From positions 32,001 through 96,000 of IMG/VR virus record IMGVR_UViG_3300045988_132745: a stretch of DNA of 64,000 nucleotides, one strand, 5' to 3'. The notes beneath the pieces were generated by a model. The model made no database searches, was not told where the DNA came from, and saw only the letters and a list, made by a program, of their open reading frames with translations. Position 1 is the stretch's first letter; each line of letters starts with the position of its first letter. Source of the DNA: a virus. A program made the position numbers and the translations under genes. Positions 1 through 64,000 of the stretch are shown here, in pieces.

Positions 1-1
1 A

Positions 2-3000
2 ACGCAGTCAAAACCATTTCTTGCATCCGTAAAGATTCTTTTTTGGGAATTGAAGACGTCTGTCGAGGCATTACTATTTGTATTGCCTGGACTATTGGCA
101 TACCTGGGAACACGAGGTTTGGTAATGGCGTTTTCCAAGCTGATTCCTTTAATGATAGGTATTAAAGGTTCAAGTATTGTTGGCTTTTTCACACTGCTTA
201 CGCAGGCGATAATGGGTAGCCATTTTGCAACGCTTCGCCTTATCGTCTCCTGGAAGCAGTTGAGTCTCGCTATGAAAACCAATATTATTGGATTGGTTAT
301 ATCTGTAGTAACATCATTAGGTGTCGCAATTTATAATTTAGTTAAGAAGACGGATACAGCTTCTTCTTCTGTTCAGAAATTTAATCGTTCTTTCACAGGA
401 GTTAGGGAGGCGGCTAATCATGCGGTTGCAGAACTCGATGCTTACTATGGGGCTATCAAACGAGCCAAGAAAGGTTCTAACGAATACCAGGCAGCTATGA
501 AGACTTATGTCGATAAATTCGGTATGTATTTCAAGAAGCTCAAAGATGAAAATGGTATGGTGCAGAATCTTGCAGAATCATATCGTCAGGCAGCGAAAGC
601 TATCCGTGGCAAGATATACCTCCAGATGCAGGAAGATGATATTCAAAAGCATTATAAGCCTCGTATCGGTTGGAGTCTGGATAAACTTGATGCTTACGGG
701 AAGGTAGCACCAAAGGGCTTCGGTACTGATGTTTTGAAGGGATATGAAGAGGATAATCGCAACAAGAATATGGGTACGATTATCGCAGACCTTGCACGAA
801 GATATGGCTCCAAAAATGTTGCAAGGGTTTTAGCTTCGGAAAAAGAGGGCAGAAGTTCAGCGCAGGTAAGAAAGGTGCATAAAGATACCCTTGGTGATGG
901 TACGGTACATCAGTACGTAACCTACGAGGATTTGCCTATCGCAGATCAGCGCCTTTTCAGTGCGCTTCGCTATATCCGTCAGGCTCGTTCTGCTAATAAT
1001 GTCTTTGCTGGCATCAAAAATAAGTTTGCTGGTGCTCAGGATGAGATTAATGATTATCTGAAGGCTATAGATGCTGCCGCAAACGAAGACCTTGGTGGAG
1101 GTGGTGGCGGTAAAGGCGGTTCCGGTGGTGGCGGTAAGAATACCCCGAAAACCGATAACACTGCCAATCAGGAGGAGCAGAAAGCAAAGACCCGCGCCAA
1201 TGCGCTTATCGCCAACATCAAGGCTTTCTATGAGGAGCAAATGCGCAAATACCTGGAATGGGTGGCTCAGATGAACGCCGATGGTGAGAAGATTAGTGAA
1301 GGACAGCAGAAGGAACAGATGGATTATCTGCAATCGCAGATGGATCGTGCTCTCGGTTTGGCTCGCCAATCTATCGCTAATCTTGGAGATGGTTGGAAAG
1401 AGTTCTATTCCCACATGGACGAGGATGTGATGGTATTTGACGATGATACTTCTAAGCAACTGCTTGAGTCAATAGGTAAAGCGGATGTTGCTGAACTCCA
1501 CAAATTGTTTGCCAAATTGTCTGGCGACCTCTCTCGTGAAAACAATAAGACTCTCGCAGAAAACCTCGGTGCATTGCTCGACCAGATATTTGCCAATGGC
1601 TCTAAGGAATTGCGCGAGGCAGCAGAGAAGTTGCTCGCCCGTCAGCGCGAGATACAGAAGATTTTGAATGAGCATGACTATACAGGTGCAGTTGATCGTA
1701 ACACCCGTAGTGAATTTGACCGCTTAGGATTCCTGCATCCAGCCAAGGATATTCGTGCAGACTCTCCCGAAGGTCTTGAAAAGATGAATACTGCTTTTGA
1801 CAAGCTGACTACTAAGGCACGCGAGTCTATTACTGTATTATATAGTCTCAATCCGGAAAGCGAGGTATTTCAGAATCAGTTCCTTCAGTTCCTGTCTGTA
1901 GCAAATGAGGGCTTCGATTTTTCAAAACTCTCGGCGCAAAATCTCAAGGCTCTTTATCTCGAACTGATAAAGTATAGTGACGAATACACGGCCGCCGAAA
2001 AGAAGAACGCCGACGAGCGCAAGAAGATTAACGATTTTCTTTGGAATCGTCAAGGTCGCCAAGCAGATCAAGACAATCGCCGCCGAGCCATGCAGCAGGT
2101 GGGTAATGGTGTCGAGCGTTTTCGTAAGGCTGGCAAGGGAGAGGATTCTAATGCTCCACGTTCGGGCGAAATGGGAGGCTCTAAGTTCATGGAAGATTTC
2201 TCTTACAATGCCAATATCGAGCAAAGCAAGTTGGAAATTACCTTGATACAAGAAAAAATAGCTTGGTTGCAAAAGCTTAATGCCACCTCTGAGCAAGTGG
2301 CTGAGCTGCAAAAGTCGCTCGCCGAGAAGCAGGACTCCTACATTCTTGCACTCATGCAGACCATGAAGCAGCGTGCAGAGGCAGTCTATGCGCTTTATAA
2401 ACCATTGGAGGAGTTTGGTACAGCGGCAGGTCAGGCGTTCGCCACCATGACCGAAGATGCCGAGGCTGGACGTGACGCTTTTAAGGCTGCTATTGGCGAC
2501 ATGATTAACTCCATGATGAAGCAGACGGTGCAGATGACACAGGAGTATATCAAGCGTCGTCTGATGCAGAAGGTAAACGATAAACTCGTTTCTACACAAA
2601 TTAAGAAGTCCACCAAGGAACAGATTGCTCTTGAGCAGGGTGGGGCAGACGCAACGTCTGCTATCACGAAAGCTGCTGGCGACGCAAAGGTGTTGTTGAC
2701 AGAGAAGGTGGGTCAGCAAGTAGTCAATGCCGTTACCACTCAAACGCAAACAACAACAGCCACCGCACAGTCGGCTGCCGCAACTGATGTGAGCACGCAA
2801 GCTGCAAAGACCGAGGCTAATGTGGGTCTTGGCATTGCCGAAGGTTCTGCTAAGACTATTGGTTCATTGGGTTGGTGGGGTATTCCGCTTATCGCCGTAA
2901 TCACAGCTGTCCTGAATGGACTTCTTGGCTTCGCTATGGGTAAGGTTTCATCCTTGTTTGGAAAGGGTAAGGACAACAACACCAACACCAAGAGCACAAG

Positions 3001-3520
3001 GGTTGTTTCCGGTATGCTCACCTACGATTCCGGCAATGTGCAAGACCTCCGCCCGTTCGTCGGCAACGATGGTAGTCTTTATTGGGCAACCGAGGACAGC
3101 AAGCCCCACAATGGCGTGTCGCTCCTCACGCAACCTACCGCCACTACCATTAATGGTCATCCCTCGCTGGTAGCCGAGAATGGTCCCGAGTTGGTAATCG
3201 GACGTGAGACAACTCAGGCAATGATGATGAACAACCCGCAACTGCTCAAGGCTCTCGTCAATTACGACCGCAACTATTCCGGTCGCCGCGCCTACGACAC
3301 TGGCAATATAGCCGAAACAAGCCCCACAGTAGCCGCAGGAGCTTCCGTAAGCGACGAAATGGTGTCTTATCAAGCAAGCACCAATGTCGCCCTTCTGCAA
3401 GCCGTAAACACGCTCTTGCAACGCTTGGAGCAACCTATCGAGGCAAAGATTGATATGTATGGCCGTGGCAAACTCTATGACAGCATGACAAGGGCTAATC
3501 AGTTTATGAAGAACAAATAG
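2..3520 (+). CDS. Tail tape measure protein (5'-truncated by window edge)
   Basis: The frame is open back to position 2. More than 1150 aa with long coiled-coil stretches, a GGGGGGKGGSGGGGK tract and hydrophobic segments near the N-terminus and around aa 930-960. TAG stop at 3518. Confidence 0.7.
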   Translation, partial: TQSKPFLASVKILFWELKTSVEALLFVLPGLLAYLGTRGLVMAFSKLIPLMIGIKGSSIVGFFTLLTQAIMGSHFATLRLIVSWKQLSLAMKTNIIGLVISVVTSLGVAIYNLVKKTDTASSSVQKFNRSFTGVREAANHAVAELDAYYGAIKRAKKGSNEYQAAMKTYVDKFGMYFKKLKDENGMVQNLAESYRQAAKAIRGKIYLQMQEDDIQKHYKPRIGWSLDKLDAYGKVAPKGFGTDVLKGYEEDNRNKNMGTIIADLARRYGSKNVARVLASEKEGRSSAQVRKVHKDTLGDGTVHQYVTYEDLPIADQRLFSALRYIRQARSANNVFAGIKNKFAGAQDEINDYLKAIDAAANEDLGGGGGGKGGSGGGGKNTPKTDNTANQEEQKAKTRANALIANIKAFYEEQMRKYLEWVAQMNADGEKISEGQQKEQMDYLQSQMDRALGLARQSIANLGDGWKEFYSHMDEDVMVFDDDTSKQLLESIGKADVAELHKLFAKLSGDLSRENNKTLAENLGALLDQIFANGSKELREAAEKLLARQREIQKILNEHDYTGAVDRNTRSEFDRLGFLHPAKDIRADSPEGLEKMNTAFDKLTTKARESITVLYSLNPESEVFQNQFLQFLSVANEGFDFSKLSAQNLKALYLELIKYSDEYTAAEKKNADERKKINDFLWNRQGRQADQDNRRRAMQQVGNGVERFRKAGKGEDSNAPRSGEMGGSKFMEDFSYNANIEQSKLEITLIQEKIAWLQKLNATSEQVAELQKSLAEKQDSYILALMQTMKQRAEAVYALYKPLEEFGTAAGQAFATMTEDAEAGRDAFKAAIGDMINSMMKQTVQMTQEYIKRRLMQKVNDKLVSTQIKKSTKEQIALEQGGADATSAITKAAGDAKVLLTEKVGQQVVNAVTTQTQTTTATAQSAAATDVSTQAAKTEANVGLGIAEGSAKTIGSLGWWGIPLIAVITAVLNGLLGFAMGKVSSLFGKGKDNNTNTKSTRVVSGMLTYDSGNVQDLRPFVGNDGSLYWATEDSKPHNGVSLLTQPTATTINGHPSLVAENGPELVIGRETTQAMMMNNPQLLKALVNYDRNYSGRRAYDTGNIAETSPTVAAGASVSDEMVSYQASTNVALLQAVNTLLQRLEQPIEAKIDMYGRGKLYDSMTRANQFMKNK

Positions 3521-3521
3521 T

Positions 3522-3619
3522 CTTTCGCAAGCAGCAAAGCATTTCCTTGCGCTACACTTTTTGCAAGCGGCAAAGCATTTGTCTTGCGCAATCTTTCGCA
3601 ATTAGCAAAGCATTTATCA
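3522..3619. repeat. Three tandem ~35-bp direct repeats with core GCAAAGCATTT; two carry a GCAAG..CTTGC hairpin
   Basis: Units at 3522-3556, 3557-3592 and 3593-3619, read directly from the sequence. Confidence 0.7.
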
Positions 3620-3656
3620 GGTCGTCGCGCCGTTAGGCGAGGCGACCTTTTCTTTT
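3620..3656 (+). terminator. Rho-independent terminator after the tape measure gene
   Basis: GGTCGTCGCGCC-GTTA-GGCGAGGCGACC stem followed by a TTTTCTTTT run. Confidence 0.65.
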
Positions 3657-3660
3657 GCGC

Positions 3661-4400
3661 TTCACTCGCATTTTCTTCCGTTTTCTTTCTTGTTCAAGAA
3701 TAAACTTTTGTCCCCAGAAGTCCCAAACAGCGAATTTCCGTAACTACCTAATAATCATGGACTTTATCTAAAGTCTACTCTTCAAAAGTCCAGAAATCTA
3801 CTAATCAAGTCTACTACCTTATATAAATTTCGCCAATTTTCTTTCTTTCCTATTTTCAAAACTCCCCAACCCTAGCAATATAGTTAGTAGCATTAACGCC
3901 TATGGCGTAAATAGTTGACATTTAATAAGTTATAAGATATGGGAATGGCAAGAGCGACTGAAAAAAACGCTATAAAATGCCTTATTTCTACTATTCTTTA
4001 TATATTTTTTGTTCTTTGCGCTCGTATAAGTATATAAAAAATTACCCCGTTTTTAAACTTTTAATAGATAAATAGCGAAAAATCAGAAAGTTAAATCACT
4101 TTTTGAAAAATTCATTGGGGGGTCACGATGTGGATTTTGGGTGGACAGCAGAAGCGTTTTTCAAAATTACGAACTTTTCAGTTTTCGGCGTTTTTTTGGA
4201 AAATGGACTCAAAGTTTAAAATTTGGACTTTTGGAGGCTGTAAAGTTCAAAACTAAACTTCAGACTTTGTACAGTTAAACAACGGTAAGAATTGTTGATA
4301 AATAAAATAAAAGTTAATAACAATAGTAAGAATTGTTTTTATCAATTATAATTATTAAATTTGCAACGGTAAAATACAATGGTTACTAATCATATAAAAT
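3661..4400. promoter_or_regulatory. About 740-bp AT-rich non-coding region with iteron-like words (candidate origin or early control region)
   Basis: No ORF. AAGTCTACT / AAATCTACT / AAGTCTACT at 3771, 3795 and 3807. TGGACT words at 3759, 3786 (reverse complement), 4204 and 4226. Lies next to the primase-related gene. Confidence 0.3.
4356..4363 (+). promoter_or_regulatory. Bacteroidetes -7 promoter box TAAATTTG
   Basis: Matches TAnnTTTG, 38 nt upstream of the ATG at 4401. Confidence 0.5.
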
Positions 4401-5471
4401 ATGTTCGACGAGATATGCTCCATATATCAAGATGCGCATGATGCCAAGGGAAAGTTTGTTGACCAAGAAACTGGCGAGTGCATCACGCAGATGTCTATCC
4501 GTGAGTTCTGCTTGACGGATAGATGGAAGCCCTATGTGCAGCATCTTCGCGCTATGCGCAAGGAGTATGGCAGTAAGGCGAAGCAGATGCCGGAGTATAT
4601 CGAAACAAAGAAAAAGTTACCTGGTGCCACTCTTAGCGGCTTGTTCGCTCTATATGAAGATGACAGCCTTACACATCCAGGACAGCGGGTAATGGTTAGC
4701 CGACGAGAAACCCATCTGAAGCAGCATACCGGCTGGCTCGCTATCGACATCGACTTGGCAGACAATACCCAGCTGAGCAACTTCGACAACATCCGCATGG
4801 TTTGTCAGTTCCGACCAGAAATAGGTCTGCTCATGCGGTCATGCTCGGGTAGCGGATATTTTGGCTTGGTGCGCTTGGCTTATCCCGACCGACATAAGGC
4901 GCAGTTCAAAGCTCTTTTGCAAGAATACGCCGCAATGGGCATTACGCTCGACAAGGCTTGCAGCAATATAGGTCGTGTGCGCTTTGCGTCATGGGATGAT
5001 CCTGAACATATCTATATAAACGAGCGGGTGGTGCCGTATCGAGGATTGGCTGAGGATATGCCTCAGGTCATGCCGCAAGCAGTCAGACAATCGTATCGCT
5101 CTGAAGGTAGGGTTACTTACAATGATGAAGGTGGAGCGCAGTTTTGGGAACAACAGCGAGTACAAGACCGCTTGATAGAGGTTATTGTGCTGGAGTTGGT
5201 AGCCAATCATAAAAATATCACCGAGAGTTATGAGGAGTGGACCAAGGTAGGTTGGGCATTGCGCTCGCATCCCTACGGTCTTGATTTGTTTCATCAACTC
5301 TCACGATGTAGTCAGAAATATAACGAAGGTCAGACAAACGTGAAATGGACCCAGTTAGGCTGTAGTAAGACCGTGACGTATAACTACCTAATTCATGCCT
5401 GCAAAACAGAGCTTGGAATGGAAACATATAGGCATATTTGCAGGCGAGTTTGGAGTGAGTTTAAAGGCTAA
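4401..5471 (+). CDS. Primase-related protein (VirE/BT4734-like N-terminal region plus PriCT-like C-terminal motif)
   Basis: The segment ESYEEWTKVGWALRS..GLDLFHQLSRCSQKYNEGQTNVKW resembles the primase C-terminal (PriCT) motif. No helicase domain is present. Confidence 0.45.
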   Translation: MFDEICSIYQDAHDAKGKFVDQETGECITQMSIREFCLTDRWKPYVQHLRAMRKEYGSKAKQMPEYIETKKKLPGATLSGLFALYEDDSLTHPGQRVMVSRRETHLKQHTGWLAIDIDLADNTQLSNFDNIRMVCQFRPEIGLLMRSCSGSGYFGLVRLAYPDRHKAQFKALLQEYAAMGITLDKACSNIGRVRFASWDDPEHIYINERVVPYRGLAEDMPQVMPQAVRQSYRSEGRVTYNDEGGAQFWEQQRVQDRLIEVIVLELVANHKNITESYEEWTKVGWALRSHPYGLDLFHQLSRCSQKYNEGQTNVKWTQLGCSKTVTYNYLIHACKTELGMETYRHICRRVWSEFKG

Positions 5472-5554
5472 AACACCTTCACTGCGTATTCACTTCATAT
5501 TCACTTGTTATTCATTGATTTTTTAATGTCAAAAATCCAATAAAAACGATATAT

Positions 5555-6448
5555 ATGAATAAAGTATTTTTTGCAAAAGAAGGCTTGACAGCCACATCTG
5601 CAAATCATGTTGCAAACATGGCCAAGGAGTATGCGCAGCGAATATCGGCGCAGGCTGACACCTTGCGTCTTTATAGCAAGAGCGCACGTCTGCTTGGCGA
5701 TGCACAGCCATCGATTGTGGAAGCTCCTCTTGATACTCTTGATGCTATTCCCGATGTTATACGTCGTGTAGCTCAGTGTAATGCCCTTATCGGTTGGCTG
5801 CGTGAGGCTATCAACGAACGCGAGAAAGGTTTGAAGGCCGTGCAAGACTGCAACTTCATGGTGTGGGCTGACGAACACAATATTACTCTTCCTGAAAAGC
5901 CAGTGGTTCCTGATCCGGTCTCCGATATTGATAAGGTGGGCAATGAGATTTTGAATATAAAGGATCGCAACCGCTATATTGAGTTGAAAACCAAGATGGC
6001 GGTATATGGTAAGTATATTCATCCCGACGGGCTATTGCCTCTGGCATTAAAGAAAGTGTCATACCGTCTGGCTAATCCTACGGAGATAGAAGGAGAAGGC
6101 CGTGATATGGTTGTGTTCTCTTATAATGTTGAACCTAATACCATTGACCGACTGAATACAATCTTCTTCCAGCTTCAGGGCGAATATCGGGCATTGCAAG
6201 CTGAGTTTAATGGCATTGAGCATCGTTTTCGCATGGAAGCCGAAAAAGAGTACAGCAAGCGATTGGCTGAATACAAGAAAAAATATGCAGAGCATCAAGA
6301 AAAGATAAATATTTTCGATACTGAAATGTCGAGATTACAGACAATGTTCGTTGAGTGGCAACAGCAGGAAATCAAAGAGATAACTTCTCTACGCATTATC
6401 ATCCCTAACGATCTCCAGGGAATATATGCGGAGGTCAACGGTTTGTAA
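5555..6448 (+). CDS. Hypothetical protein (coiled-coil C-terminal half)
   Basis: 297-aa ORF within the co-directional array. No family recognised. Confidence 0.55.
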   Translation: MNKVFFAKEGLTATSANHVANMAKEYAQRISAQADTLRLYSKSARLLGDAQPSIVEAPLDTLDAIPDVIRRVAQCNALIGWLREAINEREKGLKAVQDCNFMVWADEHNITLPEKPVVPDPVSDIDKVGNEILNIKDRNRYIELKTKMAVYGKYIHPDGLLPLALKKVSYRLANPTEIEGEGRDMVVFSYNVEPNTIDRLNTIFFQLQGEYRALQAEFNGIEHRFRMEAEKEYSKRLAEYKKKYAEHQEKINIFDTEMSRLQTMFVEWQQQEIKEITSLRIIIPNDLQGIYAEVNGL

Positions 6449-6556
6449 AACATAAAATAATAAATAATACGAGGTGGGTAAGGTCAGACTGAAGGTCTTG
6501 CACCGTGAAACTGACTCTCACACGGATAGCATACGGAGTTCTCTTTAGTGAATCAT

Positions 6557-6611
6557 GCGTTTTTCCGAAACGTGTCTCACGAGGTCATAGGTTCGAATCC
6601 TATCTTTTCTT
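6557..6611 (+). ncRNA. tRNA-like 3' fragment (possible UCC anticodon arm, canonical T arm, 3' acceptor strand)
   Basis: GCGTT-TTTCCGA-AACGT at 6557-6573. T arm ATAGG-TTCGAAT-CCTAT at 6587-6603. CTTTTCT at 6604-6610, then TTCCA. No matching 5' acceptor strand lies upstream. Confidence 0.35.
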
Positions 6612-6617
6612 TCCATA

Positions 6618-6644
6618 AGAAATGTAGCTCAGCTGGTTAGAGCA
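6618..6644 (+). ncRNA. tRNA-like 5' fragment (5' acceptor strand plus canonical D arm)
   Basis: AGAAATG-TA-GCTC-AGCTGGTTA-GAGC-A, with T8, A14, G18 G19 and A21 in the expected places. No T arm follows it. Confidence 0.35.
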
Positions 6645-6785
6645 AGTTTTGTGCAAAAATCACTCCGCAGTCAACATATTCTATTTCGCTATCACTATCA
6701 CCCGACTGCGGTGGCTATCATTATCGCCATCATTATCACAGAAGTGCCGTATGAAGAATGTGGCTCACCTCATTTTCTCTATTCT

Positions 6786-7346
6786 ATGAAACTAATTACA
6801 ATTACAGGTCCGAGTGGTGTGGGCAAAGATACCGTGGCAAAGATGATGTCGAAGATGACCGACTGGCCTGTTATCTGTTCTTACACCACACGACCGAGAC
6901 GTTTTGGCGAGGTTGCCGGCGAGGATCATTATTTTGTAGACAAATGTGACGTACCTCGCGAAAAGATTTTAGCTTATACGCAATATGGCGGCTATGAGTA
7001 TTGGGCTATGGTAGACCAAATAAAAGATATAGCCATCTATGTGATAGACGAAGCAGGGCTGGTTGACTTGAAAAAACATCATCCCGAAATTACGGTCTAT
7101 TCCATTTACGTCTTCAGTCCAGCAGTGGCACGTTTGACAAGAGATATTAAACTTTCACGGATATTGAGAGACGAAGAACGTCTGAAGTTGACCGCATATT
7201 ATGACTATGATTGTTGTATATACAATGACTTCTTTATGAACTTAAAAAATCTGTGCTTTGAGGTAGCAAGATGCGTTTGCCACATGCCGTTTGTCAAAGA
7301 ACATCTTGATCCTTATGATCCAAAAACCCCGCATTTTACTGATTAA
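6786..7346 (+). CDS. Guanylate-kinase-like (d)NMP kinase
   Basis: P-loop GPSGVGKDT and the TTRPRRFGEVAGEDHYFV signature. Start chosen at MKLITITG because the longer ORF from 6651 runs through the tRNA-like region. Confidence 0.75.
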   Translation: MKLITITGPSGVGKDTVAKMMSKMTDWPVICSYTTRPRRFGEVAGEDHYFVDKCDVPREKILAYTQYGGYEYWAMVDQIKDIAIYVIDEAGLVDLKKHHPEITVYSIYVFSPAVARLTRDIKLSRILRDEERLKLTAYYDYDCCIYNDFFMNLKNLCFEVARCVCHMPFVKEHLDPYDPKTPHFTD

Positions 7347-7364
7347 AGTTTAAATATATAAACA

Positions 7365-8261
7365 ATGAAATTTACCGAACCGCAAGTAGAATGGTGGCAG
7401 CAGACCTCTCTTGCACAACATATAGCAAGAGTGGGCAGGATCTGCTACAAGGCTAAGGGTAAGCAGCCCGAAGAAGGAATGACCGAAGAGGAAGTGGAAG
7501 CCTTCATTCAGAAGCGCGACGAGGAACGCTGCAAGGGTTTCTGGGAAAGCGGTCATCGTTCGATGTATCGCCACGGCACCGTCTACTTTTTCATGCCCAA
7601 TGAAAAGGGCCTTCCTAACTACATCTGGGCGTATCTGAATGCTTCGCCTTACATCGACTATGCCACAAAGAACCACAAAGTATGGATTAGCACTAATATG
7701 CAGTTCCTGCTTGAGAACAAGAACTTGATGGATGCACTTAGCCCGTATGGTGTCAGCGAGGACGAGTTTATCGAGAAGGCTCAAAAGTATAAGTGTGAGG
7801 AGGCATTCTCCATTATCCGCATGACGCTGGTAGTGACCACGCAGATAAGCACATCGCGCGAGCTCAACCGCACATCGCCCAATAACATAGCCGAGCAGAG
7901 CACACGCTATTGCAATCTGGAGAAGAAGGGAGGCGTACAGATAGTACGTCCGCATTGGTATGTAGATGGCACACGATGGCAGCGCATGGTGTATGGCTTT
8001 GTATGCCGAGTATGCGAGTGGGGATATAACCTGCTTCTGAAGTCGGGATTGAAGCCCGAAGACGCACGCGGTGTTCTGCCTCTTGATACCTATACCGTTG
8101 TGGCATATACATACACGCTTGCTGACTGGAGCCATATTCTTGAGCTTCGCTATCATGGCAAGACCGGCAAACCGCATCCCAATGCAAAGATTATAGGCGA
8201 GAAGATACGCAACATCATCCTTGAGCGTATGCGCCAGTATTGTGAGGAGTTTGACATATAA
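7365..8261 (+). CDS. thyX: ThyX-family (flavin-dependent thymidylate synthase-like) protein, divergent
   Basis: GHRSMYRHGTVYF, SRELNRTSPNNIAEQSTRY and ARGVLPLDTYT....WSHILELR follow the ThyX layout, but the RHR triad reads RTS and there is an insertion of about 80 aa. Confidence 0.6.
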   Translation: MKFTEPQVEWWQQTSLAQHIARVGRICYKAKGKQPEEGMTEEEVEAFIQKRDEERCKGFWESGHRSMYRHGTVYFFMPNEKGLPNYIWAYLNASPYIDYATKNHKVWISTNMQFLLENKNLMDALSPYGVSEDEFIEKAQKYKCEEAFSIIRMTLVVTTQISTSRELNRTSPNNIAEQSTRYCNLEKKGGVQIVRPHWYVDGTRWQRMVYGFVCRVCEWGYNLLLKSGLKPEDARGVLPLDTYTVVAYTYTLADWSHILELRYHGKTGKPHPNAKIIGEKIRNIILERMRQYCEEFDI

Positions 8262-8274
8262 CTATTGATTAACA

Positions 8275-8721
8275 ATGAAGATACTATTTAAGAAACTTGA
8301 CGAAAAGGCTCAAATGCCAGTAAAGGCAGTTGGACATGAAGCCGACTTTTGTTACGACTGCGTTGCTGTAAGCGAAACTGAGGTTGCTCCAAATGTATGG
8401 AAATATGGGTTGGGCTTTGCTTTACAGCCTATAAATGATTTTGATGGTTACAATATACGTAGCTTCAATATTCGTTCTCGGTCTTCGGTGTGGAAGACAG
8501 GTATGGTGCTCTCCAATTCTCAAGGTACGATTGACGAGATTTACACAGGAGAAATTTCGGCTGTATTCTATCACGTAATGCCTAACATGCCACGCTATAA
8601 AGTTGGCGACAAAGTATGCCAGCTCTGCCTGGAGCGCACCGAGTCGTTGGAGTTTGTGGAAGTAACTGAACTTCGCAAAACTTCACGTGGTGAACACGGC
8701 TACGGCTCTACTGGTAAGTAA
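8275..8721 (+). CDS. dut: dUTP diphosphatase
   Basis: The trimeric dUTPase motifs RSRSS, GTIDEIYTGEI and SRGEHGYGSTGK are present. Confidence 0.85.
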   Translation: MKILFKKLDEKAQMPVKAVGHEADFCYDCVAVSETEVAPNVWKYGLGFALQPINDFDGYNIRSFNIRSRSSVWKTGMVLSNSQGTIDEIYTGEISAVFYHVMPNMPRYKVGDKVCQLCLERTESLEFVEVTELRKTSRGEHGYGSTGK

Positions 8722-8755
8722 TTGATAATGCACCTTATGATAAATAGGAGAAATT

Positions 8756-9712
8756 ATGAGTAGAAAACCGCTTCCCGACCGAGAGGATTTTGTGCGCCAG
8801 CAACCTACAATTTATCAATTCGATTTCAGGGATGTTCCTATAGAAAAATATGCAAAGTCGCTTTATGCTCTATTCCAAGATCCCGACTACGTTGATGCTG
8901 TAGGAAAGCGCAATCGCCTTGTTGCAACAGGCGATCGTATGCGTGTAGGTACAAGCGAAATGAATAATCTGTTTCGAGTTATTCAGCAACACGACCGTCG
9001 ATTGGCTGACATTATGTATGCCTCTATGGTGCAAGTTAATTTGCACTCTGAGGTTAGCTATGATACCATGACGTTCTCTACTTTGCTGAAGTATAGTGTT
9101 GATTATTCGCAGCCAGGAATGAAGGAGAAGGTAGACTTACTTGCCGCTCGGCTCGACCGTCTGACGTTCCTTGCCGAATGTCTTGACCGTATTGCCACTG
9201 ACATTCGTGGAGATATGCTTGATATTTTTAAGGGTAATATTGAGTTCAATCAGTTTGATTCCGTTACTCATGTTCTCCATCAGCTTAGAGGCTATTTCCG
9301 TTCGGCATTACCCAACGATATGGATTCTCCTGAAGGGGAATTGTTCTATGAATATGCTGACTCGATTTATAATTATATTGATAAGCGCTTGAAGACCTAT
9401 ACTGCAAAGTATCGCAAGATGCACCCTGTTTCGCCCAAATACACTGAAGAAGACCTCATAGAAGGTCTTAATCAGTTCTTCGGTCGTAATGATAAGTTCG
9501 ACAAGAGTTTTGTCGGTCACACTAAAACTGGTGGCTGCTATATTGATGTTGCACAATTATGTCTCCGTCTCGATAGCAACGAAATAAAGAAGATTGAGAA
9601 GGTGACTTGCAAAATCAAGTCGAACAATATTTCCGATGCCGCATTGTGCTATAGCTTCAATGCCACTGATTTAATCATGAGCCAATATAAACGGCCCGAA
9701 CAAAAGCAATAA
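8756..9712 (+). CDS. Hypothetical protein
   Basis: 318-aa ORF in the array. No family recognised. Confidence 0.55.
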   Translation: MSRKPLPDREDFVRQQPTIYQFDFRDVPIEKYAKSLYALFQDPDYVDAVGKRNRLVATGDRMRVGTSEMNNLFRVIQQHDRRLADIMYASMVQVNLHSEVSYDTMTFSTLLKYSVDYSQPGMKEKVDLLAARLDRLTFLAECLDRIATDIRGDMLDIFKGNIEFNQFDSVTHVLHQLRGYFRSALPNDMDSPEGELFYEYADSIYNYIDKRLKTYTAKYRKMHPVSPKYTEEDLIEGLNQFFGRNDKFDKSFVGHTKTGGCYIDVAQLCLRLDSNEIKKIEKVTCKIKSNNISDAALCYSFNATDLIMSQYKRPEQKQ

Positions 9713-9714
9713 CT

Positions 9715-10449
9715 ATGCCTAACATTTACCTTCGCCTACCTACGAGTCGTTGCCAGTTCTTCCGCAATCGCGACCCGAAGCACACGCTTGCCAAGGACGA
9801 GCCGTTGGTGTTTAGCCCCTACATGCCTCACCACTTTGTCTTGCGCAAGCATATAACCAATATCCCTGCTGTAACGCAAAAAGTTAATTCACAATGTTTC
9901 TCACACCAGCAGTGGCGCAACATGATGCAGGGCAAACATCCCAATGGTGGTGAAGTTGTTACAAAGCGCGATCCGCATGAATACTTGTCTTTTGGCGAGG
10001 TTCAGCGTTTTAGTGGAAGACAAGATTACGCTAAGAGTGACAATGAAGACTATTTGTGCATAAAGTTGCCTTCGGAGGTAGAGGTGATTGACGTAGTTCG
10101 TCAGGTTACGCCGGTATGGAATCTTAGTACGCGCGGCATCCGTCAGTTGCTTCTTATGCTGAACGATGATTTTAAGCGCAGTGTTGTAGAATGGGCTTTA
10201 GCTACATTTGACTATTGCACATCCGATAAGCGTATCATTTTCCGTCGTCAAACAGCTATGCTTGAGCGTTTTTTGATGCGTTACGGCATAGACCAGAACG
10301 AGAGCGAAAAAGACGCCTTGCGTCGCATCATCAGCCGATGGCTAACTTCGAATCATAGCAATTTCAAAGCTTATTCATGTGCGGATATGCAGTATATAGA
10401 TGATAGTGAAAAGCGTTATTGCGTAGACGATATATTGTTTGACGATTAG
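9715..10449 (+). CDS. Hypothetical protein
   Basis: 244-aa ORF starting 2 nt after the previous stop. Confidence 0.55.
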   Translation: MPNIYLRLPTSRCQFFRNRDPKHTLAKDEPLVFSPYMPHHFVLRKHITNIPAVTQKVNSQCFSHQQWRNMMQGKHPNGGEVVTKRDPHEYLSFGEVQRFSGRQDYAKSDNEDYLCIKLPSEVEVIDVVRQVTPVWNLSTRGIRQLLLMLNDDFKRSVVEWALATFDYCTSDKRIIFRRQTAMLERFLMRYGIDQNESEKDALRRIISRWLTSNHSNFKAYSCADMQYIDDSEKRYCVDDILFDD

Positions 10450-10518
10450 AATAACGTAAACAAGAGTTAAACCAAAGTTTAAAACAAGTTAAAAAACAAC
10501 CGTTTTAGGTGTACAAAA

Positions 10519-11013
10519 ATGCAACTACCCGATAAATGTAAAGAATTATTCCTCGAAGGCATTACCGATATAATGTTTTACCCGAAGGAAGATTGTGTAA
10601 TCCCCGTGCCGTTCAGCATGGCACAAGTGTTATATATCAACAACTGCAAGTTGCCCGACGAGCCTACTCTTCGTCTTGCTACGAGTGGCGAGAACTTTGT
10701 CATTGCAGAGAGTTTGAGTGTGAAGGTAACGCTGGCAAAACAGGGCTATGGCACTATATATACATATAATATTAGTGCAAATATAGAGTTTGGTGGCGAA
10801 AATGTGCGTAGAGCATACCAAATTATGTGTGATATGAGTTATTATGTAGTATTGCGCAAACTGGACGGTTCGCTTCTGCTTTGCTATACTTTACCAGGTT
10901 CCTTTGCCATTGAAGGCAACATTACGTGCAGCGGTATGGCGAAAGACCGCACCTTTGCTGCATCCCTCAAAGCCCTGTCGGAGCCGATACCAATCACGCT
11001 TCGAGAGGCTTAG
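10519..11013 (+). CDS. Hypothetical protein
   Basis: 164-aa ORF followed by a terminator. Confidence 0.5.
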   Translation: MQLPDKCKELFLEGITDIMFYPKEDCVIPVPFSMAQVLYINNCKLPDEPTLRLATSGENFVIAESLSVKVTLAKQGYGTIYTYNISANIEFGGENVRRAYQIMCDMSYYVVLRKLDGSLLLCYTLPGSFAIEGNITCSGMAKDRTFAASLKALSEPIPITLREA

Positions 11014-11052
11014 TATTTTAGACCATTTTTCAATACCTTAGATTATATATTA

Positions 11053-11085
11053 CGTCGTTGTCCGCGAGGATAGCGGCGTTTTTTT
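11053..11085 (+). terminator. Rho-independent terminator (GTCC-GCGA-GGAT core)
   Basis: CGTCGTTGTCC-GCGA-GGATAGCGGCG followed by TTTTTTT. Confidence 0.7.
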
Positions 11086-11111
11086 GTCCTAATGTTAGAA
11101 ACCACGGTCTT

Positions 11112-11119
11112 TAATTTTG
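11112..11119 (+). promoter_or_regulatory. -7 promoter box TAATTTTG for the tRNA gene
   Basis: TAnnTTTG match 15 nt upstream of the tRNA. Confidence 0.5.
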
Positions 11120-11133
11120 CATACGGATAACAC

Positions 11134-11207
11134 AGCGGAGTAGTAGCAGATGGTAGCTCACTTGGCTCATAACCAAGAGGTCGAGGGTTCGAGTCCCTTC
11201 TCCGCAA
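11134..11207 (+). tRNA. tRNA with CAT anticodon (Met, or Ile2 if lysidine-modified)
   Basis: Anticodon arm CTTGG-CTCATAA-CCAAG, variable loop AGGTC, T arm GAGGG-TTCGAGT-CCCTT and a 6-7 bp acceptor stem. My hand fold leaves a register ambiguity at the acceptor/D-arm junction. CCA is not encoded. Confidence 0.7.
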
Positions 11208-11270
11208 CATAGTCAGTCGGTAAAAAGATTGATTTTTCAGGATAACAACAACTAAACACATTTATTTTTA

Positions 11271-12941
11271 ATGAAAGGCTTATTTGAAATACTAACCGAG
11301 AAGAAGTGGATGGTCAGTCCCGACTTCGTGCATGGTATTCGCAAGTCGCTTGAGCACAACCTAAACACTCATGCGGCTTTCAGCAAGCCGGAGAAGAACT
11401 GCGGATATGTCACAGCCGTGTCTGCCGACGGCTCAATCTATTACCCGGAGGAATATCAGATTTCAGAGGATGGCAAGCAGGTTAAGCCTCATTGGGCTTT
11501 GGACTACGAGAAGGAGCAGACCTTTCCGTTTGTTTCGGTTCTCACTATCGACGGCCCCATTACTCGCAACGGTGGCGGTTGCTCTTACGGATCTATCGAC
11601 CATCGCGACATGATGCTGCGAGCTGCCAACCATCCGCTTTGCCGTGGACACGTTTTCGTCATTAACACTCCTGGCGGATCGGCATGGGCCAAGAACGATT
11701 ACGAACAGGCTATTCAGTATGCGCGCTCTTTGGGTCAGCCTGTCATCGCTTTTGTCGATGGCATGTGTGCTTCTGCCGGAATGTACCTTGCTTCGCTATG
11801 TGATGAACGCTACTACATGCACCCCAAGAACGAAATCGGTTGTATAGGTGTCATGGCGGCATTTTATACTGAGGCAGACGGAAGCACCAACCAATTCACT
11901 AACGAGACTTATCACGAACTCTACGATCCCGAGTCGTTCGACAAGAACCGTGCCTTCCGTGATATTGCCAACGATGGCAAGGACGAGGAGCTTGTAAAGG
12001 AGCTTGCCGAACTTGGCGTTGAGTTCCGTTCCGACGTTAAGAAGGCTTGTCCTAATGCTACCGACGATCATCTGCATGGCAAGGTGTTCAATGCCGAGGA
12101 CGTGAAGGGTATTCTGATGGACGGTCAGTCGTCGTTTATGGAAGTGGTTCAGCGCGCTTTTGAGCTTTATGATGGCAGAGCCGAGCTTATCAACCGTGAG
12201 CAGACGGTTGAGCCACAGAACGAGCCGGAGAATGAGCCGGAACCAGAGAAACCGGAAGCAACCAACACAAACACTAATATAAATATGGAGAAATATCCTC
12301 TTATTTGCAAAGCTTGTGGATTGCAGGCTGGCGAGATTGCCGTTACTGAGGAGGGCGCGTATATGAACGCCTCGCTTCTTGACTCTCTCGAAGCTCACAT
12401 GAAGGAAGTCGAGCAGAAGGTGACTGATGCCGAGCTGAAAGCCACCACAGCGGAGAACGCTCTCGCAGAATTGCAGGGCAAGTTTGATGAACTCTCCGCC
12501 AATGTAAACGCAGCCAAGGAAGCAAAGGAAGTCGCGGAGACCGCACTTGCCGAAGCTAAGGAGGCTCACAGTAAAGAACTAAGCGACCTTAACGCACAGC
12601 ACACCGAGGCTCTTGCCAAGAAGGACGACGAGTTGAAAGCTCTCGCCGAGGCAAAGGACAAGGAGATTGCCCAGCTCACAGCCGACAAGACTGATGCCGA
12701 GGCAAACCTTCAGACTGCTAAGGACGCTCTTGCTACAGCCGAGCAGACCATTGCCGACAAGCAGGCTCAGATAGCTGCCCTCACCAATGAGGCTGGCGAA
12801 GAGCTGAACAGCGGCGAGGCTCCCGAGAACAATGGCGAAGGAGTAAAGGTCAAGACCTTGCGCTCCTTTGACGGAAGCAAGTACAAGACCAACGCCGAGC
12901 GGAAGGCTGCTTTCCAGCGATTTATGCGTGGTGAGGAATAG
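11271..12941 (+). CDS. Prohead protease (S49/ClpP-like) fused to a coiled-coil scaffold-like C-terminal half
   Basis: VINTPGGSAW...VIAFVDGMCASAGMYLASLCD is SppA/S49-like. The C-terminal 200 aa are rich in A, E and K heptads. Lies immediately upstream of the capsid gene. Confidence 0.75.
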   Translation: MKGLFEILTEKKWMVSPDFVHGIRKSLEHNLNTHAAFSKPEKNCGYVTAVSADGSIYYPEEYQISEDGKQVKPHWALDYEKEQTFPFVSVLTIDGPITRNGGGCSYGSIDHRDMMLRAANHPLCRGHVFVINTPGGSAWAKNDYEQAIQYARSLGQPVIAFVDGMCASAGMYLASLCDERYYMHPKNEIGCIGVMAAFYTEADGSTNQFTNETYHELYDPESFDKNRAFRDIANDGKDEELVKELAELGVEFRSDVKKACPNATDDHLHGKVFNAEDVKGILMDGQSSFMEVVQRAFELYDGRAELINREQTVEPQNEPENEPEPEKPEATNTNTNINMEKYPLICKACGLQAGEIAVTEEGAYMNASLLDSLEAHMKEVEQKVTDAELKATTAENALAELQGKFDELSANVNAAKEAKEVAETALAEAKEAHSKELSDLNAQHTEALAKKDDELKALAEAKDKEIAQLTADKTDAEANLQTAKDALATAEQTIADKQAQIAALTNEAGEELNSGEAPENNGEGVKVKTLRSFDGSKYKTNAERKAAFQRFMRGEE

Positions 12942-13012
12942 TATTTCCCTACCAAGCCCACAACCAACACAAAAATAGACAACACAACAACAACACAAAA
13001 ACACAAACAACT

Positions 13013-14311
13013 ATGGCAACACTTCCAAAAGATTTTATCGGCAAGGATGCGCTTCAGCATGTAGCCGAGCAGGTGAGCAAGGAAATCCTCATGGGTCCTG
13101 GCTATACTGATGCAGAAGAGATGGATCGCCTTGGTATTGAAATCGTATTTGGTGTTCAGTTCAAGCGTACTTTCCACATTCTTCTCCGCAAGGGTGGCAC
13201 AACCCGACGTAAGGACGTTCACACAAAGATAAACAGCGAGGCAGGATTCCTCAAGGAGCGTACACTTACCGTGAAGCTCGCGTGGGATCACTATACCGAT
13301 TCGATTGACCGCTATGTAGAAACAGTATTCGGTACAGACGCACAGGGTCAGTACCCACTTTCTACTGCAGCAACTGAGGCAATTCTTCGTAACTATGCCG
13401 ACAACCTTACAGCATGTTTGTGGAATGGCGACATCGACCTTGACAAGGGTGGTGAAAACGTTCCCGCTCGTGACCAGGCAATGGCCCTTTATGATGGCTT
13501 CCATACTTGCATCAAGCACGACATCGAGGATGGTATTATCTCAGAGGCTAACGGCAACCTCGTTCCTTGCGAGGCTATCACAGCTCCTGTTGACAACAAC
13601 GACTCTACACCTTACGACAACTTCTTGGCTTGGCACATGAAGTGGGACGCTCGTCTGCGTAAGGCCAACACTCGTGTCTACATGAGCGAGCTCACAGCAC
13701 AGTACATCGCAGCCGGCTATGCCAACAAGTTCCATGGCAACTTCAAGGTTCACTATGAAGTAGACGGCAACTTCAAACTTCCCGGACTGTCTCGCGTTAC
13801 TATCTGTCCCGTTGCAGACTTTGGTGAGGGCGACCGCATGTACGCTACTATCGACAAGAACTTTGTTTACGGTGTTGACACCGAGAGCAACCAGACTTAT
13901 GTAGGCGTTAAGGTCGGTACCGACGATGACATGCGCGTCATCCAGTTCCAGATTCAGTCAATCCAGGGTGCTGGCATCAAGAATCCGTTCAAGTATGCTT
14001 TCTGTATGTCGGATGGCACCCTTGCTCCAACAGAGTTCCTTGCAGGTGACTACGACAACACAAACCTCGTTATTACCATTGCCCATTCTGACGAAGACAC
14101 TGGCAAGATCGACGGTACAGTGAAGGTGAACAATGTTGCTTACTCTAAGCCTGTTGAGACTACTGTAAATCAGATTCTCTCTATCGAGGCTACCGACACC
14201 ACCAACTACAAGTTTGTGAACTGGAGCAACGGTTCTACCGAGAAGAAGATCCAAATCACTGCCACCGGCATGAGCATGGGCTTGACAGCCTTCTTCAAGA
14301 AGAACGGCTAA
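13013..14311 (+). CDS. Major capsid protein (candidate)
   Basis: 432 aa, directly after the protease-scaffold gene and followed by a strong terminator. Assigned from position only. Confidence 0.55.
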   Translation: MATLPKDFIGKDALQHVAEQVSKEILMGPGYTDAEEMDRLGIEIVFGVQFKRTFHILLRKGGTTRRKDVHTKINSEAGFLKERTLTVKLAWDHYTDSIDRYVETVFGTDAQGQYPLSTAATEAILRNYADNLTACLWNGDIDLDKGGENVPARDQAMALYDGFHTCIKHDIEDGIISEANGNLVPCEAITAPVDNNDSTPYDNFLAWHMKWDARLRKANTRVYMSELTAQYIAAGYANKFHGNFKVHYEVDGNFKLPGLSRVTICPVADFGEGDRMYATIDKNFVYGVDTESNQTYVGVKVGTDDDMRVIQFQIQSIQGAGIKNPFKYAFCMSDGTLAPTEFLAGDYDNTNLVITIAHSDEDTGKIDGTVKVNNVAYSKPVETTVNQILSIEATDTTNYKFVNWSNGSTEKKIQITATGMSMGLTAFFKKNG

Positions 14312-14345
14312 TCCTTAACGGAGTTTCTTTCACTCTATATTTTTA

Positions 14346-14403
14346 AAGGGCGACGGTCGCGGCTGACTTGACGGAATACGCTAACCCGTCGCCCTTCTTT
14401 TCC
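14346..14403 (+). terminator. Terminator after the capsid gene
   Basis: GGGCGACGG ... CCGTCGCCC stem followed by TTCTTTT. Confidence 0.55.
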
Positions 14404-14431
14404 AAACAACAACACAAAAACTCATAAGAAT

Positions 14432-14995
14432 ATGGCAGTACAAGCAACATGTCCTGAGATTATGGATATTTTCGCCGCTAAAGAATGCTTAGAAAACTTT
14501 GGCGGTCTTGGCGTTAATGTGTATGTTTTCAACAAGGGCGACCTCAAAGCTCCTTTGAAGGCAGAAAAAAACATTTATCCTGCGCTGACTACCGAGTCGT
14601 TCAACACAGGCAAGGGCCTTTACAAATTCGAATGTAAGGAGGGTAGTCAGGGACACTCTTTCGAGTCGCTTGGCCGCAGAAACGGTTTCAAACAGCAGCT
14701 CGACTATGTACTTGAGAGCGTAAACGCAGAAGCAGCTGAAGTAGCTCGCGCACTGAATAACCTCGACCTTGGCTATATCGTCCAGGATGGCACGAAGAGC
14801 ATCATTGTATACGACCCTCAGCATAAGTTTGAATATGCTTCGGGTGGTATCAAGGGCGACACTGGTAAGAAAGCCGAGGACGACCGTCAGGTCGAACTTA
14901 GCGGAACTCTCCAGCCTACAGCATACGGACGCTATGAGATTACAGAGCCTGAGACAGGCGGTTGGGACTCGCTTCTCGCTTCAAAAAAAGAGTAA
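14432..14995 (+). CDS. Hypothetical virion-module protein
   Basis: 187-aa ORF after the capsid gene. No family recognised. Confidence 0.5.
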   Translation: MAVQATCPEIMDIFAAKECLENFGGLGVNVYVFNKGDLKAPLKAEKNIYPALTTESFNTGKGLYKFECKEGSQGHSFESLGRRNGFKQQLDYVLESVNAEAAEVARALNNLDLGYIVQDGTKSIIVYDPQHKFEYASGGIKGDTGKKAEDDRQVELSGTLQPTAYGRYEITEPETGGWDSLLASKKE

Positions 14996-15152
14996 GCGAT
15001 ATTGACGCACAGAGCGAGGACAATATCGCAAAAGAAGTGCTCGACGATACCGATTCTTCTTTCTTTAGTACAAGCGACGAGGAAGGAACAACGGTAAAGA
15101 AGAGCAAGAAATAATCGCTCATACGAGGAAGGTTTTTCATCATACGACAAAT

Positions 15153-15202
15153 TCCCTGCATCTATCCTTTATATATAAAAGGTATAGATGCAGGGATTTT
15201 TT
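15153..15202 (+). terminator. Strong rho-independent terminator closing the capsid operon
   Basis: CCCTGCATCTATCCTTT / AAAGGTATAGATGCAGGG, about 18 bp, followed by TTTTTT. Confidence 0.75.
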
Positions 15203-15288
15203 ATTATATACATATTAATATTCTGATAAAATAATACTAAAATTAGCGTTTTTAATATCAAATGTAAACCAAAGAGAATAATTATCGT

Positions 15289-15296
15289 TAATTTTG
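15289..15296 (+). promoter_or_regulatory. -7 promoter box TAATTTTG for the LysR gene
   Basis: TAnnTTTG match in an AT-rich spacer, 63 nt upstream of the ATG. Confidence 0.45.
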
Positions 15297-15358
15297 CAAT
15301 TAGAAAAGCTTTTTTGATTACATTATTGTAAACGTAGAATAACTAAAATATAGAGTTT

Positions 15359-16285
15359 ATGGAATTAAGACATTTACGCTCCTTTGTTTATGTCGCCGAA
15401 ACAAAGTCGTTTAGTACGGCTGCCACACGTTGTTGTGTCACACAGTCGGCGGTAAGCCAGCACATTCGTGCCCTGGAGGATGAGTTGGGCTGCAAACTGC
15501 TTATCCGCACATCACACGGTATTATGCTCACCGAAAGTGGCGAAGCCCTGTTGCCTCGTGCAAAAGAAATACTGAAACAGACCGAGGACTGCAAAGAGCA
15601 AATCAACGCCCTCAACAACTGCATGACGGGTGAACTGCGTATAGGCGTAGGTTCGTTTATTGCTCCATACGTCCGCATGGCTGCATTGTTTTTTATGGAG
15701 AGATACCCTAACGTGCGTATCAATGCCGACTTTACTAAAGCCTACATCCTCAACCAATCGCTAAGGGCGCACATGTTAGACCTTGCTTTCACAATGAATA
15801 TGGCATACCGCCACGAAGGAATAGAGTCGCGACCCTGCATACCTTTTAATGTGTATGCTATTATGCGCGACACCCATCCGCTTGCCTCGCTCTCAAAGGT
15901 GTCGTATGAGGACATTCTGAAGCACCCAATCATCATGCCCGACATAGGCGAACGTGCCATTGAGACTTTTCAGCAATACATACAGCGCGACCTATATAAG
16001 CTCAATATCAAGTGCATCATCAGCGACCCTGACGAAGCTCTTGCTTCCGTGGAAGAAACCAAGTACGTCACCTTTATGCCTAAGCTCTACCTGCGCAACC
16101 ACCCTACCCTTGTGGCACGTCCAATCGTAGGAATCGAACAGCAGTTGATGAGCAACGCCCACTGTATGCAGGACGTACCAAAGAAGCGAGCCGCACAACT
16201 CTTCCTCGACATCATCCGCGACGAAGTAGTGCCATATATTTCCGTAGCCGAAGAGGCGCAAGGGAAGTTCACACCGCCACCTTGA
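15359..16285 (+). CDS. LysR-family transcriptional regulator
   Basis: The N-terminal wHTH (LRSFVYVAETKSFSTAATRCCVTQSAVSQHIRALEDELGCKLL) and a 308-aa length are typical of LTTRs. Confidence 0.9.
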   Translation: MELRHLRSFVYVAETKSFSTAATRCCVTQSAVSQHIRALEDELGCKLLIRTSHGIMLTESGEALLPRAKEILKQTEDCKEQINALNNCMTGELRIGVGSFIAPYVRMAALFFMERYPNVRINADFTKAYILNQSLRAHMLDLAFTMNMAYRHEGIESRPCIPFNVYAIMRDTHPLASLSKVSYEDILKHPIIMPDIGERAIETFQQYIQRDLYKLNIKCIISDPDEALASVEETKYVTFMPKLYLRNHPTLVARPIVGIEQQLMSNAHCMQDVPKKRAAQLFLDIIRDEVVPYISVAEEAQGKFTPPP

Positions 16286-16315
16286 TAGTCATTAGATTTT
16301 CTTATACCGAACCGA

Positions 16316-16346
16316 GTCTCACGTTAGCAGCGTGAGGCTTTTTTAT
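16316..16346 (+). terminator. Terminator after the LysR gene
   Basis: GTCTCACG-TTAGCAG-CGTGAGGC followed by TTTTTTATTT. Confidence 0.65.
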
Positions 16347-16427
16347 TTAAGTATTAGTCGAAATTATACGTTATATCACCTCAAGAACACTTAATAAGAA
16401 ACACTTCGCTTCCACCACTTTCTCCCA

Positions 16428-16435
16428 TACCTTTG
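16428..16435 (+). promoter_or_regulatory. -7 promoter box TACCTTTG
   Basis: TAnnTTTG match 41 nt upstream of the ATG at 16476. Confidence 0.45.
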
Positions 16436-16475
16436 CAATAAGTTCAATAATGAACGAAACCAAACACAAACAACT

Positions 16476-16991
16476 ATGCAGATTAAAACTAACGACGGCA
16501 ACTATGATGTTGCCAGCAAGGGACTCGGCAACACAGCCCTGGGTCTCGGCATCGCAGGCTTGGCAACGAGCCTATTGGGAGGCAGCGCCTCGCTCCTGGG
16601 CATCGGAAGAAACAACGGCATGACAGCCAATCCTACCGACCCTGATGCGCGTTTCGTAACTAAGAGTGAGACTAACCTCATTCAGGAGAACAGCACTCTG
16701 AAGACTGAACTTGCCATTCAGAAGAGCGAGAACTACACCGACAAGAAGCTCGTGGAAGTGACACAGTATCTCGACACGAAGTTGCGCCGTGTAGAAGACA
16801 AGGTAGACGCAAACAAGGATGCGCAGCAAGCCGTCAACGCACAGCAGATGGCTTACAATGCGGCTGCTAACGCCAGCATCGACGTGCTCAAGTCGCAGGT
16901 GGCATCGTTGTCGAGCGTAACCAAGTTGTTCATCCCTTCAACCAACGTATGCCAGACAGGTTGTGGTTGCGGTTGCGGATGCAATCAGTAG
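16476..16991 (+). CDS. Hypothetical membrane / coiled-coil protein ending in CQTGCGCGCGCNQ
   Basis: 171 aa with one Gly-rich hydrophobic segment, a coiled coil and a C-terminal (Cys-Gly)4 tail. Confidence 0.5.
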   Translation: MQIKTNDGNYDVASKGLGNTALGLGIAGLATSLLGGSASLLGIGRNNGMTANPTDPDARFVTKSETNLIQENSTLKTELAIQKSENYTDKKLVEVTQYLDTKLRRVEDKVDANKDAQQAVNAQQMAYNAAANASIDVLKSQVASLSSVTKLFIPSTNVCQTGCGCGCGCNQ

Positions 16992-17017
16992 GAGAATGAC
17001 GTAATCCAGTTATATAT

Positions 17018-17440
17018 ATGGAATACAAAAACTCACAAATCTTGGCGGCAGTCGTGTCCGAATGGGCACGACCCGCCATTTCACAGATAGCCGCAGGCAA
17101 CCTCATGCGCCTACCCATGCTTCAGTCTCTGCAAGCCACCATCAGCTCGTTAGGCATTGTTAGTGGCAACTATGCCCTACAGAAGGACATCGAGCCGCTT
17201 ATCCAGCCAATCATCAACTCGCTCGTCGCACCTATGCTTGCCCGATATTTCGGTCAGATACCCGAGGAGAGTATACCGCAGATGGCACACGACATAGTGG
17301 AGAAGATGCGTGGTAACGGACCGCTGTCGGTGCTCGAAGGTATGGTGACGTTTGAAGAAGAAGACCTCAACGAGCTTGCCGATCTTCTTGACAAGAACCT
17401 TCCCGTAGCGCAGACGCAAGGCTATCAGGTAAAACATTAA
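17018..17440 (+). CDS. Hypothetical protein
   Basis: 140-aa ORF in the array. Confidence 0.5.
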   Translation: MEYKNSQILAAVVSEWARPAISQIAAGNLMRLPMLQSLQATISSLGIVSGNYALQKDIEPLIQPIINSLVAPMLARYFGQIPEESIPQMAHDIVEKMRGNGPLSVLEGMVTFEEEDLNELADLLDKNLPVAQTQGYQVKH

Positions 17441-17498
17441 ATAGAGTAACAACACCAGCGGCGGCAAGCATCGTCGCTATAATAAAACATAAACGATT

Positions 17499-17927
17499 AT
17501 GAACAAACGTACCATTCCGGCTATCATCATAGCCACACTTGCGGCAGGTGCAACCGCCGCCGCACCCTATTATGATGTCAACATCACACAGCAGCTCTGC
17601 ACACCGGCTTGCGTAGACGAGACTCCCGTGTTCGCTCCGAAGTTCTCCGTCAAGAGCATTGCCAATGTAGGCACATCACAGTATATCATCGTCGTGCACG
17701 TTGAGGGCGTAATAAACTACATCCCTTGCAACTGCGGCTCGTGCTGCACACGCTCACAAGTGGTGTCGCAAGACTTCACCATTCCTGTGTTCAGCGCCAC
17801 CGCCATCAATTCGGCAACAATAGCAGTTGGCACCGTCCAAAACGGCATTGCACGCATATCGTGCTGCAACTGTTCCAAGACTTTCGTTTCCGACTGCCCC
17901 GTAACGCTCACCCTTGTAACTACATAA
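17499..17927 (+). CDS. Secreted Cys-rich hypothetical protein
   Basis: Signal-peptide-like N-terminus and about 14 Cys, including CNCGSCC and SCCNCS. Confidence 0.5.
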   Translation: MNKRTIPAIIIATLAAGATAAAPYYDVNITQQLCTPACVDETPVFAPKFSVKSIANVGTSQYIIVVHVEGVINYIPCNCGSCCTRSQVVSQDFTIPVFSATAINSATIAVGTVQNGIARISCCNCSKTFVSDCPVTLTLVTT

Positions 17928-17931
17928 GGCC

Positions 17932-18231
17932 ATGATAGTTCTGATAGCTATAGCCACCATGATAGCCGCCACGCTCGCCCAACACCTCGGACTGGCCGAA
18001 GCCATTGCCCATGTTGTTGACAAGGTGGCATCATGCCCTCAGTGTTTCACTTTTTGGGTTTCAATGTCGGCATTGCTCTACCTCGGCCACGATGTCTACG
18101 CATCGACGCTGGCGGCCATTGTGGTGGCGTATCTGTCAAACTGGTTTGTGTTGTTGCTGCTTATCCTTCAACGAAAATTTACGAAGCTATATGAAAAAGA
18201 AAGACACACCACCGACCGCCTCGACCACTGA
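17932..18231 (+). CDS. Small membrane protein (about 3 TM)
   Basis: 99 aa, strongly hydrophobic. Confidence 0.5.
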   Translation: MIVLIAIATMIAATLAQHLGLAEAIAHVVDKVASCPQCFTFWVSMSALLYLGHDVYASTLAAIVVAYLSNWFVLLLLILQRKFTKLYEKERHTTDRLDH

Positions 18232-18363
18232 GGCAAAGGCAGAAAGCAAGCCCGAGGCGCAGACATTCTTTCCTATATTGCATATCTCTGTGCAAAAAAG
18301 CCTGATTGTCCCACATTTTCGGGGCATTTGCCCTACATGTTAAACATATAAAACTCAAACAAA

Positions 18364-18867
18364 ATGAATTACAAACAGATGATTGAACAGGCTCGTGCCA
18401 ATGGCATGGCTACTGAGAAGAAGATGTGGGCAGCAGTAGAAACACTTTCTACCGACCTCCTTACGCTTGAGCAGACCGACCCTAAGCTCTACTGGCACAT
18501 ATTGCGCCGTCAGCACGCCGTTCTCTACGGACGGCACTATTCTGAGAAGATGGCCAACCACGATGTGAATGCTCTTGTCTATAGCGGCATGTACGATGAA
18601 GAGGGTACGCCAACCGACGGAGGTGCACATTGGACTCGTATCAAGGTAGACGAGCTGACTAAGGGCATGAAGTTTCACGCCAACGTCAACGCATGGGACA
18701 AATACGTCGCCTTCAATTCTATGTATGCCGACCTTTGCGCTTGGATGAACGAAGAGGAGATAATCAAGGCAGCCTATGCCTTCTACTTCTGCGATGACGA
18801 CTGGCAGCCATGCGAAGACGACTGCACTAAGGTATGGGACTATAACGCCCTACACGCCACGCTCTAA
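18364..18867 (+). CDS. Hypothetical protein
   Basis: 167-aa ORF. Confidence 0.5.
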   Translation: MNYKQMIEQARANGMATEKKMWAAVETLSTDLLTLEQTDPKLYWHILRRQHAVLYGRHYSEKMANHDVNALVYSGMYDEEGTPTDGGAHWTRIKVDELTKGMKFHANVNAWDKYVAFNSMYADLCAWMNEEEIIKAAYAFYFCDDDWQPCEDDCTKVWDYNALHATL

Positions 18868-18884
18868 ATTTTGGATTTTACATT

Positions 18885-18924
18885 TGTTTTTTTCAAGCCA
18901 CTTTGCGCCAATTACAAAAATCGC
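18885..18924 (+). terminator. 13-bp hairpin (terminator-like, weak T tract)
   Basis: AAGCCACTTTGCG ... CGCAGAGTGGCTT. Confidence 0.4.
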
Positions 18925-18995
18925 AGAGTGGCTTCATTTGTATCTTCGCCTTATCCGCTCCCCTACCATGTCCGCTCCGCCAAATTAAAAACGTC

Positions 18996-19003
18996 TATCT
19001 TTG
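18996..19003 (+). promoter_or_regulatory. -7 promoter box TATCTTTG
   Basis: 23 nt upstream of the ATG at 19026. Confidence 0.45.
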
Positions 19004-19025
19004 CTCATGAAAGAAACCCGAAAAT

Positions 19026-20102
19026 ATGACACAACGAAACATCAACCTTACGCTGCCCCGCTCATGGAATGAGTGCAGCACCGAGCAGTTGGAGCTCATC
19101 TCCCGTATAATGCTTGAGCAGATAGAGCGAGTCGACCGTTATCATCCCTTCGACATGCGCAACGTCAAGATAGCGTGCTTCTTCGTCTTGTCTGGCATAG
19201 AGATAGTGGAAGGCATAGACGAGTCGGAACCTCTCGAAGAGCAACACTACACTTGCCGATTCTCCACCCCAAGTCGTCGCAACCGTTTCTTCCGTCGCAA
19301 GCAACATGAGGAAGAAACCTTCCCCATCTACCTATGGCAGCTCAACTACTGGCTAACGCCAAAGCCGAAGACCGACGACCGCAACTCGGCTGAGTATCTT
19401 GCCTCTGGTGCCGGACTGCTCGATTGGCTCGACAACGAGCGTGGAGCTCACCTCACTCGCTTTCCCTACCCCACCCTTCGCCTACGCAACAAGCGTGGTC
19501 TGCTACGTCGCAAGATTGAGTTTGAAGGTCCTGCGCAGGATATGGACGGCTTCTCATGGCAGCAGTTTCGCTTTGCCCATGATCTCATGGGACAAAACAC
19601 CTCGCTCGACAACAACCTTGTCAAGATGAAGAAGATGGGCAAGTTCACAGCCGAGCAGATAGCACAGCAAGCCGACAGCGTAGACCAGGCACGCTCTATG
19701 TTCCTTGCCACAATCTTCAACCGTCGCATCGACTTCATCGACACCAACACCAACCTGAAGGTACATGATTTCCATTACGACGTGCGTCAGTTCGACACCC
19801 AAGCTCCACTCTTCCGCCACTTCCCCGCCCACCAGTGGCAACCCATCCTCTTCTGGTGGGCCGGCATGATGCACACTCTCTCACGGCGTTATCCTCATGT
19901 GTTCAAGGTGCAGAAGATCGACCGCACGCAACCACCGTCCACCCCACTTGAGATATACACCGCCACCATCGCCACTATGCAGAAATACGCCTCGCTCACC
20001 GAAGACCAGGTGAACAATCAGTCATATTCGCTTGTGCTGGAGCATTTGGAACGAATCTCGAAGGATAATGAGGAGATGGAGAAGATTCGCAACGCGAAGT
20101 GA
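19026..20102 (+). CDS. Hypothetical protein
   Basis: 358-aa ORF. No family recognised. Confidence 0.55.
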   Translation: MTQRNINLTLPRSWNECSTEQLELISRIMLEQIERVDRYHPFDMRNVKIACFFVLSGIEIVEGIDESEPLEEQHYTCRFSTPSRRNRFFRRKQHEEETFPIYLWQLNYWLTPKPKTDDRNSAEYLASGAGLLDWLDNERGAHLTRFPYPTLRLRNKRGLLRRKIEFEGPAQDMDGFSWQQFRFAHDLMGQNTSLDNNLVKMKKMGKFTAEQIAQQADSVDQARSMFLATIFNRRIDFIDTNTNLKVHDFHYDVRQFDTQAPLFRHFPAHQWQPILFWWAGMMHTLSRRYPHVFKVQKIDRTQPPSTPLEIYTATIATMQKYASLTEDQVNNQSYSLVLEHLERISKDNEEMEKIRNAK

Positions 20103-20143
20103 AAAGCGAAAAATCCAATGGCTTATTAACGAAAATATAGAGT

Positions 20144-20749
20144 ATGCAAAAGATTATGTTTAATGACAAGTACGGACTGACTGATGCCGTGCTTGCAAAG
20201 CGAAAGACGCAGACAAGGCGAATTATCACCAACAAGGAGATGCTTAAAGTCATCAAGAAGTTCGATACGTTGGGGGCGCTCTTTACTATTTACTCTCGAT
20301 TTTTATTAAATCCTGATTTAAGAGAGCGATTCATATACAATCGCAGAGTGATGCGCTATCAAAAGAACGAGACCGTAGCTATTGCGCAATCGTATGCCGA
20401 CATTACGCCTCAAGTAGATTGGGCAAACTGTATGGCTCGCAAAGAGGAAATCGGTTGGAATAACAAAATGTTTGTTCGTGCCGAAGATATGCCCCATCAT
20501 ATCCGTATAACCAATATTCGTATTGAGCGTTTGCAAGACATAAAAATCGAGGATTGCTTAAAGGAAGGTCTCTGGATGGCTGGAGACGTAGGACTTGATG
20601 GTACGATTTATTGGTATCACGGTCTTGCCAATTTCTCGTTTCGCACTCCGCAGGATGCCTACGCATCCCTCATCGACCGCATCTCTGGCAAAGGCACATG
20701 GGAGAGCAATCCGTATGTATTCGTTTATGATTTTGAACTAATAGATTAG
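20144..20749 (+). CDS. ASCH-like domain protein (tentative)
   Basis: The N-terminus (KYGLTDAVLAKRKTQTRR) resembles the ASCH-type beta-barrel start. Weak call. Confidence 0.35.
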   Translation: MQKIMFNDKYGLTDAVLAKRKTQTRRIITNKEMLKVIKKFDTLGALFTIYSRFLLNPDLRERFIYNRRVMRYQKNETVAIAQSYADITPQVDWANCMARKEEIGWNNKMFVRAEDMPHHIRITNIRIERLQDIKIEDCLKEGLWMAGDVGLDGTIYWYHGLANFSFRTPQDAYASLIDRISGKGTWESNPYVFVYDFELID

Positions 20750-20752
20750 CGT

Positions 20753-21082
20753 ATGTATCTAAAGATAAAACGTCGCAACCGTCCCGACTGCATCGTCATG
20801 CTCTGCCCAGATCGCGCCACAAAGAAATGGTGTTTCGCAAATCTTTCCACCGAACACGTCTGCACCTGTCGCTTCGACACTATCGATGATGCTTTTGCCG
20901 ACCTGAGAAAGCGTGCGGAAGTAGCGAGCTTCTCCGTAATCGAAAATCCCTTTGCTCCACATCTGACCGAGAATGCCATGCCGACCCATGTTTCAAGTAT
21001 GCCTAACTGCGTGGAAATATTTCGAGAGAATGAGGAGAGCGCACTGCGATTGCTGTGGGCAGGAGAAGTAGAGGAAGAGTAA
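20753..21082 (+). CDS. Hypothetical protein
   Basis: 109-aa ORF. Confidence 0.45.
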   Translation: MYLKIKRRNRPDCIVMLCPDRATKKWCFANLSTEHVCTCRFDTIDDAFADLRKRAEVASFSVIENPFAPHLTENAMPTHVSSMPNCVEIFRENEESALRLLWAGEVEEE

Positions 21083-21111
21083 TTAATAATGTATTAACGA
21101 AAATATAGAGT

Positions 21112-21483
21112 ATGAAGAACAGAGAAATGCACATTGCATTGCGTAATAGCGGCTATCGTTTTATTGGCGAGAAGTATGGAGATTATACCTACGGCAAGCC
21201 TTTAGGGTATGGCTGTTTAAGCGCTTATTTTCGCCCAGAGGAGGCGAAAATAGAAATATTGCTTATGGTAAAAGAGGTACCTCAGAAAGATAAACATCTA
21301 AATGCGATTTGGAAGAGTGTTCGTCACGACATATCGAGCGAGCATGAAGACTTTTACCTTAATTGCGTGCAGACCATCAAAGACTGCGAGGTAGAGATTT
21401 TCTCAACAACGCCTGTGGCTTGGCAATGTAACAGGTTTGTAAGATACGACTTTGAAGAAAACCCTTCGCTGGATATAGATTAA
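21112..21483 (+). CDS. Hypothetical protein, paralog of 27979..28353
   Basis: Shares LRN.GYRF, YT(Y/F)GKPLGYG, IFS.TPVAW and VRYDFEEN with the 27979 product. Confidence 0.6.
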   Translation: MKNREMHIALRNSGYRFIGEKYGDYTYGKPLGYGCLSAYFRPEEAKIEILLMVKEVPQKDKHLNAIWKSVRHDISSEHEDFYLNCVQTIKDCEVEIFSTTPVAWQCNRFVRYDFEENPSLDID

Positions 21484-21516
21484 AGGATATGAATCTAAAA
21501 AGAAAATATAGAGAGT

Positions 21517-22695
21517 ATGAAGAACGTAAAGATTTTCGCAAAGACCATTGAGCAGGAGGCCAAGGAACAGATTGAGAGGATGGCAGCGAGCGAGGCTTAT
21601 CGCGATTGTCAGATACGCATTATGCCCGACTGTCATGCGGGCAAGGGATGCACGATTGGTACGGTAATTCAGACTGCCGGTAAGGTGGTGCCCAATACCG
21701 TAGGCGTGGATATAGGCTGTGGTATGTTGGTATTCAAGTTCGCTGAGAAGGATATAAACCTTTCGCTTCTCGACCGAATCATCAATGAGTCGGTGCCGAG
21801 CGGATTTGACGTTCACGAAAAGTCCAAGCTAAAAGATATAAGTCCGCTTACGTCACATATTTTGCTCGAATTACACGAAAGGACACAAGGCTGCTTCGAC
21901 CCCGACTATATCGGACGCTCGCTTGGCACCCTCGGTGGCGGCAATCACTTCATCGAGTTGGACGAGGACGAGCAGGGTTATAAGTATCTTGTGATACATT
22001 CGGGCAGTCGCAATCTCGGAGTTAAGGTGTGCAACTTTTTCCAACACTTAGCCAAGAAGAATGTGAATCGAAACGAGGAGCGCAAGCGCATCATCGAAGA
22101 CTTAAAGAAGTACGGCTTAGAGAAGGAGATTAACAATACGTTGCGTCGTTTGGGCACCGTGCCTCCCGATCTCGCCTATCTTGAGGGAGAAGACCTCGAT
22201 GCCTATATTTTCGCAGCGAACGTCTGTCGGTGTTTTGCAGACGACAACAGATGGAATATAGCAATGACTATCATCCATGGGCTTCATTTACCGTTCGTGG
22301 ATTTCTTTACCACCAGGCATAACTATTTCGACATACACTCAGGCATCATCCGAAAAGGAGCCGTGCGAGCTGCAAAGGACGAACAGCTCATCATTCCGCT
22401 CAATATGCGCGACGGTTCGCTTCTGTGTATAGGCAAGGGCAACGACGACTGGCTTCAGTCGGCTCCGCACGGAGCTGGCAGACTAATGTCGCGCTCGGCG
22501 GCCAAGAAGCAGCTCAGCATGGAGGAATACCGACAGCAGATGCACGACATTTACTCCACATCGGTATGCGAGTCAACAATCGACGAGTCACCAATGGCGT
22601 ACAAGCCAGCCGAAGAGATAGAATCGCTTATAGCCGACACTGTGGAAATTAAAAAGCGCATTAAACCTATATACAATTTCAAAGCGAAAGAGTAA
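21517..22695 (+). CDS. rtcB: RtcB-family RNA 3'-phosphate ligase
   Basis: MPDCHAGKGCTIG, VGVDIGCGM, GGGNHFIEL, HSGSRNLG and APHGAGR are all present, in order. Confidence 0.9.
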   Translation: MKNVKIFAKTIEQEAKEQIERMAASEAYRDCQIRIMPDCHAGKGCTIGTVIQTAGKVVPNTVGVDIGCGMLVFKFAEKDINLSLLDRIINESVPSGFDVHEKSKLKDISPLTSHILLELHERTQGCFDPDYIGRSLGTLGGGNHFIELDEDEQGYKYLVIHSGSRNLGVKVCNFFQHLAKKNVNRNEERKRIIEDLKKYGLEKEINNTLRRLGTVPPDLAYLEGEDLDAYIFAANVCRCFADDNRWNIAMTIIHGLHLPFVDFFTTRHNYFDIHSGIIRKGAVRAAKDEQLIIPLNMRDGSLLCIGKGNDDWLQSAPHGAGRLMSRSAAKKQLSMEEYRQQMHDIYSTSVCESTIDESPMAYKPAEEIESLIADTVEIKKRIKPIYNFKAKE

Positions 22696-22741
22696 AAAAT
22701 ATACTGCGTTATCGTAAGTTTTCACGAAAATATAGAGAACA

Positions 22742-23116
22742 ATGAGAATATTCAAATTCAAAGGCAAGAGTGTTGATAGTAGTGAGTGGATTGAAGGCTA
22801 TTACTATAAGGAGTGTGATAATACCTACATCATTGAGGACAGACAGAAAGACTCTGTACTTAATCGTAATGAAGCGGTCTTAATTGATCCTTCTACCGTC
22901 TGTATGTATACAGGACTAAAAGATTGTGAAGGCAATGAGATTTGGGAAGGCGATATACTCGAAGGAGAGTCTAAATGTGAAATCGTTTTCTTTAAAGGAA
23001 CTTTTGCTATACGTTATATTAATTCTAACGGAAAAGAATGTGTTGACCCTTTACATTATTTTATAAAAGAAGACGGAACGGTTGAGTGCAAAGTTATTGG
23101 CAATATATACAAGTAG
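22742..23116 (+). CDS. YopX-family protein
   Basis: FKFKGKS...EWIEGYY...DPSTVCMYTGLKDCEGNEIWEGDIL. Confidence 0.7.
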   Translation: MRIFKFKGKSVDSSEWIEGYYYKECDNTYIIEDRQKDSVLNRNEAVLIDPSTVCMYTGLKDCEGNEIWEGDILEGESKCEIVFFKGTFAIRYINSNGKECVDPLHYFIKEDGTVECKVIGNIYK

Positions 23117-23171
23117 CAGTGGACAATGCGAATCAAGATATCTCAACGTAAGGAAGATAAGGAGGAGAGCT

Positions 23172-23633
23172 ATGATTAAACCCGAAGATCTAAGAAGGGG
23201 TAACCTTGTAAGGGTTAACCACGATTGCATGTTTCCGAAAGGCACAATGTGCGTTGTTACCGATATAAATCCCCTAAAAGTCTTTGACGATAAAAAAGGA
23301 GTCGTCACTCTATATGCTATCAACGATGAAGACGACGGACCTTGGGGCGTTTGGTGCAACTATGTCGAAGGCATACCCGTCACGCCTGAAATACTTAACA
23401 AGAACGGTTTTAAAGAAGAAGTCGTTGGCGAATACTATACAAAGCCTCTTGATAACGAGGAGTATTCTCTTGCGAGATTTTTGGCGGTAGAGCGGAAAAG
23501 TTGTAATTGGGCCGTTTTCATAAAGTATTGTAGTTTGCCCGACCATGTTTTGATACGCCACATTCTATACGTCCACGAGCTCCAAAATACCCTTTGGGGG
23601 GTGTTGGGCTTTGATGCAAAACTAAAATTATAA
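23172..23633 (+). CDS. Hypothetical protein
   Basis: Internal ATG chosen to avoid overlap with the YopX gene. Confidence 0.45.
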   Translation: MIKPEDLRRGNLVRVNHDCMFPKGTMCVVTDINPLKVFDDKKGVVTLYAINDEDDGPWGVWCNYVEGIPVTPEILNKNGFKEEVVGEYYTKPLDNEEYSLARFLAVERKSCNWAVFIKYCSLPDHVLIRHILYVHELQNTLWGVLGFDAKLKL

Positions 23634-23640
23634 ACGAGAT

Positions 23641-23931
23641 ATGAAATTTGGAATTATTGATTTTATGATGGCATCGCTTCAGGTAGCCTTCATTGTGATG
23701 AAACTCTGCGGAACAATCAGTTGGTCGTGGTGGTTAGTACTACTGCCCATACTCTTGGTTGTTGTGATAAACGTTCTCGTATACCTTCTTCTCGCTTGCA
23801 TAAAAGTGTATAAGTACCAAATCTTAAAGCAGTATGATACCGACAATGAGGCTGCTATTCGCTTGAAAGAGATGCAGCAGGAAAGGGAGGAGTTGGAGCG
23901 CGAACGTAATAATGTATTAACGAAAATGTAG
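23641..23931 (+). CDS. Small membrane protein (2 TM)
   Basis: 96 aa with two hydrophobic helices and a charged tail. Confidence 0.5.
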   Translation: MKFGIIDFMMASLQVAFIVMKLCGTISWSWWLVLLPILLVVVINVLVYLLLACIKVYKYQILKQYDTDNEAAIRLKEMQQEREELERERNNVLTKM

Positions 23932-23937
23932 AAGACA

Positions 23938-24375
23938 ATGAGAAAAGAGAAAATAAAGCAGTTGGTGGACGTAATGCAGGCGTATGTAAATGGCAAAACT
24001 ATCCAGTATTACAAAGAAGACCTTAGCTTTACGAATGAACATTCAGGAGTGCCTATTCTCAACAATAAATGGGTAGATGTGGATGAAGAACATCTTTTTA
24101 GACCTGATTTGTACGACTACCGTATCAAACCCGAATCTCAGTACCGCTCGTTTAAGAACGCAGAAGAATGCTGGCAGGAGATGCTGAAGCACCAGCCGTT
24201 CGGATGGATTAAGAGCAAGAGTGATGATCATTATGTTATGGTCACGGTGGTAGGCGTTGATGACAATATGAAGTGTGTTGCGATAAGTGGTAATCATATT
24301 TGGACTTTCGATAAAACAATAAGTGACTACATCTTCGCCGATGGAACGCCTTTCGGTATAAAGGAGGAACATTAA
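23938..24375 (+). CDS. Hypothetical protein
   Basis: 145-aa ORF. Confidence 0.5.
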   Translation: MRKEKIKQLVDVMQAYVNGKTIQYYKEDLSFTNEHSGVPILNNKWVDVDEEHLFRPDLYDYRIKPESQYRSFKNAEECWQEMLKHQPFGWIKSKSDDHYVMVTVVGVDDNMKCVAISGNHIWTFDKTISDYIFADGTPFGIKEEH

Positions 24376-24501
24376 GGTTTTTACATCGGATTTGATGGAT
24401 TCAACGGATTTTCATTCATCATCGAATGAAACAAACTGAAAAATCCGTGAAATCCGCGGAATCCGATGATAAAAAGATTATTAACGAAAATATAGAGAAC
24501 A

Positions 24502-24864
24502 ATGAGAACAATCAAATTTAAGGGCAAGCGTCTTGACAATGGCGAGTGGGTGGAAGGCTACTATAGAGGAAACAATGAAGGCAAAGCTTTTATCTCAAGA
24601 ATTAAAAGACCTCCTTTGTATTTTGCAGTTGACCCTGAAACCGTCTGCCAGTTTACAGGTTTGATAGATAGTGAAGGCAATGAGGTTTGGGAAGGTGATA
24701 TACTTGAAGGTTCTAATACAGGAGAAATCTGTTTTGACCAAGGTGCTTTCCTTATTCACTCTATTTATGATAATGTTTTGTACTCTTTATTTAATTATAC
24801 AACATGGGACGGAAAGATAACGTGTAAAGTTGTTGGCAATAAATTCGATAAGATTAGCGTATGA
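24502..24864 (+). CDS. YopX-family protein (second copy)
   Basis: IKFKGKRLDNGEWVEGYY...DPETVCQFTGLIDSEGNEVWEGDIL. Confidence 0.7.
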   Translation: MRTIKFKGKRLDNGEWVEGYYRGNNEGKAFISRIKRPPLYFAVDPETVCQFTGLIDSEGNEVWEGDILEGSNTGEICFDQGAFLIHSIYDNVLYSLFNYTTWDGKITCKVVGNKFDKISV

Positions 24865-25655
24865 AAACAGAAGAATATGTAATCACCATTAAAAAGATGC
24901 AGGCATTCTGCAATTTGGTGGAAGGTTTTTATCCAGACCAATACAAGTTTGTATGTATGCAGCATGACATTTCGGAGCGTGAGGCGATGGACATGTACGC
25001 CTATCTGCGCAAGGTGGCTTCCGGGCAGTATTGGTGTATCAACGATAAATCAGACGACTATTTTTACACTATGATAAGTATGGCGCAGGAAGCTCGCAAA
25101 TTACAGACGCTGAATAGTCTTATCAAAGATACCTCTGCTTCTGGTGAGTATGGAAAATCAAAAATCCTTGCCATATTTAAAAAAGGTGATGAATGTGTCC
25201 AAAAGGAGTTTGATTTGCAATGGCAGGCTACGTTTATCGAGATAGCCGAAATGATAAAGAATGGCTATGTATTGATGACTACCGCCCGACAGGTAGATTA
25301 TGTTGATGCCAGGGAGTATGTAGGCGAGAACGAAGACAAGAAATCACATATCCCTATCTATGATGGCGATGTGATGCTCTGCTATATAAATAAGCCGGAA
25401 TTTTGGAGTTCGGATTATGAGGACAGCGGTCTGTATCTCTGTCAGAATGGTGGTTATCATCGTCTAATCTATACTCCTGGCAAAGGTTACGTAAGACACG
25501 GCGAGCCTGATACCGATGAGGATTTTGAGTTGGAAATTGAAGATAAAGCCTTCAGCAGCTACGTAATGACTATCAGTCAAAAGTGGTATAAACTTGGCAA
25601 CATTCATGCCAGCATCGGGTTCTTGATTGAAAAGCCGAAAGATAAAGACGAGTAG
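24861..25655 (+). CDS. Hypothetical protein
   Basis: 264 aa. ATGA overlap with the upstream stop. Confidence 0.5.
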   Translation: MKTEEYVITIKKMQAFCNLVEGFYPDQYKFVCMQHDISEREAMDMYAYLRKVASGQYWCINDKSDDYFYTMISMAQEARKLQTLNSLIKDTSASGEYGKSKILAIFKKGDECVQKEFDLQWQATFIEIAEMIKNGYVLMTTARQVDYVDAREYVGENEDKKSHIPIYDGDVMLCYINKPEFWSSDYEDSGLYLCQNGGYHRLIYTPGKGYVRHGEPDTDEDFELEIEDKAFSSYVMTISQKWYKLGNIHASIGFLIEKPKDKDE

Positions 25656-25658
25656 CGT

Positions 25659-26183
25659 ATGACAACAAATAATAGAGTACGTGCTTACGCCAAGACCCTG
25701 ACAACCCCCACAACTCCCGCCAAGTGGCAGATTCCCATGCGAAAGACCCCTGCAGGCAGAATGGAGTTTTATCTTGAGGGAGAACTGAAAGATAAGTTTT
25801 GTGAGCTTTACCCCAAGATTTCCAACCGTCGTATGATGTTCTTGTTCGGCATAAAACTCTTTACCTTGCAACGTTTCAAGCGTAAACTCGGACTAAAGAG
25901 AGAAGCGCAAGATATTAGCGAGCTGCGCAAGGAGATGTGGCACAAGGAGCGACTGCGCATAAAATACGATCTCGAACGCCAGACTACCTACCGCATCCCT
26001 TTGAAAAATCTCACGCATGTTGCGCACAACCACAAGAGCATGATGATACGCCAGTGCAACTACTTTGCCGACCCACTTGGAGACCCTTACATCGTCTGCT
26101 ACGATAGCCAGACCCGACGCTCCGCAAAGCGCGAGGCTACGGCTGTGAGGCATGGGCTGAAGGTGGTGGAAGCGGACGAATAA
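25659..26183 (+). CDS. Hypothetical basic protein
   Basis: 174-aa ORF. Confidence 0.5.
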   Translation: MTTNNRVRAYAKTLTTPTTPAKWQIPMRKTPAGRMEFYLEGELKDKFCELYPKISNRRMMFLFGIKLFTLQRFKRKLGLKREAQDISELRKEMWHKERLRIKYDLERQTTYRIPLKNLTHVAHNHKSMMIRQCNYFADPLGDPYIVCYDSQTRRSAKREATAVRHGLKVVEADE

Positions 26184-26255
26184 TTAACATTAGCCGACCC
26201 TCGCGACGGACTGGGCAACACCACACCGCATATAGTATATAAAATTGAATAAGAT

Positions 26256-26426
26256 ATGAAACTAAGAATAATTTCAATGGAGGTTTATAAAGGTTGCATT
26301 CCAGAACCTGTTTATATGGTTCAGAAATATGTCGGAGACTGTATCTTCGGCAAGTGGGTAAACATCAAAGGATTTTCCGACAAAGAAAAGGCAGTGGCGC
26401 TAATGTCGCTGTTGTATAATATGTAA
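26256..26426 (+). CDS. Small hypothetical protein (56 aa; not in the ORF track)
   Basis: ATG at 26256 and TAA at 26424, translated by hand. Ends inside the 48-nt boundary repeat. Confidence 0.35.
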   Translation: MKLRIISMEVYKGCIPEPVYMVQKYVGDCIFGKWVNIKGFSDKEKAVALMSLLYNM

Positions 26427-26448
26427 TAAAAACTATAGAGACAATGAA
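26401..26448 (+). repeat. 48-nt gene-boundary repeat, copy 1
   Basis: TAATGTCGCTGTTGTATAATATGTAATAAAAACTATAGAGACAATGAAA. Differs at one position from copy 2. Confidence 0.85.
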
Positions 26449-27007
26449 ACATCAGAAATTTAAAAATCGTGATGCCTATGCAAGGCGTTATGGAGAGTTG
26501 GTAGCCGAAAATGTGGCGATGGAACAAAGAATACATGGTCTTGTCAGAGACTATAACAGGGTAGCGGAAAAACTCCGCCAGCTGGAAGACAAGCATGAGG
26601 ATGTGGTGGCGCAACTGGAAAATACGGGGGCCAATCTCAAGGAATTGCATAAAGGTTACACCAACATCTGCAACGCTAACATAGCGCAAGGGCGTGAGAC
26701 CGACAATCTCAGAAACGAGCTTGCCAAATTGCGAAGCGAGAACGCAGACTTAAAGCAAGAGCGCCGCACCCTTATCGACTTACTTGAGGAAAAAGGGTTC
26801 ACTCTCGTCAAGAACACCGAATGTCCTCACGACATGGTGGAGACTGGAGACCCGTTCTGCAAAGAAAATCCCGAAACAGTAAGAGTGGATAGCTGCGCAT
26901 GTTGGAATTGTGAATATTTCTGCCTCCGGCTGAAGGACAGAGGCAAGATAGTTTGCAAGGAAGGGCAAAAACGGAATCAGCAAGACAATAATGTCGCTGT
27001 TGTATAA
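26444..27007 (+). CDS. Coiled-coil protein with a Cys-rich C-terminus
   Basis: 187 aa. Weakly similar to the next gene (EQR(I/V)H.LV.DYN). Confidence 0.5.
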   Translation: MKHQKFKNRDAYARRYGELVAENVAMEQRIHGLVRDYNRVAEKLRQLEDKHEDVVAQLENTGANLKELHKGYTNICNANIAQGRETDNLRNELAKLRSENADLKQERRTLIDLLEEKGFTLVKNTECPHDMVETGDPFCKENPETVRVDSCACWNCEYFCLRLKDRGKIVCKEGQKRNQQDNNVAVV

Positions 27008-27036
27008 TATGTAATAAAAACTATAGAAACAATGAA
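26989..27036 (+). repeat. 48-nt gene-boundary repeat, copy 2
   Basis: Same sequence as 26401-26448 except G to A at the TATAGAG/TATAGAA position. Read in a different frame by the upstream gene. Confidence 0.85.
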
Positions 27037-27817
27037 AACAGAAGAAATCAACCCTGGCGACATCCTTTACGAAAAAGAGCGAAATTTGTTGGTGAAGGTG
27101 GCGCGAGTAGATGAAGATGGAGTTGTGAAATGTTCGGCATATACTGATATGGAAAGAATATTCAAGACAGTACCTCCACCCTATCGCATAGGCACACACA
27201 CCGCCGATGCCTATATTCCGGCTACTGACGTGCAGCGCAAGTATATGGAGAGAAATCTGGCAGTATGCAAGTATGTAAATCTGCCTAAGAACAACCGTAT
27301 GGAGACGCTTGCCTACATCATTGCCGATTTGAAGGCAGAGAACGTGGAGCTTGAGCAGCGCGTGCATCAGCTCGTGGACGATTACAACGACGTGGTACGC
27401 CAGTTGAACGGTAAGGAGAAGCATGAGCCTAATACAGAAGGTTTCACTCTTGGAGAACTGACAGAAGCCTTGGATAAATGCGAGGTCTTGGAAAAGGAAA
27501 ACAAGCAACTGAAGCAACAAAACGTTCTGCTTCTGACGGATCGCAACGAAGCAAAAACTCGTGCCGATGATTGCGACAAACTGAAAAGGATGAACGGAGA
27601 GCTGGAGCGTTTTGCAAAGGCAATCCATTCTTTTGTAAAGGATAATAAAATCTACATGAAAAAAGGAACGTCCTGCGGCTATAAGCAAGGCCACCCCGCT
27701 GTAAGTTCTACGGCCTGTCTGGAATGTAAATCTTGCCTGGGCATCATTGAAGGCTGCGGCGTGATCTGCGAGGCAAGATTGTTAGAAGCAAATGTCTCTT
27801 TCCCCAAAAATGACTGA
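27032..27817 (+). CDS. Coiled-coil protein with a Cys-rich C-terminus
   Basis: 261-aa ORF. Confidence 0.5.
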   Translation: MKTEEINPGDILYEKERNLLVKVARVDEDGVVKCSAYTDMERIFKTVPPPYRIGTHTADAYIPATDVQRKYMERNLAVCKYVNLPKNNRMETLAYIIADLKAENVELEQRVHQLVDDYNDVVRQLNGKEKHEPNTEGFTLGELTEALDKCEVLEKENKQLKQQNVLLLTDRNEAKTRADDCDKLKRMNGELERFAKAIHSFVKDNKIYMKKGTSCGYKQGHPAVSSTACLECKSCLGIIEGCGVICEARLLEANVSFPKND

Positions 27818-27978
27818 CACCGCACGCACCCTCGTAGTCGGCTTGATGCAGACACCACCCTACGACCGTATGTTCGAGCAGAGTCGCCGCGTGTATTCCG
27901 CAAAAGGAATATCGCCCACGCTGCATACGCAAGGGGGGTGGTCAAGAGATAAAAGTATTAATAGAACTATAAAAAAGA

Positions 27979-28353
27979 ATGAACATGAGAGATTTTGTGA
28001 TAAAGGCATTGCGAAACTACGGTTACCGCTTTCTTGAGAATCAGAGCGGTTGCTACACTTTTGGCAAACCGCTTGGCTACGGCATACTTCGTGCGGATGT
28101 GCGCGAGGGTGAAAACTCCGTAAGTGTCATGCTGATTGTTAAAGGAAACGTGAAGGACGGCAAACGCCCGAATCAGATATGGCAGCGGACGAGCCAGGGC
28201 TTTCTGGAAGAACATGACAAACAGAAGATGTACGAGGCGTTAGTGCAAGCCGTTGCCGACTGTGAGGCAGACATCTTCTCTAAAACGCCTGTGGCTTGGT
28301 TGCAAAACCGAGACGTGAGATACGACTTCGAGGAGAATGTCCATATCGAGTAA
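27979..28353 (+). CDS. Hypothetical protein, paralog of 21112..21483
   Basis: See the evidence for 21112..21483. Confidence 0.6.
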   Translation: MNMRDFVIKALRNYGYRFLENQSGCYTFGKPLGYGILRADVREGENSVSVMLIVKGNVKDGKRPNQIWQRTSQGFLEEHDKQKMYEALVQAVADCEADIFSKTPVAWLQNRDVRYDFEENVHIE

Positions 28354-28364
28354 AAGGAATAATC

Positions 28365-28372
28365 TACCTTTG
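28365..28372 (+). promoter_or_regulatory. -7 promoter box TACCTTTG
   Basis: 70 nt upstream of the GNAT gene ATG. Confidence 0.4.
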
Positions 28373-28441
28373 CACAAGCATACGAAGAAAAAGGGACGGT
28401 CACAGTCGTCTGACTAAACAAAACTGCGTAACATTTTATCT

Positions 28442-28795
28442 ATGATACAACATCAACACTGGGAAGATTCAATCCGAATACTCGTCACCGACGAGCAGCA
28501 TCATGGCAGCATACAGGTGTTTATTCCTCACCGCACCGAAGACAAGCCTTTGGATGGCGCAGCTGATGCTCTCATCTACTCGCTGTGGGTGGACGAAGCT
28601 CACCGTGGTCATGAGGTGGCAAAACACCTGATTGAGACCGTAGAGAGGGAGCTGAAGCGTTGCGGCATAGCGAACGTCGCAATATCGTGGGACGGACGCG
28701 ACTCTCCCCTATGGGTGTTGCATTGGTACGAACGTTTGGGTTACGAAGAAAAGGCGTTAGGCCATCGATGCTGCACACTTCTCAAACGGCTGTAA
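28442..28795 (+). CDS. GNAT-family N-acetyltransferase (small)
   Basis: LWVDEAHRGHEVAKHLIETVERELKRCG resembles the acetyl-CoA binding motif A. Confidence 0.55.
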   Translation: MIQHQHWEDSIRILVTDEQHHGSIQVFIPHRTEDKPLDGAADALIYSLWVDEAHRGHEVAKHLIETVERELKRCGIANVAISWDGRDSPLWVLHWYERLGYEEKALGHRCCTLLKRL

Positions 28796-28834
28796 GGTAC
28801 GCAACCCTTTTTATTAATGAATTTATAGAGAACA

Positions 28835-29479
28835 ATGAACATATTTATATCTACTTTTTTAGGCTGGGCATTCTTTCTTGGTGCCGTCTTCGGTTGGACA
28901 TTCTTCCTCGCCTTTGTCGTTTGGCGTGTGCGGATAATGCACAAGGAACGTCTTGCTAAGAAAAGTCTGCGAAAGAGCGAGGAGAAGCGGAAGACCGACT
29001 CTGACGACATGCCTGTGCTCCTCACTCCGAAAGAGCGTCGCGAATACATGCTCAACCACATCGAGGACGGACGTTTTTACGCAATCTCGTCGCTCCGTGG
29101 CTCTGACACCACCATTGTGTGCGCTGAGCGATATGATGCCGAAGAACAAAGGCTATATTGCTATGCTTACCTTTTGATAAGCGGACGTGGTGTGTATAAT
29201 CTGCACATTAGTGACCCTCGCGGTATATTTAAATTACGCTATTTTATTGGTAACAATCCCCTGAACATCGACTTCGACTGTAATCCTCACCTCGTTGTCT
29301 TTGAAGAAGAGAACATTTCTCCGTATATCACAGATAGAGACTACAACGACTTCGTGCAAAGCTTGCAAAAGGCTGGGGGCGATTGGAAGATTGAGAAGGG
29401 CGAAGATAACGGACTGGGCTCTTACAAATATCTCTTGAAAGAAAACAATAACATAATAACAAATACAACAAGCAAATGA
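28835..29479 (+). CDS. N-terminally membrane-anchored protein, paralog of 31154..31777
   Basis: LLTPKERREYMLNHIEDGRFYAISSLRGSDTTIVCAERYD is shared almost identically, at the nucleotide level as well. Confidence 0.6.
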   Translation: MNIFISTFLGWAFFLGAVFGWTFFLAFVVWRVRIMHKERLAKKSLRKSEEKRKTDSDDMPVLLTPKERREYMLNHIEDGRFYAISSLRGSDTTIVCAERYDAEEQRLYCYAYLLISGRGVYNLHISDPRGIFKLRYFIGNNPLNIDFDCNPHLVVFEEENISPYITDRDYNDFVQSLQKAGGDWKIEKGEDNGLGSYKYLLKENNNIITNTTSK

Positions 29480-30027
29480 AAACAAAAAACATTATTACGG
29501 CATCCATACTACTTGTAGTTGCCATCGTTATCGGCTCATTGGTAGCCACCTACTTCAGTTACAACAACCGCGAGATTGCGCTGCGCCAACAGGCAGAGGC
29601 ACAACGCGGAAAGATTGAGGGCGTACACGACAAGATGTGGAAAATCATTCAGCAGAAGGCGCAGGTCACCGACGAGTATAAGCAGACCTTCGAGAAGATT
29701 TATCCGCAGCTCATTGCCGGACGCTATCAGAACGACCAGGGCACGATGATGAAGTGGATAAAGGAGAGCAACCCCAACTTTGATGTATCGCTCTACCGCG
29801 ACCTCATGCAGGCCATTGAGATACAGCGTACCGAGTTTCAGACCTCTCAGGAACGTATGCTTGACATCATCCGTGAGCACGAAACACTCACTCGCACCTA
29901 TCCTGCCCGATGGTTTGTGTCGAACACCATGCCTATCGAGTATAAGGTTATTTCGTCGTCGCGCTCCAAGGAAGTGATGACGGAAGGCGAAGACAACGAC
30001 GTGGATCTGTTCGGCAAGAAAGAGTAA
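29476..30027 (+). CDS. LemA-like membrane protein (tentative)
   Basis: N-terminal TM followed by helical repeats. The C-terminal RTYPARWF region resembles the LemA layout. Confidence 0.4.
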   Translation: MKTKNIITASILLVVAIVIGSLVATYFSYNNREIALRQQAEAQRGKIEGVHDKMWKIIQQKAQVTDEYKQTFEKIYPQLIAGRYQNDQGTMMKWIKESNPNFDVSLYRDLMQAIEIQRTEFQTSQERMLDIIREHETLTRTYPARWFVSNTMPIEYKVISSSRSKEVMTEGEDNDVDLFGKKE

Positions 30028-30033
30028 AGGCTT

Positions 30034-31131
30034 ATGGAACTACTCGTTTTTCTCATCCCCTTCTTTGTGTCGGCTGTGTTGCTACTGTTCTTCCGCAAGC
30101 AAACAACATGGTGGGAACATGCCATACTTATCATCCCCTCGCTCCTTGTGGGTGCAGCGATGATATGGGCGTTTGAGCGCGTAGAGTCGAGCGACACAGA
30201 ATACTTGGGCAGCTACGTCACGAAGATACGCTATTACGAGCCGTGGAATGAGCTTGTGAGGAAGACTCGCTCCTATACCGACTCGAAAGGGCATCGGCAC
30301 ACTCGAACCTACTATGTCACGGAGAATCATCCAGAACATTGGACCTACTACGACCATTCGGGACGTGAGCGAAACTGTTCCAATGAAGACTTTTCGGCTA
30401 TGAAGCGTCGCTTGTCGGTGGCTTCGGTGTTCGTGGATATGCACCGCCACTATTACACTCGTGATGGCGATGCGTATGAATACCGATGGAACGGTCAACC
30501 CGCTACGCTCTATTCCGTTACCCGTGAACATGAATACGAGAACAAGGTGAAGGCTTCGCGCTCAGTGTTTAAGTTTGAGGACATCAGCGAAAAGGAGGCT
30601 CGCCGACTTGGTTTGCACGATTATCCCAAGATACGGTTTTGCGACCAGTCGCCTATCATCGGAGCAAAGTTCTCTGCCCGTCAGGAACGAGCCATCCGCG
30701 TGCTCAACGCCCAGTACGGCCCGAAAAAGGAGTTTCGCCTTTATCTGCTATTCTATCGCAACAAGCCGCTATCCATTGCTGACCGACAACGCTCCTATTG
30801 GCAGGGAGGCAACAAGAACGAGCTTGTGGTGTGCGTAGGTCTTGACAGCCGTAACCGCGTGGTGTGGAGCGAAGCCTTCTCGTGGTGTGACTCGCCCGTG
30901 CTTGCCGTGAAGAGCCGCGACTGGTTTATGTCGCACCGTCTCGACCTCTGCGCCTTTGCCTCCTACATAGAACCCTTCGTGCAGAAGGAATGGAAGCGTA
31001 AGAATTTTGCCGACTTCAAATACCTCTCGGTAGAACTGAGCGACAAGCAATATTGGGGCATCATCCTCCTCATGCTCCTGCTCAACATCGGATTGAGCGT
31101 ATGGGTGGTGAGGAACGGTTTTAGGAATTAG
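30034..31131 (+). CDS. Membrane protein (2 N-terminal TM, large loop, C-terminal TM)
   Basis: 365 aa. The topology is like the partners often found next to LemA genes. No motif recognised. Confidence 0.45.
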   Translation: MELLVFLIPFFVSAVLLLFFRKQTTWWEHAILIIPSLLVGAAMIWAFERVESSDTEYLGSYVTKIRYYEPWNELVRKTRSYTDSKGHRHTRTYYVTENHPEHWTYYDHSGRERNCSNEDFSAMKRRLSVASVFVDMHRHYYTRDGDAYEYRWNGQPATLYSVTREHEYENKVKASRSVFKFEDISEKEARRLGLHDYPKIRFCDQSPIIGAKFSARQERAIRVLNAQYGPKKEFRLYLLFYRNKPLSIADRQRSYWQGGNKNELVVCVGLDSRNRVVWSEAFSWCDSPVLAVKSRDWFMSHRLDLCAFASYIEPFVQKEWKRKNFADFKYLSVELSDKQYWGIILLMLLLNIGLSVWVVRNGFRN

Positions 31132-31153
31132 TAATAACAAAATAGAGAGAAAA

Positions 31154-31777
31154 ATGGAAACAATCTTATTGAAACACTTACTGTGCATGATGTGCGTGAT
31201 AGGAGTAGTAACCCTTATCGCTTGCCTCTTTTGGCTGTGGCGCGAGTTCTTTCGTACCTGGAGAGAGAAGAAGGCAAAGCAAAAGGAGGGATGCCAACAG
31301 CAGAAAAAAACTACATGCCTGCCGGAGCCGCCTTTGCTCCTCACTCCGAAAGAGCGTCGCGAATACATGCTCAACCATATCGAGGACGGACGTTTTTACG
31401 CAATCTCGTCGCTCCGTGGCTCTGACACCACCATTGTGTGCGCAGAGCGGTATGATACCGAAGAACAAATGCTGTATTGCTATGCTTACCTTTCGATAAG
31501 CGGAAGGGGGGATTATAATCTGCATATCATCGCCCCTATCGGCAAGACCAAGTTTTGCGACTTCCTCGGCAAAAAACGACTGCGTATTGACCTCGACCTC
31601 ATTCCTCGCTGCGTTGTCTTTGAAGAAGAGAACATTTCTCCGTATCTCGTAGATAGAGAATATAACACTTTCGTGCAGAGTTTGCAAGCGGCTGGATTCG
31701 ACTGGAAGATTGAGAAGGGCGAAGATAACGGACTGGGCTCCCACAAATATCTCTTGAAAGAAACAAGAACAAAATAG
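31154..31777 (+). CDS. N-terminally membrane-anchored protein, paralog of 28835..29479
   Basis: See the evidence for 28835..29479. Confidence 0.6.
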   Translation: METILLKHLLCMMCVIGVVTLIACLFWLWREFFRTWREKKAKQKEGCQQQKKTTCLPEPPLLLTPKERREYMLNHIEDGRFYAISSLRGSDTTIVCAERYDTEEQMLYCYAYLSISGRGDYNLHIIAPIGKTKFCDFLGKKRLRIDLDLIPRCVVFEEENISPYLVDREYNTFVQSLQAAGFDWKIEKGEDNGLGSHKYLLKETRTK

Positions 31778-31816
31778 CAAGAAACAATTCAATAAAACAA
31801 TTAAATTTCATTTCTT

Positions 31817-32635
31817 ATGAGAAAATTATTTTCAATTCTTTTTGCGTTTGTCGCAGTAGTGATGTTATCCTCGTGCCGTTTTGTGTCGCCCGATGCCGAC
31901 GAGGAAACCGTGTTGGTGAAGAAGCCTTGGTTCTTCGGACACGGAGGAGTAGACAACGACCCCGTTCAGAGTGGTCTGACATGGTGTGCCATGAGCACAC
32001 GTGCCGAGACGTTCAAGATTGTTCCGGTACGCCATGAGGTTGTTCTTGACGACATCTTCTCTGACGACAACACACCGCTTGACTTCCATTCTGTCATAGT
32101 CACTCAGGTGGAGCAAGGCAAGTCGCCCGTGCTGTTGTAGAACTATGGACGCGACTGGTTTAACACCAACCTCTACAACTACTTCTGCAATCTTGTCAGA
32201 GACCATATCTCGCAGTATAGTCCGTTCGACTTGATGTCTAACCGTCAGGTATTGAGCACCATCGACAAGAAGATTCTGAAGCAGATGCAGGAGTACGTTG
32301 CTGCCCTCTCCAAGCACAAGCCGATGCCCGTCATCATCAAGGACGTTATCATCGGCAAGGCTACACCCAACAAGGAACAGCTTGCCGAAATGAACCGCAC
32401 GGCAAAGATGGTACAGGCCAAGCAGACGCAGGAACGTGAATATGAGGTTCAGGTGGCTCGCGAGAAGGCCGAGCGCCAAAAGGCTGTGGCAGACAAGGCG
32501 TATATGAGCGAGATGAATCTTAGCCCGCAGCAGTTTATTCAGCTTAAATGGGTGGAGACGGTGGCTCAGAAGCAGGGCGCAAACATAGACGTGCTCGTAG
32601 GCCCGGCTGAGCACATGTGGAATATCAAACGATAA
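31817..32635 (+). pseudogene. SPFH/band-7 (prohibitin-like) lipoprotein gene interrupted by one in-frame TAG at 32138-32140
   Basis: ORFs 31817..32140 and 32231..32635 are in the same frame, and 32141-32230 has no stop. Lipobox MLSSC. The product reads through as ..GKSPVLL*NYGRDWF.. with a typical SPFH C-terminal coiled coil. Confidence 0.6.
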
Positions 32636-32664
32636 AAAGTATATCAATCAAAAATAAAATAATT

Positions 32665-33078
32665 ATGAATATCATTTTTTCAACACTCATCGTGATTCTC
32701 ATCATCCTGCTGTTCACCATCTTTGCAGCATGGATAGACAAGTTCAACGCAAAGCACAAGGAGGCTTTCATTGAGGAAACTCTCGACCGTAAGGAGGCGT
32801 TCATTGAGAAAGCCATTGACAAGGTTTCATCGCTCCTTACTTCCAAAATCGCCGTGGTGATGGATCAGTACAAAGCTGGTCCGTGGTATCTTGTGGTATA
32901 TACCAAGGAAGCCAACCACCCTATATGGATCTCTAACAACAATATCCGCAGCGTACACCCCGACCCGAAGAACCGCAAAATCATTATCAAGCAGTTCTGT
33001 AATGAGGATATGGTGATTGAGAACGTGGAGAACTACGAGTTGTGCTCGGCCAACGAAATGTGCGACTACGACATGTAG
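32665..33078 (+). CDS. Small membrane-anchored protein
   Basis: Start at MNIIFSTL, after the upstream stop. Confidence 0.5.
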   Translation: MNIIFSTLIVILIILLFTIFAAWIDKFNAKHKEAFIEETLDRKEAFIEKAIDKVSSLLTSKIAVVMDQYKAGPWYLVVYTKEANHPIWISNNNIRSVHPDPKNRKIIIKQFCNEDMVIENVENYELCSANEMCDYDM

Positions 33079-33141
33079 ACGGGCGCAACTAACAATATAC
33101 TTTGACTGGATGTTTCATTCGCAAATTTTACTTTAGGCATG

Positions 33142-33174
33142 GTCCTGTTGTCCGTGAGGATAGCAGGGCTTTTT
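33142..33174 (+). terminator. Rho-independent terminator (GTCC-GTGA-GGAT core)
   Basis: GTCCTGTTGTCC-GTGA-GGATAGCAGGGC followed by TTTTTG. Confidence 0.7.
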
Positions 33175-33221
33175 GTTTATTTTCACCCTGAGCATGTCCG
33201 CCCCTTCTCCCCGTCTTTCCT

Positions 33222-33229
33222 TAACTTTG
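33222..33229 (+). promoter_or_regulatory. -7 promoter box TAACTTTG
   Basis: Lies inside the long version of the ORF, which supports the ATG at 33266 as the start. Confidence 0.4.
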
Positions 33230-33265
33230 CGCTATAGACATTCAACAAAACACATATTTATCACA

Positions 33266-35026
33266 ATGACAACAGTTAGCAACATCAGCGAGTTCCAACA
33301 GCGTAGTGAGGAGCTTCAGTCGCAAGGCTACGAGGCCGTTCTGCCTGGCGCGTTCTGTGCGCCCAAGCAGGGAGGCAGCAACGTGTTTTCGTGGGGCGAG
33401 TACGTTCACCAGAAACTCACGGCTTCGGCTACCATGCCCGGAGCGGAAGGCAATGCGGCAAGACGGGAGATTTCCGCTGTGTTCGGTTCATCGGGTGGCG
33501 AGAACAAAGCCGTGCCCGAAGGTGTGGGTACACCAGGACTGGGATTTATGGAGTGGGGAGTGGGCAACCAACTGCCCAACCTCGTGTATCTGCTCTCCAA
33601 GATGTCGCCCTTCACAGCAGCGGGAGTGGATTTCGTGAAAAAAATTCTCGTGGGTCGCGGACCATGCGCCAAGTATCACTATACGCAGTATGTCGGTGGC
33701 AATATCACCGAGAAGTCTATCCCCTACCCTTCGGCTGGCACCTTGCTCCGCGGGCAGATAGCCGACCTCAAGGCTAAGGAAAAGCAAATGTCAGATTCGG
33801 ATAATCAATCTTCACAATCGGATAACCAATTCTCAAAATCGGTTAATCAACTCTCACAATCGGCGAACAATTCTGATAGTGAAGACAGCGAAGAGATGAA
33901 GTCGCTCAAGGCGGCACTGAAAGAATGGGAGCGCACCGATGAGGAGTTGCAGGCGTTTGTTGAGAACAACGACCTCCACAATACCTACCTCGAAATGGCA
34001 GGCGATATGTCGCTCATGTCGCAATGCTTCTGCGAGTTGCAGCTTAACCAACGCCAGTTGGACGAGAACAAGCGCCCAGTGCCCACATCACGGTGGGATC
34101 CGAAGATTGTAGGCATAAAACCTCGCTCGGTGTTCACCACCCGACTGGAGCGAATGGACAGACAGTATCGCATCAACTATGCCTACCTCTCCAATCAATG
34201 GCTCGACTCCACACAGACGCTCACCGAAACCGACCGTCGCATTGCTGCCGTGCCTTATCTCGCTGCCGACACAGCCGTCTCCGACCTCAACCGCCATGTG
34301 CGTGAGGCACGTCAGCAGCGAGTGAGCCGCAAGAACCGCCCCACACGCTTCATCATGTCGCCACGCGACTTCGGCGGGCCTTACTATGCCGATGCCCTTT
34401 GGCACAGCATCTTTGCCGGAAGCATTTTTGAGTATGCCTTTACTATTGTTGACGATCGTCTCACTCGCAAGCGCAACAGCAATATCATCGGTCGCGTAAT
34501 CTACATTCACCAAGAATACCTCAAACACCTCTACACCCAGCAGGGCGAGAACAAGAGCAAGACGATGGCGCAGATTCAGCAGGAGGTGTTCACCGACATC
34601 AACCGCTGGCTGTCTAATCCCGACAACGCAGGTCAGGCTCTTATCTCTGCCGTGTTCACTGGCTTGGACGGCAAGGAGCACAAGGCGTGGGAGATTGTGG
34701 AGATTGAGAGCAAGGCAAACTCGCAAGCGCAAGCCGAGAAGACCGAGCTTCAGGAAATTTCTTCCATCATCTTCTTCGCCATGGGCCTTGACTCAAAACT
34801 CATAGGCAACACCCCAGGCGACGCTACATCATCGGGCGGCACCGACCTCCGCGAGCGTTTCCTCGTAAAGCAGATACAGTTTGCACCATTGCAGCAGCTC
34901 ATGCTCCGACCACTGGAGGTGATAAGCAAATTCAATAAGTGGGACTCGCACCTTGTGTGGCAGATTGACCGCGAAGTGCTCACCACGCTGGATAACTCGA
35001 ATACAGGGGTTACGAAGCAGGAATAG
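33266..35026 (+). CDS. Portal-like protein (tentative)
   Basis: 586 aa with an acidic low-complexity insert. The size and general character suggest a portal. No motif verified. Confidence 0.4.
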   Translation: MTTVSNISEFQQRSEELQSQGYEAVLPGAFCAPKQGGSNVFSWGEYVHQKLTASATMPGAEGNAARREISAVFGSSGGENKAVPEGVGTPGLGFMEWGVGNQLPNLVYLLSKMSPFTAAGVDFVKKILVGRGPCAKYHYTQYVGGNITEKSIPYPSAGTLLRGQIADLKAKEKQMSDSDNQSSQSDNQFSKSVNQLSQSANNSDSEDSEEMKSLKAALKEWERTDEELQAFVENNDLHNTYLEMAGDMSLMSQCFCELQLNQRQLDENKRPVPTSRWDPKIVGIKPRSVFTTRLERMDRQYRINYAYLSNQWLDSTQTLTETDRRIAAVPYLAADTAVSDLNRHVREARQQRVSRKNRPTRFIMSPRDFGGPYYADALWHSIFAGSIFEYAFTIVDDRLTRKRNSNIIGRVIYIHQEYLKHLYTQQGENKSKTMAQIQQEVFTDINRWLSNPDNAGQALISAVFTGLDGKEHKAWEIVEIESKANSQAQAEKTELQEISSIIFFAMGLDSKLIGNTPGDATSSGGTDLRERFLVKQIQFAPLQQLMLRPLEVISKFNKWDSHLVWQIDREVLTTLDNSNTGVTKQE

Positions 35027-35048
35027 TAACGAACAAATGATATAGAGA

Positions 35049-35819
35049 ATGATTGAACTGAATAAGATATATAATGAAGACTGCCTCGAAGGAATGAAAC
35101 GGATTCCAGACGGGAGCGTGGATTGCATTGTGTGCGATTTGCCGTATGAAGTTCTGAACAAAGGCAATGAAAAGGCACGATGGGATAACATTATCCCGAT
35201 GGAGCCTCTATTCAAGGAATACTGGCGAATAGCAAAAACTAACGCTCCTATTATTCTCTTCGGTCAAGGAATGTTTACGGCACAGCTAATGATGGCACAA
35301 CCTGACACATGGCGATATAATCTAATTTGGCAAAAAGACCGACCTACAGGATTTCTCAATGCGAAGCGAATGCCTATGCGGAGCCATGAGGATATTGCTG
35401 TGTTCTATCGTGCGCTACCTACATACAATCCGCAGATGAGACAAGGTTTCCCCACTCACTCACGAGGGCATAAACACGGAAAAGCAAAGGGTAATGTCTG
35501 TTATGGCAACTATAATATTGAGACTTACTCAAAAGAAGCATCAACTGAAAAATATCCTATATCTGTATTGTTCTTCGACAAAGAAAAGAATCTTGATATG
35601 CACCCCACTCAAAAGCCCGTAGCTCTTATTCAGTACCTCATTCGCACTTACTCCAACGAGGGCGACACCATCTTAGACAACTGTATGGGTAGCGGCACCA
35701 CCGCCATTGCAGCCATCCGCGAGAAGCGTAACTTCATCGGCTTTGAGCTCAACAAGGAGTATTACGACAAGGCTTGTAAGCGCATCAAGTTGGAGCAAGC
35801 GCAGCTCAAGCTGTTCTGA
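35049..35819 (+). CDS. DNA methyltransferase (N6A/N4C, beta-class order)
   Basis: Motif IV DCIVCDLPYE lies near the N-terminus, and the AdoMet motif LDNCMGSGTTAIAA lies near the C-terminus. Confidence 0.8.
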   Translation: MIELNKIYNEDCLEGMKRIPDGSVDCIVCDLPYEVLNKGNEKARWDNIIPMEPLFKEYWRIAKTNAPIILFGQGMFTAQLMMAQPDTWRYNLIWQKDRPTGFLNAKRMPMRSHEDIAVFYRALPTYNPQMRQGFPTHSRGHKHGKAKGNVCYGNYNIETYSKEASTEKYPISVLFFDKEKNLDMHPTQKPVALIQYLIRTYSNEGDTILDNCMGSGTTAIAAIREKRNFIGFELNKEYYDKACKRIKLEQAQLKLF

Positions 35820-35847
35820 TTCAGAAAAACTATATAAAGTGATTCTT

Positions 35848-36177
35848 ATGGCAAAGATTGTCTATTTTGGCACGAATGGTAGTAGCGGTCATACAGCAAT
35901 AGGTATTGACGCTAATCTGAAAAACGATGAATACAACAAGTGGTGTGAGTGTGACAACGACGGTTGGATAAATAAACTGTATAGCGAGCCAGAAAAGCGC
36001 ACTCGTTATGTCCGTCATTACGATTTGATATATACGGCTTATTCTATTCCAACGTCGCTTGATGACCATCGCTTAGGTTCGCATACCAATTTGTTTTGGG
36101 AAGGCTATCATTCGGAGCAGGAGATGGAAGAGTTTATCAAAAAAAACAGTTTCTTGAAAAAACAGTTTGGAATGTAA
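35848..36177 (+). CDS. Hypothetical protein
   Basis: Start at MAKIVYFG, after the methylase stop. Confidence 0.45.
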   Translation: MAKIVYFGTNGSSGHTAIGIDANLKNDEYNKWCECDNDGWINKLYSEPEKRTRYVRHYDLIYTAYSIPTSLDDHRLGSHTNLFWEGYHSEQEMEEFIKKNSFLKKQFGM

Positions 36178-36185
36178 AAGACTTG

Positions 36186-36255
36186 GATAATTCAAAATTG
36201 AGTAATTCCTAATCGGCTTGCCGACAATTCAAAACTCAAAACTCAAAATTCGCAT
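36186..36255. repeat. Intergenic element: AATTCAAAA/ACTCAAA heptads around a small GC hairpin (family 2, inverted orientation)
   Basis: Its reverse complement resembles 52795-52876 (GCGATTTTGAGTT..TTGAATT). Confidence 0.5.
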
Positions 36256-36260
36256 AGCGT

Positions 36261-37316
36261 ATGATTTTATCAACAACCAAGGAGCTTCGGCTCCACATTC
36301 CCAGCAACGCCATCGACGAGATAAGTTCTCTTCAAGGCATACTCGACAACAGCGAGAAAGATTTTCTGCGCGACAAGTTGGGCGACTCGCTCTACAACCG
36401 ATTGTGCGAGTACTATCAGACCGTTTCGCCCGACGACTTCTATATGGCAGTCTGTAACGGCGAGAACACTCAGCACCCCTGGATGCAACTCCTGCTTATG
36501 GCACAGCGCATGGTGACATACGATGCCATGTCGCGCTTCGTCTATACACAGGCTCTCTCTATCAACGGCACCGGCATCAACGTGGCTTCAAGCGACGATT
36601 ACGGCACGGCATCCAAAGACCTCCTCGATAAGGGAGTGCAAGGCTACAAGCGCGAGGCAATGGTGTCGCTCAACCAAATGCTCGTGATGCTCGAAGGTTG
36701 GGCTAAGAAATGTGTCAAGAAACAGACTTCTGATGTACAGAAAACAGCCGAAAGCATACCGAATACCGACAATAGTGTACCGAATACGGACGAAAGTGTA
36801 CAAACGACCGAGATTAAGGAAATCACGAATCTCTGGAAAGAGAGTCAATACTATTACCTCCACCACGACCTTCTCATTGCCACATGTGCCGACCTTCAGC
36901 ACTACCTCGACATCTACGAGAGCCGTGAGAAGTTCATCCGTCTTCTGCCCGACCTCCACTTCATTCAAGACGAATACATCAGTGAGGCTATTGGCGAGGA
37001 CACGGTGCAGCGTCTGCTCCACACCGACGCCCCTGCCGACAAACCGCTTCTGCGTAAAGTACGCCGCCTGATGGTGGCCCACCTCGAAGAACGCACAACA
37101 ATACTCACTATTGACAAGGCACGCCGAGCCGCTGCCCACAACGAGGCCATCTCCCTACGTTCCTCGGTGCTCCGGCTCATGGAAATGCGCAAGGCAGCGG
37201 CCGCTGCCAACAACACCCCAGACAAGCCCTCAACCAACACCACTGACTCAACAAGCAAAGGCTACGAGAACAACCAGCCAAACAGCAAGATATTCGTGTC
37301 GCCATTGCTGTACTAA
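36261..37316 (+). CDS. Hypothetical virion-module protein
   Basis: 351-aa ORF. Confidence 0.55.
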   Translation: MILSTTKELRLHIPSNAIDEISSLQGILDNSEKDFLRDKLGDSLYNRLCEYYQTVSPDDFYMAVCNGENTQHPWMQLLLMAQRMVTYDAMSRFVYTQALSINGTGINVASSDDYGTASKDLLDKGVQGYKREAMVSLNQMLVMLEGWAKKCVKKQTSDVQKTAESIPNTDNSVPNTDESVQTTEIKEITNLWKESQYYYLHHDLLIATCADLQHYLDIYESREKFIRLLPDLHFIQDEYISEAIGEDTVQRLLHTDAPADKPLLRKVRRLMVAHLEERTTILTIDKARRAAAHNEAISLRSSVLRLMEMRKAAAAANNTPDKPSTNTTDSTSKGYENNQPNSKIFVSPLLY

Positions 37317-37346
37317 AGTTATTCGTCGGCAAAACAAAAAATAACT

Positions 37347-38408
37347 ATGGAAGAAATAATTCGTATTCTAACCCCTGCCCTCTCCGCTCGTATGCTCACC
37401 TCCGACCAGCGTGAAGCTTTCGAGCGTGGTCTTACTCTTCTCGAGCAGAATCCACGGGCAACGTCGTTCGTAAAGGAGAGCCGACGATTCCGCGACTACC
37501 ATCGTCGTGTGCGTCAGCTCCTCACCTATCTGCAAACCATGCAGACCTCTCGCACGGAGATAAAGCGTCACGTCGGTCGCCCCACCCGTGAGGAACAGGC
37601 CCTCTATGCCGAGCAGCAGAAGGAGAAAGCTCTTGAGGAAGCGCGTCGCTCGCTCTTCCCTGACCTGCAGCCCGACCTCACCTTGCAGCCTCTCACCTAC
37701 GGCGGCATCGTGGCCAACCCCAACGGCGAGACCATTGCGTCCACCATGCCCAACCTCATGCAGCTCCGACCGTTCCTCTCCGAACGTCTGCAAGAGCAGG
37801 TCAACACAGTGCGCTCCTTGCGCAACGAGATGGCAGCAAAGGCTGAGCAAGCCAAGACCATGGCCGAAGCCAACGAGAAGGCTGGCAGACCTATCTACAC
37901 CGAAGAAGAGATTGCCCTTCTCGCCACCCGTGCCGTAAAGATAGAAAGCGAAATCCTGCCTCGTATCTACATCAACGTTGACCGCGAAATAGGCGAGGCA
38001 TACCTTCGCCTATCACCGCGCACCGGCGACCCCGAATACATCGTCCGAATAGAGAAAGCGTGCAACGTGCCACCACAGAACCTACGCGCTCAGTTCCGTC
38101 CCTTCTACGACAAGGCACTCTCCCGCGACCCTCTCTTCGCACAGTCGGTAGCCGACAAGATAGCCAACGACCGACCCGAGGTGAAAGCCGCCCGCGACGC
38201 AGCAGCCAAGCACAAAGCCGAAGCCGACGCTCTCATCAAATATATCATGCGTAAGGACAAGCCATCGACCAAAGCCCGCGTAAAAGGCCTTACCGACCGC
38301 ATCGCCCAACTCCGCAAAGACTACGCCGACATAGTGACCGAAGACGAACTGAAGGGCTTCGAGGCAATATTGGAGAAAACCAAAAGTGAAGTTTCACCAA
38401 AGGCTTAG
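37347..38408 (+). CDS. Hypothetical virion-module protein
   Basis: 353-aa ORF, helical and charged. Confidence 0.55.
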   Translation: MEEIIRILTPALSARMLTSDQREAFERGLTLLEQNPRATSFVKESRRFRDYHRRVRQLLTYLQTMQTSRTEIKRHVGRPTREEQALYAEQQKEKALEEARRSLFPDLQPDLTLQPLTYGGIVANPNGETIASTMPNLMQLRPFLSERLQEQVNTVRSLRNEMAAKAEQAKTMAEANEKAGRPIYTEEEIALLATRAVKIESEILPRIYINVDREIGEAYLRLSPRTGDPEYIVRIEKACNVPPQNLRAQFRPFYDKALSRDPLFAQSVADKIANDRPEVKAARDAAAKHKAEADALIKYIMRKDKPSTKARVKGLTDRIAQLRKDYADIVTEDELKGFEAILEKTKSEVSPKA

Positions 38409-38450
38409 AAAGACCTAAAAAAGGCTTAGTAAGGCCCAGTAAAGCTTATC
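38400..38450. repeat. Tandem 10-nt repeats AAGGC(T/C)(T/C)AG (family 3)
   Basis: AGGCTTAGAA AGACCTAAAA AAGGCTTAGT AAGGCCCAGT AAAGCTTATC. Confidence 0.7.
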
Positions 38451-38470
38451 ATCATCAAAAAGAAAATCCT

Positions 38471-39112
38471 ATGACTCCCTTCAATATTCTAAAATCCGCT
38501 TGCACCTCCGCTTGTCGTCTGACACCTGCTTGCGCGCCAAGCTACCGAGCCATGCTCAAGACAGAGAATATCAGTCAGATGATGGCTGTGTGGCGCGAGT
38601 ATTGGGAAGACATCGCCGACGGCAAGTATGCCGACATCATCAACGACCGTCTGCCTGCCCTTTACCCCACCCTGCGCAAAGAAATGAATGCCGCCGGCAT
38701 CTACGTCAACGAATGTCCGAAAACTGCCCCCGAATTTGTCTTTGTGCTCGTTACCGACTACGACTATATCGTTGACATCCACGACTACGCCCGATGTTAC
38801 GTCTTAGGCAATGCCGTTGTTCGTGCTTGGGATCATAGTCAGGTATATAGTAGCCGTTGCGACGCAGCTTGCATCTCGCTCCACGACCATGCCTACGGCC
38901 ATATTAGCAAAGGCTGGACGCAAGCCTTTACCGCCGCCCGACTATGGACCGCCACCGATGCCGTATTGAACGGCAGCGTAACGTGCGAGGCTCACGGAGG
39001 TACCATCAAGGCCATCTCCTACCGCAAGCTCGAAGCCTACGGCGACACCAAGGTACATGCCGCATCAGAGCGTAACATCACGCTCTACGGCAACGCCCAC
39101 ATCATAGTTTAA
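38471..39112 (+). CDS. Hypothetical protein flanked on both sides by family-3 repeats
   Basis: 213-aa ORF. Confidence 0.5.
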   Translation: MTPFNILKSACTSACRLTPACAPSYRAMLKTENISQMMAVWREYWEDIADGKYADIINDRLPALYPTLRKEMNAAGIYVNECPKTAPEFVFVLVTDYDYIVDIHDYARCYVLGNAVVRAWDHSQVYSSRCDAACISLHDHAYGHISKGWTQAFTAARLWTATDAVLNGSVTCEAHGGTIKAISYRKLEAYGDTKVHAASERNITLYGNAHIIV

Positions 39113-39119
39113 TTTTTCC

Positions 39120-39158
39120 CAGGCTTAGAAAGGCCCAGTAAGGCCCAGCAAGGCTTAT
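39120..39158. repeat. Tandem 10-nt repeats (family 3)
   Basis: AGGCTTAGAA AGGCCCAGTA AGGCCCAGCA AGGCTTATT, with exact 10-nt phasing. Confidence 0.7.
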
Positions 39159-39175
39159 TACAAATAACAACCAAC

Positions 39176-42013
39176 ATGAACAGCAAACTCACAATTCTTG
39201 CCGACGGCAAGCCGCTCGCCCTAAAGGAAGACGCATCCATCAGCATAGAGTTGAGCAACCCATTGTTCAACGACACCGAGATGTTCTCCTATCCCGTGAA
39301 GCTGCCCATCGAAGGCAACCGACATTTCCTAAAGAACGTGGATGATGTCAGCAGCGACATCCGCCCCATGAGCTACGAGCACACTCCGATGCAAATCATT
39401 GCCGACGGTGTGCCCCTCGCATCGGGCCCATCCATCATACAGGAAGACGAGCGACTGGAGGACTCCCTCTCACTTAACGTCGATGCAAGCGCACAATCAT
39501 TCTCCGACCTTATTAGCGATCTAAAGTGCAACGAAGTGCCTATACCGTCCAAATATAAGGACCAGCTCTTGATAGGCGAGAAGATAGATAAGGTGGATGT
39601 GAGCGTGACCTACAACACGAGCGTTGTCATAAAATACGAAGGCAAGAAAGGCAATAAGAAGTATGGTTCGGTGGGTGAAGACAAAACCGAAGCATCTTTT
39701 TCTCCGCAAGCTCTCGGCTTCTCTTACCCGGCACAATGTGTGGAGGAAGGCAACAATCACGAAGCCAAGCTGAAGAAGACTTACACCTATCCGCGCGGCA
39801 ACGAAGTTAAGGTGCCCGAAGTGCTGAAATCATATATCAACGTAAGCGACCCTTATCCTCTGAAGCCATACTGCAATGCCCGTGTCTGCTATAAGCATTA
39901 CGATATTGACGAAAAAGGAGAAACATCATCCGATGTAGTAAATTCTATCACCGGTCGTGATGGAGAGAACAACCTAAGCACACTGGAGCAGGAAATGTAC
40001 GAAGACCGTGGTCCTGTATGGGTATTGGATGCCGACCGCCCGCAGTCGGGCATCTGCTTCTATGTGCTGTTCTTCCTCGACTGTCTCTTTGAACATCTTG
40101 GCGTACAGTTCGACAATTCGGCTCTTACAGCCATCGGCGACTTGAACCGCTTATGCTTCTTCACCACAAAATGCGCCTACAACATCGAACCGCTTTATGC
40201 CAAGGAAACCTACAAGGAGAACGATAAAGAGGTTATTGCCGGACTGAAAAAAAAGGGCGACGTGAAGGTTGGCTTTTTCCAGAAACAAGCCAACAGCGAA
40301 AAGGACGTTGCTAATCTGTTCGATGATGTAAACGCATGGCTCAGTTCGCGCGGTTGTGGCGGCAAACTGAAACTTGAAAATCCGAAAGACAAGAGCGTTC
40401 AGGAGGTGAAGTATCGCAAGGTGACGTATAAGGTAGTAGAGAAGCCGTATGATGGTAGCTTCTACAACCAAGGCGTGTTTAAGGACACCGAGGTTGTGAC
40501 GGTGGAAGATGATAGTTGGACCACCGTCACTGTAGGCACCGATAAAGTGGCAAGCATCACTTGTAAGAGCACCATCAAGTCGGCACAGATGAGTGCAAGT
40601 ATCTTCCGTATGTATGCCAATGAGCAGAACTTCCCTGCTGAGTCGGTATCAGATGTTATCGACTCGCTTGAGCAGCAGTTCGGCATAAAGTTCCATTACG
40701 ACTACGAGCAGAAGAAGGTAACTGCCTATCTTATCCGTGACGTGTTCCGCAAGCAGAATCCCGACCCTCGCACCTTCCATGCCGAAGTGCTGTCTATGGT
40801 GCCCATGACGGAGAAGATAACCGGTGTACGTGCCGGATATGCAGCCGAGAGTGAGGCGAAAGAGCAGAAAGACAACGTAAAGAATGCCGTTAAGGATTTC
40901 AATACCGATTACGACTATATCGAATACCCTAAAGACCACACCGTGACGAGTCTTACATATAAAGACATCATTCATCGTGTCAAGAATACTGAAATGAGCG
41001 TGTTCGTAGACCTTCAGACGGGCAACAAATATCGTGTAAAGATAGACAAGAATTTTACTGATGCAAGCAATATGGAACCTCGCTTGTTTGAGGTGGCAGC
41101 CATGAAGGGAGTGGAAGTAGGTGATTGTTCGACAATAAACGAAGACTTTATTCAGGAATTTAAGTCATCGTTCGTTCCCGTTGGTATGGTGGATGCCAAC
41201 TATCGCAAAGCCCTATCGTCAAGCACGGGCAGCAAATGCGCCACTGACAACACAAAGCAACCTGCCGAGGTGGGCAAGCAATACAGCGGATATGAGTTTG
41301 GCGAGATAAACGGATCTTACGCCAAGACTCAGATGGCAGCTCTCATTGACGAGGATATGGAGCATGAGTTTGTGAAGCAGTACATCAAGAACACTATGTC
41401 GTCGATGGTGGCTGACTTTTACGTTACCGAAGAACTCTCGTTGCGTGAGAGCTACGATCCTTCTTCCACCGACGATGGCAACTCGCCCCTTCAGTCATAC
41501 GACTGGGGCTTGTCGGTGGCTATCATGCGAGGTGGCGGCGTGGACTCAACACACGAAGCCTATGACTACAACTACGACGGGTTCGGCAACTCGAAGTGGC
41601 GCACAAAGGCTGGCGACTATGCTCTGACTACAGACTCCATCGACCCCTACGGCGTAGAGTACGACTACAATGGCATTGAGCCGGGCAACGGTAACGAGGA
41701 GCGTTTCTCCCTGAAGCCTCGTGCTTGGGTGCAGCCCGAATGGGCAGATGCTCCGCTTGTGGTGAACACCCCGTCGGTCAAGAACCGTGGCTACGTAGAC
41801 GTGTTCCTCGTCGATTACATCTACTTTCTCCTTCACCGCAAGAAGTATTACGTCAAGTGCCTCGCCTCCGTAGCTCAGATAGCCGATATTCAAAATCATT
41901 GGAAAGAGTGGTGGACCATCGACGGCAAGAAATGCCTTATCAACAAGGTAAATGCTGACGTATCGGCAAAGGAAGGAATGGGAGAAGTAGAGCTTGAAAT
42001 TTATAGCATTTAA
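39176..42013 (+). CDS. Large tail/baseplate-region protein
   Basis: 945-aa ORF upstream of the fibre genes. No motif recognised. Confidence 0.55.
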   Translation: MNSKLTILADGKPLALKEDASISIELSNPLFNDTEMFSYPVKLPIEGNRHFLKNVDDVSSDIRPMSYEHTPMQIIADGVPLASGPSIIQEDERLEDSLSLNVDASAQSFSDLISDLKCNEVPIPSKYKDQLLIGEKIDKVDVSVTYNTSVVIKYEGKKGNKKYGSVGEDKTEASFSPQALGFSYPAQCVEEGNNHEAKLKKTYTYPRGNEVKVPEVLKSYINVSDPYPLKPYCNARVCYKHYDIDEKGETSSDVVNSITGRDGENNLSTLEQEMYEDRGPVWVLDADRPQSGICFYVLFFLDCLFEHLGVQFDNSALTAIGDLNRLCFFTTKCAYNIEPLYAKETYKENDKEVIAGLKKKGDVKVGFFQKQANSEKDVANLFDDVNAWLSSRGCGGKLKLENPKDKSVQEVKYRKVTYKVVEKPYDGSFYNQGVFKDTEVVTVEDDSWTTVTVGTDKVASITCKSTIKSAQMSASIFRMYANEQNFPAESVSDVIDSLEQQFGIKFHYDYEQKKVTAYLIRDVFRKQNPDPRTFHAEVLSMVPMTEKITGVRAGYAAESEAKEQKDNVKNAVKDFNTDYDYIEYPKDHTVTSLTYKDIIHRVKNTEMSVFVDLQTGNKYRVKIDKNFTDASNMEPRLFEVAAMKGVEVGDCSTINEDFIQEFKSSFVPVGMVDANYRKALSSSTGSKCATDNTKQPAEVGKQYSGYEFGEINGSYAKTQMAALIDEDMEHEFVKQYIKNTMSSMVADFYVTEELSLRESYDPSSTDDGNSPLQSYDWGLSVAIMRGGGVDSTHEAYDYNYDGFGNSKWRTKAGDYALTTDSIDPYGVEYDYNGIEPGNGNEERFSLKPRAWVQPEWADAPLVVNTPSVKNRGYVDVFLVDYIYFLLHRKKYYVKCLASVAQIADIQNHWKEWWTIDGKKCLINKVNADVSAKEGMGEVELEIYSI

Positions 42014-42042
42014 ATAATAACTACTAAATAACAACTGAAGCA

Positions 42043-43089
42043 ATGGCAAGTTTACTTAGATTACATTCAGGTTCGGTATTTAATGGCAATCCTATTGTCT
42101 TCATCGTCTGGCCTATCGCACTTAAAGAAACTCCTTCGTTTCATCGTATGATATTCGAGGTGAAGTGTGGCATGAGTGGCATGAGTGACGGCAAATACGA
42201 GACAATAAAGATGTCCGAGCCTATAAACAACGAAAAAGGCAATCCAATAACTGTAGATATTTCGTCTGCCCTGCGCTCCTTCCGCGACTCCTATGAGTAT
42301 TCGCCTGAGCCAGGTGTTATGCCAGTAGTGAAATTCAACGTTTCGGCATACGACGAGTATATGACTAATGGCGAACTGCATAAGTCGGAACCCGTGTCTT
42401 ATCTCCCTGGCGAGGACGTGAAGCAAACCTTGTTCGGAGGATTCTCTGACTACGACCGACTTATGGCTACAAACGACACTATGCCCGTTAGCCGAATGAC
42501 TCGCAAGCCTACCACCATACCACAGTTGGCGTGTGTAGGCGAAACCATCATCTACGTAGAGCCATACTCTCCTGCCGTTGACTTCACAACCGCCACATGG
42601 GAAGCTCCCGAAGCCAAAGCCTACAACATAACGGCAGAAGGCGCACAGACCGTAGGCGGACAGCAGCTCTTTGCCCTGCCTGCTTCCGAGGCAGCACGTC
42701 GCACGGAGTTTCGCTTCATCAACTCGTTCGGTGTGCTTGAGAGCATCAGTATACCCAAGAGTTATGCACAGGAAGTAGACATCAAAGCCACCAACTACAT
42801 CGTGACACGCAAGGAAACCTTGCACTCCTTCTCTCGGTCGGCAGTACGCAAGCAGGGCAACATGGAAGGTTGGAACTATATGACCGACCCGTTGGATGAA
42901 AAATGGCTCGCTTGGTATCTTCACGAATTGCTCATGTCCGAACACGTATGGCTGAAGATTAACGGCAAGTTCCTGCCATGTACCATCGAGTCGGAAGAGA
43001 CCATAAAGTATGCCGACGACACCAAGGATGATATATACAGCGTATCATTCACAGCACGACTCTGTTTCTGCGGCAGCACAAAGATATAA
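42043..43089 (+). CDS. Hypothetical tail-region protein
   Basis: 348-aa ORF. Confidence 0.55.
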   Translation: MASLLRLHSGSVFNGNPIVFIVWPIALKETPSFHRMIFEVKCGMSGMSDGKYETIKMSEPINNEKGNPITVDISSALRSFRDSYEYSPEPGVMPVVKFNVSAYDEYMTNGELHKSEPVSYLPGEDVKQTLFGGFSDYDRLMATNDTMPVSRMTRKPTTIPQLACVGETIIYVEPYSPAVDFTTATWEAPEAKAYNITAEGAQTVGGQQLFALPASEAARRTEFRFINSFGVLESISIPKSYAQEVDIKATNYIVTRKETLHSFSRSAVRKQGNMEGWNYMTDPLDEKWLAWYLHELLMSEHVWLKINGKFLPCTIESEETIKYADDTKDDIYSVSFTARLCFCGSTKI

Positions 43090-43118
43090 GTCTTTTAGTT
43101 TTCATCTCTATATTTCTT

Positions 43119-43189
43119 ACGACCTCAAGAGACACCATGCTCTTGGGGTCGTTTGCGTTAGGGTATGTCCGCATCATGCTAACGTTTTT
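43119..43189 (+). terminator. Tandem hairpins, the second with a T tract
   Basis: ACGACCTCAAGAG / CTCTTGGGGTCGT (13 bp), then CGTTAG..CTAACG followed by TTTTT. Confidence 0.6.
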
Positions 43190-43222
43190 CCCTAAATTCG
43201 CAATAGAAAATCAACATAATAT

Positions 43223-46200
43223 ATGACACAAGCGACAACCAAAGACTATTGGATTTCGCCTTCGGCATTGCATATTGAACTAAATGCCCTTGGCTATCCC
43301 GACTATATCCAGGCATCGTGCGTAAGCGGTGCCCAGATACTTGTGTACGTCAAGGACATTATCGGCTTCGATGCCGGACACAACTACCGACGCTGGCCTT
43401 TGCAGGCTGCTGCAACGGTATTCAATACCCACACCGAGAAATATGTTTATGTCGCCATTCCTCGCGATATGACGCTCACGGCTTCGGCATGGATAGTATT
43501 CCCGTCCGAACAGATAGACATCTACGGCAAGAATGAAAAAGAAGAGCAGATAGGCGACGAGAAGTTCTATTACATCTTTCTGCAAGGCATCATAACCTCT
43601 TCGGGCGATAACGGCACGGTGCAGCGCGATTGGAAGAAAGGCGGCAGAATTGTATATGGCTACTTGTCCTCAGACGAAGCTATCAGCGCCATCCCCAATG
43701 AAAGCGAGTGGTATAACTATTCTTCGGTAGATGGTATCGTGACCTTCCTCAAAGACATCACGATGAAGGCAGGCACCAAATTCCGCCAACTCTTCGCCAA
43801 TGTGCTAACCATCGTGTCCGGAGGTAAAATAGCCTTTGAGGGCCAAGGCGAGGTGAATGGAGTGGCCATTGATTCAACTTCACTTGACTCTGTAGATAAA
43901 ATTGTTACTCCCAACTATCTTGACAATAAGGCTCTGTCTAAAGTACATGAAGATGTAGCAAAAAAGGTAATAACCTTCATGGAAGGACTGACGGTTGGAA
44001 TGGACAAGAAAAAAGGTATTGATGCAAAAGGCAACGCTGTGTTGGGCGATGTGGTACTCGACCGTGTGCGCGACCCCCACTCTACCGAGGCGGACCGAAC
44101 CATTATCGGTGCGCAGGGATTTGACCTGTACATGGGTGAGGACGGCAAGAGCCACATGTACATTGACTACCTGACGACTCGTGTAAAGATGTTTGCGGCA
44201 AGTGCCGAGGTTAGGAAGGTGAGCTATTCGGGCGGTACAACTATCTTCTCGAACGCTGGTTCTACTATTATTAAGGTGGCTTACATATTCGACGCATCGG
44301 GCTCAAAGGTGATAGCGTACAAGTGCTATGCTGCTGCTGACGATGGTACAACAAGAACCATGAACTGGTGGCATGTGGGCATGATGGCTCTATGCCAGAC
44401 GTTTAACGTGAAGGCAGGTGAGACAGAGAATCTTGCCAATAGATATTATTGGCGCATGGTGGTTGGTGTTGGACAGGAGACATTGGAAGATGGAAAGCTG
44501 TACGACTATGTTATGTTGTCGAACATGGCTACATTTGTTGGTGGCGACAATGTTATACCGTCGTATTGCTCGAAGCTGATAGCCAAGAAGAAGGTAGCCC
44601 TTAAATGGGGTAATATAGCCGTGATGGTGGCACAGCAAGACGGTATGATGAGTATAGCTCAGCTCTTTGCCGAGCAGGAAGGCGGACGTACACAAGACGA
44701 TGACAAGAACGAGATTGCGAGTCGTGTATTCTACGGATATGACGAAGGAAGTGTGGCACCATTGGCGGGTGACGTGATTGTTAATGTGGGAGACCAAATA
44801 CGTTGGAACTCACGCGGCAATGTTATCAAGCTGACAACATCGACTGAGGACAACAGTGCGGACACAGCGCCTTCTATCACTATGTACCACGGTATTGGCG
44901 CATTGTGGGAGACGGGCAAAGTGGATGCGGGCAAGCAGCCTGTGCGTAATCCGTACCAGTGGAAAACCGTGACATGTGTAATCTCGCCTGAGCTTACAAT
45001 GTTCAATACGGAGAGATTCAAATGGTTCTCGGGTACACCCGATAATCTGATAGACCCTATCACAGTGATGTGGGAGATTGTGCCTACATCAAGCAGCATT
45101 GTGCGCCACGTGAGCAACCGCACAACTACGCCTACAGACATTACCTTTACATTGGTAAAGCATACGGGTAGTAAGGCGGAGACAATAGCTGCCGAGAATG
45201 TTGTGTTCAAGGCTACGATAGAGTATCAAAATGGCAATAAGCTGAATAATGCTCCTTTCAAGAATTTGTCATCCCTTGCCAGTTTGTACGACATGAAGAG
45301 TGTGAAGGTTGACGCTTATCTGAAGGAGGAAATTAAGGGCACGGATGGACAGACGGAGATGAAGCAGACGCTTGTTAAGAGCACTAATGTGATTGTTACA
45401 AGCGACGGTAAGGAAGGTAGCAGCGGACGTGGCATAGTAAGCGTAAACACCTTCTATGCCTTGGGCGACAATATTACTACCTCGCCTGTAGATGCGGAAT
45501 ACAAATACGATACATTGTCGGCTGTTGTTATAAAGAATAATGCCGACAAATACGTATGGAGTGCTGATAAGGTGACATACAGCAACAATACTACGGAGCT
45601 TACTGGCAAGTACTGTGTTGGCAAATGTGCTGACTTGACCAGCGTAACCGAGATGTGGGGTATATCTAATTCGGCAACTGTAAAGCCTACTGTGTGGTCG
45701 GACATCTATCCTGACGAGACAAAGCTGACACCCGGTACGTACATTTGGAGCCGTGACGAGATAGTTTGGCTGGATGGTACAAAGACGTACAGCGAGGCTC
45801 AACTTGTCGGGTATGTAGGTAAGGATGGAGATAAGGGAGAACCAGGAACCCCTGGCGACCCAGGTAAGCCTGGAGAACCAGGAGCCGATGGACAGGACGC
45901 TATACAAGTAGATTTTTTGCCTACAGCTCTAACGGTAGAAGCTAATAGCGATAGCAGCGGCAATGCCGTTGTAGATTGTTCGAGCGGTAATATCACAGCA
46001 GAGATATTGGTGAGAAGTGGCAGCAAGTCGGTAATGTCGGCATGCGACAAGATAGAGATTGCGAGTGTTGACGGATGTACAGCCGAGGTGGTAAGGACGG
46101 ACGTGAACACAGCCAAGGTACGCATAAACTCTGTAAGCTACACGACCATTGACGGCAAGCGCATATCGTGGACTACGGCAAGCGTTACCGTGAGAGTACA

Positions 46201-48397
46201 TTGTCTGCTGACGAATCTCTACTACTCGGCCACACTCGCTATAAACGTCAATGTGGCGGCATTGTGGGGAGAGTACAAGCGCGACATGAAGAGTATGGAG
46301 AGCAAGTACACCGAGATAAGCAATACCGTTAACGGAATACCTATCAAGACCGATACCGACCTGACTAAATACACCTCGAAGATAGAGCAGTCGGCAAGAA
46401 ATATATCTCTTAAAGTTGGCGAGACCGTTGTGGGCAGACACAATCTGCTTACGGGCAGCGCATTCGAGAAGAAAACTGACTATTGGACAGGCAACGATGC
46501 GTATACGCCCTATATCTCGGTGCTTAACAACTATAATGGCTACAACTCGGTTGTGATAGAGGGTAAGAGCGGAGGCAACCGTGGCGTAGATTTTATACGT
46601 GTTAAGGTGAAGGAGGCTCGCAAGTATGTTGTTAGCGCAATGCTCAAATGTAGTGGAGCGGTAAGCGAAGGAGACTTTAATGCGTACATCTTACAACGCG
46701 ACGGTAGTATGGTCGAATTAAACAAGAACCTTTTCATACCGTTATCGGTGGCTAAGAACATGGTAGCTAACGAGTGGATGCTTGGAGTAGAGACCTTGAC
46801 GCTTGATGCCAACACGGTGTTCATCGATTGTGTATTCCTCTATTACGGCACCAAGACAGCCTATATTGCTTGTCCGCAGATAGCCGAGGGTGAAGAATAT
46901 GCAGGATATACGCTATCGGAACAAGACCGCGGCTATATTGGCGGCAACCTGCTAATCAATAGCGACACATTGGTTAAGCCAGAGACCTTGTCTATATACA
47001 ACTCCGACCCTCTTGTAGTAGACGATACGCACACAACCTTGCTGCAAAATGATGATGCAGACAAGTACGGCAGCTATGCTACACTGTATACTGACGCTAC
47101 ATCTGCCGAAATAGACACTATACGTTGGAACCTGGATGGCATGAACATCATTAAGCAGGGGCAGATGTATATGTTGTCATTTGTCGCAAAGGGTACTGGA
47201 ATGTATTATGCCTTCTTGTACAACGACGGTACTTCTTCTATCGCTACCGAGGCGAGCGGATTCACAGCTGGCAATACGAGTTCGGGCGGCGGTGCAGCTA
47301 TTGCATTATCATCGACATGGCAACGATATTTTGTGTTTTGGCGAGTTGTAGGCGACAAGTTGCCTATATACGTATTGTTCCGCGCCATGAAAGGTAGCAA
47401 GCTGTATCTCTCACAACCAAAATTGGAATATGGTGCTACAGTAACTGAGTATCGTGCCGAGAAGACTGGCTACGTTGAAGACAAGTCGATAGCTGGCAGT
47501 CTGCTTGATGCGGGCATTGACATCAACAGCAAAGAAATAATGCTCACGGCAGACAAGACGACCTTCAGGACTACCAAAGGCACTAAGGTAGCTATGTTCG
47601 ACGAGGACGGACTGAACGCTCAACTTGTGAGAGCACAGCGTCTACAAACCAAAGGTAAGAACGGATTAGAGGTAAGAATAGAGGATGGCATGGTGCAAAT
47701 CTTCGGCGCAGCTGGTGTGGCTAATATCCGCTTCGGTCTTGACGATAATGGATATGCCACACTTGGCTATTACGACAACCACGGCAACCTGTTGTACGAT
47801 CTTGGTCCGAAGGGCGTGGCATCGCTCAGCCTCTCAAAGGCATCGTTGACAAGAGCTATGTATATAGACCTTGTTGCCGCTGGACTTACAACTCCTTATT
47901 ACAGCAAGAAGGATGGCTACAACTGGATAAGCGATGCCAATAACAACAAGGTATTTGGAGTGTTTGCCGTGGCTGACAGATACGTAAGAGACAACCTTGG
48001 TGTTAGTGAGGGCATAGAGTTGTACCAATATCGCGCGCCTTCCATTAATGGAGAGATTGCTGCTGACAGCGTATACAATCTGACCAAGGCACAGGCAGAG
48101 AAGGCTAACGGTTGTTACTTCACAAGCAATCAGATACAGGTTATTGGCGACAACTTCCTTAATATAGCCAAGGGCGCGTATCTGCCTTGGGACACCCAAA
48201 CAGTGGATAACACTAAGTATAGACTACCAGGAGGTACGAAGGTGCCGAAACTGTTGGTTAGAATGTTTATAACGCAATCACTACTGGGAACAACGCCTGT
48301 AGTGAACTTTGAGACAGTGTATGGCGGAGGCGTATACACGTTTCCTGGAAACGGCACTGACTTGAATGCTGACTTGAATACATATGTAAGGAAATAG
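43223..48397 (+). CDS. Giant tail fibre / host-interaction protein with a collagen-like segment
   Basis: 1724 aa. G-X-Y run GKDGDKGEPGTPGDPGKPGEPGADGQD around nt 45820-45900. Confidence 0.65.
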   Translation: MTQATTKDYWISPSALHIELNALGYPDYIQASCVSGAQILVYVKDIIGFDAGHNYRRWPLQAAATVFNTHTEKYVYVAIPRDMTLTASAWIVFPSEQIDIYGKNEKEEQIGDEKFYYIFLQGIITSSGDNGTVQRDWKKGGRIVYGYLSSDEAISAIPNESEWYNYSSVDGIVTFLKDITMKAGTKFRQLFANVLTIVSGGKIAFEGQGEVNGVAIDSTSLDSVDKIVTPNYLDNKALSKVHEDVAKKVITFMEGLTVGMDKKKGIDAKGNAVLGDVVLDRVRDPHSTEADRTIIGAQGFDLYMGEDGKSHMYIDYLTTRVKMFAASAEVRKVSYSGGTTIFSNAGSTIIKVAYIFDASGSKVIAYKCYAAADDGTTRTMNWWHVGMMALCQTFNVKAGETENLANRYYWRMVVGVGQETLEDGKLYDYVMLSNMATFVGGDNVIPSYCSKLIAKKKVALKWGNIAVMVAQQDGMMSIAQLFAEQEGGRTQDDDKNEIASRVFYGYDEGSVAPLAGDVIVNVGDQIRWNSRGNVIKLTTSTEDNSADTAPSITMYHGIGALWETGKVDAGKQPVRNPYQWKTVTCVISPELTMFNTERFKWFSGTPDNLIDPITVMWEIVPTSSSIVRHVSNRTTTPTDITFTLVKHTGSKAETIAAENVVFKATIEYQNGNKLNNAPFKNLSSLASLYDMKSVKVDAYLKEEIKGTDGQTEMKQTLVKSTNVIVTSDGKEGSSGRGIVSVNTFYALGDNITTSPVDAEYKYDTLSAVVIKNNADKYVWSADKVTYSNNTTELTGKYCVGKCADLTSVTEMWGISNSATVKPTVWSDIYPDETKLTPGTYIWSRDEIVWLDGTKTYSEAQLVGYVGKDGDKGEPGTPGDPGKPGEPGADGQDAIQVDFLPTALTVEANSDSSGNAVVDCSSGNITAEILVRSGSKSVMSACDKIEIASVDGCTAEVVRTDVNTAKVRINSVSYTTIDGKRISWTTASVTVRVHCLLTNLYYSATLAINVNVAALWGEYKRDMKSMESKYTEISNTVNGIPIKTDTDLTKYTSKIEQSARNISLKVGETVVGRHNLLTGSAFEKKTDYWTGNDAYTPYISVLNNYNGYNSVVIEGKSGGNRGVDFIRVKVKEARKYVVSAMLKCSGAVSEGDFNAYILQRDGSMVELNKNLFIPLSVAKNMVANEWMLGVETLTLDANTVFIDCVFLYYGTKTAYIACPQIAEGEEYAGYTLSEQDRGYIGGNLLINSDTLVKPETLSIYNSDPLVVDDTHTTLLQNDDADKYGSYATLYTDATSAEIDTIRWNLDGMNIIKQGQMYMLSFVAKGTGMYYAFLYNDGTSSIATEASGFTAGNTSSGGGAAIALSSTWQRYFVFWRVVGDKLPIYVLFRAMKGSKLYLSQPKLEYGATVTEYRAEKTGYVEDKSIAGSLLDAGIDINSKEIMLTADKTTFRTTKGTKVAMFDEDGLNAQLVRAQRLQTKGKNGLEVRIEDGMVQIFGAAGVANIRFGLDDNGYATLGYYDNHGNLLYDLGPKGVASLSLSKASLTRAMYIDLVAAGLTTPYYSKKDGYNWISDANNNKVFGVFAVADRYVRDNLGVSEGIELYQYRAPSINGEIAADSVYNLTKAQAEKANGCYFTSNQIQVIGDNFLNIAKGAYLPWDTQTVDNTKYRLPGGTKVPKLLVRMFITQSLLGTTPVVNFETVYGGGVYTFPGNGTDLNADLNTYVRK

Positions 48398-48429
48398 CAC
48401 ACAACAACATCTAAAAATTTAAAATAATT

Positions 48430-50766
48430 ATGGCAGAAAAAACAGAGAAAAGGATTAAGGTGCTGCTTACACCGGGTGGCTCGGAATGGGTGGCGGATAA
48501 GGAGTACAAGAGACTTGACTACATCTCGGACGGCAAGTCCGTGTGGGTGTGCGTCAAGGTGGATGCCGTGTCGGGTGTAAACGTGGGGCATCCGCTAACG
48601 GAGACGGCGTGGTGGAACAAGTGCATCGACCTTAGCGAGGCGGAGAGCCTTGCTGGCGAGGCGACTGCTGCAGCTAACGCTGCCGCGACTACCGCCAACA
48701 ATGCGGCTCAGGCGGCAGAGGATGCCAAGACGGCGGCGGAGGCGGCTGTCTCCGAGGCAAACAAGGCTACGGAAGCTGCCAATACCGCGACATCGGCGGC
48801 ACAGGCTGCCACTGCTGGGGCTAACGACGCTACTGCTGCCGCCGAGAAGGTGAACGCTGTGCTTGGCGATGACAACGTGCTGAAGGTGACGGACAGAAAT
48901 GGAGTCGAGAAATCTTTGGAGCTGGTGTCGCAGGCTGCAGCAACAGAGATAGCGAAGCAGGTGGAGCAGAACACGGCGGACATATCGGGCGTGCAAAAAC
49001 GTCTCGATATGTTCGGTGATGCTTTTGTAGGCTTTGCCCGTGTGTCGGGCGATGCCGACCCGAAACCTTCGCAGACCTACATCTACGGCACACGCCAGCT
49101 GGTGCGCGAGATTGGCAAGCACATGAAGATAGGCACCGTGAAGCGTGTGGGCAACGAAGCTGTGTTGCAGCATGAGGGTGCGCCTGGACGCATAACCAAG
49201 GCAAGCAACGGCGAGGCAATGGCTGTGGATGGCTCGGAGGGTGACTTGTTGGTATATACCGACATTCCTCTGCATCTTATCAAGGCTAACGAGACTGTCG
49301 AAGGACAGGAAATGAGCTGTATGGGCATAGGTGTAGTGCCTTGCTACTGGATGGGCCATGCAGCCAAGCGACTGGAGCCTTTCGCCTTTGCTCCATTCTA
49401 TACTGTCAACGCAAAGATATTCGACGATGAGCGTTCGTGCGCACATTGTATCATCTCTGATGCAGTGGCTGGTACGTCTTTTACGCTTAACGGATTCGTA
49501 CAAGAGACGTTCCGCCCAAATGCAAATGGTTATTACAATGTAGGTGTCTCGTCATTGGGATCGATACATAATGCACAGGCTAAGAACGCCGACTCTAACA
49601 CCAACCGTCCGTACATGGGAGGCTACTATGAGTTCTACGAGCTGTGGATGACGATGATGTACATTGAGTGCGGCACGCTCAACACTACCGACCTCTACAG
49701 CATGGGTGTAGGTCTGACTACAGCCCACTCGGCAACAGCCGACACTTGGAACAACGAGCGCATTGCTGCAAACTCGGGCATAAAGATGATAGCGGCAGAC
49801 GGCACGGTGGCAGGTTATGGTGCACTGATGTCGAAGAGCATGCGCAAGGGTGCAGACGGTAAGGTGGACTATAACCTCTCGGCAGTAGTGGGTAACGGAT
49901 ATTACAGCGCGACTAAGTGCGGAGAGGCATTGATGGTGCTCGACGGCATAACTAAGGCAGGATTGCAGAGTAAGGTAGGCTTGTCTACTAATGTGTTCTA
50001 TTTTGACGAGACGAACAATCTGGTATGCTCTACATCTATCAATCTTGACACAGGCGAGGGCATGACCCCCAACAAGCGATACTTCGTTGTGCGCGACGTG
50101 CCTAACTGTCAGGGTATCGGCGAGGGAGTGCTCACGGCTGTAATAAATACTTATGTCAAGTTCTCGGTAGCCGACGGTATATATACAGACAGTACCGACC
50201 TTACGGGAGGCACGGTAATATACAAGTTCTCGCATTCGGTGTACCGTGGCATGAGTATTCCTATGGACGGTGCATTCATGCAGCTATGTGGCGCACATTA
50301 TATGTCTGGACGTACAGCTGAAGATACTGTCTACGGCAAGTTCTGTTGTGCCGAGAAATGGCAGGACATGGCACCGTTGACAAACGACACTGCCTATGGC
50401 GATATTGGCACTGAGTTCAACATTCTAAAGGGATTGAACAACGTAAAAAGCGTAAGTGGTAACGCAGGATGGGTAAGCAAGGCCGACTATTCTCTGTCGC
50501 TGTTCTGCTTTACCGAGCACAGCGGCGGTATGCACACTAAGGAGTGCCGCTTTACTTGGAACGGTAATACACTATGGGGCTATGGTGATAGCAATACAGG
50601 TTTGCCCGCTACAGGTAAGGAAGGCGTAAAGGCTCTGGTTGTCGGGTGCAATGCGAACTGTGGCACTGCGTCGGCTTGTACCGCTATTTGCTACTCTGGC
50701 GTTAGCAATGGCGATTGGTATTACGCTGGGGCTTTGGCTGTCCCTCAGCTTAAATTCAAGCAATAA
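48430..50766 (+). CDS. DGR target protein (fibre-like; Ala-rich coiled coil; C-terminal variable region)
   Basis: 778 aa. The last 45 codons or so contain the VR that matches the downstream TR. Confidence 0.8.
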   Translation: MAEKTEKRIKVLLTPGGSEWVADKEYKRLDYISDGKSVWVCVKVDAVSGVNVGHPLTETAWWNKCIDLSEAESLAGEATAAANAAATTANNAAQAAEDAKTAAEAAVSEANKATEAANTATSAAQAATAGANDATAAAEKVNAVLGDDNVLKVTDRNGVEKSLELVSQAAATEIAKQVEQNTADISGVQKRLDMFGDAFVGFARVSGDADPKPSQTYIYGTRQLVREIGKHMKIGTVKRVGNEAVLQHEGAPGRITKASNGEAMAVDGSEGDLLVYTDIPLHLIKANETVEGQEMSCMGIGVVPCYWMGHAAKRLEPFAFAPFYTVNAKIFDDERSCAHCIISDAVAGTSFTLNGFVQETFRPNANGYYNVGVSSLGSIHNAQAKNADSNTNRPYMGGYYEFYELWMTMMYIECGTLNTTDLYSMGVGLTTAHSATADTWNNERIAANSGIKMIAADGTVAGYGALMSKSMRKGADGKVDYNLSAVVGNGYYSATKCGEALMVLDGITKAGLQSKVGLSTNVFYFDETNNLVCSTSINLDTGEGMTPNKRYFVVRDVPNCQGIGEGVLTAVINTYVKFSVADGIYTDSTDLTGGTVIYKFSHSVYRGMSIPMDGAFMQLCGAHYMSGRTAEDTVYGKFCCAEKWQDMAPLTNDTAYGDIGTEFNILKGLNNVKSVSGNAGWVSKADYSLSLFCFTEHSGGMHTKECRFTWNGNTLWGYGDSNTGLPATGKEGVKALVVGCNANCGTASACTAICYSGVSNGDWYYAGALAVPQLKFKQ
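50631..50748 (+). repeat. DGR variable region (VR)
   Basis: Aligns without gaps to 51117-51234 (offset 486). 12 of the 13 differences are at TR adenines. Confidence 0.85.
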
Positions 50767-50833
50767 AAAGGCAGCAAAAACAAAAAGCTGTCGGCCGTTA
50801 GACAACAAGCCTTGAGCGACGCCAACCAGCTGA

Positions 50834-50857
50834 GGGGCGGCGGCTGTTAGCCGCCCC
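50834..50857 (+). other. GC-rich hairpin downstream of the VR
   Basis: GGGGCGGC-GGCTGTTA-GCCGCCCC, nested in CCAGCT..AGCTGG. Confidence 0.6.
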
Positions 50858-50925
50858 GACTGGCGCCTTGTGGAGCTGGCAAATAATCAATAAACTTCAA
50901 GTATTTCTCAAAAAACAAAAATATT

Positions 50926-52794
50926 ATGACTCTCATCGAACAGAAAAATATCGACACAACGAAGCAGCCATCATCGGAGAATGGGGTGATGTACGGCTGT
51001 CCGGTGGGTGCGTCTTGTCATGAAGCACACGGTAAGCTCTCTCCTGCGGTGGACGGCAATGTGCCGACCGAGCCGTGTGTGACGGTTGACAAAGACAAAA
51101 GCGTGGGTAAGGAAAAGGCTCTCGTTGTCGGGTGCAATGCGAACAATGGCAATGCGTCGGCTTGTACCGCTAATTGCAACAATGGCGTTAGCAATGACAA
51201 TTGGAATTACGCTGGGGCTTTGGCTGTCAATCAGGTAGAAGATAGCAGGAAACACCTTACAACGCGACCAACAAGGTTAAACATAGCGAACACCCATACC
51301 GCCACTGGTGGGTATGGATTGGTAGACTGCCGCTCATTGCCGTTTTGGAGCGAGAGCACGGAGGCAGACGGCACTATCGGGAATGGTGCCAAACCGATGA
51401 AGGCTACCCATGAGGGAAATATCCTCGATGAATTGAAGACAGCGAATCATAAGAAGAAGCTGAGAAACTTGAAGAGATTTTTGACAGACCCTGTGATTGT
51501 GCGCATGGGTGTAGACAGATGTCTGGAGAGGGCAAGCGACTCGCCCGAAGTGCGCAATATTGAAAACAACAAGGAATACGTAATACAGCGCATAATACGT
51601 GAGCTGACCGACGAGACCTACAGATGTCAGCCTACCGTGCGTCGCATTATCGAGAAGAAAGGCAAGGGCGACAAGAATCGCAATGCCGACATATACACGG
51701 TGTATGACAGATGTGTGCAAAACGTGCTGCTGATAGTAATAAAGGAGAAGCTAACAAACATCATTTCGCCTTATTGCTATTCGGGCATTGAAGGCAGAAG
51801 CCTGTGGAGCAACGACAAGCGCGGGTGTATGGTGAACCGAATACGTACATACGTAAAGAACCATCCCGATGCGAGCGCAGGATTGACGGACATACGTCAT
51901 TTCTACGAGACGCTAAAATCGAAGGTGGTGCTTGGTGTGGTGTTCGAAACTATCACTTGCCCGTTTACACGCCGATTGCTGTGCGACATACTATTGCAGC
52001 ACGACACGCTCGTTATTGGAGGTACGCTGTCGCAGATTCTCGCTATGCTTACGTTGACGGAGATGGATAACGAATTGACAAGACGCTTTAAACCGCAATT
52101 CTATGGTGGCTTTGGTGACAATCGTATCATCATGGACGATGATAGAGAGAAGGTGTTGAAAGCCGTGCATTGGGAAAGGAGTTATCTTGAAGGTAGGTAT
52201 GGCATGGAGATGAAGGGCGACTATCAGGTGGTGAGAGTGAAGAATGGCTTTATGTTTTGCAAACAGCACTTTAAAGGGTCGTTTGTGAACGTTAGGTCGG
52301 AGCTTAGGCGTAGGGCTATACGTGCAGCAGGCAGAGGCAGGCAGAACTATGCCGGCTATCACGGAATGTTGATGAAGACGGACAGCAGAAGACTGATACA
52401 ACTTATAAGAAATGATATTAGACGATTAAAAAGAATGAAGAATCAAAAAGGAATGTCGGTACGCCCTATGGTTGGCGACAATATCAAACTGGATAAGGTA
52501 GAGGGTATGCAGATTGTCATTACAGACTATTCGGTACGCCAGAACCATAAGGACAGCGAGTTCTTCGTTCGCTTTCAGTTTGTGGCAATAGGCGACGATG
52601 GTAGCAAGCATCTGTTTGTCACCAACAACGGCAGCTACGAGATAAAGGAGTTCTTCAAACTGGCTGAGGAAGGCAAAGTGAAAATTCCGTTGAAAACGAA
52701 GATATGCGCAGAGGGCAAGTCGTTTTACTTCGAGGGGTATCACACTACGAGTCAGGAGGCATGCGAACTGATATGCGCTAAGTTGGGAATATAG
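50926..52794 (+). CDS. DGR reverse transcriptase (the ORF as drawn includes the TR; alternative start ATG 51397)
   Basis: RT motifs RRIIEKKGKGDKNR, YSGIEGRS and the DGR-type IGGTLSQ. The catalytic hairpin reads GGFGDNRIIMDDD. About 120 extra C-terminal aa. Confidence 0.8.
   Translation: MTLIEQKNIDTTKQPSSENGVMYGCPVGASCHEAHGKLSPAVDGNVPTEPCVTVDKDKSVGKEKALVVGCNANNGNASACTANCNNGVSNDNWNYAGALAVNQVEDSRKHLTTRPTRLNIANTHTATGGYGLVDCRSLPFWSESTEADGTIGNGAKPMKATHEGNILDELKTANHKKKLRNLKRFLTDPVIVRMGVDRCLERASDSPEVRNIENNKEYVIQRIIRELTDETYRCQPTVRRIIEKKGKGDKNRNADIYTVYDRCVQNVLLIVIKEKLTNIISPYCYSGIEGRSLWSNDKRGCMVNRIRTYVKNHPDASAGLTDIRHFYETLKSKVVLGVVFETITCPFTRRLLCDILLQHDTLVIGGTLSQILAMLTLTEMDNELTRRFKPQFYGGFGDNRIIMDDDREKVLKAVHWERSYLEGRYGMEMKGDYQVVRVKNGFMFCKQHFKGSFVNVRSELRRRAIRAAGRGRQNYAGYHGMLMKTDSRRLIQLIRNDIRRLKRMKNQKGMSVRPMVGDNIKLDKVEGMQIVITDYSVRQNHKDSEFFVRFQFVAIGDDGSKHLFVTNNGSYEIKEFFKLAEEGKVKIPLKTKICAEGKSFYFEGYHTTSQEACELICAKLGI
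51117..51234 (+). repeat. DGR template region (TR)
   Basis: Invariant copy carrying AAT/AAC at the codons that vary in the VR. Confidence 0.85.
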
Positions 52795-52876
52795 AGTTGG
52801 GAATTAGGAGTTAGGAGTTAGGAATTGATCGCCTATGGCGATTTTGAGTTATTGAATTTTGAATTGAGAATTAAGA
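52795..52876. repeat. Intergenic element: AGTTAGG / TTGAATT heptads around an ATCGCC-TAT-GGCGAT hairpin (family 2)
   Basis: Read directly from the sequence. Related in reverse complement to 36186-36255. Confidence 0.5.
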
Positions 52877-52891
52877 ATATAAAATTTTATT

Positions 52892-53485
52892 ATGGAAATG
52901 ACAAGAATGATTTTTGAGCAGAAGCAGCCGAAGGTGGTTGTCTGCAAAAGTGGCAGGGCTATGATTGCTCTTAACGAGCAGGTAGTGAAGTCTGTGGAGA
53001 GTGTACCTGTGGGTATGACCGAGGAGGGTGAAATGCGCTACGAGGAGCGAGAGAAGGAACAGTATGCGTATGATGTGTGCTGGCTTGAGAATGTTGGTAC
53101 AGAAGCCGACGTGCTCAACTCGGCTAAAGCGGCTGTGCTCGCCGCTATTGAAGCCTACGACACTTCATCTGCTGTCAACGGCTTTATCCTCAACGGACAG
53201 CGTGTTTGGCTCGACAAGGCGACACGTGTAGGTCTGATGAACTCTACCACTATCGCTAAGGCTATGGGACAGCCTACTACTACACTGTGGTTGGGCGATG
53301 TGAAGCTGGTAGTGGAGTGCGACAAGGCTATACAGCTGCTCTCGGCACTGGAGATGTATGCCCTGGAGTGCTTTAACGTTACGGCTGCGCACAAGAAGGC
53401 TGTAGCGGAAATGAGCACGGTGGAGAGTGTACTGGGGTATGACTATACGAAGGGGTACCCGAAGGTGCTGGAAATGAGAGTTTAA
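52892..53485 (+). CDS. Hypothetical protein downstream of the RT
   Basis: 197-aa ORF. No family verified. Confidence 0.5.
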   Translation: MEMTRMIFEQKQPKVVVCKSGRAMIALNEQVVKSVESVPVGMTEEGEMRYEEREKEQYAYDVCWLENVGTEADVLNSAKAAVLAAIEAYDTSSAVNGFILNGQRVWLDKATRVGLMNSTTIAKAMGQPTTTLWLGDVKLVVECDKAIQLLSALEMYALECFNVTAAHKKAVAEMSTVESVLGYDYTKGYPKVLEMRV

Positions 53486-53638
53486 GTGAAAAGTGAAGAG
53501 TGAAAAATCCATGTGCTTTTGCTTCTTGCGAGGATTTTGCGCTCTTTTAACTATCGGATTCTTCACTCTTCGTTCTTCACTCTTCACTTTAAAAAGCTAT
53601 TGGATTTTTCCCTTTTCACTTTTAACTTTTAACTTTAA
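53485..53638. repeat. Family-1 intergenic element: long inverted repeat of GTGAARA heptads, plus an inverted AAAAATCCAATAG box
   Basis: Arms at 53485-53510 and 53556-53589, then CTATTGGATTTTTCCCTTTTCAC at 53597-53619. Confidence 0.7.
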
Positions 53639-53642
53639 GAAT

Positions 53643-54125
53643 ATGGTAGTATTGAGTTTTATTGCGGCATTGCTGATGTTTGCGATGCTGTGTTTAGTGA
53701 TAGATGATAAAAAGGAGACACCTGAGATGATGAGCAGTATCTACTACATGCTTGGCAAGAGAGGTTGGGTGTTTCAACTGGTGATGATACTGTTCGGCAT
53801 GCTGATGATGATATGCCTGTTAGACAGCGGATTTGGCGAGCAATGCCTGGCGTTCATTGCTTGTGCCGGACTGATGTTCGTGGGAGCTGCGCCAAGGTTT
53901 CTGGAGCAAGGCGAGAGAGCTGTGCATAAAGGAGCTGCTATCGTGTCGGCTGTGGCGAGTGTAGGCTGGTGCTTGACGGTGGACTGGAGAATGGTGCTTG
54001 CTTTCTTGACTTGGTACGGCGTGTATTGGGTAGGCAGAAACAAGGACAGCAAGCCTTGGTTAACGGCTGAGTTTACGGCTATATTGTTGGTTATGGTGAC
54101 GTACTGGTGTAATGTATTGGTGTAA
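53643..54125 (+). CDS. Membrane protein (about 4-5 TM)
   Basis: Start at MVVLSF. The longer ORF would translate the repeat element. Confidence 0.5.
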   Translation: MVVLSFIAALLMFAMLCLVIDDKKETPEMMSSIYYMLGKRGWVFQLVMILFGMLMMICLLDSGFGEQCLAFIACAGLMFVGAAPRFLEQGERAVHKGAAIVSAVASVGWCLTVDWRMVLAFLTWYGVYWVGRNKDSKPWLTAEFTAILLVMVTYWCNVLV

Positions 54126-54148
54126 CATGTAAAAAACAAAATTGAATT

Positions 54149-54424
54149 ATGGCAACTATTGATACTATAGATGTGCTGAGCTTGCCCACAACGGACAAGG
54201 TGCAGACGGGTGACACGTTGCTCTTGATACGTCCTAAAGCGGATGGCACACAAGAATGCTATCGTGTCGAGGGTAAAGACTTCAGAGGCGAGGACGCTTA
54301 TGATGTGGCCAAGGCGGGAGGATATACTGGCACGAGGGGAGAATGGGAGGAACAGATCAGGCGAGTGAGCAAAGTGGACGTAGGGTTTGACGCAGAAGAA
54401 GGCTCGCTTGTGATTAGCTATTAA
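54149..54424 (+). CDS. Small protein sharing a C-terminal motif with 54530..55570
   Basis: VDVGFDAEEGSLVISY compared with VNVDFDVERGELVIVSE. Confidence 0.5.
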   Translation: MATIDTIDVLSLPTTDKVQTGDTLLLIRPKADGTQECYRVEGKDFRGEDAYDVAKAGGYTGTRGEWEEQIRRVSKVDVGFDAEEGSLVISY

Positions 54425-54509
54425 GTGAAAAACGAAGAGTGAAAAGTTAAAAATCCAATAGTTAAGAGAGCATATGGATTTTTCACTCTTCACTTTTCAC
54501 TCTTCACTT
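54423..54509. repeat. Family-1 intergenic element: 35-nt imperfect inverted repeat
   Basis: AAGTGAAAAACGAAGAGTGAAAAGTTAAAAATCCA pairs with TGGATTTTTCACTCTTCACTTTTCACTCTTCACTT, about 30 of 35 positions. Confidence 0.75.
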
Positions 54510-54529
54510 AACCTTTAAAACATAACGAT

Positions 54530-55570
54530 ATGAAAAAGATAGTAAGAGGTAATGATTTTACATTGCGCATACCCGTGCGCAAGATTGTGGGGGGCGAGAT
54601 GCAGAAGTTTCCATTGCCTGCATGCGAGGAGATTGAGGTGAACCTTGTAAACGCCTTTCGTCGCAGAAGAATGGCGCATACGATAGGTGTGGAGGACGAC
54701 TCGCTGCTTGAGGTGAGGGTGCAAAGCTCGGAGATGGCTCTGGGTGCGTATGCCCTTGAGGTGAAGGGCAAGTTGTTTGGCTGTTCATGGCGAAGCAATG
54801 AGTATGAACAGATAATGCTTGTGGATAATAATGCGTCGGGCGACACAGTGTTTGAGCCACATGAGGGTGAGGACTCGGTTGAGATGGACACGGCTGTTGT
54901 GGTGCTGCCTCCTACCGTGGAACTTGGCAACCTGATAACGGGGGCAAACGAGGCTATCAAGAAGGCGAATGTGGCTACTGACAGAGCTAATGCTTCGGCA
55001 GACAAGGCTGACAAGGCTGCTGCGGACGCTAAGAGCACGGCTGATACTGCTGCTGCAGAAGCGAAGGCTACTGCGGACGCTGCTGCTGCCGAGGCGAAGA
55101 AAACGGCTAATGACGCTGCTGAACTGGCTATTACAACTGCTAATGATGCCGCGACCGATGCAGAACAGAGAACGACCGCTGCTATTGCCGAAATGACTAA
55201 GCAGACGGACACTACGCTTGCTGCTGTTACGCAACAGACAACGGACGCTATTGCTGATGTTAAGCAACAGACTACAGACGCTATTGCTGACGTTAAGCAA
55301 CAGACAACGGACGCTATTGCTGATGTTAAGCAACAGACAGATACTGCTATTGCCGACGTGAAGCAACAGACTGCCGATGCTATTGCCAAGAACGACAAGG
55401 CTACGACCGATGCTGTGGCTAAGGCTGACAAGGCTACGGCTGACGCTGTGAAGGCTAAGACGGATGCGGACACGGCTGCGGACAGGGCTAATACGGCTGC
55501 AGAAAGATGCGAGAGCGTGAACGTAGATTTTGATGTGGAAAGAGGAGAATTGGTGATTGTAAGTGAATAG
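54530..55570 (+). CDS. Fibre-like protein with an Ala/Thr/Asp-rich coiled coil and 11-aa tandem repeats
   Basis: QQTTDAIADVK repeated about 4.8 times. Composition is like the coiled coil of the DGR target. Confidence 0.55.
   Translation: MKKIVRGNDFTLRIPVRKIVGGEMQKFPLPACEEIEVNLVNAFRRRRMAHTIGVEDDSLLEVRVQSSEMALGAYALEVKGKLFGCSWRSNEYEQIMLVDNNASGDTVFEPHEGEDSVEMDTAVVVLPPTVELGNLITGANEAIKKANVATDRANASADKADKAAADAKSTADTAAAEAKATADAAAAEAKKTANDAAELAITTANDAATDAEQRTTAAIAEMTKQTDTTLAAVTQQTTDAIADVKQQTTDAIADVKQQTTDAIADVKQQTDTAIADVKQQTADAIAKNDKATTDAVAKADKATADAVKAKTDADTAADRANTAAERCESVNVDFDVERGELVIVSE
55232..55390 (+). repeat. 33-bp tandem repeat, about 4.8 copies (coding)
   Basis: CAACAGACAACGGACGCTATTGCTGATGTTAAG and variants. 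Confidence 0.85.
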
Positions 55571-55635
55571 TGAAAAGGGAAAAATCCAATAGCTTTTAAG
55601 AGTAAAAAAGTAAAAGGGTAAAAAAGTAAAAGGGT
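55562..55635. repeat. Family-1 intergenic element (GTGAA heptads, AAAAATCCAATAG box, GTAAAAG repeats)
   Basis: Read directly from the sequence. Confidence 0.7.
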
Positions 55636-55641
55636 TTTATT

Positions 55642-56070
55642 ATGAAAGCAAGTGACATTTTGATTGACAAACTGAAGCAGTTTGAGGGGTATCGGGCCAA
55701 GGCTTACAGATGCCCTGCTGGAGTGTGGACGTGTGGGTATGGGCATACCAAGGGCGTAACGGCTCGCACGGCGTGCGACAAAGCGAAGGCTCTTGCATGG
55801 CTAAGGTCTGACCTTGCGCCTATCGAGAGCTTCCTATCGGCTGTGCCTGAGGTGGCGAAGACGCAAGGACGCTTTGACGCATGTGCGGATTTCTGCTTTA
55901 ATCTTGGTACGGGTGCCTTCCGTGGCTCTACGCTCTTTAAACTGATACAGAAGAAGGCTTCGATGGCTGCTATCCAGGCGGAGTTCTTGAAGTGGATTTA
56001 TGCAGGAGGTAGACCGTTGGAAGGATTGAAAATGAGAAGACGATGGGAAGCAGGCCGCTTTGCGGAGTGA
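55642..56070 (+). CDS. Endolysin, GH24 (T4-type) lysozyme
   Basis: LKQFEGYRAKAYRCPAGVWTCGYGHT catalytic region. 142 aa. Confidence 0.85.
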   Translation: MKASDILIDKLKQFEGYRAKAYRCPAGVWTCGYGHTKGVTARTACDKAKALAWLRSDLAPIESFLSAVPEVAKTQGRFDACADFCFNLGTGAFRGSTLFKLIQKKASMAAIQAEFLKWIYAGGRPLEGLKMRRRWEAGRFAE

Positions 56071-56120
56071 AGAGTGAAGAGTGAAAAGTGAAAAATCCAA
56101 TAGTTATGTAAAAGTGAAAG
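56066..56120. repeat. Family-1 intergenic element
   Basis: GAGTGAAGAGTGAAGAGTGAAAAGTGAAAAATCCAATAG. Confidence 0.7.
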
Positions 56121-56122
56121 TT

Positions 56123-56365
56123 ATGGAGAATGTTATTACAAAGATTGTGAATAAGGTGGGTAGCGATAAGGTGATGCACGTGGAAACGTGTGCGCTTATA
56201 GCTGTTGTGGCGAAACGATGCTCGGGCAGTGTGGCGATAAGTGCTGCTGTTGCTCTGGGTGTAGGATTGCTTAAGGAGCTGTATGATGTGGCTACGGGAG
56301 AGGAGTTTGACTGGAAAGACGTGGCTGCGGATGCTGTGGGAGCGGTAGTTGGAGCAAGCATTTAA
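56123..56365 (+). CDS. Small membrane protein next to the endolysin
   Basis: Start at MENVITK. Has hydrophobic segments. A lysis role is only positional. Confidence 0.45.
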   Translation: MENVITKIVNKVGSDKVMHVETCALIAVVAKRCSGSVAISAAVALGVGLLKELYDVATGEEFDWKDVAADAVGAVVGASI

Positions 56366-56437
56366 AAGTAAAAAAGTAAAAGAGTAAAAAGGTAAAAAAG
56401 GACTTTTAAGGGTAAAAAAGTAAAAAGAGTAAAAAAG
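56363..56437. repeat. Degenerate GTAAAAR tandem repeats
   Basis: AAAAGTAAAAAAGTAAAAGAGTAAAAAGGTAAAAAAGG.... Confidence 0.65.
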
Positions 56438-56467
56438 AAGGCTGCTGTCCTCACGGATAGCAGCCTT
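56438..56467. terminator. Bidirectional terminator hairpin (GTCC-TCAC-GGAT core)
   Basis: AAGGCTGCTGTCC-TCAC-GGATAGCAGCCTT, with A and T tracts on both sides. Confidence 0.65.
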
Positions 56468-56637
56468 TAAGTTTTTAACATTTTAAATACTTTACAGAAT
56501 ATGTATTATTCTAATAAAATACTTGTGCAAAGGTACATAATTTTCTTTGAATATTATCAGCAAAAGGCACAAAAGGCACTAAATATTCGTGAAATAAGCG
56601 GATTGCACGAATTTCGCGAATTATAGGGTCGTTGGCG

Positions 56638-57414
56638 TTACTTTTTTTGCCATACCCATAATGTCTGAGCGTTCTTCTCGTCGTAGAACCTTATAGTCTC
56701 CTTCTCTCTTATGTAGATAAGCGAGCAGGAATTTGATTCTGGTGTGAATATATGGTCGAATACAACGTGTCCGTTCTTGGTGGTGCATTCGGTAGTAAAG
56801 TTGATGTTCTCGCTTGGTGCGGAGAACGTAATCTTTCCTTTCTTTCCTATCTTTATGGTAAATGCTACGCCCTGTCCTCCTTTATACCCCGTAGTTTCCC
56901 ATGTACCGATAAGTGCGCCGTCGTGATCGGAAGCGTCGGTGAAGTCCTCGAAAGTGTTGCTGGAGCCGTAACTTGCGTAACTATCCAACGCGTGCGAGTC
57001 GCCATTTGGAGCTGTGGCTTCGATTGTCTTGGTGTTTGTACGCAGTTTGGTGATGGTGAGCGACCTGTAAAGGATGTCGTTCCAGTCGAAGCCTTCGTAT
57101 GCGCCAGATGTGAATGTGGTGACGAGCTTACCGTCTACTACTGCCCACGTGCCGAAGAAGTTCGATTCGGCATAGGTGAGCGACCCCGACGTTACCTTAC
57201 CGCTGCTCATACACGACACCAGTCGGTTGCGGTAGAAGCGGTACTCGCTGCGCTTGTTGTTGTCGAGATACCATTTATATCCCGCAACATAATTCTCCAC
57301 ACGTCGTTCACTGATGGTGCCGTCATCGTCACCGTCGCTACTACAGCTTGCTACATTCGCGCCCATGGCAAGCAGCATGGCTGACATGAACAAAAAACTG
57401 AAAATCTTTTTCAT
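56638..57414 (-). CDS. Lipoprotein (signal peptide plus VASC lipobox)
   Basis: MKKIFSFLFMSAMLLAMGANVASCSSDGDDDG. This is the first minus-strand gene in the window. Confidence 0.7.
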   Translation of the reverse strand: MKKIFSFLFMSAMLLAMGANVASCSSDGDDDGTISERRVENYVAGYKWYLDNNKRSEYRFYRNRLVSCMSSGKVTSGSLTYAESNFFGTWAVVDGKLVTTFTSGAYEGFDWNDILYRSLTITKLRTNTKTIEATAPNGDSHALDSYASYGSSNTFEDFTDASDHDGALIGTWETTGYKGGQGVAFTIKIGKKGKITFSAPSENINFTTECTTKNGHVVFDHIFTPESNSCSLIYIREKETIRFYDEKNAQTLWVWQKK

Positions 57415-57769
57415 TGTGAATTTATTGTTTTTAGTTAATAATGTTTTTGTCTAACCGCAGAAAGCGCAGAAGAACGCGGAAAATTCTGTGTTTTTTGCGT
57501 AGTCTGCGGTTCTTACCACCACACCTCTATGTCCGATGTTTCACGCACGTTTTTGTACCTTTATCCTTGGAAAGTTCGAGGTGTTGGACTGGATACGGAA
57601 TCAGTGAACAACCAGTAAAGACGCAGTGAAGACGCAGTAAAGACGTTTTAAACCGATTTTCGGTTGTTTCCGGTCATTTTCCGACCGAATGTTTCACGGA
57701 TTTTCGACTCTCCATCCACCCCACGTTTTCCATCAAAACAATATCTTAAACTCTTAAATCCATTCAACT

Positions 57770-58210
57770 ATGGCAAGAGTCACTTTCTCCACGGACATTC
57801 AGTCCATTTCAGGTAAGTTATGCTCCAAAGAGGGCGTGATTTACAGTGTAAATCAGCAGACGGGCAAGACCTACCGTTCCGACCGTCACAGTTTTTCTGA
57901 CCCCAACACCGAGGGACAGCAGACCATCCGCGCCACCTTCAAAAAGAAGTCGCAGTTTGCCTCGTCTTGGTGGAAGCAGAACCGTCCTGCGGACAAGAAC
58001 GCCAAGGGTACGGAGGCTTACCTCGCCGTGATGAAGGCCTACAAGGCGCAGCACAAAATCGGCAACCCCTACAGCTTCATGCGCTCCCTCGTCACCGACG
58101 ACCTCAAGGTAGTGCTCTCCGGCAACGACCTCACGGGAGGCGTGAAGCCTGGTAGCTCCACCACTGAAGGTGGCGGTGGTCAGAAGCCTGGTGGCAGCCT
58201 GGATGGCTAA
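57770..58210 (+). CDS. Hypothetical protein with a Gly-rich tail
   Basis: 146-aa ORF. Confidence 0.5.
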   Translation: MARVTFSTDIQSISGKLCSKEGVIYSVNQQTGKTYRSDRHSFSDPNTEGQQTIRATFKKKSQFASSWWKQNRPADKNAKGTEAYLAVMKAYKAQHKIGNPYSFMRSLVTDDLKVVLSGNDLTGGVKPGSSTTEGGGGQKPGGSLDG

Positions 58211-58348
58211 AGGTAGCTAAGCGCAAGAAGGCTTTGCCCTTCTTCAGATCGTAGGGCTACCCCACGGCTGACTCTTCATTATCTCCCTGGCATGACTCTG
58301 AATGAAAGGAGCGTGTCGGGGAGTTTTTTTTGTATGTTGCTTAAAAGC

Positions 58349-58382
58349 AAAAAAGCACTGCTATCCTCACGGACGGCAGTGC
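58349..58382 (-). terminator. Terminator for the XRE gene (GTCC-GTGA-GGAT core on the minus strand)
   Basis: GCACTGCCGTCC-GTGA-GGATAGCAGTGC followed by TTTTTT, read on the minus strand. Confidence 0.65.
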
Positions 58383-58424
58383 TTACCGAATTAATAACAT
58401 AGTACAAAATACTACGTCATATCG

Positions 58425-58754
58425 TTATCCCTCCGCCGTCACGCTTGCACTTATCTTTGCACCACACGAGGGGCAGATGGTTTGTATCTTAAATTCTGAC
58501 GGATATACATTTTTGTTGCATTGGTCTTCTGGCGGAAACAACTCGGTTATCTTCACGCCTAATGCTTCGGCTATATCATAGAGATTGCTCAACGACGGAT
58601 TGCCGTTGATGCGTGCTCCTATCGCAGCCGATGTGAGTTTACGGACATTGCCATCCTTATCTTTTGTGGTTAATCTTTCGGCAAGGTCGGGAAGTGTAAG
58701 ACCTTGCTCCTGCATTATAGCAGTAATGCGTAGATTATTTCTTCTTTTCTTCAT
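58425..58754 (-). CDS. XRE-family HTH regulator with a C-terminal CxxC zinc-ribbon-like tail
   Basis: HTH QGLTLPDLAERL...; NLYDIAEALGVKITELF; CPSCGAKI. Confidence 0.75.
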   Translation of the reverse strand: MKKRRNNLRITAIMQEQGLTLPDLAERLTTKDKDGNVRKLTSAAIGARINGNPSLSNLYDIAEALGVKITELFPPEDQCNKNVYPSEFKIQTICPSCGAKISASVTAEG

Positions 58755-58799
58755 AGTGATTCTTGTTCAATATTCTATAAAAGTATTAAAATGTTAGTG

Positions 58800-58807
58800 C
58801 AAAGATA
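58800..58807 (-). promoter_or_regulatory. -7 box (CAAAGATA on the plus strand = TATCTTTG)
   Basis: 46 nt upstream of the minus-strand ATG. Confidence 0.45.
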
Positions 58808-58901
58808 AAAATAAACTTTGTATAAACAAAGAAAAAGCAATAAAAATATAAATGGATTAAAGTTTTCTTTGTTTTTGTTTGCGCATATCAAAATAAACTT
58901 T

Positions 58902-58909
58902 TATCTTTG
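58902..58909 (+). promoter_or_regulatory. -7 box TATCTTTG
   Basis: Divergent from the XRE gene. 53 nt upstream of the ATG at 58962. Confidence 0.45.
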
Positions 58910-58961
58910 CAGCGCATTGTAAAACAATAATGCACGGATTAATAACTTATAAAATATTGTC

Positions 58962-59147
58962 ATGAAAGAAACAACAGTAAAAATCGAGTTGGGCAAGACT
59001 GATTTGCAACTTGCCACCACCGGAGTAATCAAACAGCTTACACTCAATCCGCCTACTGCCGAGGAATGTGACACCGCATACTATATGGGCGTGCAGGTGC
59101 TGTTTGATGTATTGGAGTCTACATTTAAGGATAGGGAAAAGGAGTAG
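58962..59147 (+). CDS. Small hypothetical protein
   Basis: 61-aa ORF. Confidence 0.4.
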   Translation: MKETTVKIELGKTDLQLATTGVIKQLTLNPPTAEECDTAYYMGVQVLFDVLESTFKDREKE

Positions 59148-59150
59148 TGT

Positions 59151-60641
59151 ATGTTATGTAAAGATGATTTGGCGAAACCTAATAGGTGGAGCAATGTTAA
59201 TCTGACGCAAGAACAATATATAGCCAAAGCAAGAGCCAAATGGGGCGATGCTTACGACTATTCGGAGAGCGTGTATCTTGCCGGACTGAAGCCTATCACT
59301 ATTCGTTGTGTCAAGCACAATCGTTATTTTACGGTACAGGCAGGAAATCATATTAGTTTGAGCCAAAGAGGTCTTTCCGGTGGTTGTCCGTTGTGTGCAC
59401 AAGAACGTCTTGCTGAGTATAGAGAAAATAAACATAAGGAGACTTTGAGAAAAAACAAGCAGAAGAAAAAAGAAAGGCAAGAATCTCGCTTGTCTCCTCA
59501 TGATGTTTTTCTCAAAAAAGCTAAGGCGAAATATCCTCTCTATGACTTTTCGCTTGTGAAATATAAAGGTAGAGAAACTTATGTCACTATTATTTGTCCT
59601 GTTCATGGCGAGTTTAAGATTAAGCCTCGCACACTTCTGAGAGGAGAAAAAGGCAAAAATCCGCATGGTTGTTGGAAGTGTAACGGGATGGTGCCACCCT
59701 ATGAGCGAGAGAGCGGAATGGAATATTTTAAGCGTAAAATGTACGAGCTGTATGGCGATAAATACACCTTTATGTGGAGCGACTTCAAACATAAAAAGTC
59801 TCAAATCCGTTTCACTTGTAAACAGCATGGCGAACAGCACCGCAGCGCACAGGTGTTGTTGGAAGGAAAAGGCTGTGAGTATTGCAATGGCAAGCTTTGG
59901 CCTACTGATTGGATAAAAAACGCACGGGCTGTGCATGGAGATAAATACGAATACGACGAGAGCCGACCGCCAAGAATATTTACTGACCGTATTAGGTACA
60001 AATGTCCTGTGCATGGATGGCAGGAGACTCGTTATGATTGTCATGTACAGCAAGGCTGTGGCTGCGCATTGTGTGCAGGAGTTGTTAATAAGTTGTCTGC
60101 TGATGAACGAAAACAAATGTGGATAGAGAAATGCAAAGCGCGATTTCCGGGCAAGTATTCGTATCGTGATGTGGTGTATGTCAACAATGATACGCCAGTG
60201 AAGATATATTGTAAGGAACATCATCTTACTTTTGAAACTACACCCGATACGCATCTGAGAGGAGCTGGAGGCTGTCCACTATGCACCAAGTCGGTGGGCG
60301 AAGTGCAAATATACAAATGGTTAAGCGAACACGATGTTCCCTTTGAAACTCAAAAAAAATTGCCCAACGAGAATATGTTTTGCAAACGTCAGTATCTCGT
60401 TGCCGACTTCTATCTGCCCGACCTTAATCTGATAATCGAAATGAATGGACTGCAACATTATCAGTATGTAGAGCATTTCAACACTAAGGATTGGACGTTT
60501 GAGGATCAGCAGATACGCGACGACACCTTGCGAGCATATTGCTGCGACCACGGTGTGAATCTGCTTGAAATAAAGTATAATGAGATTGGCCGAATACCTA
60601 AAATCCTTGCTAAGGCGATAAAGAAATACGGCAAGCGATAG
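59151..60641 (+). CDS. Five zinc-ribbon-like repeats plus a C-terminal DUF559/Vsr-like PD-(D/E)xK nuclease domain
   Basis: Repeats of the type C(K/P).H(G/N)..F.......L.G.GGCP.C. C-terminus LVADFYLPDLNLIIEMNGLQHY. Confidence 0.55.
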   Translation: MLCKDDLAKPNRWSNVNLTQEQYIAKARAKWGDAYDYSESVYLAGLKPITIRCVKHNRYFTVQAGNHISLSQRGLSGGCPLCAQERLAEYRENKHKETLRKNKQKKKERQESRLSPHDVFLKKAKAKYPLYDFSLVKYKGRETYVTIICPVHGEFKIKPRTLLRGEKGKNPHGCWKCNGMVPPYERESGMEYFKRKMYELYGDKYTFMWSDFKHKKSQIRFTCKQHGEQHRSAQVLLEGKGCEYCNGKLWPTDWIKNARAVHGDKYEYDESRPPRIFTDRIRYKCPVHGWQETRYDCHVQQGCGCALCAGVVNKLSADERKQMWIEKCKARFPGKYSYRDVVYVNNDTPVKIYCKEHHLTFETTPDTHLRGAGGCPLCTKSVGEVQIYKWLSEHDVPFETQKKLPNENMFCKRQYLVADFYLPDLNLIIEMNGLQHYQYVEHFNTKDWTFEDQQIRDDTLRAYCCDHGVNLLEIKYNEIGRIPKILAKAIKKYGKR

Positions 60642-60668
60642 CCATAGCATGAGGTAGGGCAGAACCTT

Positions 60669-61112
60669 TTACCCTACCCCATTCTTCTCCTCTGCATACC
60701 GTGGAATGTTGGTTACGAGAAATGCCGTGGCGCAGTTGGGGCATACCAATACCTGACGTGCGTTTTGCGGTTCTTGTGCAAAAAGCGGACCTAAACGTTC
60801 GCGCTCGGCATACTCCTTCAGTTTCTCAAAGCTCACCTTCGGCTCTTCGATGATTGAGCCGTCGGGAGCCATGCGATAGAAGAAGTCGCGAGGGTCAACG
60901 TCTATTGCCCATGCTATCTTGTAGATAGTGGACAGCGTAGGGTTGCCAGTAATCATCTGCGACACGGCTGCTTTGGTCACGCCCAGTCGTTCTGCCACTT
61001 GCACGGTGGTGAATCCCTTGCGATGGATGGTCTCCAATATTCTCAGCTCCGTAACGGGAGCGTAAGGCTGAACAACCTTGTGTCCGTCCTTCTTTATCTC
61101 AATGTCTACCAT
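60669..61112 (-). CDS. XRE-family HTH regulator with a C-terminal CxxC tail
   Basis: GFTTVQVAERLGVTKAAVSQM; TIYKIAWAIDVDPRDFF; CPNCATAF. Confidence 0.75.
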   Translation of the reverse strand: MVDIEIKKDGHKVVQPYAPVTELRILETIHRKGFTTVQVAERLGVTKAAVSQMITGNPTLSTIYKIAWAIDVDPRDFFYRMAPDGSIIEEPKVSFEKLKEYAERERLGPLFAQEPQNARQVLVCPNCATAFLVTNIPRYAEEKNGVG

Positions 61113-61662
61113 ATATATTGTGTTTTGTGTTGTTTTATAGCGTAAAGTTAAGTTTTTTTGTTTTTATACACAGGACATTGTACTTATTTCGTCAATTTTG
61201 TGTAAGTTTAGCCTATTGATTAAGCGTTTTTAGTATAGGTTGATGTTGTTTTAATGTACTAAAAATGAGCGTTTTAATCTGTTTTGTCCCCAAAATAATC
61301 GTTGTAAATCGTATTTCCCGAAAAGTGGCAGAATGAAGACTGCTACCCTAAAAGCTATGTAAATTTTTAAAGATTAGAGCAAAGTTGTTGATTTGAACGG
61401 CTCAGCTTCACAGAGCAGCGTCCGCCTCACTGCAACCCGTTGGTTTAGTGTAGGTTAGTCAAGTCTTATCATATATGCTAAGCACACCCCAGGCGGGCGA
61501 GGGTGTCCAGCTGGGCACCGAGGGCGCACAGCTCAGGGCGTGAGGCATTGGCGGTCGGGTGTGCTGTTGTGTGTCGTCGGTGTTTTTTGAAAGGATGCAA
61601 GAAAAATAAAAGATAATACGAATAAAAGTACTAAAATATTTTGTTTGTACAAATAAAAGTAC

Positions 61663-61670
61663 TACCTTTG
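61663..61670 (+). promoter_or_regulatory. -7 box TACCTTTG
   Basis: 27 nt upstream of the ATG at 61697. Confidence 0.45.
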
Positions 61671-61696
61671 CAGTGTTCAAATAAAATAAATATAAT

Positions 61697-61834
61697 ATGA
61701 AAGAATTAAGATTAACAGAGGTTGAACGCGAGCTAATAGAGGCAGGGCGCAACTACAAAAGGAGTTACCCGAACGGCGCAACGGAATTGCGCTACTATGT
61801 AGAGAGGCTTTTTACTGAATGGCTGGACGAGTAA
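61697..61834 (+). CDS. Small hypothetical protein (45 aa; not in the ORF track)
   Basis: ATG at 61697 and TAA at 61832, translated by hand. Confidence 0.35.
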   Translation: MKELRLTEVERELIEAGRNYKRSYPNGATELRYYVERLFTEWLDE

Positions 61835-61908
61835 CACGAAATTAAAAAAGAGGGTGCCCACTTCGGCACCCTCCCAGAAAGAAAATATAACTTTTAATAT
61901 ATACTATT

Positions 61909-62166
61909 ATGGCAATAATGATTTTGAAACAGACACAGGCGGAGACAATGAAAGCGCAGTTATCCGATCTTTTAATCTCTATTTCTTGGGCTGACTTGGC
62001 GAAACGTTATTTTAACCGCTCCGGCTCTTGGCTTTATCATAAGTTTGACGGTATCGACGGAAACAAAAAGCCTACAGCATTTACAGAGGAGGAGCGCGAA
62101 CAGTTGCGCGGCGCTCTCGTTGACTTGAGCGACAGAATACGCCGAGCAGCCGACCGCATACAATAA
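61909..62166 (+). CDS. DUF5053-like small protein (tentative)
   Basis: SWLYHKFDGIDGNKKPTAFTEEEREQLRGAL resembles the Bacteroides DUF5053 pattern as I recall it. Confidence 0.45.
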   Translation: MAIMILKQTQAETMKAQLSDLLISISWADLAKRYFNRSGSWLYHKFDGIDGNKKPTAFTEEEREQLRGALVDLSDRIRRAADRIQ

Positions 62167-62230
62167 AGCCCCGGCTTTGTATATTTAGCCGTATTTGAAC
62201 ACAAGCCGCCGCAGGGCTGCGGCGCACCAT

Positions 62231-62266
62231 TCCCGACAAGGTTTGCACCCTGTCGGGATTTTTTTT
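62231..62266 (+). terminator. Rho-independent terminator
   Basis: TCCCGACA-loop-TGTCGGGA followed by TTTTTTTT. Confidence 0.7.
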
Positions 62267-62270
62267 GCTT

Positions 62271-62618
62271 TTACTGCTTTGCTCCTCCGCCCTGCTCCAG
62301 CCTCTCCACGATGGCGCGGAGCTGCTGCACGGTGTCGGCGGTGTAGATCTCACAGCCTACACGCACGACACCCACCAAGCCACCACCGCCAACGCCTGAG
62401 CGCTGCGCCCTGGCTTGCTTCAGCTCCTCGACGACTGAAGGAGGGGCGAGGAGCTGCCACGGCTCGACATTCAAGGCGGCGGCGATGCGCTCTAAGGTGG
62501 GGAACGAGGGGCGCGAGATAGAAGCCGAAACACTGGCTTGAGAAACCCCCATTTTGTTTGCTATTTCTTGTTGTGTGATTCCCTTTTGGGATAACATTTC
62601 TTTTATATATGATTGCAT
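62271..62618 (-). CDS. XRE-family HTH regulator with a GC-rich, Gly-rich C-terminal region and no CxxC
   Basis: KGITQQEIANKMGVSQASVS; TLERIAAALNVEPWQLL. Confidence 0.7.
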   Translation of the reverse strand: MQSYIKEMLSQKGITQQEIANKMGVSQASVSASISRPSFPTLERIAAALNVEPWQLLAPPSVVEELKQARAQRSGVGGGGLVGVVRVGCEIYTADTVQQLRAIVERLEQGGGAKQ

Positions 62619-62644
62619 AAGATTATATTTATATTTTGATAGTA

Positions 62645-62652
62645 CAAAGATA
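62645..62652 (-). promoter_or_regulatory. -7 box (CAAAGATA on the plus strand)
   Basis: 27 nt upstream of the minus-strand ATG. Confidence 0.45.
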
Positions 62653-62747
62653 CATATATATATATAATATAAAGATATTCTAATACTAATATATGTTAAT
62701 TATATGGATTTTCCTATATTTTATTTTGTGATATAGAGTTTTCTTTA

Positions 62748-62755
62748 TATCTTTG
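62748..62755 (+). promoter_or_regulatory. -7 box TATCTTTG (within repeat TATCTTTGCAAGCGTAAACAA)
   Basis: The same 21-mer recurs at 63946. Confidence 0.5.
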
Positions 62756-62796
62756 CAAGCGTAAACAAGAAACAAAACAAATAAATACTTTTGATT

Positions 62797-63150
62797 ATGA
62801 AAATTTTTAAGAATGAATTAAACGGCGTTAATTTTAAAGTAGTTTGTGATGTGTGGCAAACGGCATCATCTTGGGGACATGTTGCCAAACTGTTTGAGAA
62901 TGATGTAGAAATAGGACGCTATAAAATAAATTTTACAAGTTTGTCTATTATTGAAAATTACAGGCTTATAATACAATGTTTAATAAATGAAGTAAAAAAG
63001 CGCGCGGAAAAAAAGGCGCTAACTGCTTTTTTAAAAGCTAAGGGCTACAAGCGTATGACGGCTAACAGGTATTTCGAATTGACTTTTTATTTGCAACATG
63101 ATAAAAAATACATGTTATATAACGAACTTTTTAAAATTTATAATTTTTAA
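62797..63150 (+). CDS. Hypothetical AT-rich protein
   Basis: ATG start preferred over the TTG at 62791. Confidence 0.45.
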   Translation: MKIFKNELNGVNFKVVCDVWQTASSWGHVAKLFENDVEIGRYKINFTSLSIIENYRLIIQCLINEVKKRAEKKALTAFLKAKGYKRMTANRYFELTFYLQHDKKYMLYNELFKIYNF

Positions 63151-63205
63151 TCCTGGACCGGTTACCGGTCTTTAATACAAATAACAAAACAAAAAATACA
63201 AGATT

Positions 63206-63358
63206 ATGAAAGAGAAAATAAAAGATTTCGGAGAGTTCAACGGTTTTCGCGGTTGCATGGGTTTGTATTTCAATACAAAACAGCTTCGCCCCTTGAAGAA
63301 GTACGGTATAACAGCCGCTACAACGTTAGAAGAAGCATATAACATTATTAACGAATAA
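63206..63358 (+). CDS. Small hypothetical protein (50 aa; not in the ORF track)
   Basis: Its upstream sequence AAAAAATACAAGATTATGAAAG is repeated at 63975-63998. Confidence 0.35.
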   Translation: MKEKIKDFGEFNGFRGCMGLYFNTKQLRPLKKYGITAATTLEEAYNIINE

Positions 63359-63367
63359 TATAGCAAT

Positions 63368-63577
63368 ATGGATTTTAACGAACTTACAACGATTTCGGGG
63401 GCGGTTGTCTTCATCAAACGCCCCGCCCCCTGGAACTGGCAAGCTATAGACGATAAAGGCGTAATTTGTGCAGCTCCTACAAAAAGAGAGTGCCAGCGCA
63501 AAGTAAATGTAATGCGCAAGGCTGGGCGTTATTCTCCATCCTTGGATAAATCAACGTGTAAAGGCTTCCCGCAATGA
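63368..63577 (+). CDS. Small hypothetical protein
   Basis: 69-aa ORF whose 3' end overlaps the convergent XRE gene. Confidence 0.3.
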   Translation: MDFNELTTISGAVVFIKRPAPWNWQAIDDKGVICAAPTKRECQRKVNVMRKAGRYSPSLDKSTCKGFPQ

Positions 63578-63813
63578 GGACACACAAGGCGCACGCCTTG
63601 CCCCGTCTCTTGCGGTGTGCTGGCTGCAACCTCTTCAGGGCTGGCAAAAAGTTGCCACATCGGAATATTAAGCACGGCCGCCCACTTCTCTAACGTGGGA
63701 TATGATGGCGTTTTGATTTGCTGATACAAACCGACTGGAGAGATACCGAGCAGGGCGGCGAACTCCTTTTGCGTAATATTTCGCTCTTTTAGTATTTGCT
63801 TTATCCTATTCAT
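63529..63813 (-). CDS. XRE-family HTH regulator with a C-terminal CxxC tail
   Basis: Start at MNRIKQ, because the -7 box lies at 63841. ITQKEFAALLGISPVGLYQ; CPHCGKPL. Confidence 0.75.
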   Translation of the reverse strand: MNRIKQILKERNITQKEFAALLGISPVGLYQQIKTPSYPTLEKWAAVLNIPMWQLFASPEEVAASTPQETGQGVRLVCPHCGKPLHVDLSKDGE

Positions 63814-63840
63814 AATATATAATATTAGTATTTGGTATTG

Positions 63841-63848
63841 CAAAAGTA
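63841..63848 (-). promoter_or_regulatory. -7 box (CAAAAGTA on the plus strand)
   Basis: 28 nt upstream of the minus-strand ATG at 63813. Confidence 0.4.
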
Positions 63849-63945
63849 TATAAAATATTAAAAGTATATAGTATATACTTAGTTAATAAGTATTAAATGT
63901 ATAGTGTTTTCTATTGTTTTATTTTGTTATACTAAGTATTTACTA

Positions 63946-63953
63946 TATCTTTG
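63946..63953 (+). promoter_or_regulatory. -7 box TATCTTTG (repeat of 62748)
   Basis: TATCTTTGCAAGCGTAAACAA is repeated. Confidence 0.5.
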
Positions 63954-63991
63954 CAAGCGTAAACAAATAATAAAACAAAAAATACAAGATT

Positions 63992-64000
63992 ATGAAAGCA
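63992..64000 (+). CDS. Start of a gene truncated by the window edge (MKA...)
   Basis: Same leader and ATGAAAG start as 63206. Confidence 0.3.

Follow-up and report, generated by a model that had tools for sequence, protein, structure and literature searches.

Evidence for an active diversity-generating retroelement with its template inside the reverse transcriptase reading frame in an uncultivated phage

Closest described elements

The diversity-generating retroelement (DGR) of Bordetella phage BPP-1 comprises mtd-VR, avd, TR, spacer and brt. Its variable repeat (VR) closes a tail-fibre-type gene at the 3' end, its template repeat (TR) precedes the reverse transcriptase (RT), mutagenesis is adenine specific and acts on AAY codons, the direction of transfer is set by a GC-rich end that lacks adenines and differs between VR and TR, and the RT has the motif IGxxxSQ. 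The RNA shows, in order, a duplex of the TR flanks, an abutting short stem-loop, unpaired adenosines, ~15 unpaired nt and a long stem-loop (bioRxiv 10.1101/2023.10.23.563531). The locus described here, located in a window of 64,000 nucleotides (positions 32,001 to 96,000 of IMG/VR record IMGVR_UViG_3300045988_132745; all features are on the plus strand), shares these traits, and the Bordetella RT (bRT) is its best PDB match. However, BPP-1 has an Avd-binding stem-loop (Sp5-32) where the window has 20 nt, and no Avd gene was found here. Its RT has 328 aa, against 622 aa here with a conserved C-terminal extension of ~160 aa, and motif C reads YMDD instead of FGDN. TR and spacer are intergenic in BPP-1 and inside the RT frame in the window. 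The window hairpin that follows the VR comes after a gap of 86 nt and carries a conserved loop unlike that of BPP-1, and the two RTs share very little sequence identity.

By architecture, the locus can be likened to the Avd-less DGRs of lineage 3 / 3A from Bacteroides and relatives, which, in the passages of Wu et al. (2018, PMC5758913) that bear on this, also have the order target (VR), TR, RT without avd. The DGR of the crAss-like phage LMMB (PMC7290462), counted with them, has a phage tail-fibre-type target, as here, and the likely host group Bacteroidaceae would be common to these elements and the window phage (one MAG match). The relevant passages of both papers mention neither FGDN nor a TR inside the RT frame. 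Another DGR group does have a TR overlapping the annotated RT frame (PMC3521204), although it was defined by annotation only, whereas the overlap here is maintained by selection (3n-only indels, stop-free in ten lineages) and takes in all of the cis-acting RNA. That paper also describes invariant motif-C aspartates, which the clade of the window violates. In bacteria, Asp-Asn also occurs naturally in motif C of an RT-Cas1 fusion from a type VI-A CRISPR system, where it is regarded as the catalytic core (PMC11662929), but this RT serves spacer acquisition, is unrelated and works without TR/VR or adenine mutagenesis.

Repeat pair, target gene and downstream hairpin

A repeat finder returned a single 121-nt direct repeat, with gapless copies at 50628-50748 (VR) and 51114-51234 (TR) that are 89% identical at a spacing of 486. 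A sequence-only reading of the window had already aligned them without gaps at this offset and counted 13 differences, 12 on TR adenines, and base-by-base comparison found exactly the same positions and VR bases. With 30 A in the 121-nt TR, the hypergeometric probability of 12 of 13 mismatches at A is 8e-8, and the TR with N in place of each A, used as a degenerate pattern, has only two copies in the window (0 expected). The differences were also adenine specific in a formal alignment, and in 23 loci (the window plus 22 related viral loci) TR adenine sites make up 316 of the 324 VR/TR mismatches.

Ten of the twelve adenine differences stand as DGR changes. The remaining two, at TR 51229/51230 (AAT, against CCT in the VR), form a fixed boundary of the IMH/IMH* type and are no product of mutagenesis, because, of the first 13 loci examined, 12 have the same difference (TR AAT or AAA), and all 34 target variants keep P772; ten mutagenic differences therefore remain in the window. 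The VR encodes residues ~734-773, with a mutagenised tract at about 50630-50724 and an IMH-like 3' end at 50724-50748, made up of an adenine-free block (CGCTGGGGCTTTGGCTGTC) identical in VR and TR, the fixed CCT (TR: AAT) and CAG. To call the GC-rich end an IMH, as had been proposed, is reasonable, but what distinguishes VR from TR is the CCT/AAT just after it. The difference C51123/G50637, previously taken for the boundary, is none, since G50637 reflects a synonymous change, CTC to CTG, that only the window genome has (C in both repeats of the related loci L001 and L011) and the homology runs on ~9-11 nt further 5'. The TR contains 25 adenines within the mutagenised tract and ten AAY codons, in which no stop codon can arise from mutagenesis. 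The earlier claim of AAT/AAC at every differing TR codon holds with one exception, GAC at 51196-51198. An asparagine-rich TR-coded peptide is found in 15 of 16 family representatives.

The target gene (48430-50766 in the ORF list) encodes 778 aa, as first reported, with the variable region at the extreme C-terminus. No match to the protein was found in Pfam, NCBIfam or PDB; PHROG tail-fibre matches are weak and cover the N-terminal ~180 residues only, and the gene is flanked by a 1724-aa collagen-repeat protein on one side and a DUF4376 tail-fibre-like protein on the other. The name "fibre" comes from this context and these matches, which point to a putative tail-fibre-like protein. C-type lectin is the usual scaffold of DGR variable domains; the VR domain gave no profile match, and a Foldseek search with its model (pLDDT ~24 at the C-terminus) found nothing.

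Among 34 target proteins with 92-100% identity, entropy is highest in ten columns (residues 741, 743, 744, 746, 753, 755, 756, 760, 762 and 764), which are exactly the ten TR AAY codons. Each shows 7-11 residue types, all NNY-reachable, and mean entropy is 0.82 in the VR versus 0.10 elsewhere. Near-identical targets from related genomes thus vary at adenine-templated codons while the TR is conserved; the window, L001 and L011 have nearly the same TR and different VRs. Judged from these differences between assembled genomes, the element appears to have been active recently in natural populations, because its ten most variable target columns are the ten AAY codons. The identification as a DGR is supported by the adenine bias in 23 loci, the confinement of variation to adenine-templated codons and bRT as closest solved relative, in agreement with the sequence-only reading.

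Downstream of the VR, at a distance of 86 nt, there is a conserved hairpin (50834-50857; GGGGCGGC, loop GGCTGTTA, GCCGCCCC), a candidate target-recognition hairpin, terminator or both. Its loop motif, GGCY(N0-2)YA, occurs once in the window and is kept with the closing C-G in thirteen lineages, among which the Watson-Crick pair type varies at six of the eight stem positions. It might instead be only the terminator of the target gene or a 5' part of the RT transcript, with no homing role, a reading to which we give somewhat less than an even chance. Its distance from the VR favours this, since the Bordetella hairpin reportedly adjoins the IMH, as does the related locus L002, which lost the hairpin in a ~30-nt deletion and still has 10 adenine-only VR/TR differences. 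However, loop and closing pair are kept though the stems differ, and a simple terminator needs neither; moreover, no T-run follows the stem.

Structured RNA and the frame around the template

The sequence-only reading had left out the position of the TR inside the RT frame, the Avd gene that was not found, the FGDN motif C and the structured RNA around the TR. This RNA reproduces the Bordetella "cPRT Stop" layout. A helix brackets the TR, its 5' strand (51101-51112) pairing with 51255-51265 (CCTTACAACGC) as the analogue of the cPRT Stop duplex; it corresponds to RNAalifold helix 8, has three compensatory pairs and recurs with differing sequences in six distant loci (L016, L017, L019, L021, L022 and L023). 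A short stem-loop, GACC-AACAA-GGTT (51266-51281), abuts the duplex, with compensatory changes in 3 of 4 pairs and 100% of cells paired, and is followed by a conserved AAA (alignment A5). Next comes a 10-bp stem-loop with one bulged G (51294-51317; CCATACCGCC-ACT-GGTGGGTATGG), compensatory in 5 of 10 pairs and paired in 99.4% of cells, which is a candidate RT-binding stem-loop. Across 17 loci the two hairpins are 99.6% paired, with 8 of 14 pairs compensatory. The 3' RNA domain (51318-51398) is formed by helices 18, 19 and 21 (51318-23/51393-98, 51328-34/51360-66 and 51373-77/51383-87), with 3, 3 and 4 compensatory pairs, and leader helix 6 (51025-51032/51073-51080) has three. Over the whole region 98.1% of cells are paired, and 25 pairs and 99 cells are compensatory, whereas shuffles gave 35 +/- 5 cells (none of 500 as high) and slid controls at most 24. 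No consistent placement was found for a primer:template duplex.

The TR ends only 20 nt before the stop strand, which therefore leaves no room for an Avd-binding stem-loop, and the interval from the end of the VR to the start of the TR is only 365 nt. Neither the neighbours nor the matches listed for 45 window ORFs include an Avd or HRDC Pfam match, so by sequence similarity no Avd gene was detected within the 64-kb window. An Avd-like protein without detectable similarity, or one encoded outside the window, is possible.

The RT reading frame (50926-52794, 622 aa) holds the leader, TR, spacer-like RNA, RT domain and C-terminal extension. The TR lies in frame at codons ~63-103, and together with ~500 nt of structured RNA it falls within the first ~165 codons. 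The leader (50926-51113, codons 1-62) is constrained at the nucleotide level, with dS 0.31 versus 1.24 in the RT core; over codons 1-160 dS falls to ~0.3 and dN/dS ranges from 0.3 to 0.9. We consider it unlikely that these ~165 codons are untranslated and that the RT starts internally (e.g., near the invariant M194), the long frame being a gene-caller artefact, open since the TR copies coding sequence. Such a start would fit dN/dS values of 0.91 in codons 105-160 and 0.45 in codons 1-62, a leader that varies in sequence and length among distant members, a structure model weak throughout with no confident fold at residues 1-188, and one representative (P0249) called from a start 3' of the TR. 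Against it, indels within the frame are all multiples of three (3, 3, 3 and 18 nt), whereas indels directly before the ATG include other lengths (1, 2, 4 and 6 nt), and in ten diverged lineages frame 0 has no stops in the leader and the 170 nt after the TR, where other frames average ~3-5 per segment. M158 is not conserved, and there is no conserved start codon from the TR to residue 160. Protein-level conservation is seen at residues 160-193, where a 6-residue indel keeps the frame, and translation therefore starts upstream of them. The RT frame across the TR is kept open by selection.

Reverse transcriptase and proposed mechanism

The RT domain (51538-52305, residues ~205-460) was delimited by alignment to bRT (8ub7), the closest solved relative (E 9e-6 with the single sequence). 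The family profile gave E 1e-12 and 50.5 bits, its best PDB match; group II intron RTs score 42-44 bits, a difference by which similarity alone barely separates the two. The Pfam RVT_1 match is under the gathering score, and a search of 50000-53500 gave neither a group II intron nor any other Rfam RNA. The numbering of 8ub7 in the alignment recovers D138, Q187 and D215/D216, the active-site residues of bRT (bioRxiv 10.1101/2023.10.23.563531). The motif A aspartate is D322, and IGGTLSQ, rightly picked out by the sequence-only reading among the RT motifs of this ORF, lies at 52015-52035 (residues 364-370), aligned to IGSLTSQ. The C-terminal extension (52306-52791, residues 461-622) has a basic start, no counterpart in the 328-aa bRT and no Pfam match; it is conserved in distant family members, with dN/dS 0.11. 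More than 100 clusters of RT homologues were found, nearly all of 621-628 aa. A tblastn search of 50,697 deposited phage genomes gave no RT relative above 29% identity, and there is therefore no close relative in that collection. The RT is a member of a small, divergent, uncharacterised clade with an altered catalytic motif.

This motif, FGDN in place of YxDD (motif C, 52111-52122), is the ground for reading the element as a relic, its RT inactivated by the Asp-to-Asn change and its VR/TR differences left from an earlier active period, since in a survey of 155 DGR RTs the second aspartate is 100% Asp and both are 100% conserved (PMC3521204). We regard this as very improbable. FGDN is invariant in 17 homologues and present in all but one close representative covering the motif, in a clade with dS >1 and an RT-domain dN/dS of 0.10, unlike a pseudogene. 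In all ten distant FGDN loci that the detector reported, the 11-18 mismatches per locus lie without exception on TR adenines, and the population data, with different VRs beside nearly the same TR, contradict a relic. FGDN is also the catalytic core of that one RT-Cas1, for which the RT-minus control was made by an FGAA mutation (PMC11662929). An ordinary duplication, held similar by recombination or gene conversion and adenine biased by coincidence, has only the direct repeat itself in its favour and is refuted by the p value in the window alone, the 316 of 324 mismatches at adenine sites in 23 loci, the differences at codon positions 1-2 of AAY codons where no stops can arise, the adjoining RT gene and the 34 target variants.

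The region is thus very probably an active DGR in the tail-fibre module of an uncultivated phage, whose genome related contigs suggest to be ~100 kb and whose host is probably in the Bacteroidaceae (one MAG match). In the proposed mechanism, the RT gene would be transcribed, and the first ~500 nt of the transcript would serve both as the start of the RT frame and as the cis-acting DGR RNA. The sequences directly flanking the TR would pair, closing it into a domain, followed 3' by the short stem-loop, the adenosine run, the longer stem-loop and the 3' domain. The RT would then copy the TR into cDNA, misincorporating opposite adenines, and the 3' limit and direction of transfer would be set by the GC-rich block that lacks adenines, together with the fixed CCT/AAT. 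By analogy with the Bordetella phage system, priming may occur in cis, the bracketing helix may act as a stop or positioning element, and the enlarged RT, with its N- and C-terminal extensions, may do the work of Avd. The element departs from a standard DGR in that no Avd was found, motif C is FGDN and the RNA template lies inside the RT frame, and through it a 25-residue surface at the C-terminal end of a fibre-like protein would come in up to ~1e14 variants.

Repeats, target protein and population variation

A repeat finder detected a single long direct repeat within 47 to 54 kb, consisting of the VR (50628-50748) and the TR (51114-51234), each of 121 nt with a spacing of 486 nt and an identity of 89%. 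Base-by-base comparison over the range used in the sequence-only reading gave 13 mismatches, 12 of them on TR adenines, and reproduced exactly its offset of 486, its positions and its VR bases. The TR contains 30 A per 121 nt, so the formal pairwise alignment that this reading had proposed as a check supports adenine-specific differences (hypergeometric p = 8e-8). The single non-adenine mismatch (TR C51123 versus VR G50637) had been considered the probable 5' boundary of the repeat, but G50637 is a synonymous change private to the window genome and does not mark this boundary. When the TR was used as a pattern with each A replaced by N, only two sites were found in the 64-kb window, the VR and the TR (0 expected). 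All adenine differences fell at codon positions 1 or 2, and the differing TR codons were AAT/AAC, as had been claimed for every one of them, apart from one GAC. The VR codes for residues 734 to 773 of the 778-aa target (ORF 48430-50766, present in the ORF list as described before), with 10 AAY codons. None of the adenine-containing codons of the mutagenized tract can give a stop, and with its 25 adenines, 1.1e15 variants are possible at the DNA level and 1.5e14 at the protein level, all stop-free.

For VR/TR comparison, we retrieved 22 related viral loci, and a VR/TR pair was found at the equivalent position in all of them (22/22). Of the 324 mismatches summed over the window and these loci (L020 excluded), 316 were on TR adenines, and several of the eight exceptions derive from alignments that extended beyond the repeat ends. 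L020 likewise conforms to the adenine pattern.

At the 3' end, a 19-nt GC-rich block without adenine, CGCTGGGGCTTTGGCTGTC, is the same in VR and TR. Directly 3' of this block there is a fixed difference, CCT in the VR versus AAT/AAA in the TR, alike in all of the first 13 loci examined except L004 (12/13), and P772 was unvarying among 34 target variants (see below). Because the difference is fixed across loci and P772 is invariant, it is not a product of mutagenesis, so that 51229 and 51230, which had been counted among the mutagenic differences, are of the boundary type. It appears to be the kind of difference that separates IMH from IMH* in the Bordetella system, and the layout of the two 3' ends corresponds to this pair of elements, whose function here is putative. 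In L004 (6112-6120), the VR end reads AAT as the TR does, not CCT, which could represent a homing or recombination event past the usual boundary.

Two of the related loci (L001 and L011) have an RT 98% identical to that of the window and a TR with one base different from the window's, and the three VRs are mutually different at adenine positions. Complete VR invariance, which the sequence-only reading had named as evidence against a DGR, is thus not the case. We also aligned 34 clusters of 778-aa targets from the protein database, 92 to 100% identical to that of the window. The ten columns with the highest entropy in the whole target (741, 743, 744, 746, 753, 755, 756, 760, 762, and 764) coincide exactly with the ten AAY codons in the TR. 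Each column has 7 to 11 residue types, every one of them NNY reachable, and the mean entropy was 0.82 bits in the VR versus 0.10 elsewhere. The expectation that polymorphism would be confined to adenine-templated VR sites was borne out in these target variants, and the DGR interpretation is supported by both the adenine-specific differences and the VR variation at the population level. Judged from these protein sequences, the DGR is active at the population level.

Matches of the target to tail fiber PHROGs are confined to its N-terminal part. In the search for a C-type lectin fold displaying the VR, the C-terminal 179 residues gave no Pfam or PDB profile match. The AlphaFold model had a pLDDT of 52.7 overall and ~24 at residues 735 to 778; Foldseek comparison of this model with the PDB gave no match at an E value of ≤0.001, only chance-level ones, and exact-sequence look-up of the window target protein found no record. 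The neighboring genes code for a 1,724-aa collagen-repeat protein, a DUF4376 tail fiber-like protein and a lysozyme, which together with the N-terminal PHROG matches points to a likely receptor-binding role of the target. A short collagen-like Gly-X-Y stretch is present in the 1,724-aa protein (43223-48397), which is encoded upstream of the target, and the homologue of this protein in L001 (322-1164) carries an internal duplication of ~411 nt that is 76% identical.

A hairpin (50834-50857) is found 86 nt 3' of the VR, with a loop GGCY(N0-2)YA and a closing C-G pair kept in 13 lineages and compensatory change at 6 of the 8 stem positions. Stems were tabulated by loop anchoring, as MAFFT misaligned the lineages with short loops. 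This may be the counterpart of the target-site hairpin of other DGRs, a terminator, or both. In L002 the hairpin was lost by a deletion of ~30 nt (VR-TR spacing of 454 rather than 484) and the differences are still adenine only, indicating that the hairpin is not strictly needed for the differences to persist. The two VRs of L020 were dropped as proof that the hairpin travels with the VR, since both belong to a tandem duplication of 2.5 kb whose copies are 100% identical (~900-3400 and ~3400-5900). This duplication includes the 3' part of the target, the VR and the 3' flank, so that the two VRs are identical, and it could be a very recent event or an artifact of assembly. In L017 (~5730-5760), the hairpin loop is reverse-complemented (GTGGTGC-TAAGCC-GCACCAC, compared to GTGGTGC-GGCTTA-GCACCAC in L018 and L019). 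A smaller second copy of the loop motif, GTC-GGCCGTTA-GAC (50788-50809), is located 3' of the target stop codon, ahead of the main hairpin, and related loci have two or three GGCY..TA motifs in the intergenic region 3' of the target.

Reverse transcriptase and its motif C

The RT ORF (50926-52794, 622 aa) with IGGTLSQ at residues 364 to 370 was confirmed. Its match to Pfam RVT_1 was under the gathering score, while PHROG 1423 ("reverse transcriptase") matched with an E value of 2e-31 from residue 70 on, i.e., within the TR-coded part. The best PDB sequence match was 8ub7 (E value of 9e-6 with the single sequence; 1e-12 and 50.5 bits with the family profile). We identify 8ub7 as bRT, the RT of the Bordetella phage BPP-1 DGR, because D138, Q187, and D215/D216 match by alignment count the active-site residues described for it (bioRxiv 10.1101/2023.10.23.563531). 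In the window RT, these correspond to D322, Q370, D398, and N399, respectively, with IGGTLSQ aligned with bRT IGSLTSQ (Q187). Group II intron RTs scored 42 to 44 bits with the same profile, and the only NCBIfam match was to a group II RT/maturase (46 bits versus a cutoff of 300, i.e., subthreshold); an Rfam search at an E value of ≤1 gave nothing in 50000-53500, and a group II intron was rejected. A retron was discarded too, as retron RTs scored ~20 bits and Rfam found no retron RNA in that interval. The enzyme is thus probably of the DGR type, by a narrow margin over group II intron RTs in profile scores.

The alignment of D398 with D215 and of N399 with D216 places FGDN in motif C instead of the bRT YMDD, so that the catalytic YxDD is not found there. 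Both motif C aspartates were 100% conserved among 155 DGR RTs surveyed (PMC3521204). FGDN was invariant among 17 homologues with identities down to 69%. When 1.84 billion representatives were searched exhaustively with the profile, ~15 family members were found at an E value of ≤1e-80, mostly of 570 to 670 aa, and all those covering motif C had FGDN(R) save one YGDD; below the family, scores fall and the RTs are of ordinary size with Y[ACM]DD. At the ten distant loci that the detector reported (39 to 78% identity), each VR/TR pair had 11 to 18 mismatches, 100% on adenines, and the Asp-Asn clade is therefore functional. FGDN also has a precedent among bacterial RTs, as an RT-Cas1 fusion has it as its catalytic core (PMC11662929). 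The predicted structure of the window RT had a pLDDT of 38 (17-sequence alignment), with residues 1 to 188 lacking a confident fold.

SQ is held to be diagnostic of DGR RTs, SP being the state in group II intron RTs. The RT of L023 (ORF 5875-7353) has IGCCLSP, with SP replacing SQ, and all 11 mismatches of its VR/TR pair (4723-4827 and 6029-6133) are on adenines, indicating that SQ is dispensable for adenine-specific differences in this clade. SP is also found in the RT family representatives P0246, P0248, and P0250 to P0253. The Asp-Asn motif C and the SP of L023 both bear on the recognition of DGR RTs in metagenomes.

Megablast of the cassette against deposited phages gave no match, and tblastn with the RT recovered only three distant RTs (≤29% identity), so that the deposited phage genomes contain no relative of this RT above 29% identity. 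A single-protein scan of GTDB genomes gave one match, on a contig binned with a Bacteroidaceae MAG, and the host is likely a member of this family.

From the VR end to the TR start there are 365 nt, the final 188 within the RT reading frame, which leaves no space for an accessory gene between the repeats. No Pfam match to Avd or HRDC was found in the neighboring ORFs or among the matches listed for 45 mid-sized ORFs of the window. The element therefore seems to lack such an accessory gene, which is common but not universal in DGRs. Avd-less DGRs with the order target-TR-RT are presented in a 2018 survey as "lineage 3," from Bacteroides and relatives, with their working flagged as an open question (PMC5758913), and another work describes a crAss-like phage example (PMC7290462). 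The likeness to lineage 3/3A of Wu et al. is drawn from three features only, the target-TR-RT order, no avd, and a likely Bacteroidaceae host.

Several other features were noticed in the window. A 14-nt tandem repeat, AGTTGGGAATTAGG, occurs 3.4 times across the RT stop codon (repeat at 52781-52827, stop at 52792-52794). Further downstream (53486-56092), GTGAAGAGTGAA, with GTGAA[G/A]A heptad runs, occurs 10 times with ≤1 mismatch (0.36 expected). All copies are at or near gene ends (53486-53504 and 55563-74 and 56067-56092 on the plus strand, 53576-87 and 54482-54507 on the minus strand), some forming inverted repeats (53484-53520/53592-53628), and the motif may be a terminator or regulatory element common to late or lysis genes. 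A 346-aa ORF (54530-55570), overlapped by a long antisense ORF, contains 33-nt (11-residue) tandem repeats, five of them at 55218-55386 and more nearby, which are alanine- and threonine-rich and coiled-coil-like. The window also codes for an RtcB-type RNA ligase (21517-22695; PHROG 1075, E value of 2e-124), an HNH or homing endonuclease (59151-60641; PHROG 559, E value of 4e-80) and a dUTPase (8275-8718), and the Pfam scan added a DNA methylase and a guanylate-kinase-like protein.

Template and covarying RNA within the RT frame

The TR is read, in the frame of the VR, as residues ~63 to 103 of the RT ORF. Among >100 RT homologue clusters nearly all were 621 to 628 aa long, and when the DNA of 13 loci was aligned, indels inside the RT frame were of 3, 3, 3, and 18 nt, versus 1, 2, 4, and 6 nt just upstream of the RT ATG. 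In 10 lineages, six of which have leaders (RT codons 1 to 62) unalignable to that of the window, frame 0 was free of stops in the leader and in the 170 nt past the TR, while the other frames averaged ~3 to 5 stops each per segment. An asparagine-rich TR-coded peptide was found 50 to 90 residues from the start in 15 of 16 wider-family representatives (32 to 44% identity). Synonymous divergence (dS) was 0.31 in the leader codons (dN/dS of 0.45), 0.38 in the TR codons (0.29) and 0.31 in codons 105 to 160 (0.91), compared to 1.24 in the RT core (0.10) and 1.27 in the C-terminal extension (residues 461 to 622; 0.11). Such codon statistics are atypical of a protein and, with the open frame, indicate that constraint on the first ~165 codons acts chiefly at the nucleic acid level and yet that they are kept open. 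The RT frame across the TR is thus selectively maintained, and the N-terminal ~165 codons are putatively translated into a stable part of the enzyme. DiGReF "group 3" includes TRs overlapping an annotated RT ORF, as an annotation category and with no evidence given that the overlap matters.

RNAalifold analysis of 12 loci (window positions 50926-51420) predicted 117 pairs in 21 helices. In this alignment, 98.1% of cells were paired and 25 pairs (99 cells) had changes on both sides, compared to 35 ± 5 both-side cells in shuffles, and none of the 500 shuffles reached the observed values; sliding the partners by 1 to 3 columns left ≤24 such cells. Seven helices, all on the plus strand, had compensatory changes: one in the leader (51025-32/51073-80), one bracketing the TR (51101-12/51255-65), a stem-loop (51266-69/51275-78), a bulged 10-bp stem-loop (51294-303/51307-17), and three more (51318-23/51393-98, 51328-34/51360-66, and 51373-77/51383-87). 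The two stem-loops 3' of the TR were also recovered in a separate 17-locus alignment including distant loci (99.6% paired, 8 of 14 pairs compensatory, 0/500 shuffles). One strand of the bracketing helix directly precedes the TR and the other lies 20 nt past its 3' end, and the helix is formed by other sequences at distant loci (GAACGA/TCGTTC, GCATGG/CCATGC, GTGGGG/CCCCAC, GCGAGG/CCTCGC, and GCAAGAGT/ACTCTTGC). VR/TR homology starts 0 to 2 nt past the 5' strand of this duplex, as expected if the duplex sets the cDNA end. The TR is thus surrounded by covariation-supported helices that probably act in cis. The predicted pairing of the 20-nt linker with the 3' end of the TR varies in register among lineages, and from it neither a consistent primer:template duplex nor a priming nucleotide could be placed.

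In BPP-1, an avd segment 5' of the TR is duplexed with Sp59-70 and runs straight into a short stem-loop (Sp71-78), followed by unpaired adenosines that make A-minor contacts. Duplex, stem-loop and adenosines form the "cPRT Stop," which is needed for cDNA synthesis and marks the cDNA end, and which precedes a 13-nt "Thumb Ring" and then a long stem-loop that binds bRT (bioRxiv 10.1101/2023.10.23.563531). The Avd-binding stem-loop (Sp5-32) lies between the TR and the primer strand, and the RNA-element survey in the same work covers DGRs with Avd homologues only. The window RNA has the same order: the stop-like duplex, a 13-nt stem-loop abutting it (51266-78), AAA (51279-81) within 15 unpaired nt (16 nt in BPP-1, Sp79-94), and finally the 10-bp bulged stem-loop (51294-317). 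It differs in that the TR end and the 3' strand of the duplex are only 20 nt apart, leaving no room for an Avd-binding stem-loop, which agrees with the Avd gene not being found. The covarying helices therefore correspond one-to-one with BPP-1 elements except for the Avd-binding stem-loop, and we infer their functional equivalence from layout and covariation.

A putative single-protein diversifier

The element is a DGR, a known kind of element. It is, nevertheless, a distinct variant in which Avd was not found, the RT is enlarged and divergent with FGDN, the template and its RNA lie within the RT frame, and the stop layout lacks the Avd part. To our knowledge, nearly all that is known of DGR mechanism comes from one Avd-dependent system, that of Bordetella phage BPP-1. 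As a tentative proposal, to which we give rather less than even chances, the RT would be translated from its own template and assembled in cis without Avd. The first ~500 nt of the RT mRNA would serve as the DGR RNA (leader, TR, stop duplex, and stem-loops) and at the same time code for an N-terminal peptide under little constraint, and the nascent RT would assemble in cis upon the RNA encoding it. The RNA-holding role of Avd would fall to the conserved C-terminal extension, to the N-terminal region, or to the two together, and Asp-Asn in the active site would represent an adaptation of a self-contained single-protein DGR. If true, this would be a minimal one-gene diversifier and a natural example of a bacterial retroelement that couples translation to RNP assembly.

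We know of no natural protein diversifiers more powerful than DGRs, which are being made into directed-evolution tools. With one 622-aa protein and ~500 nt of RNA inside its gene, the clade is a compact test case defined by sequence. For the phage, ~1e14 variants of its probable receptor-binding tip are possible, and many different ones exist in natural populations.
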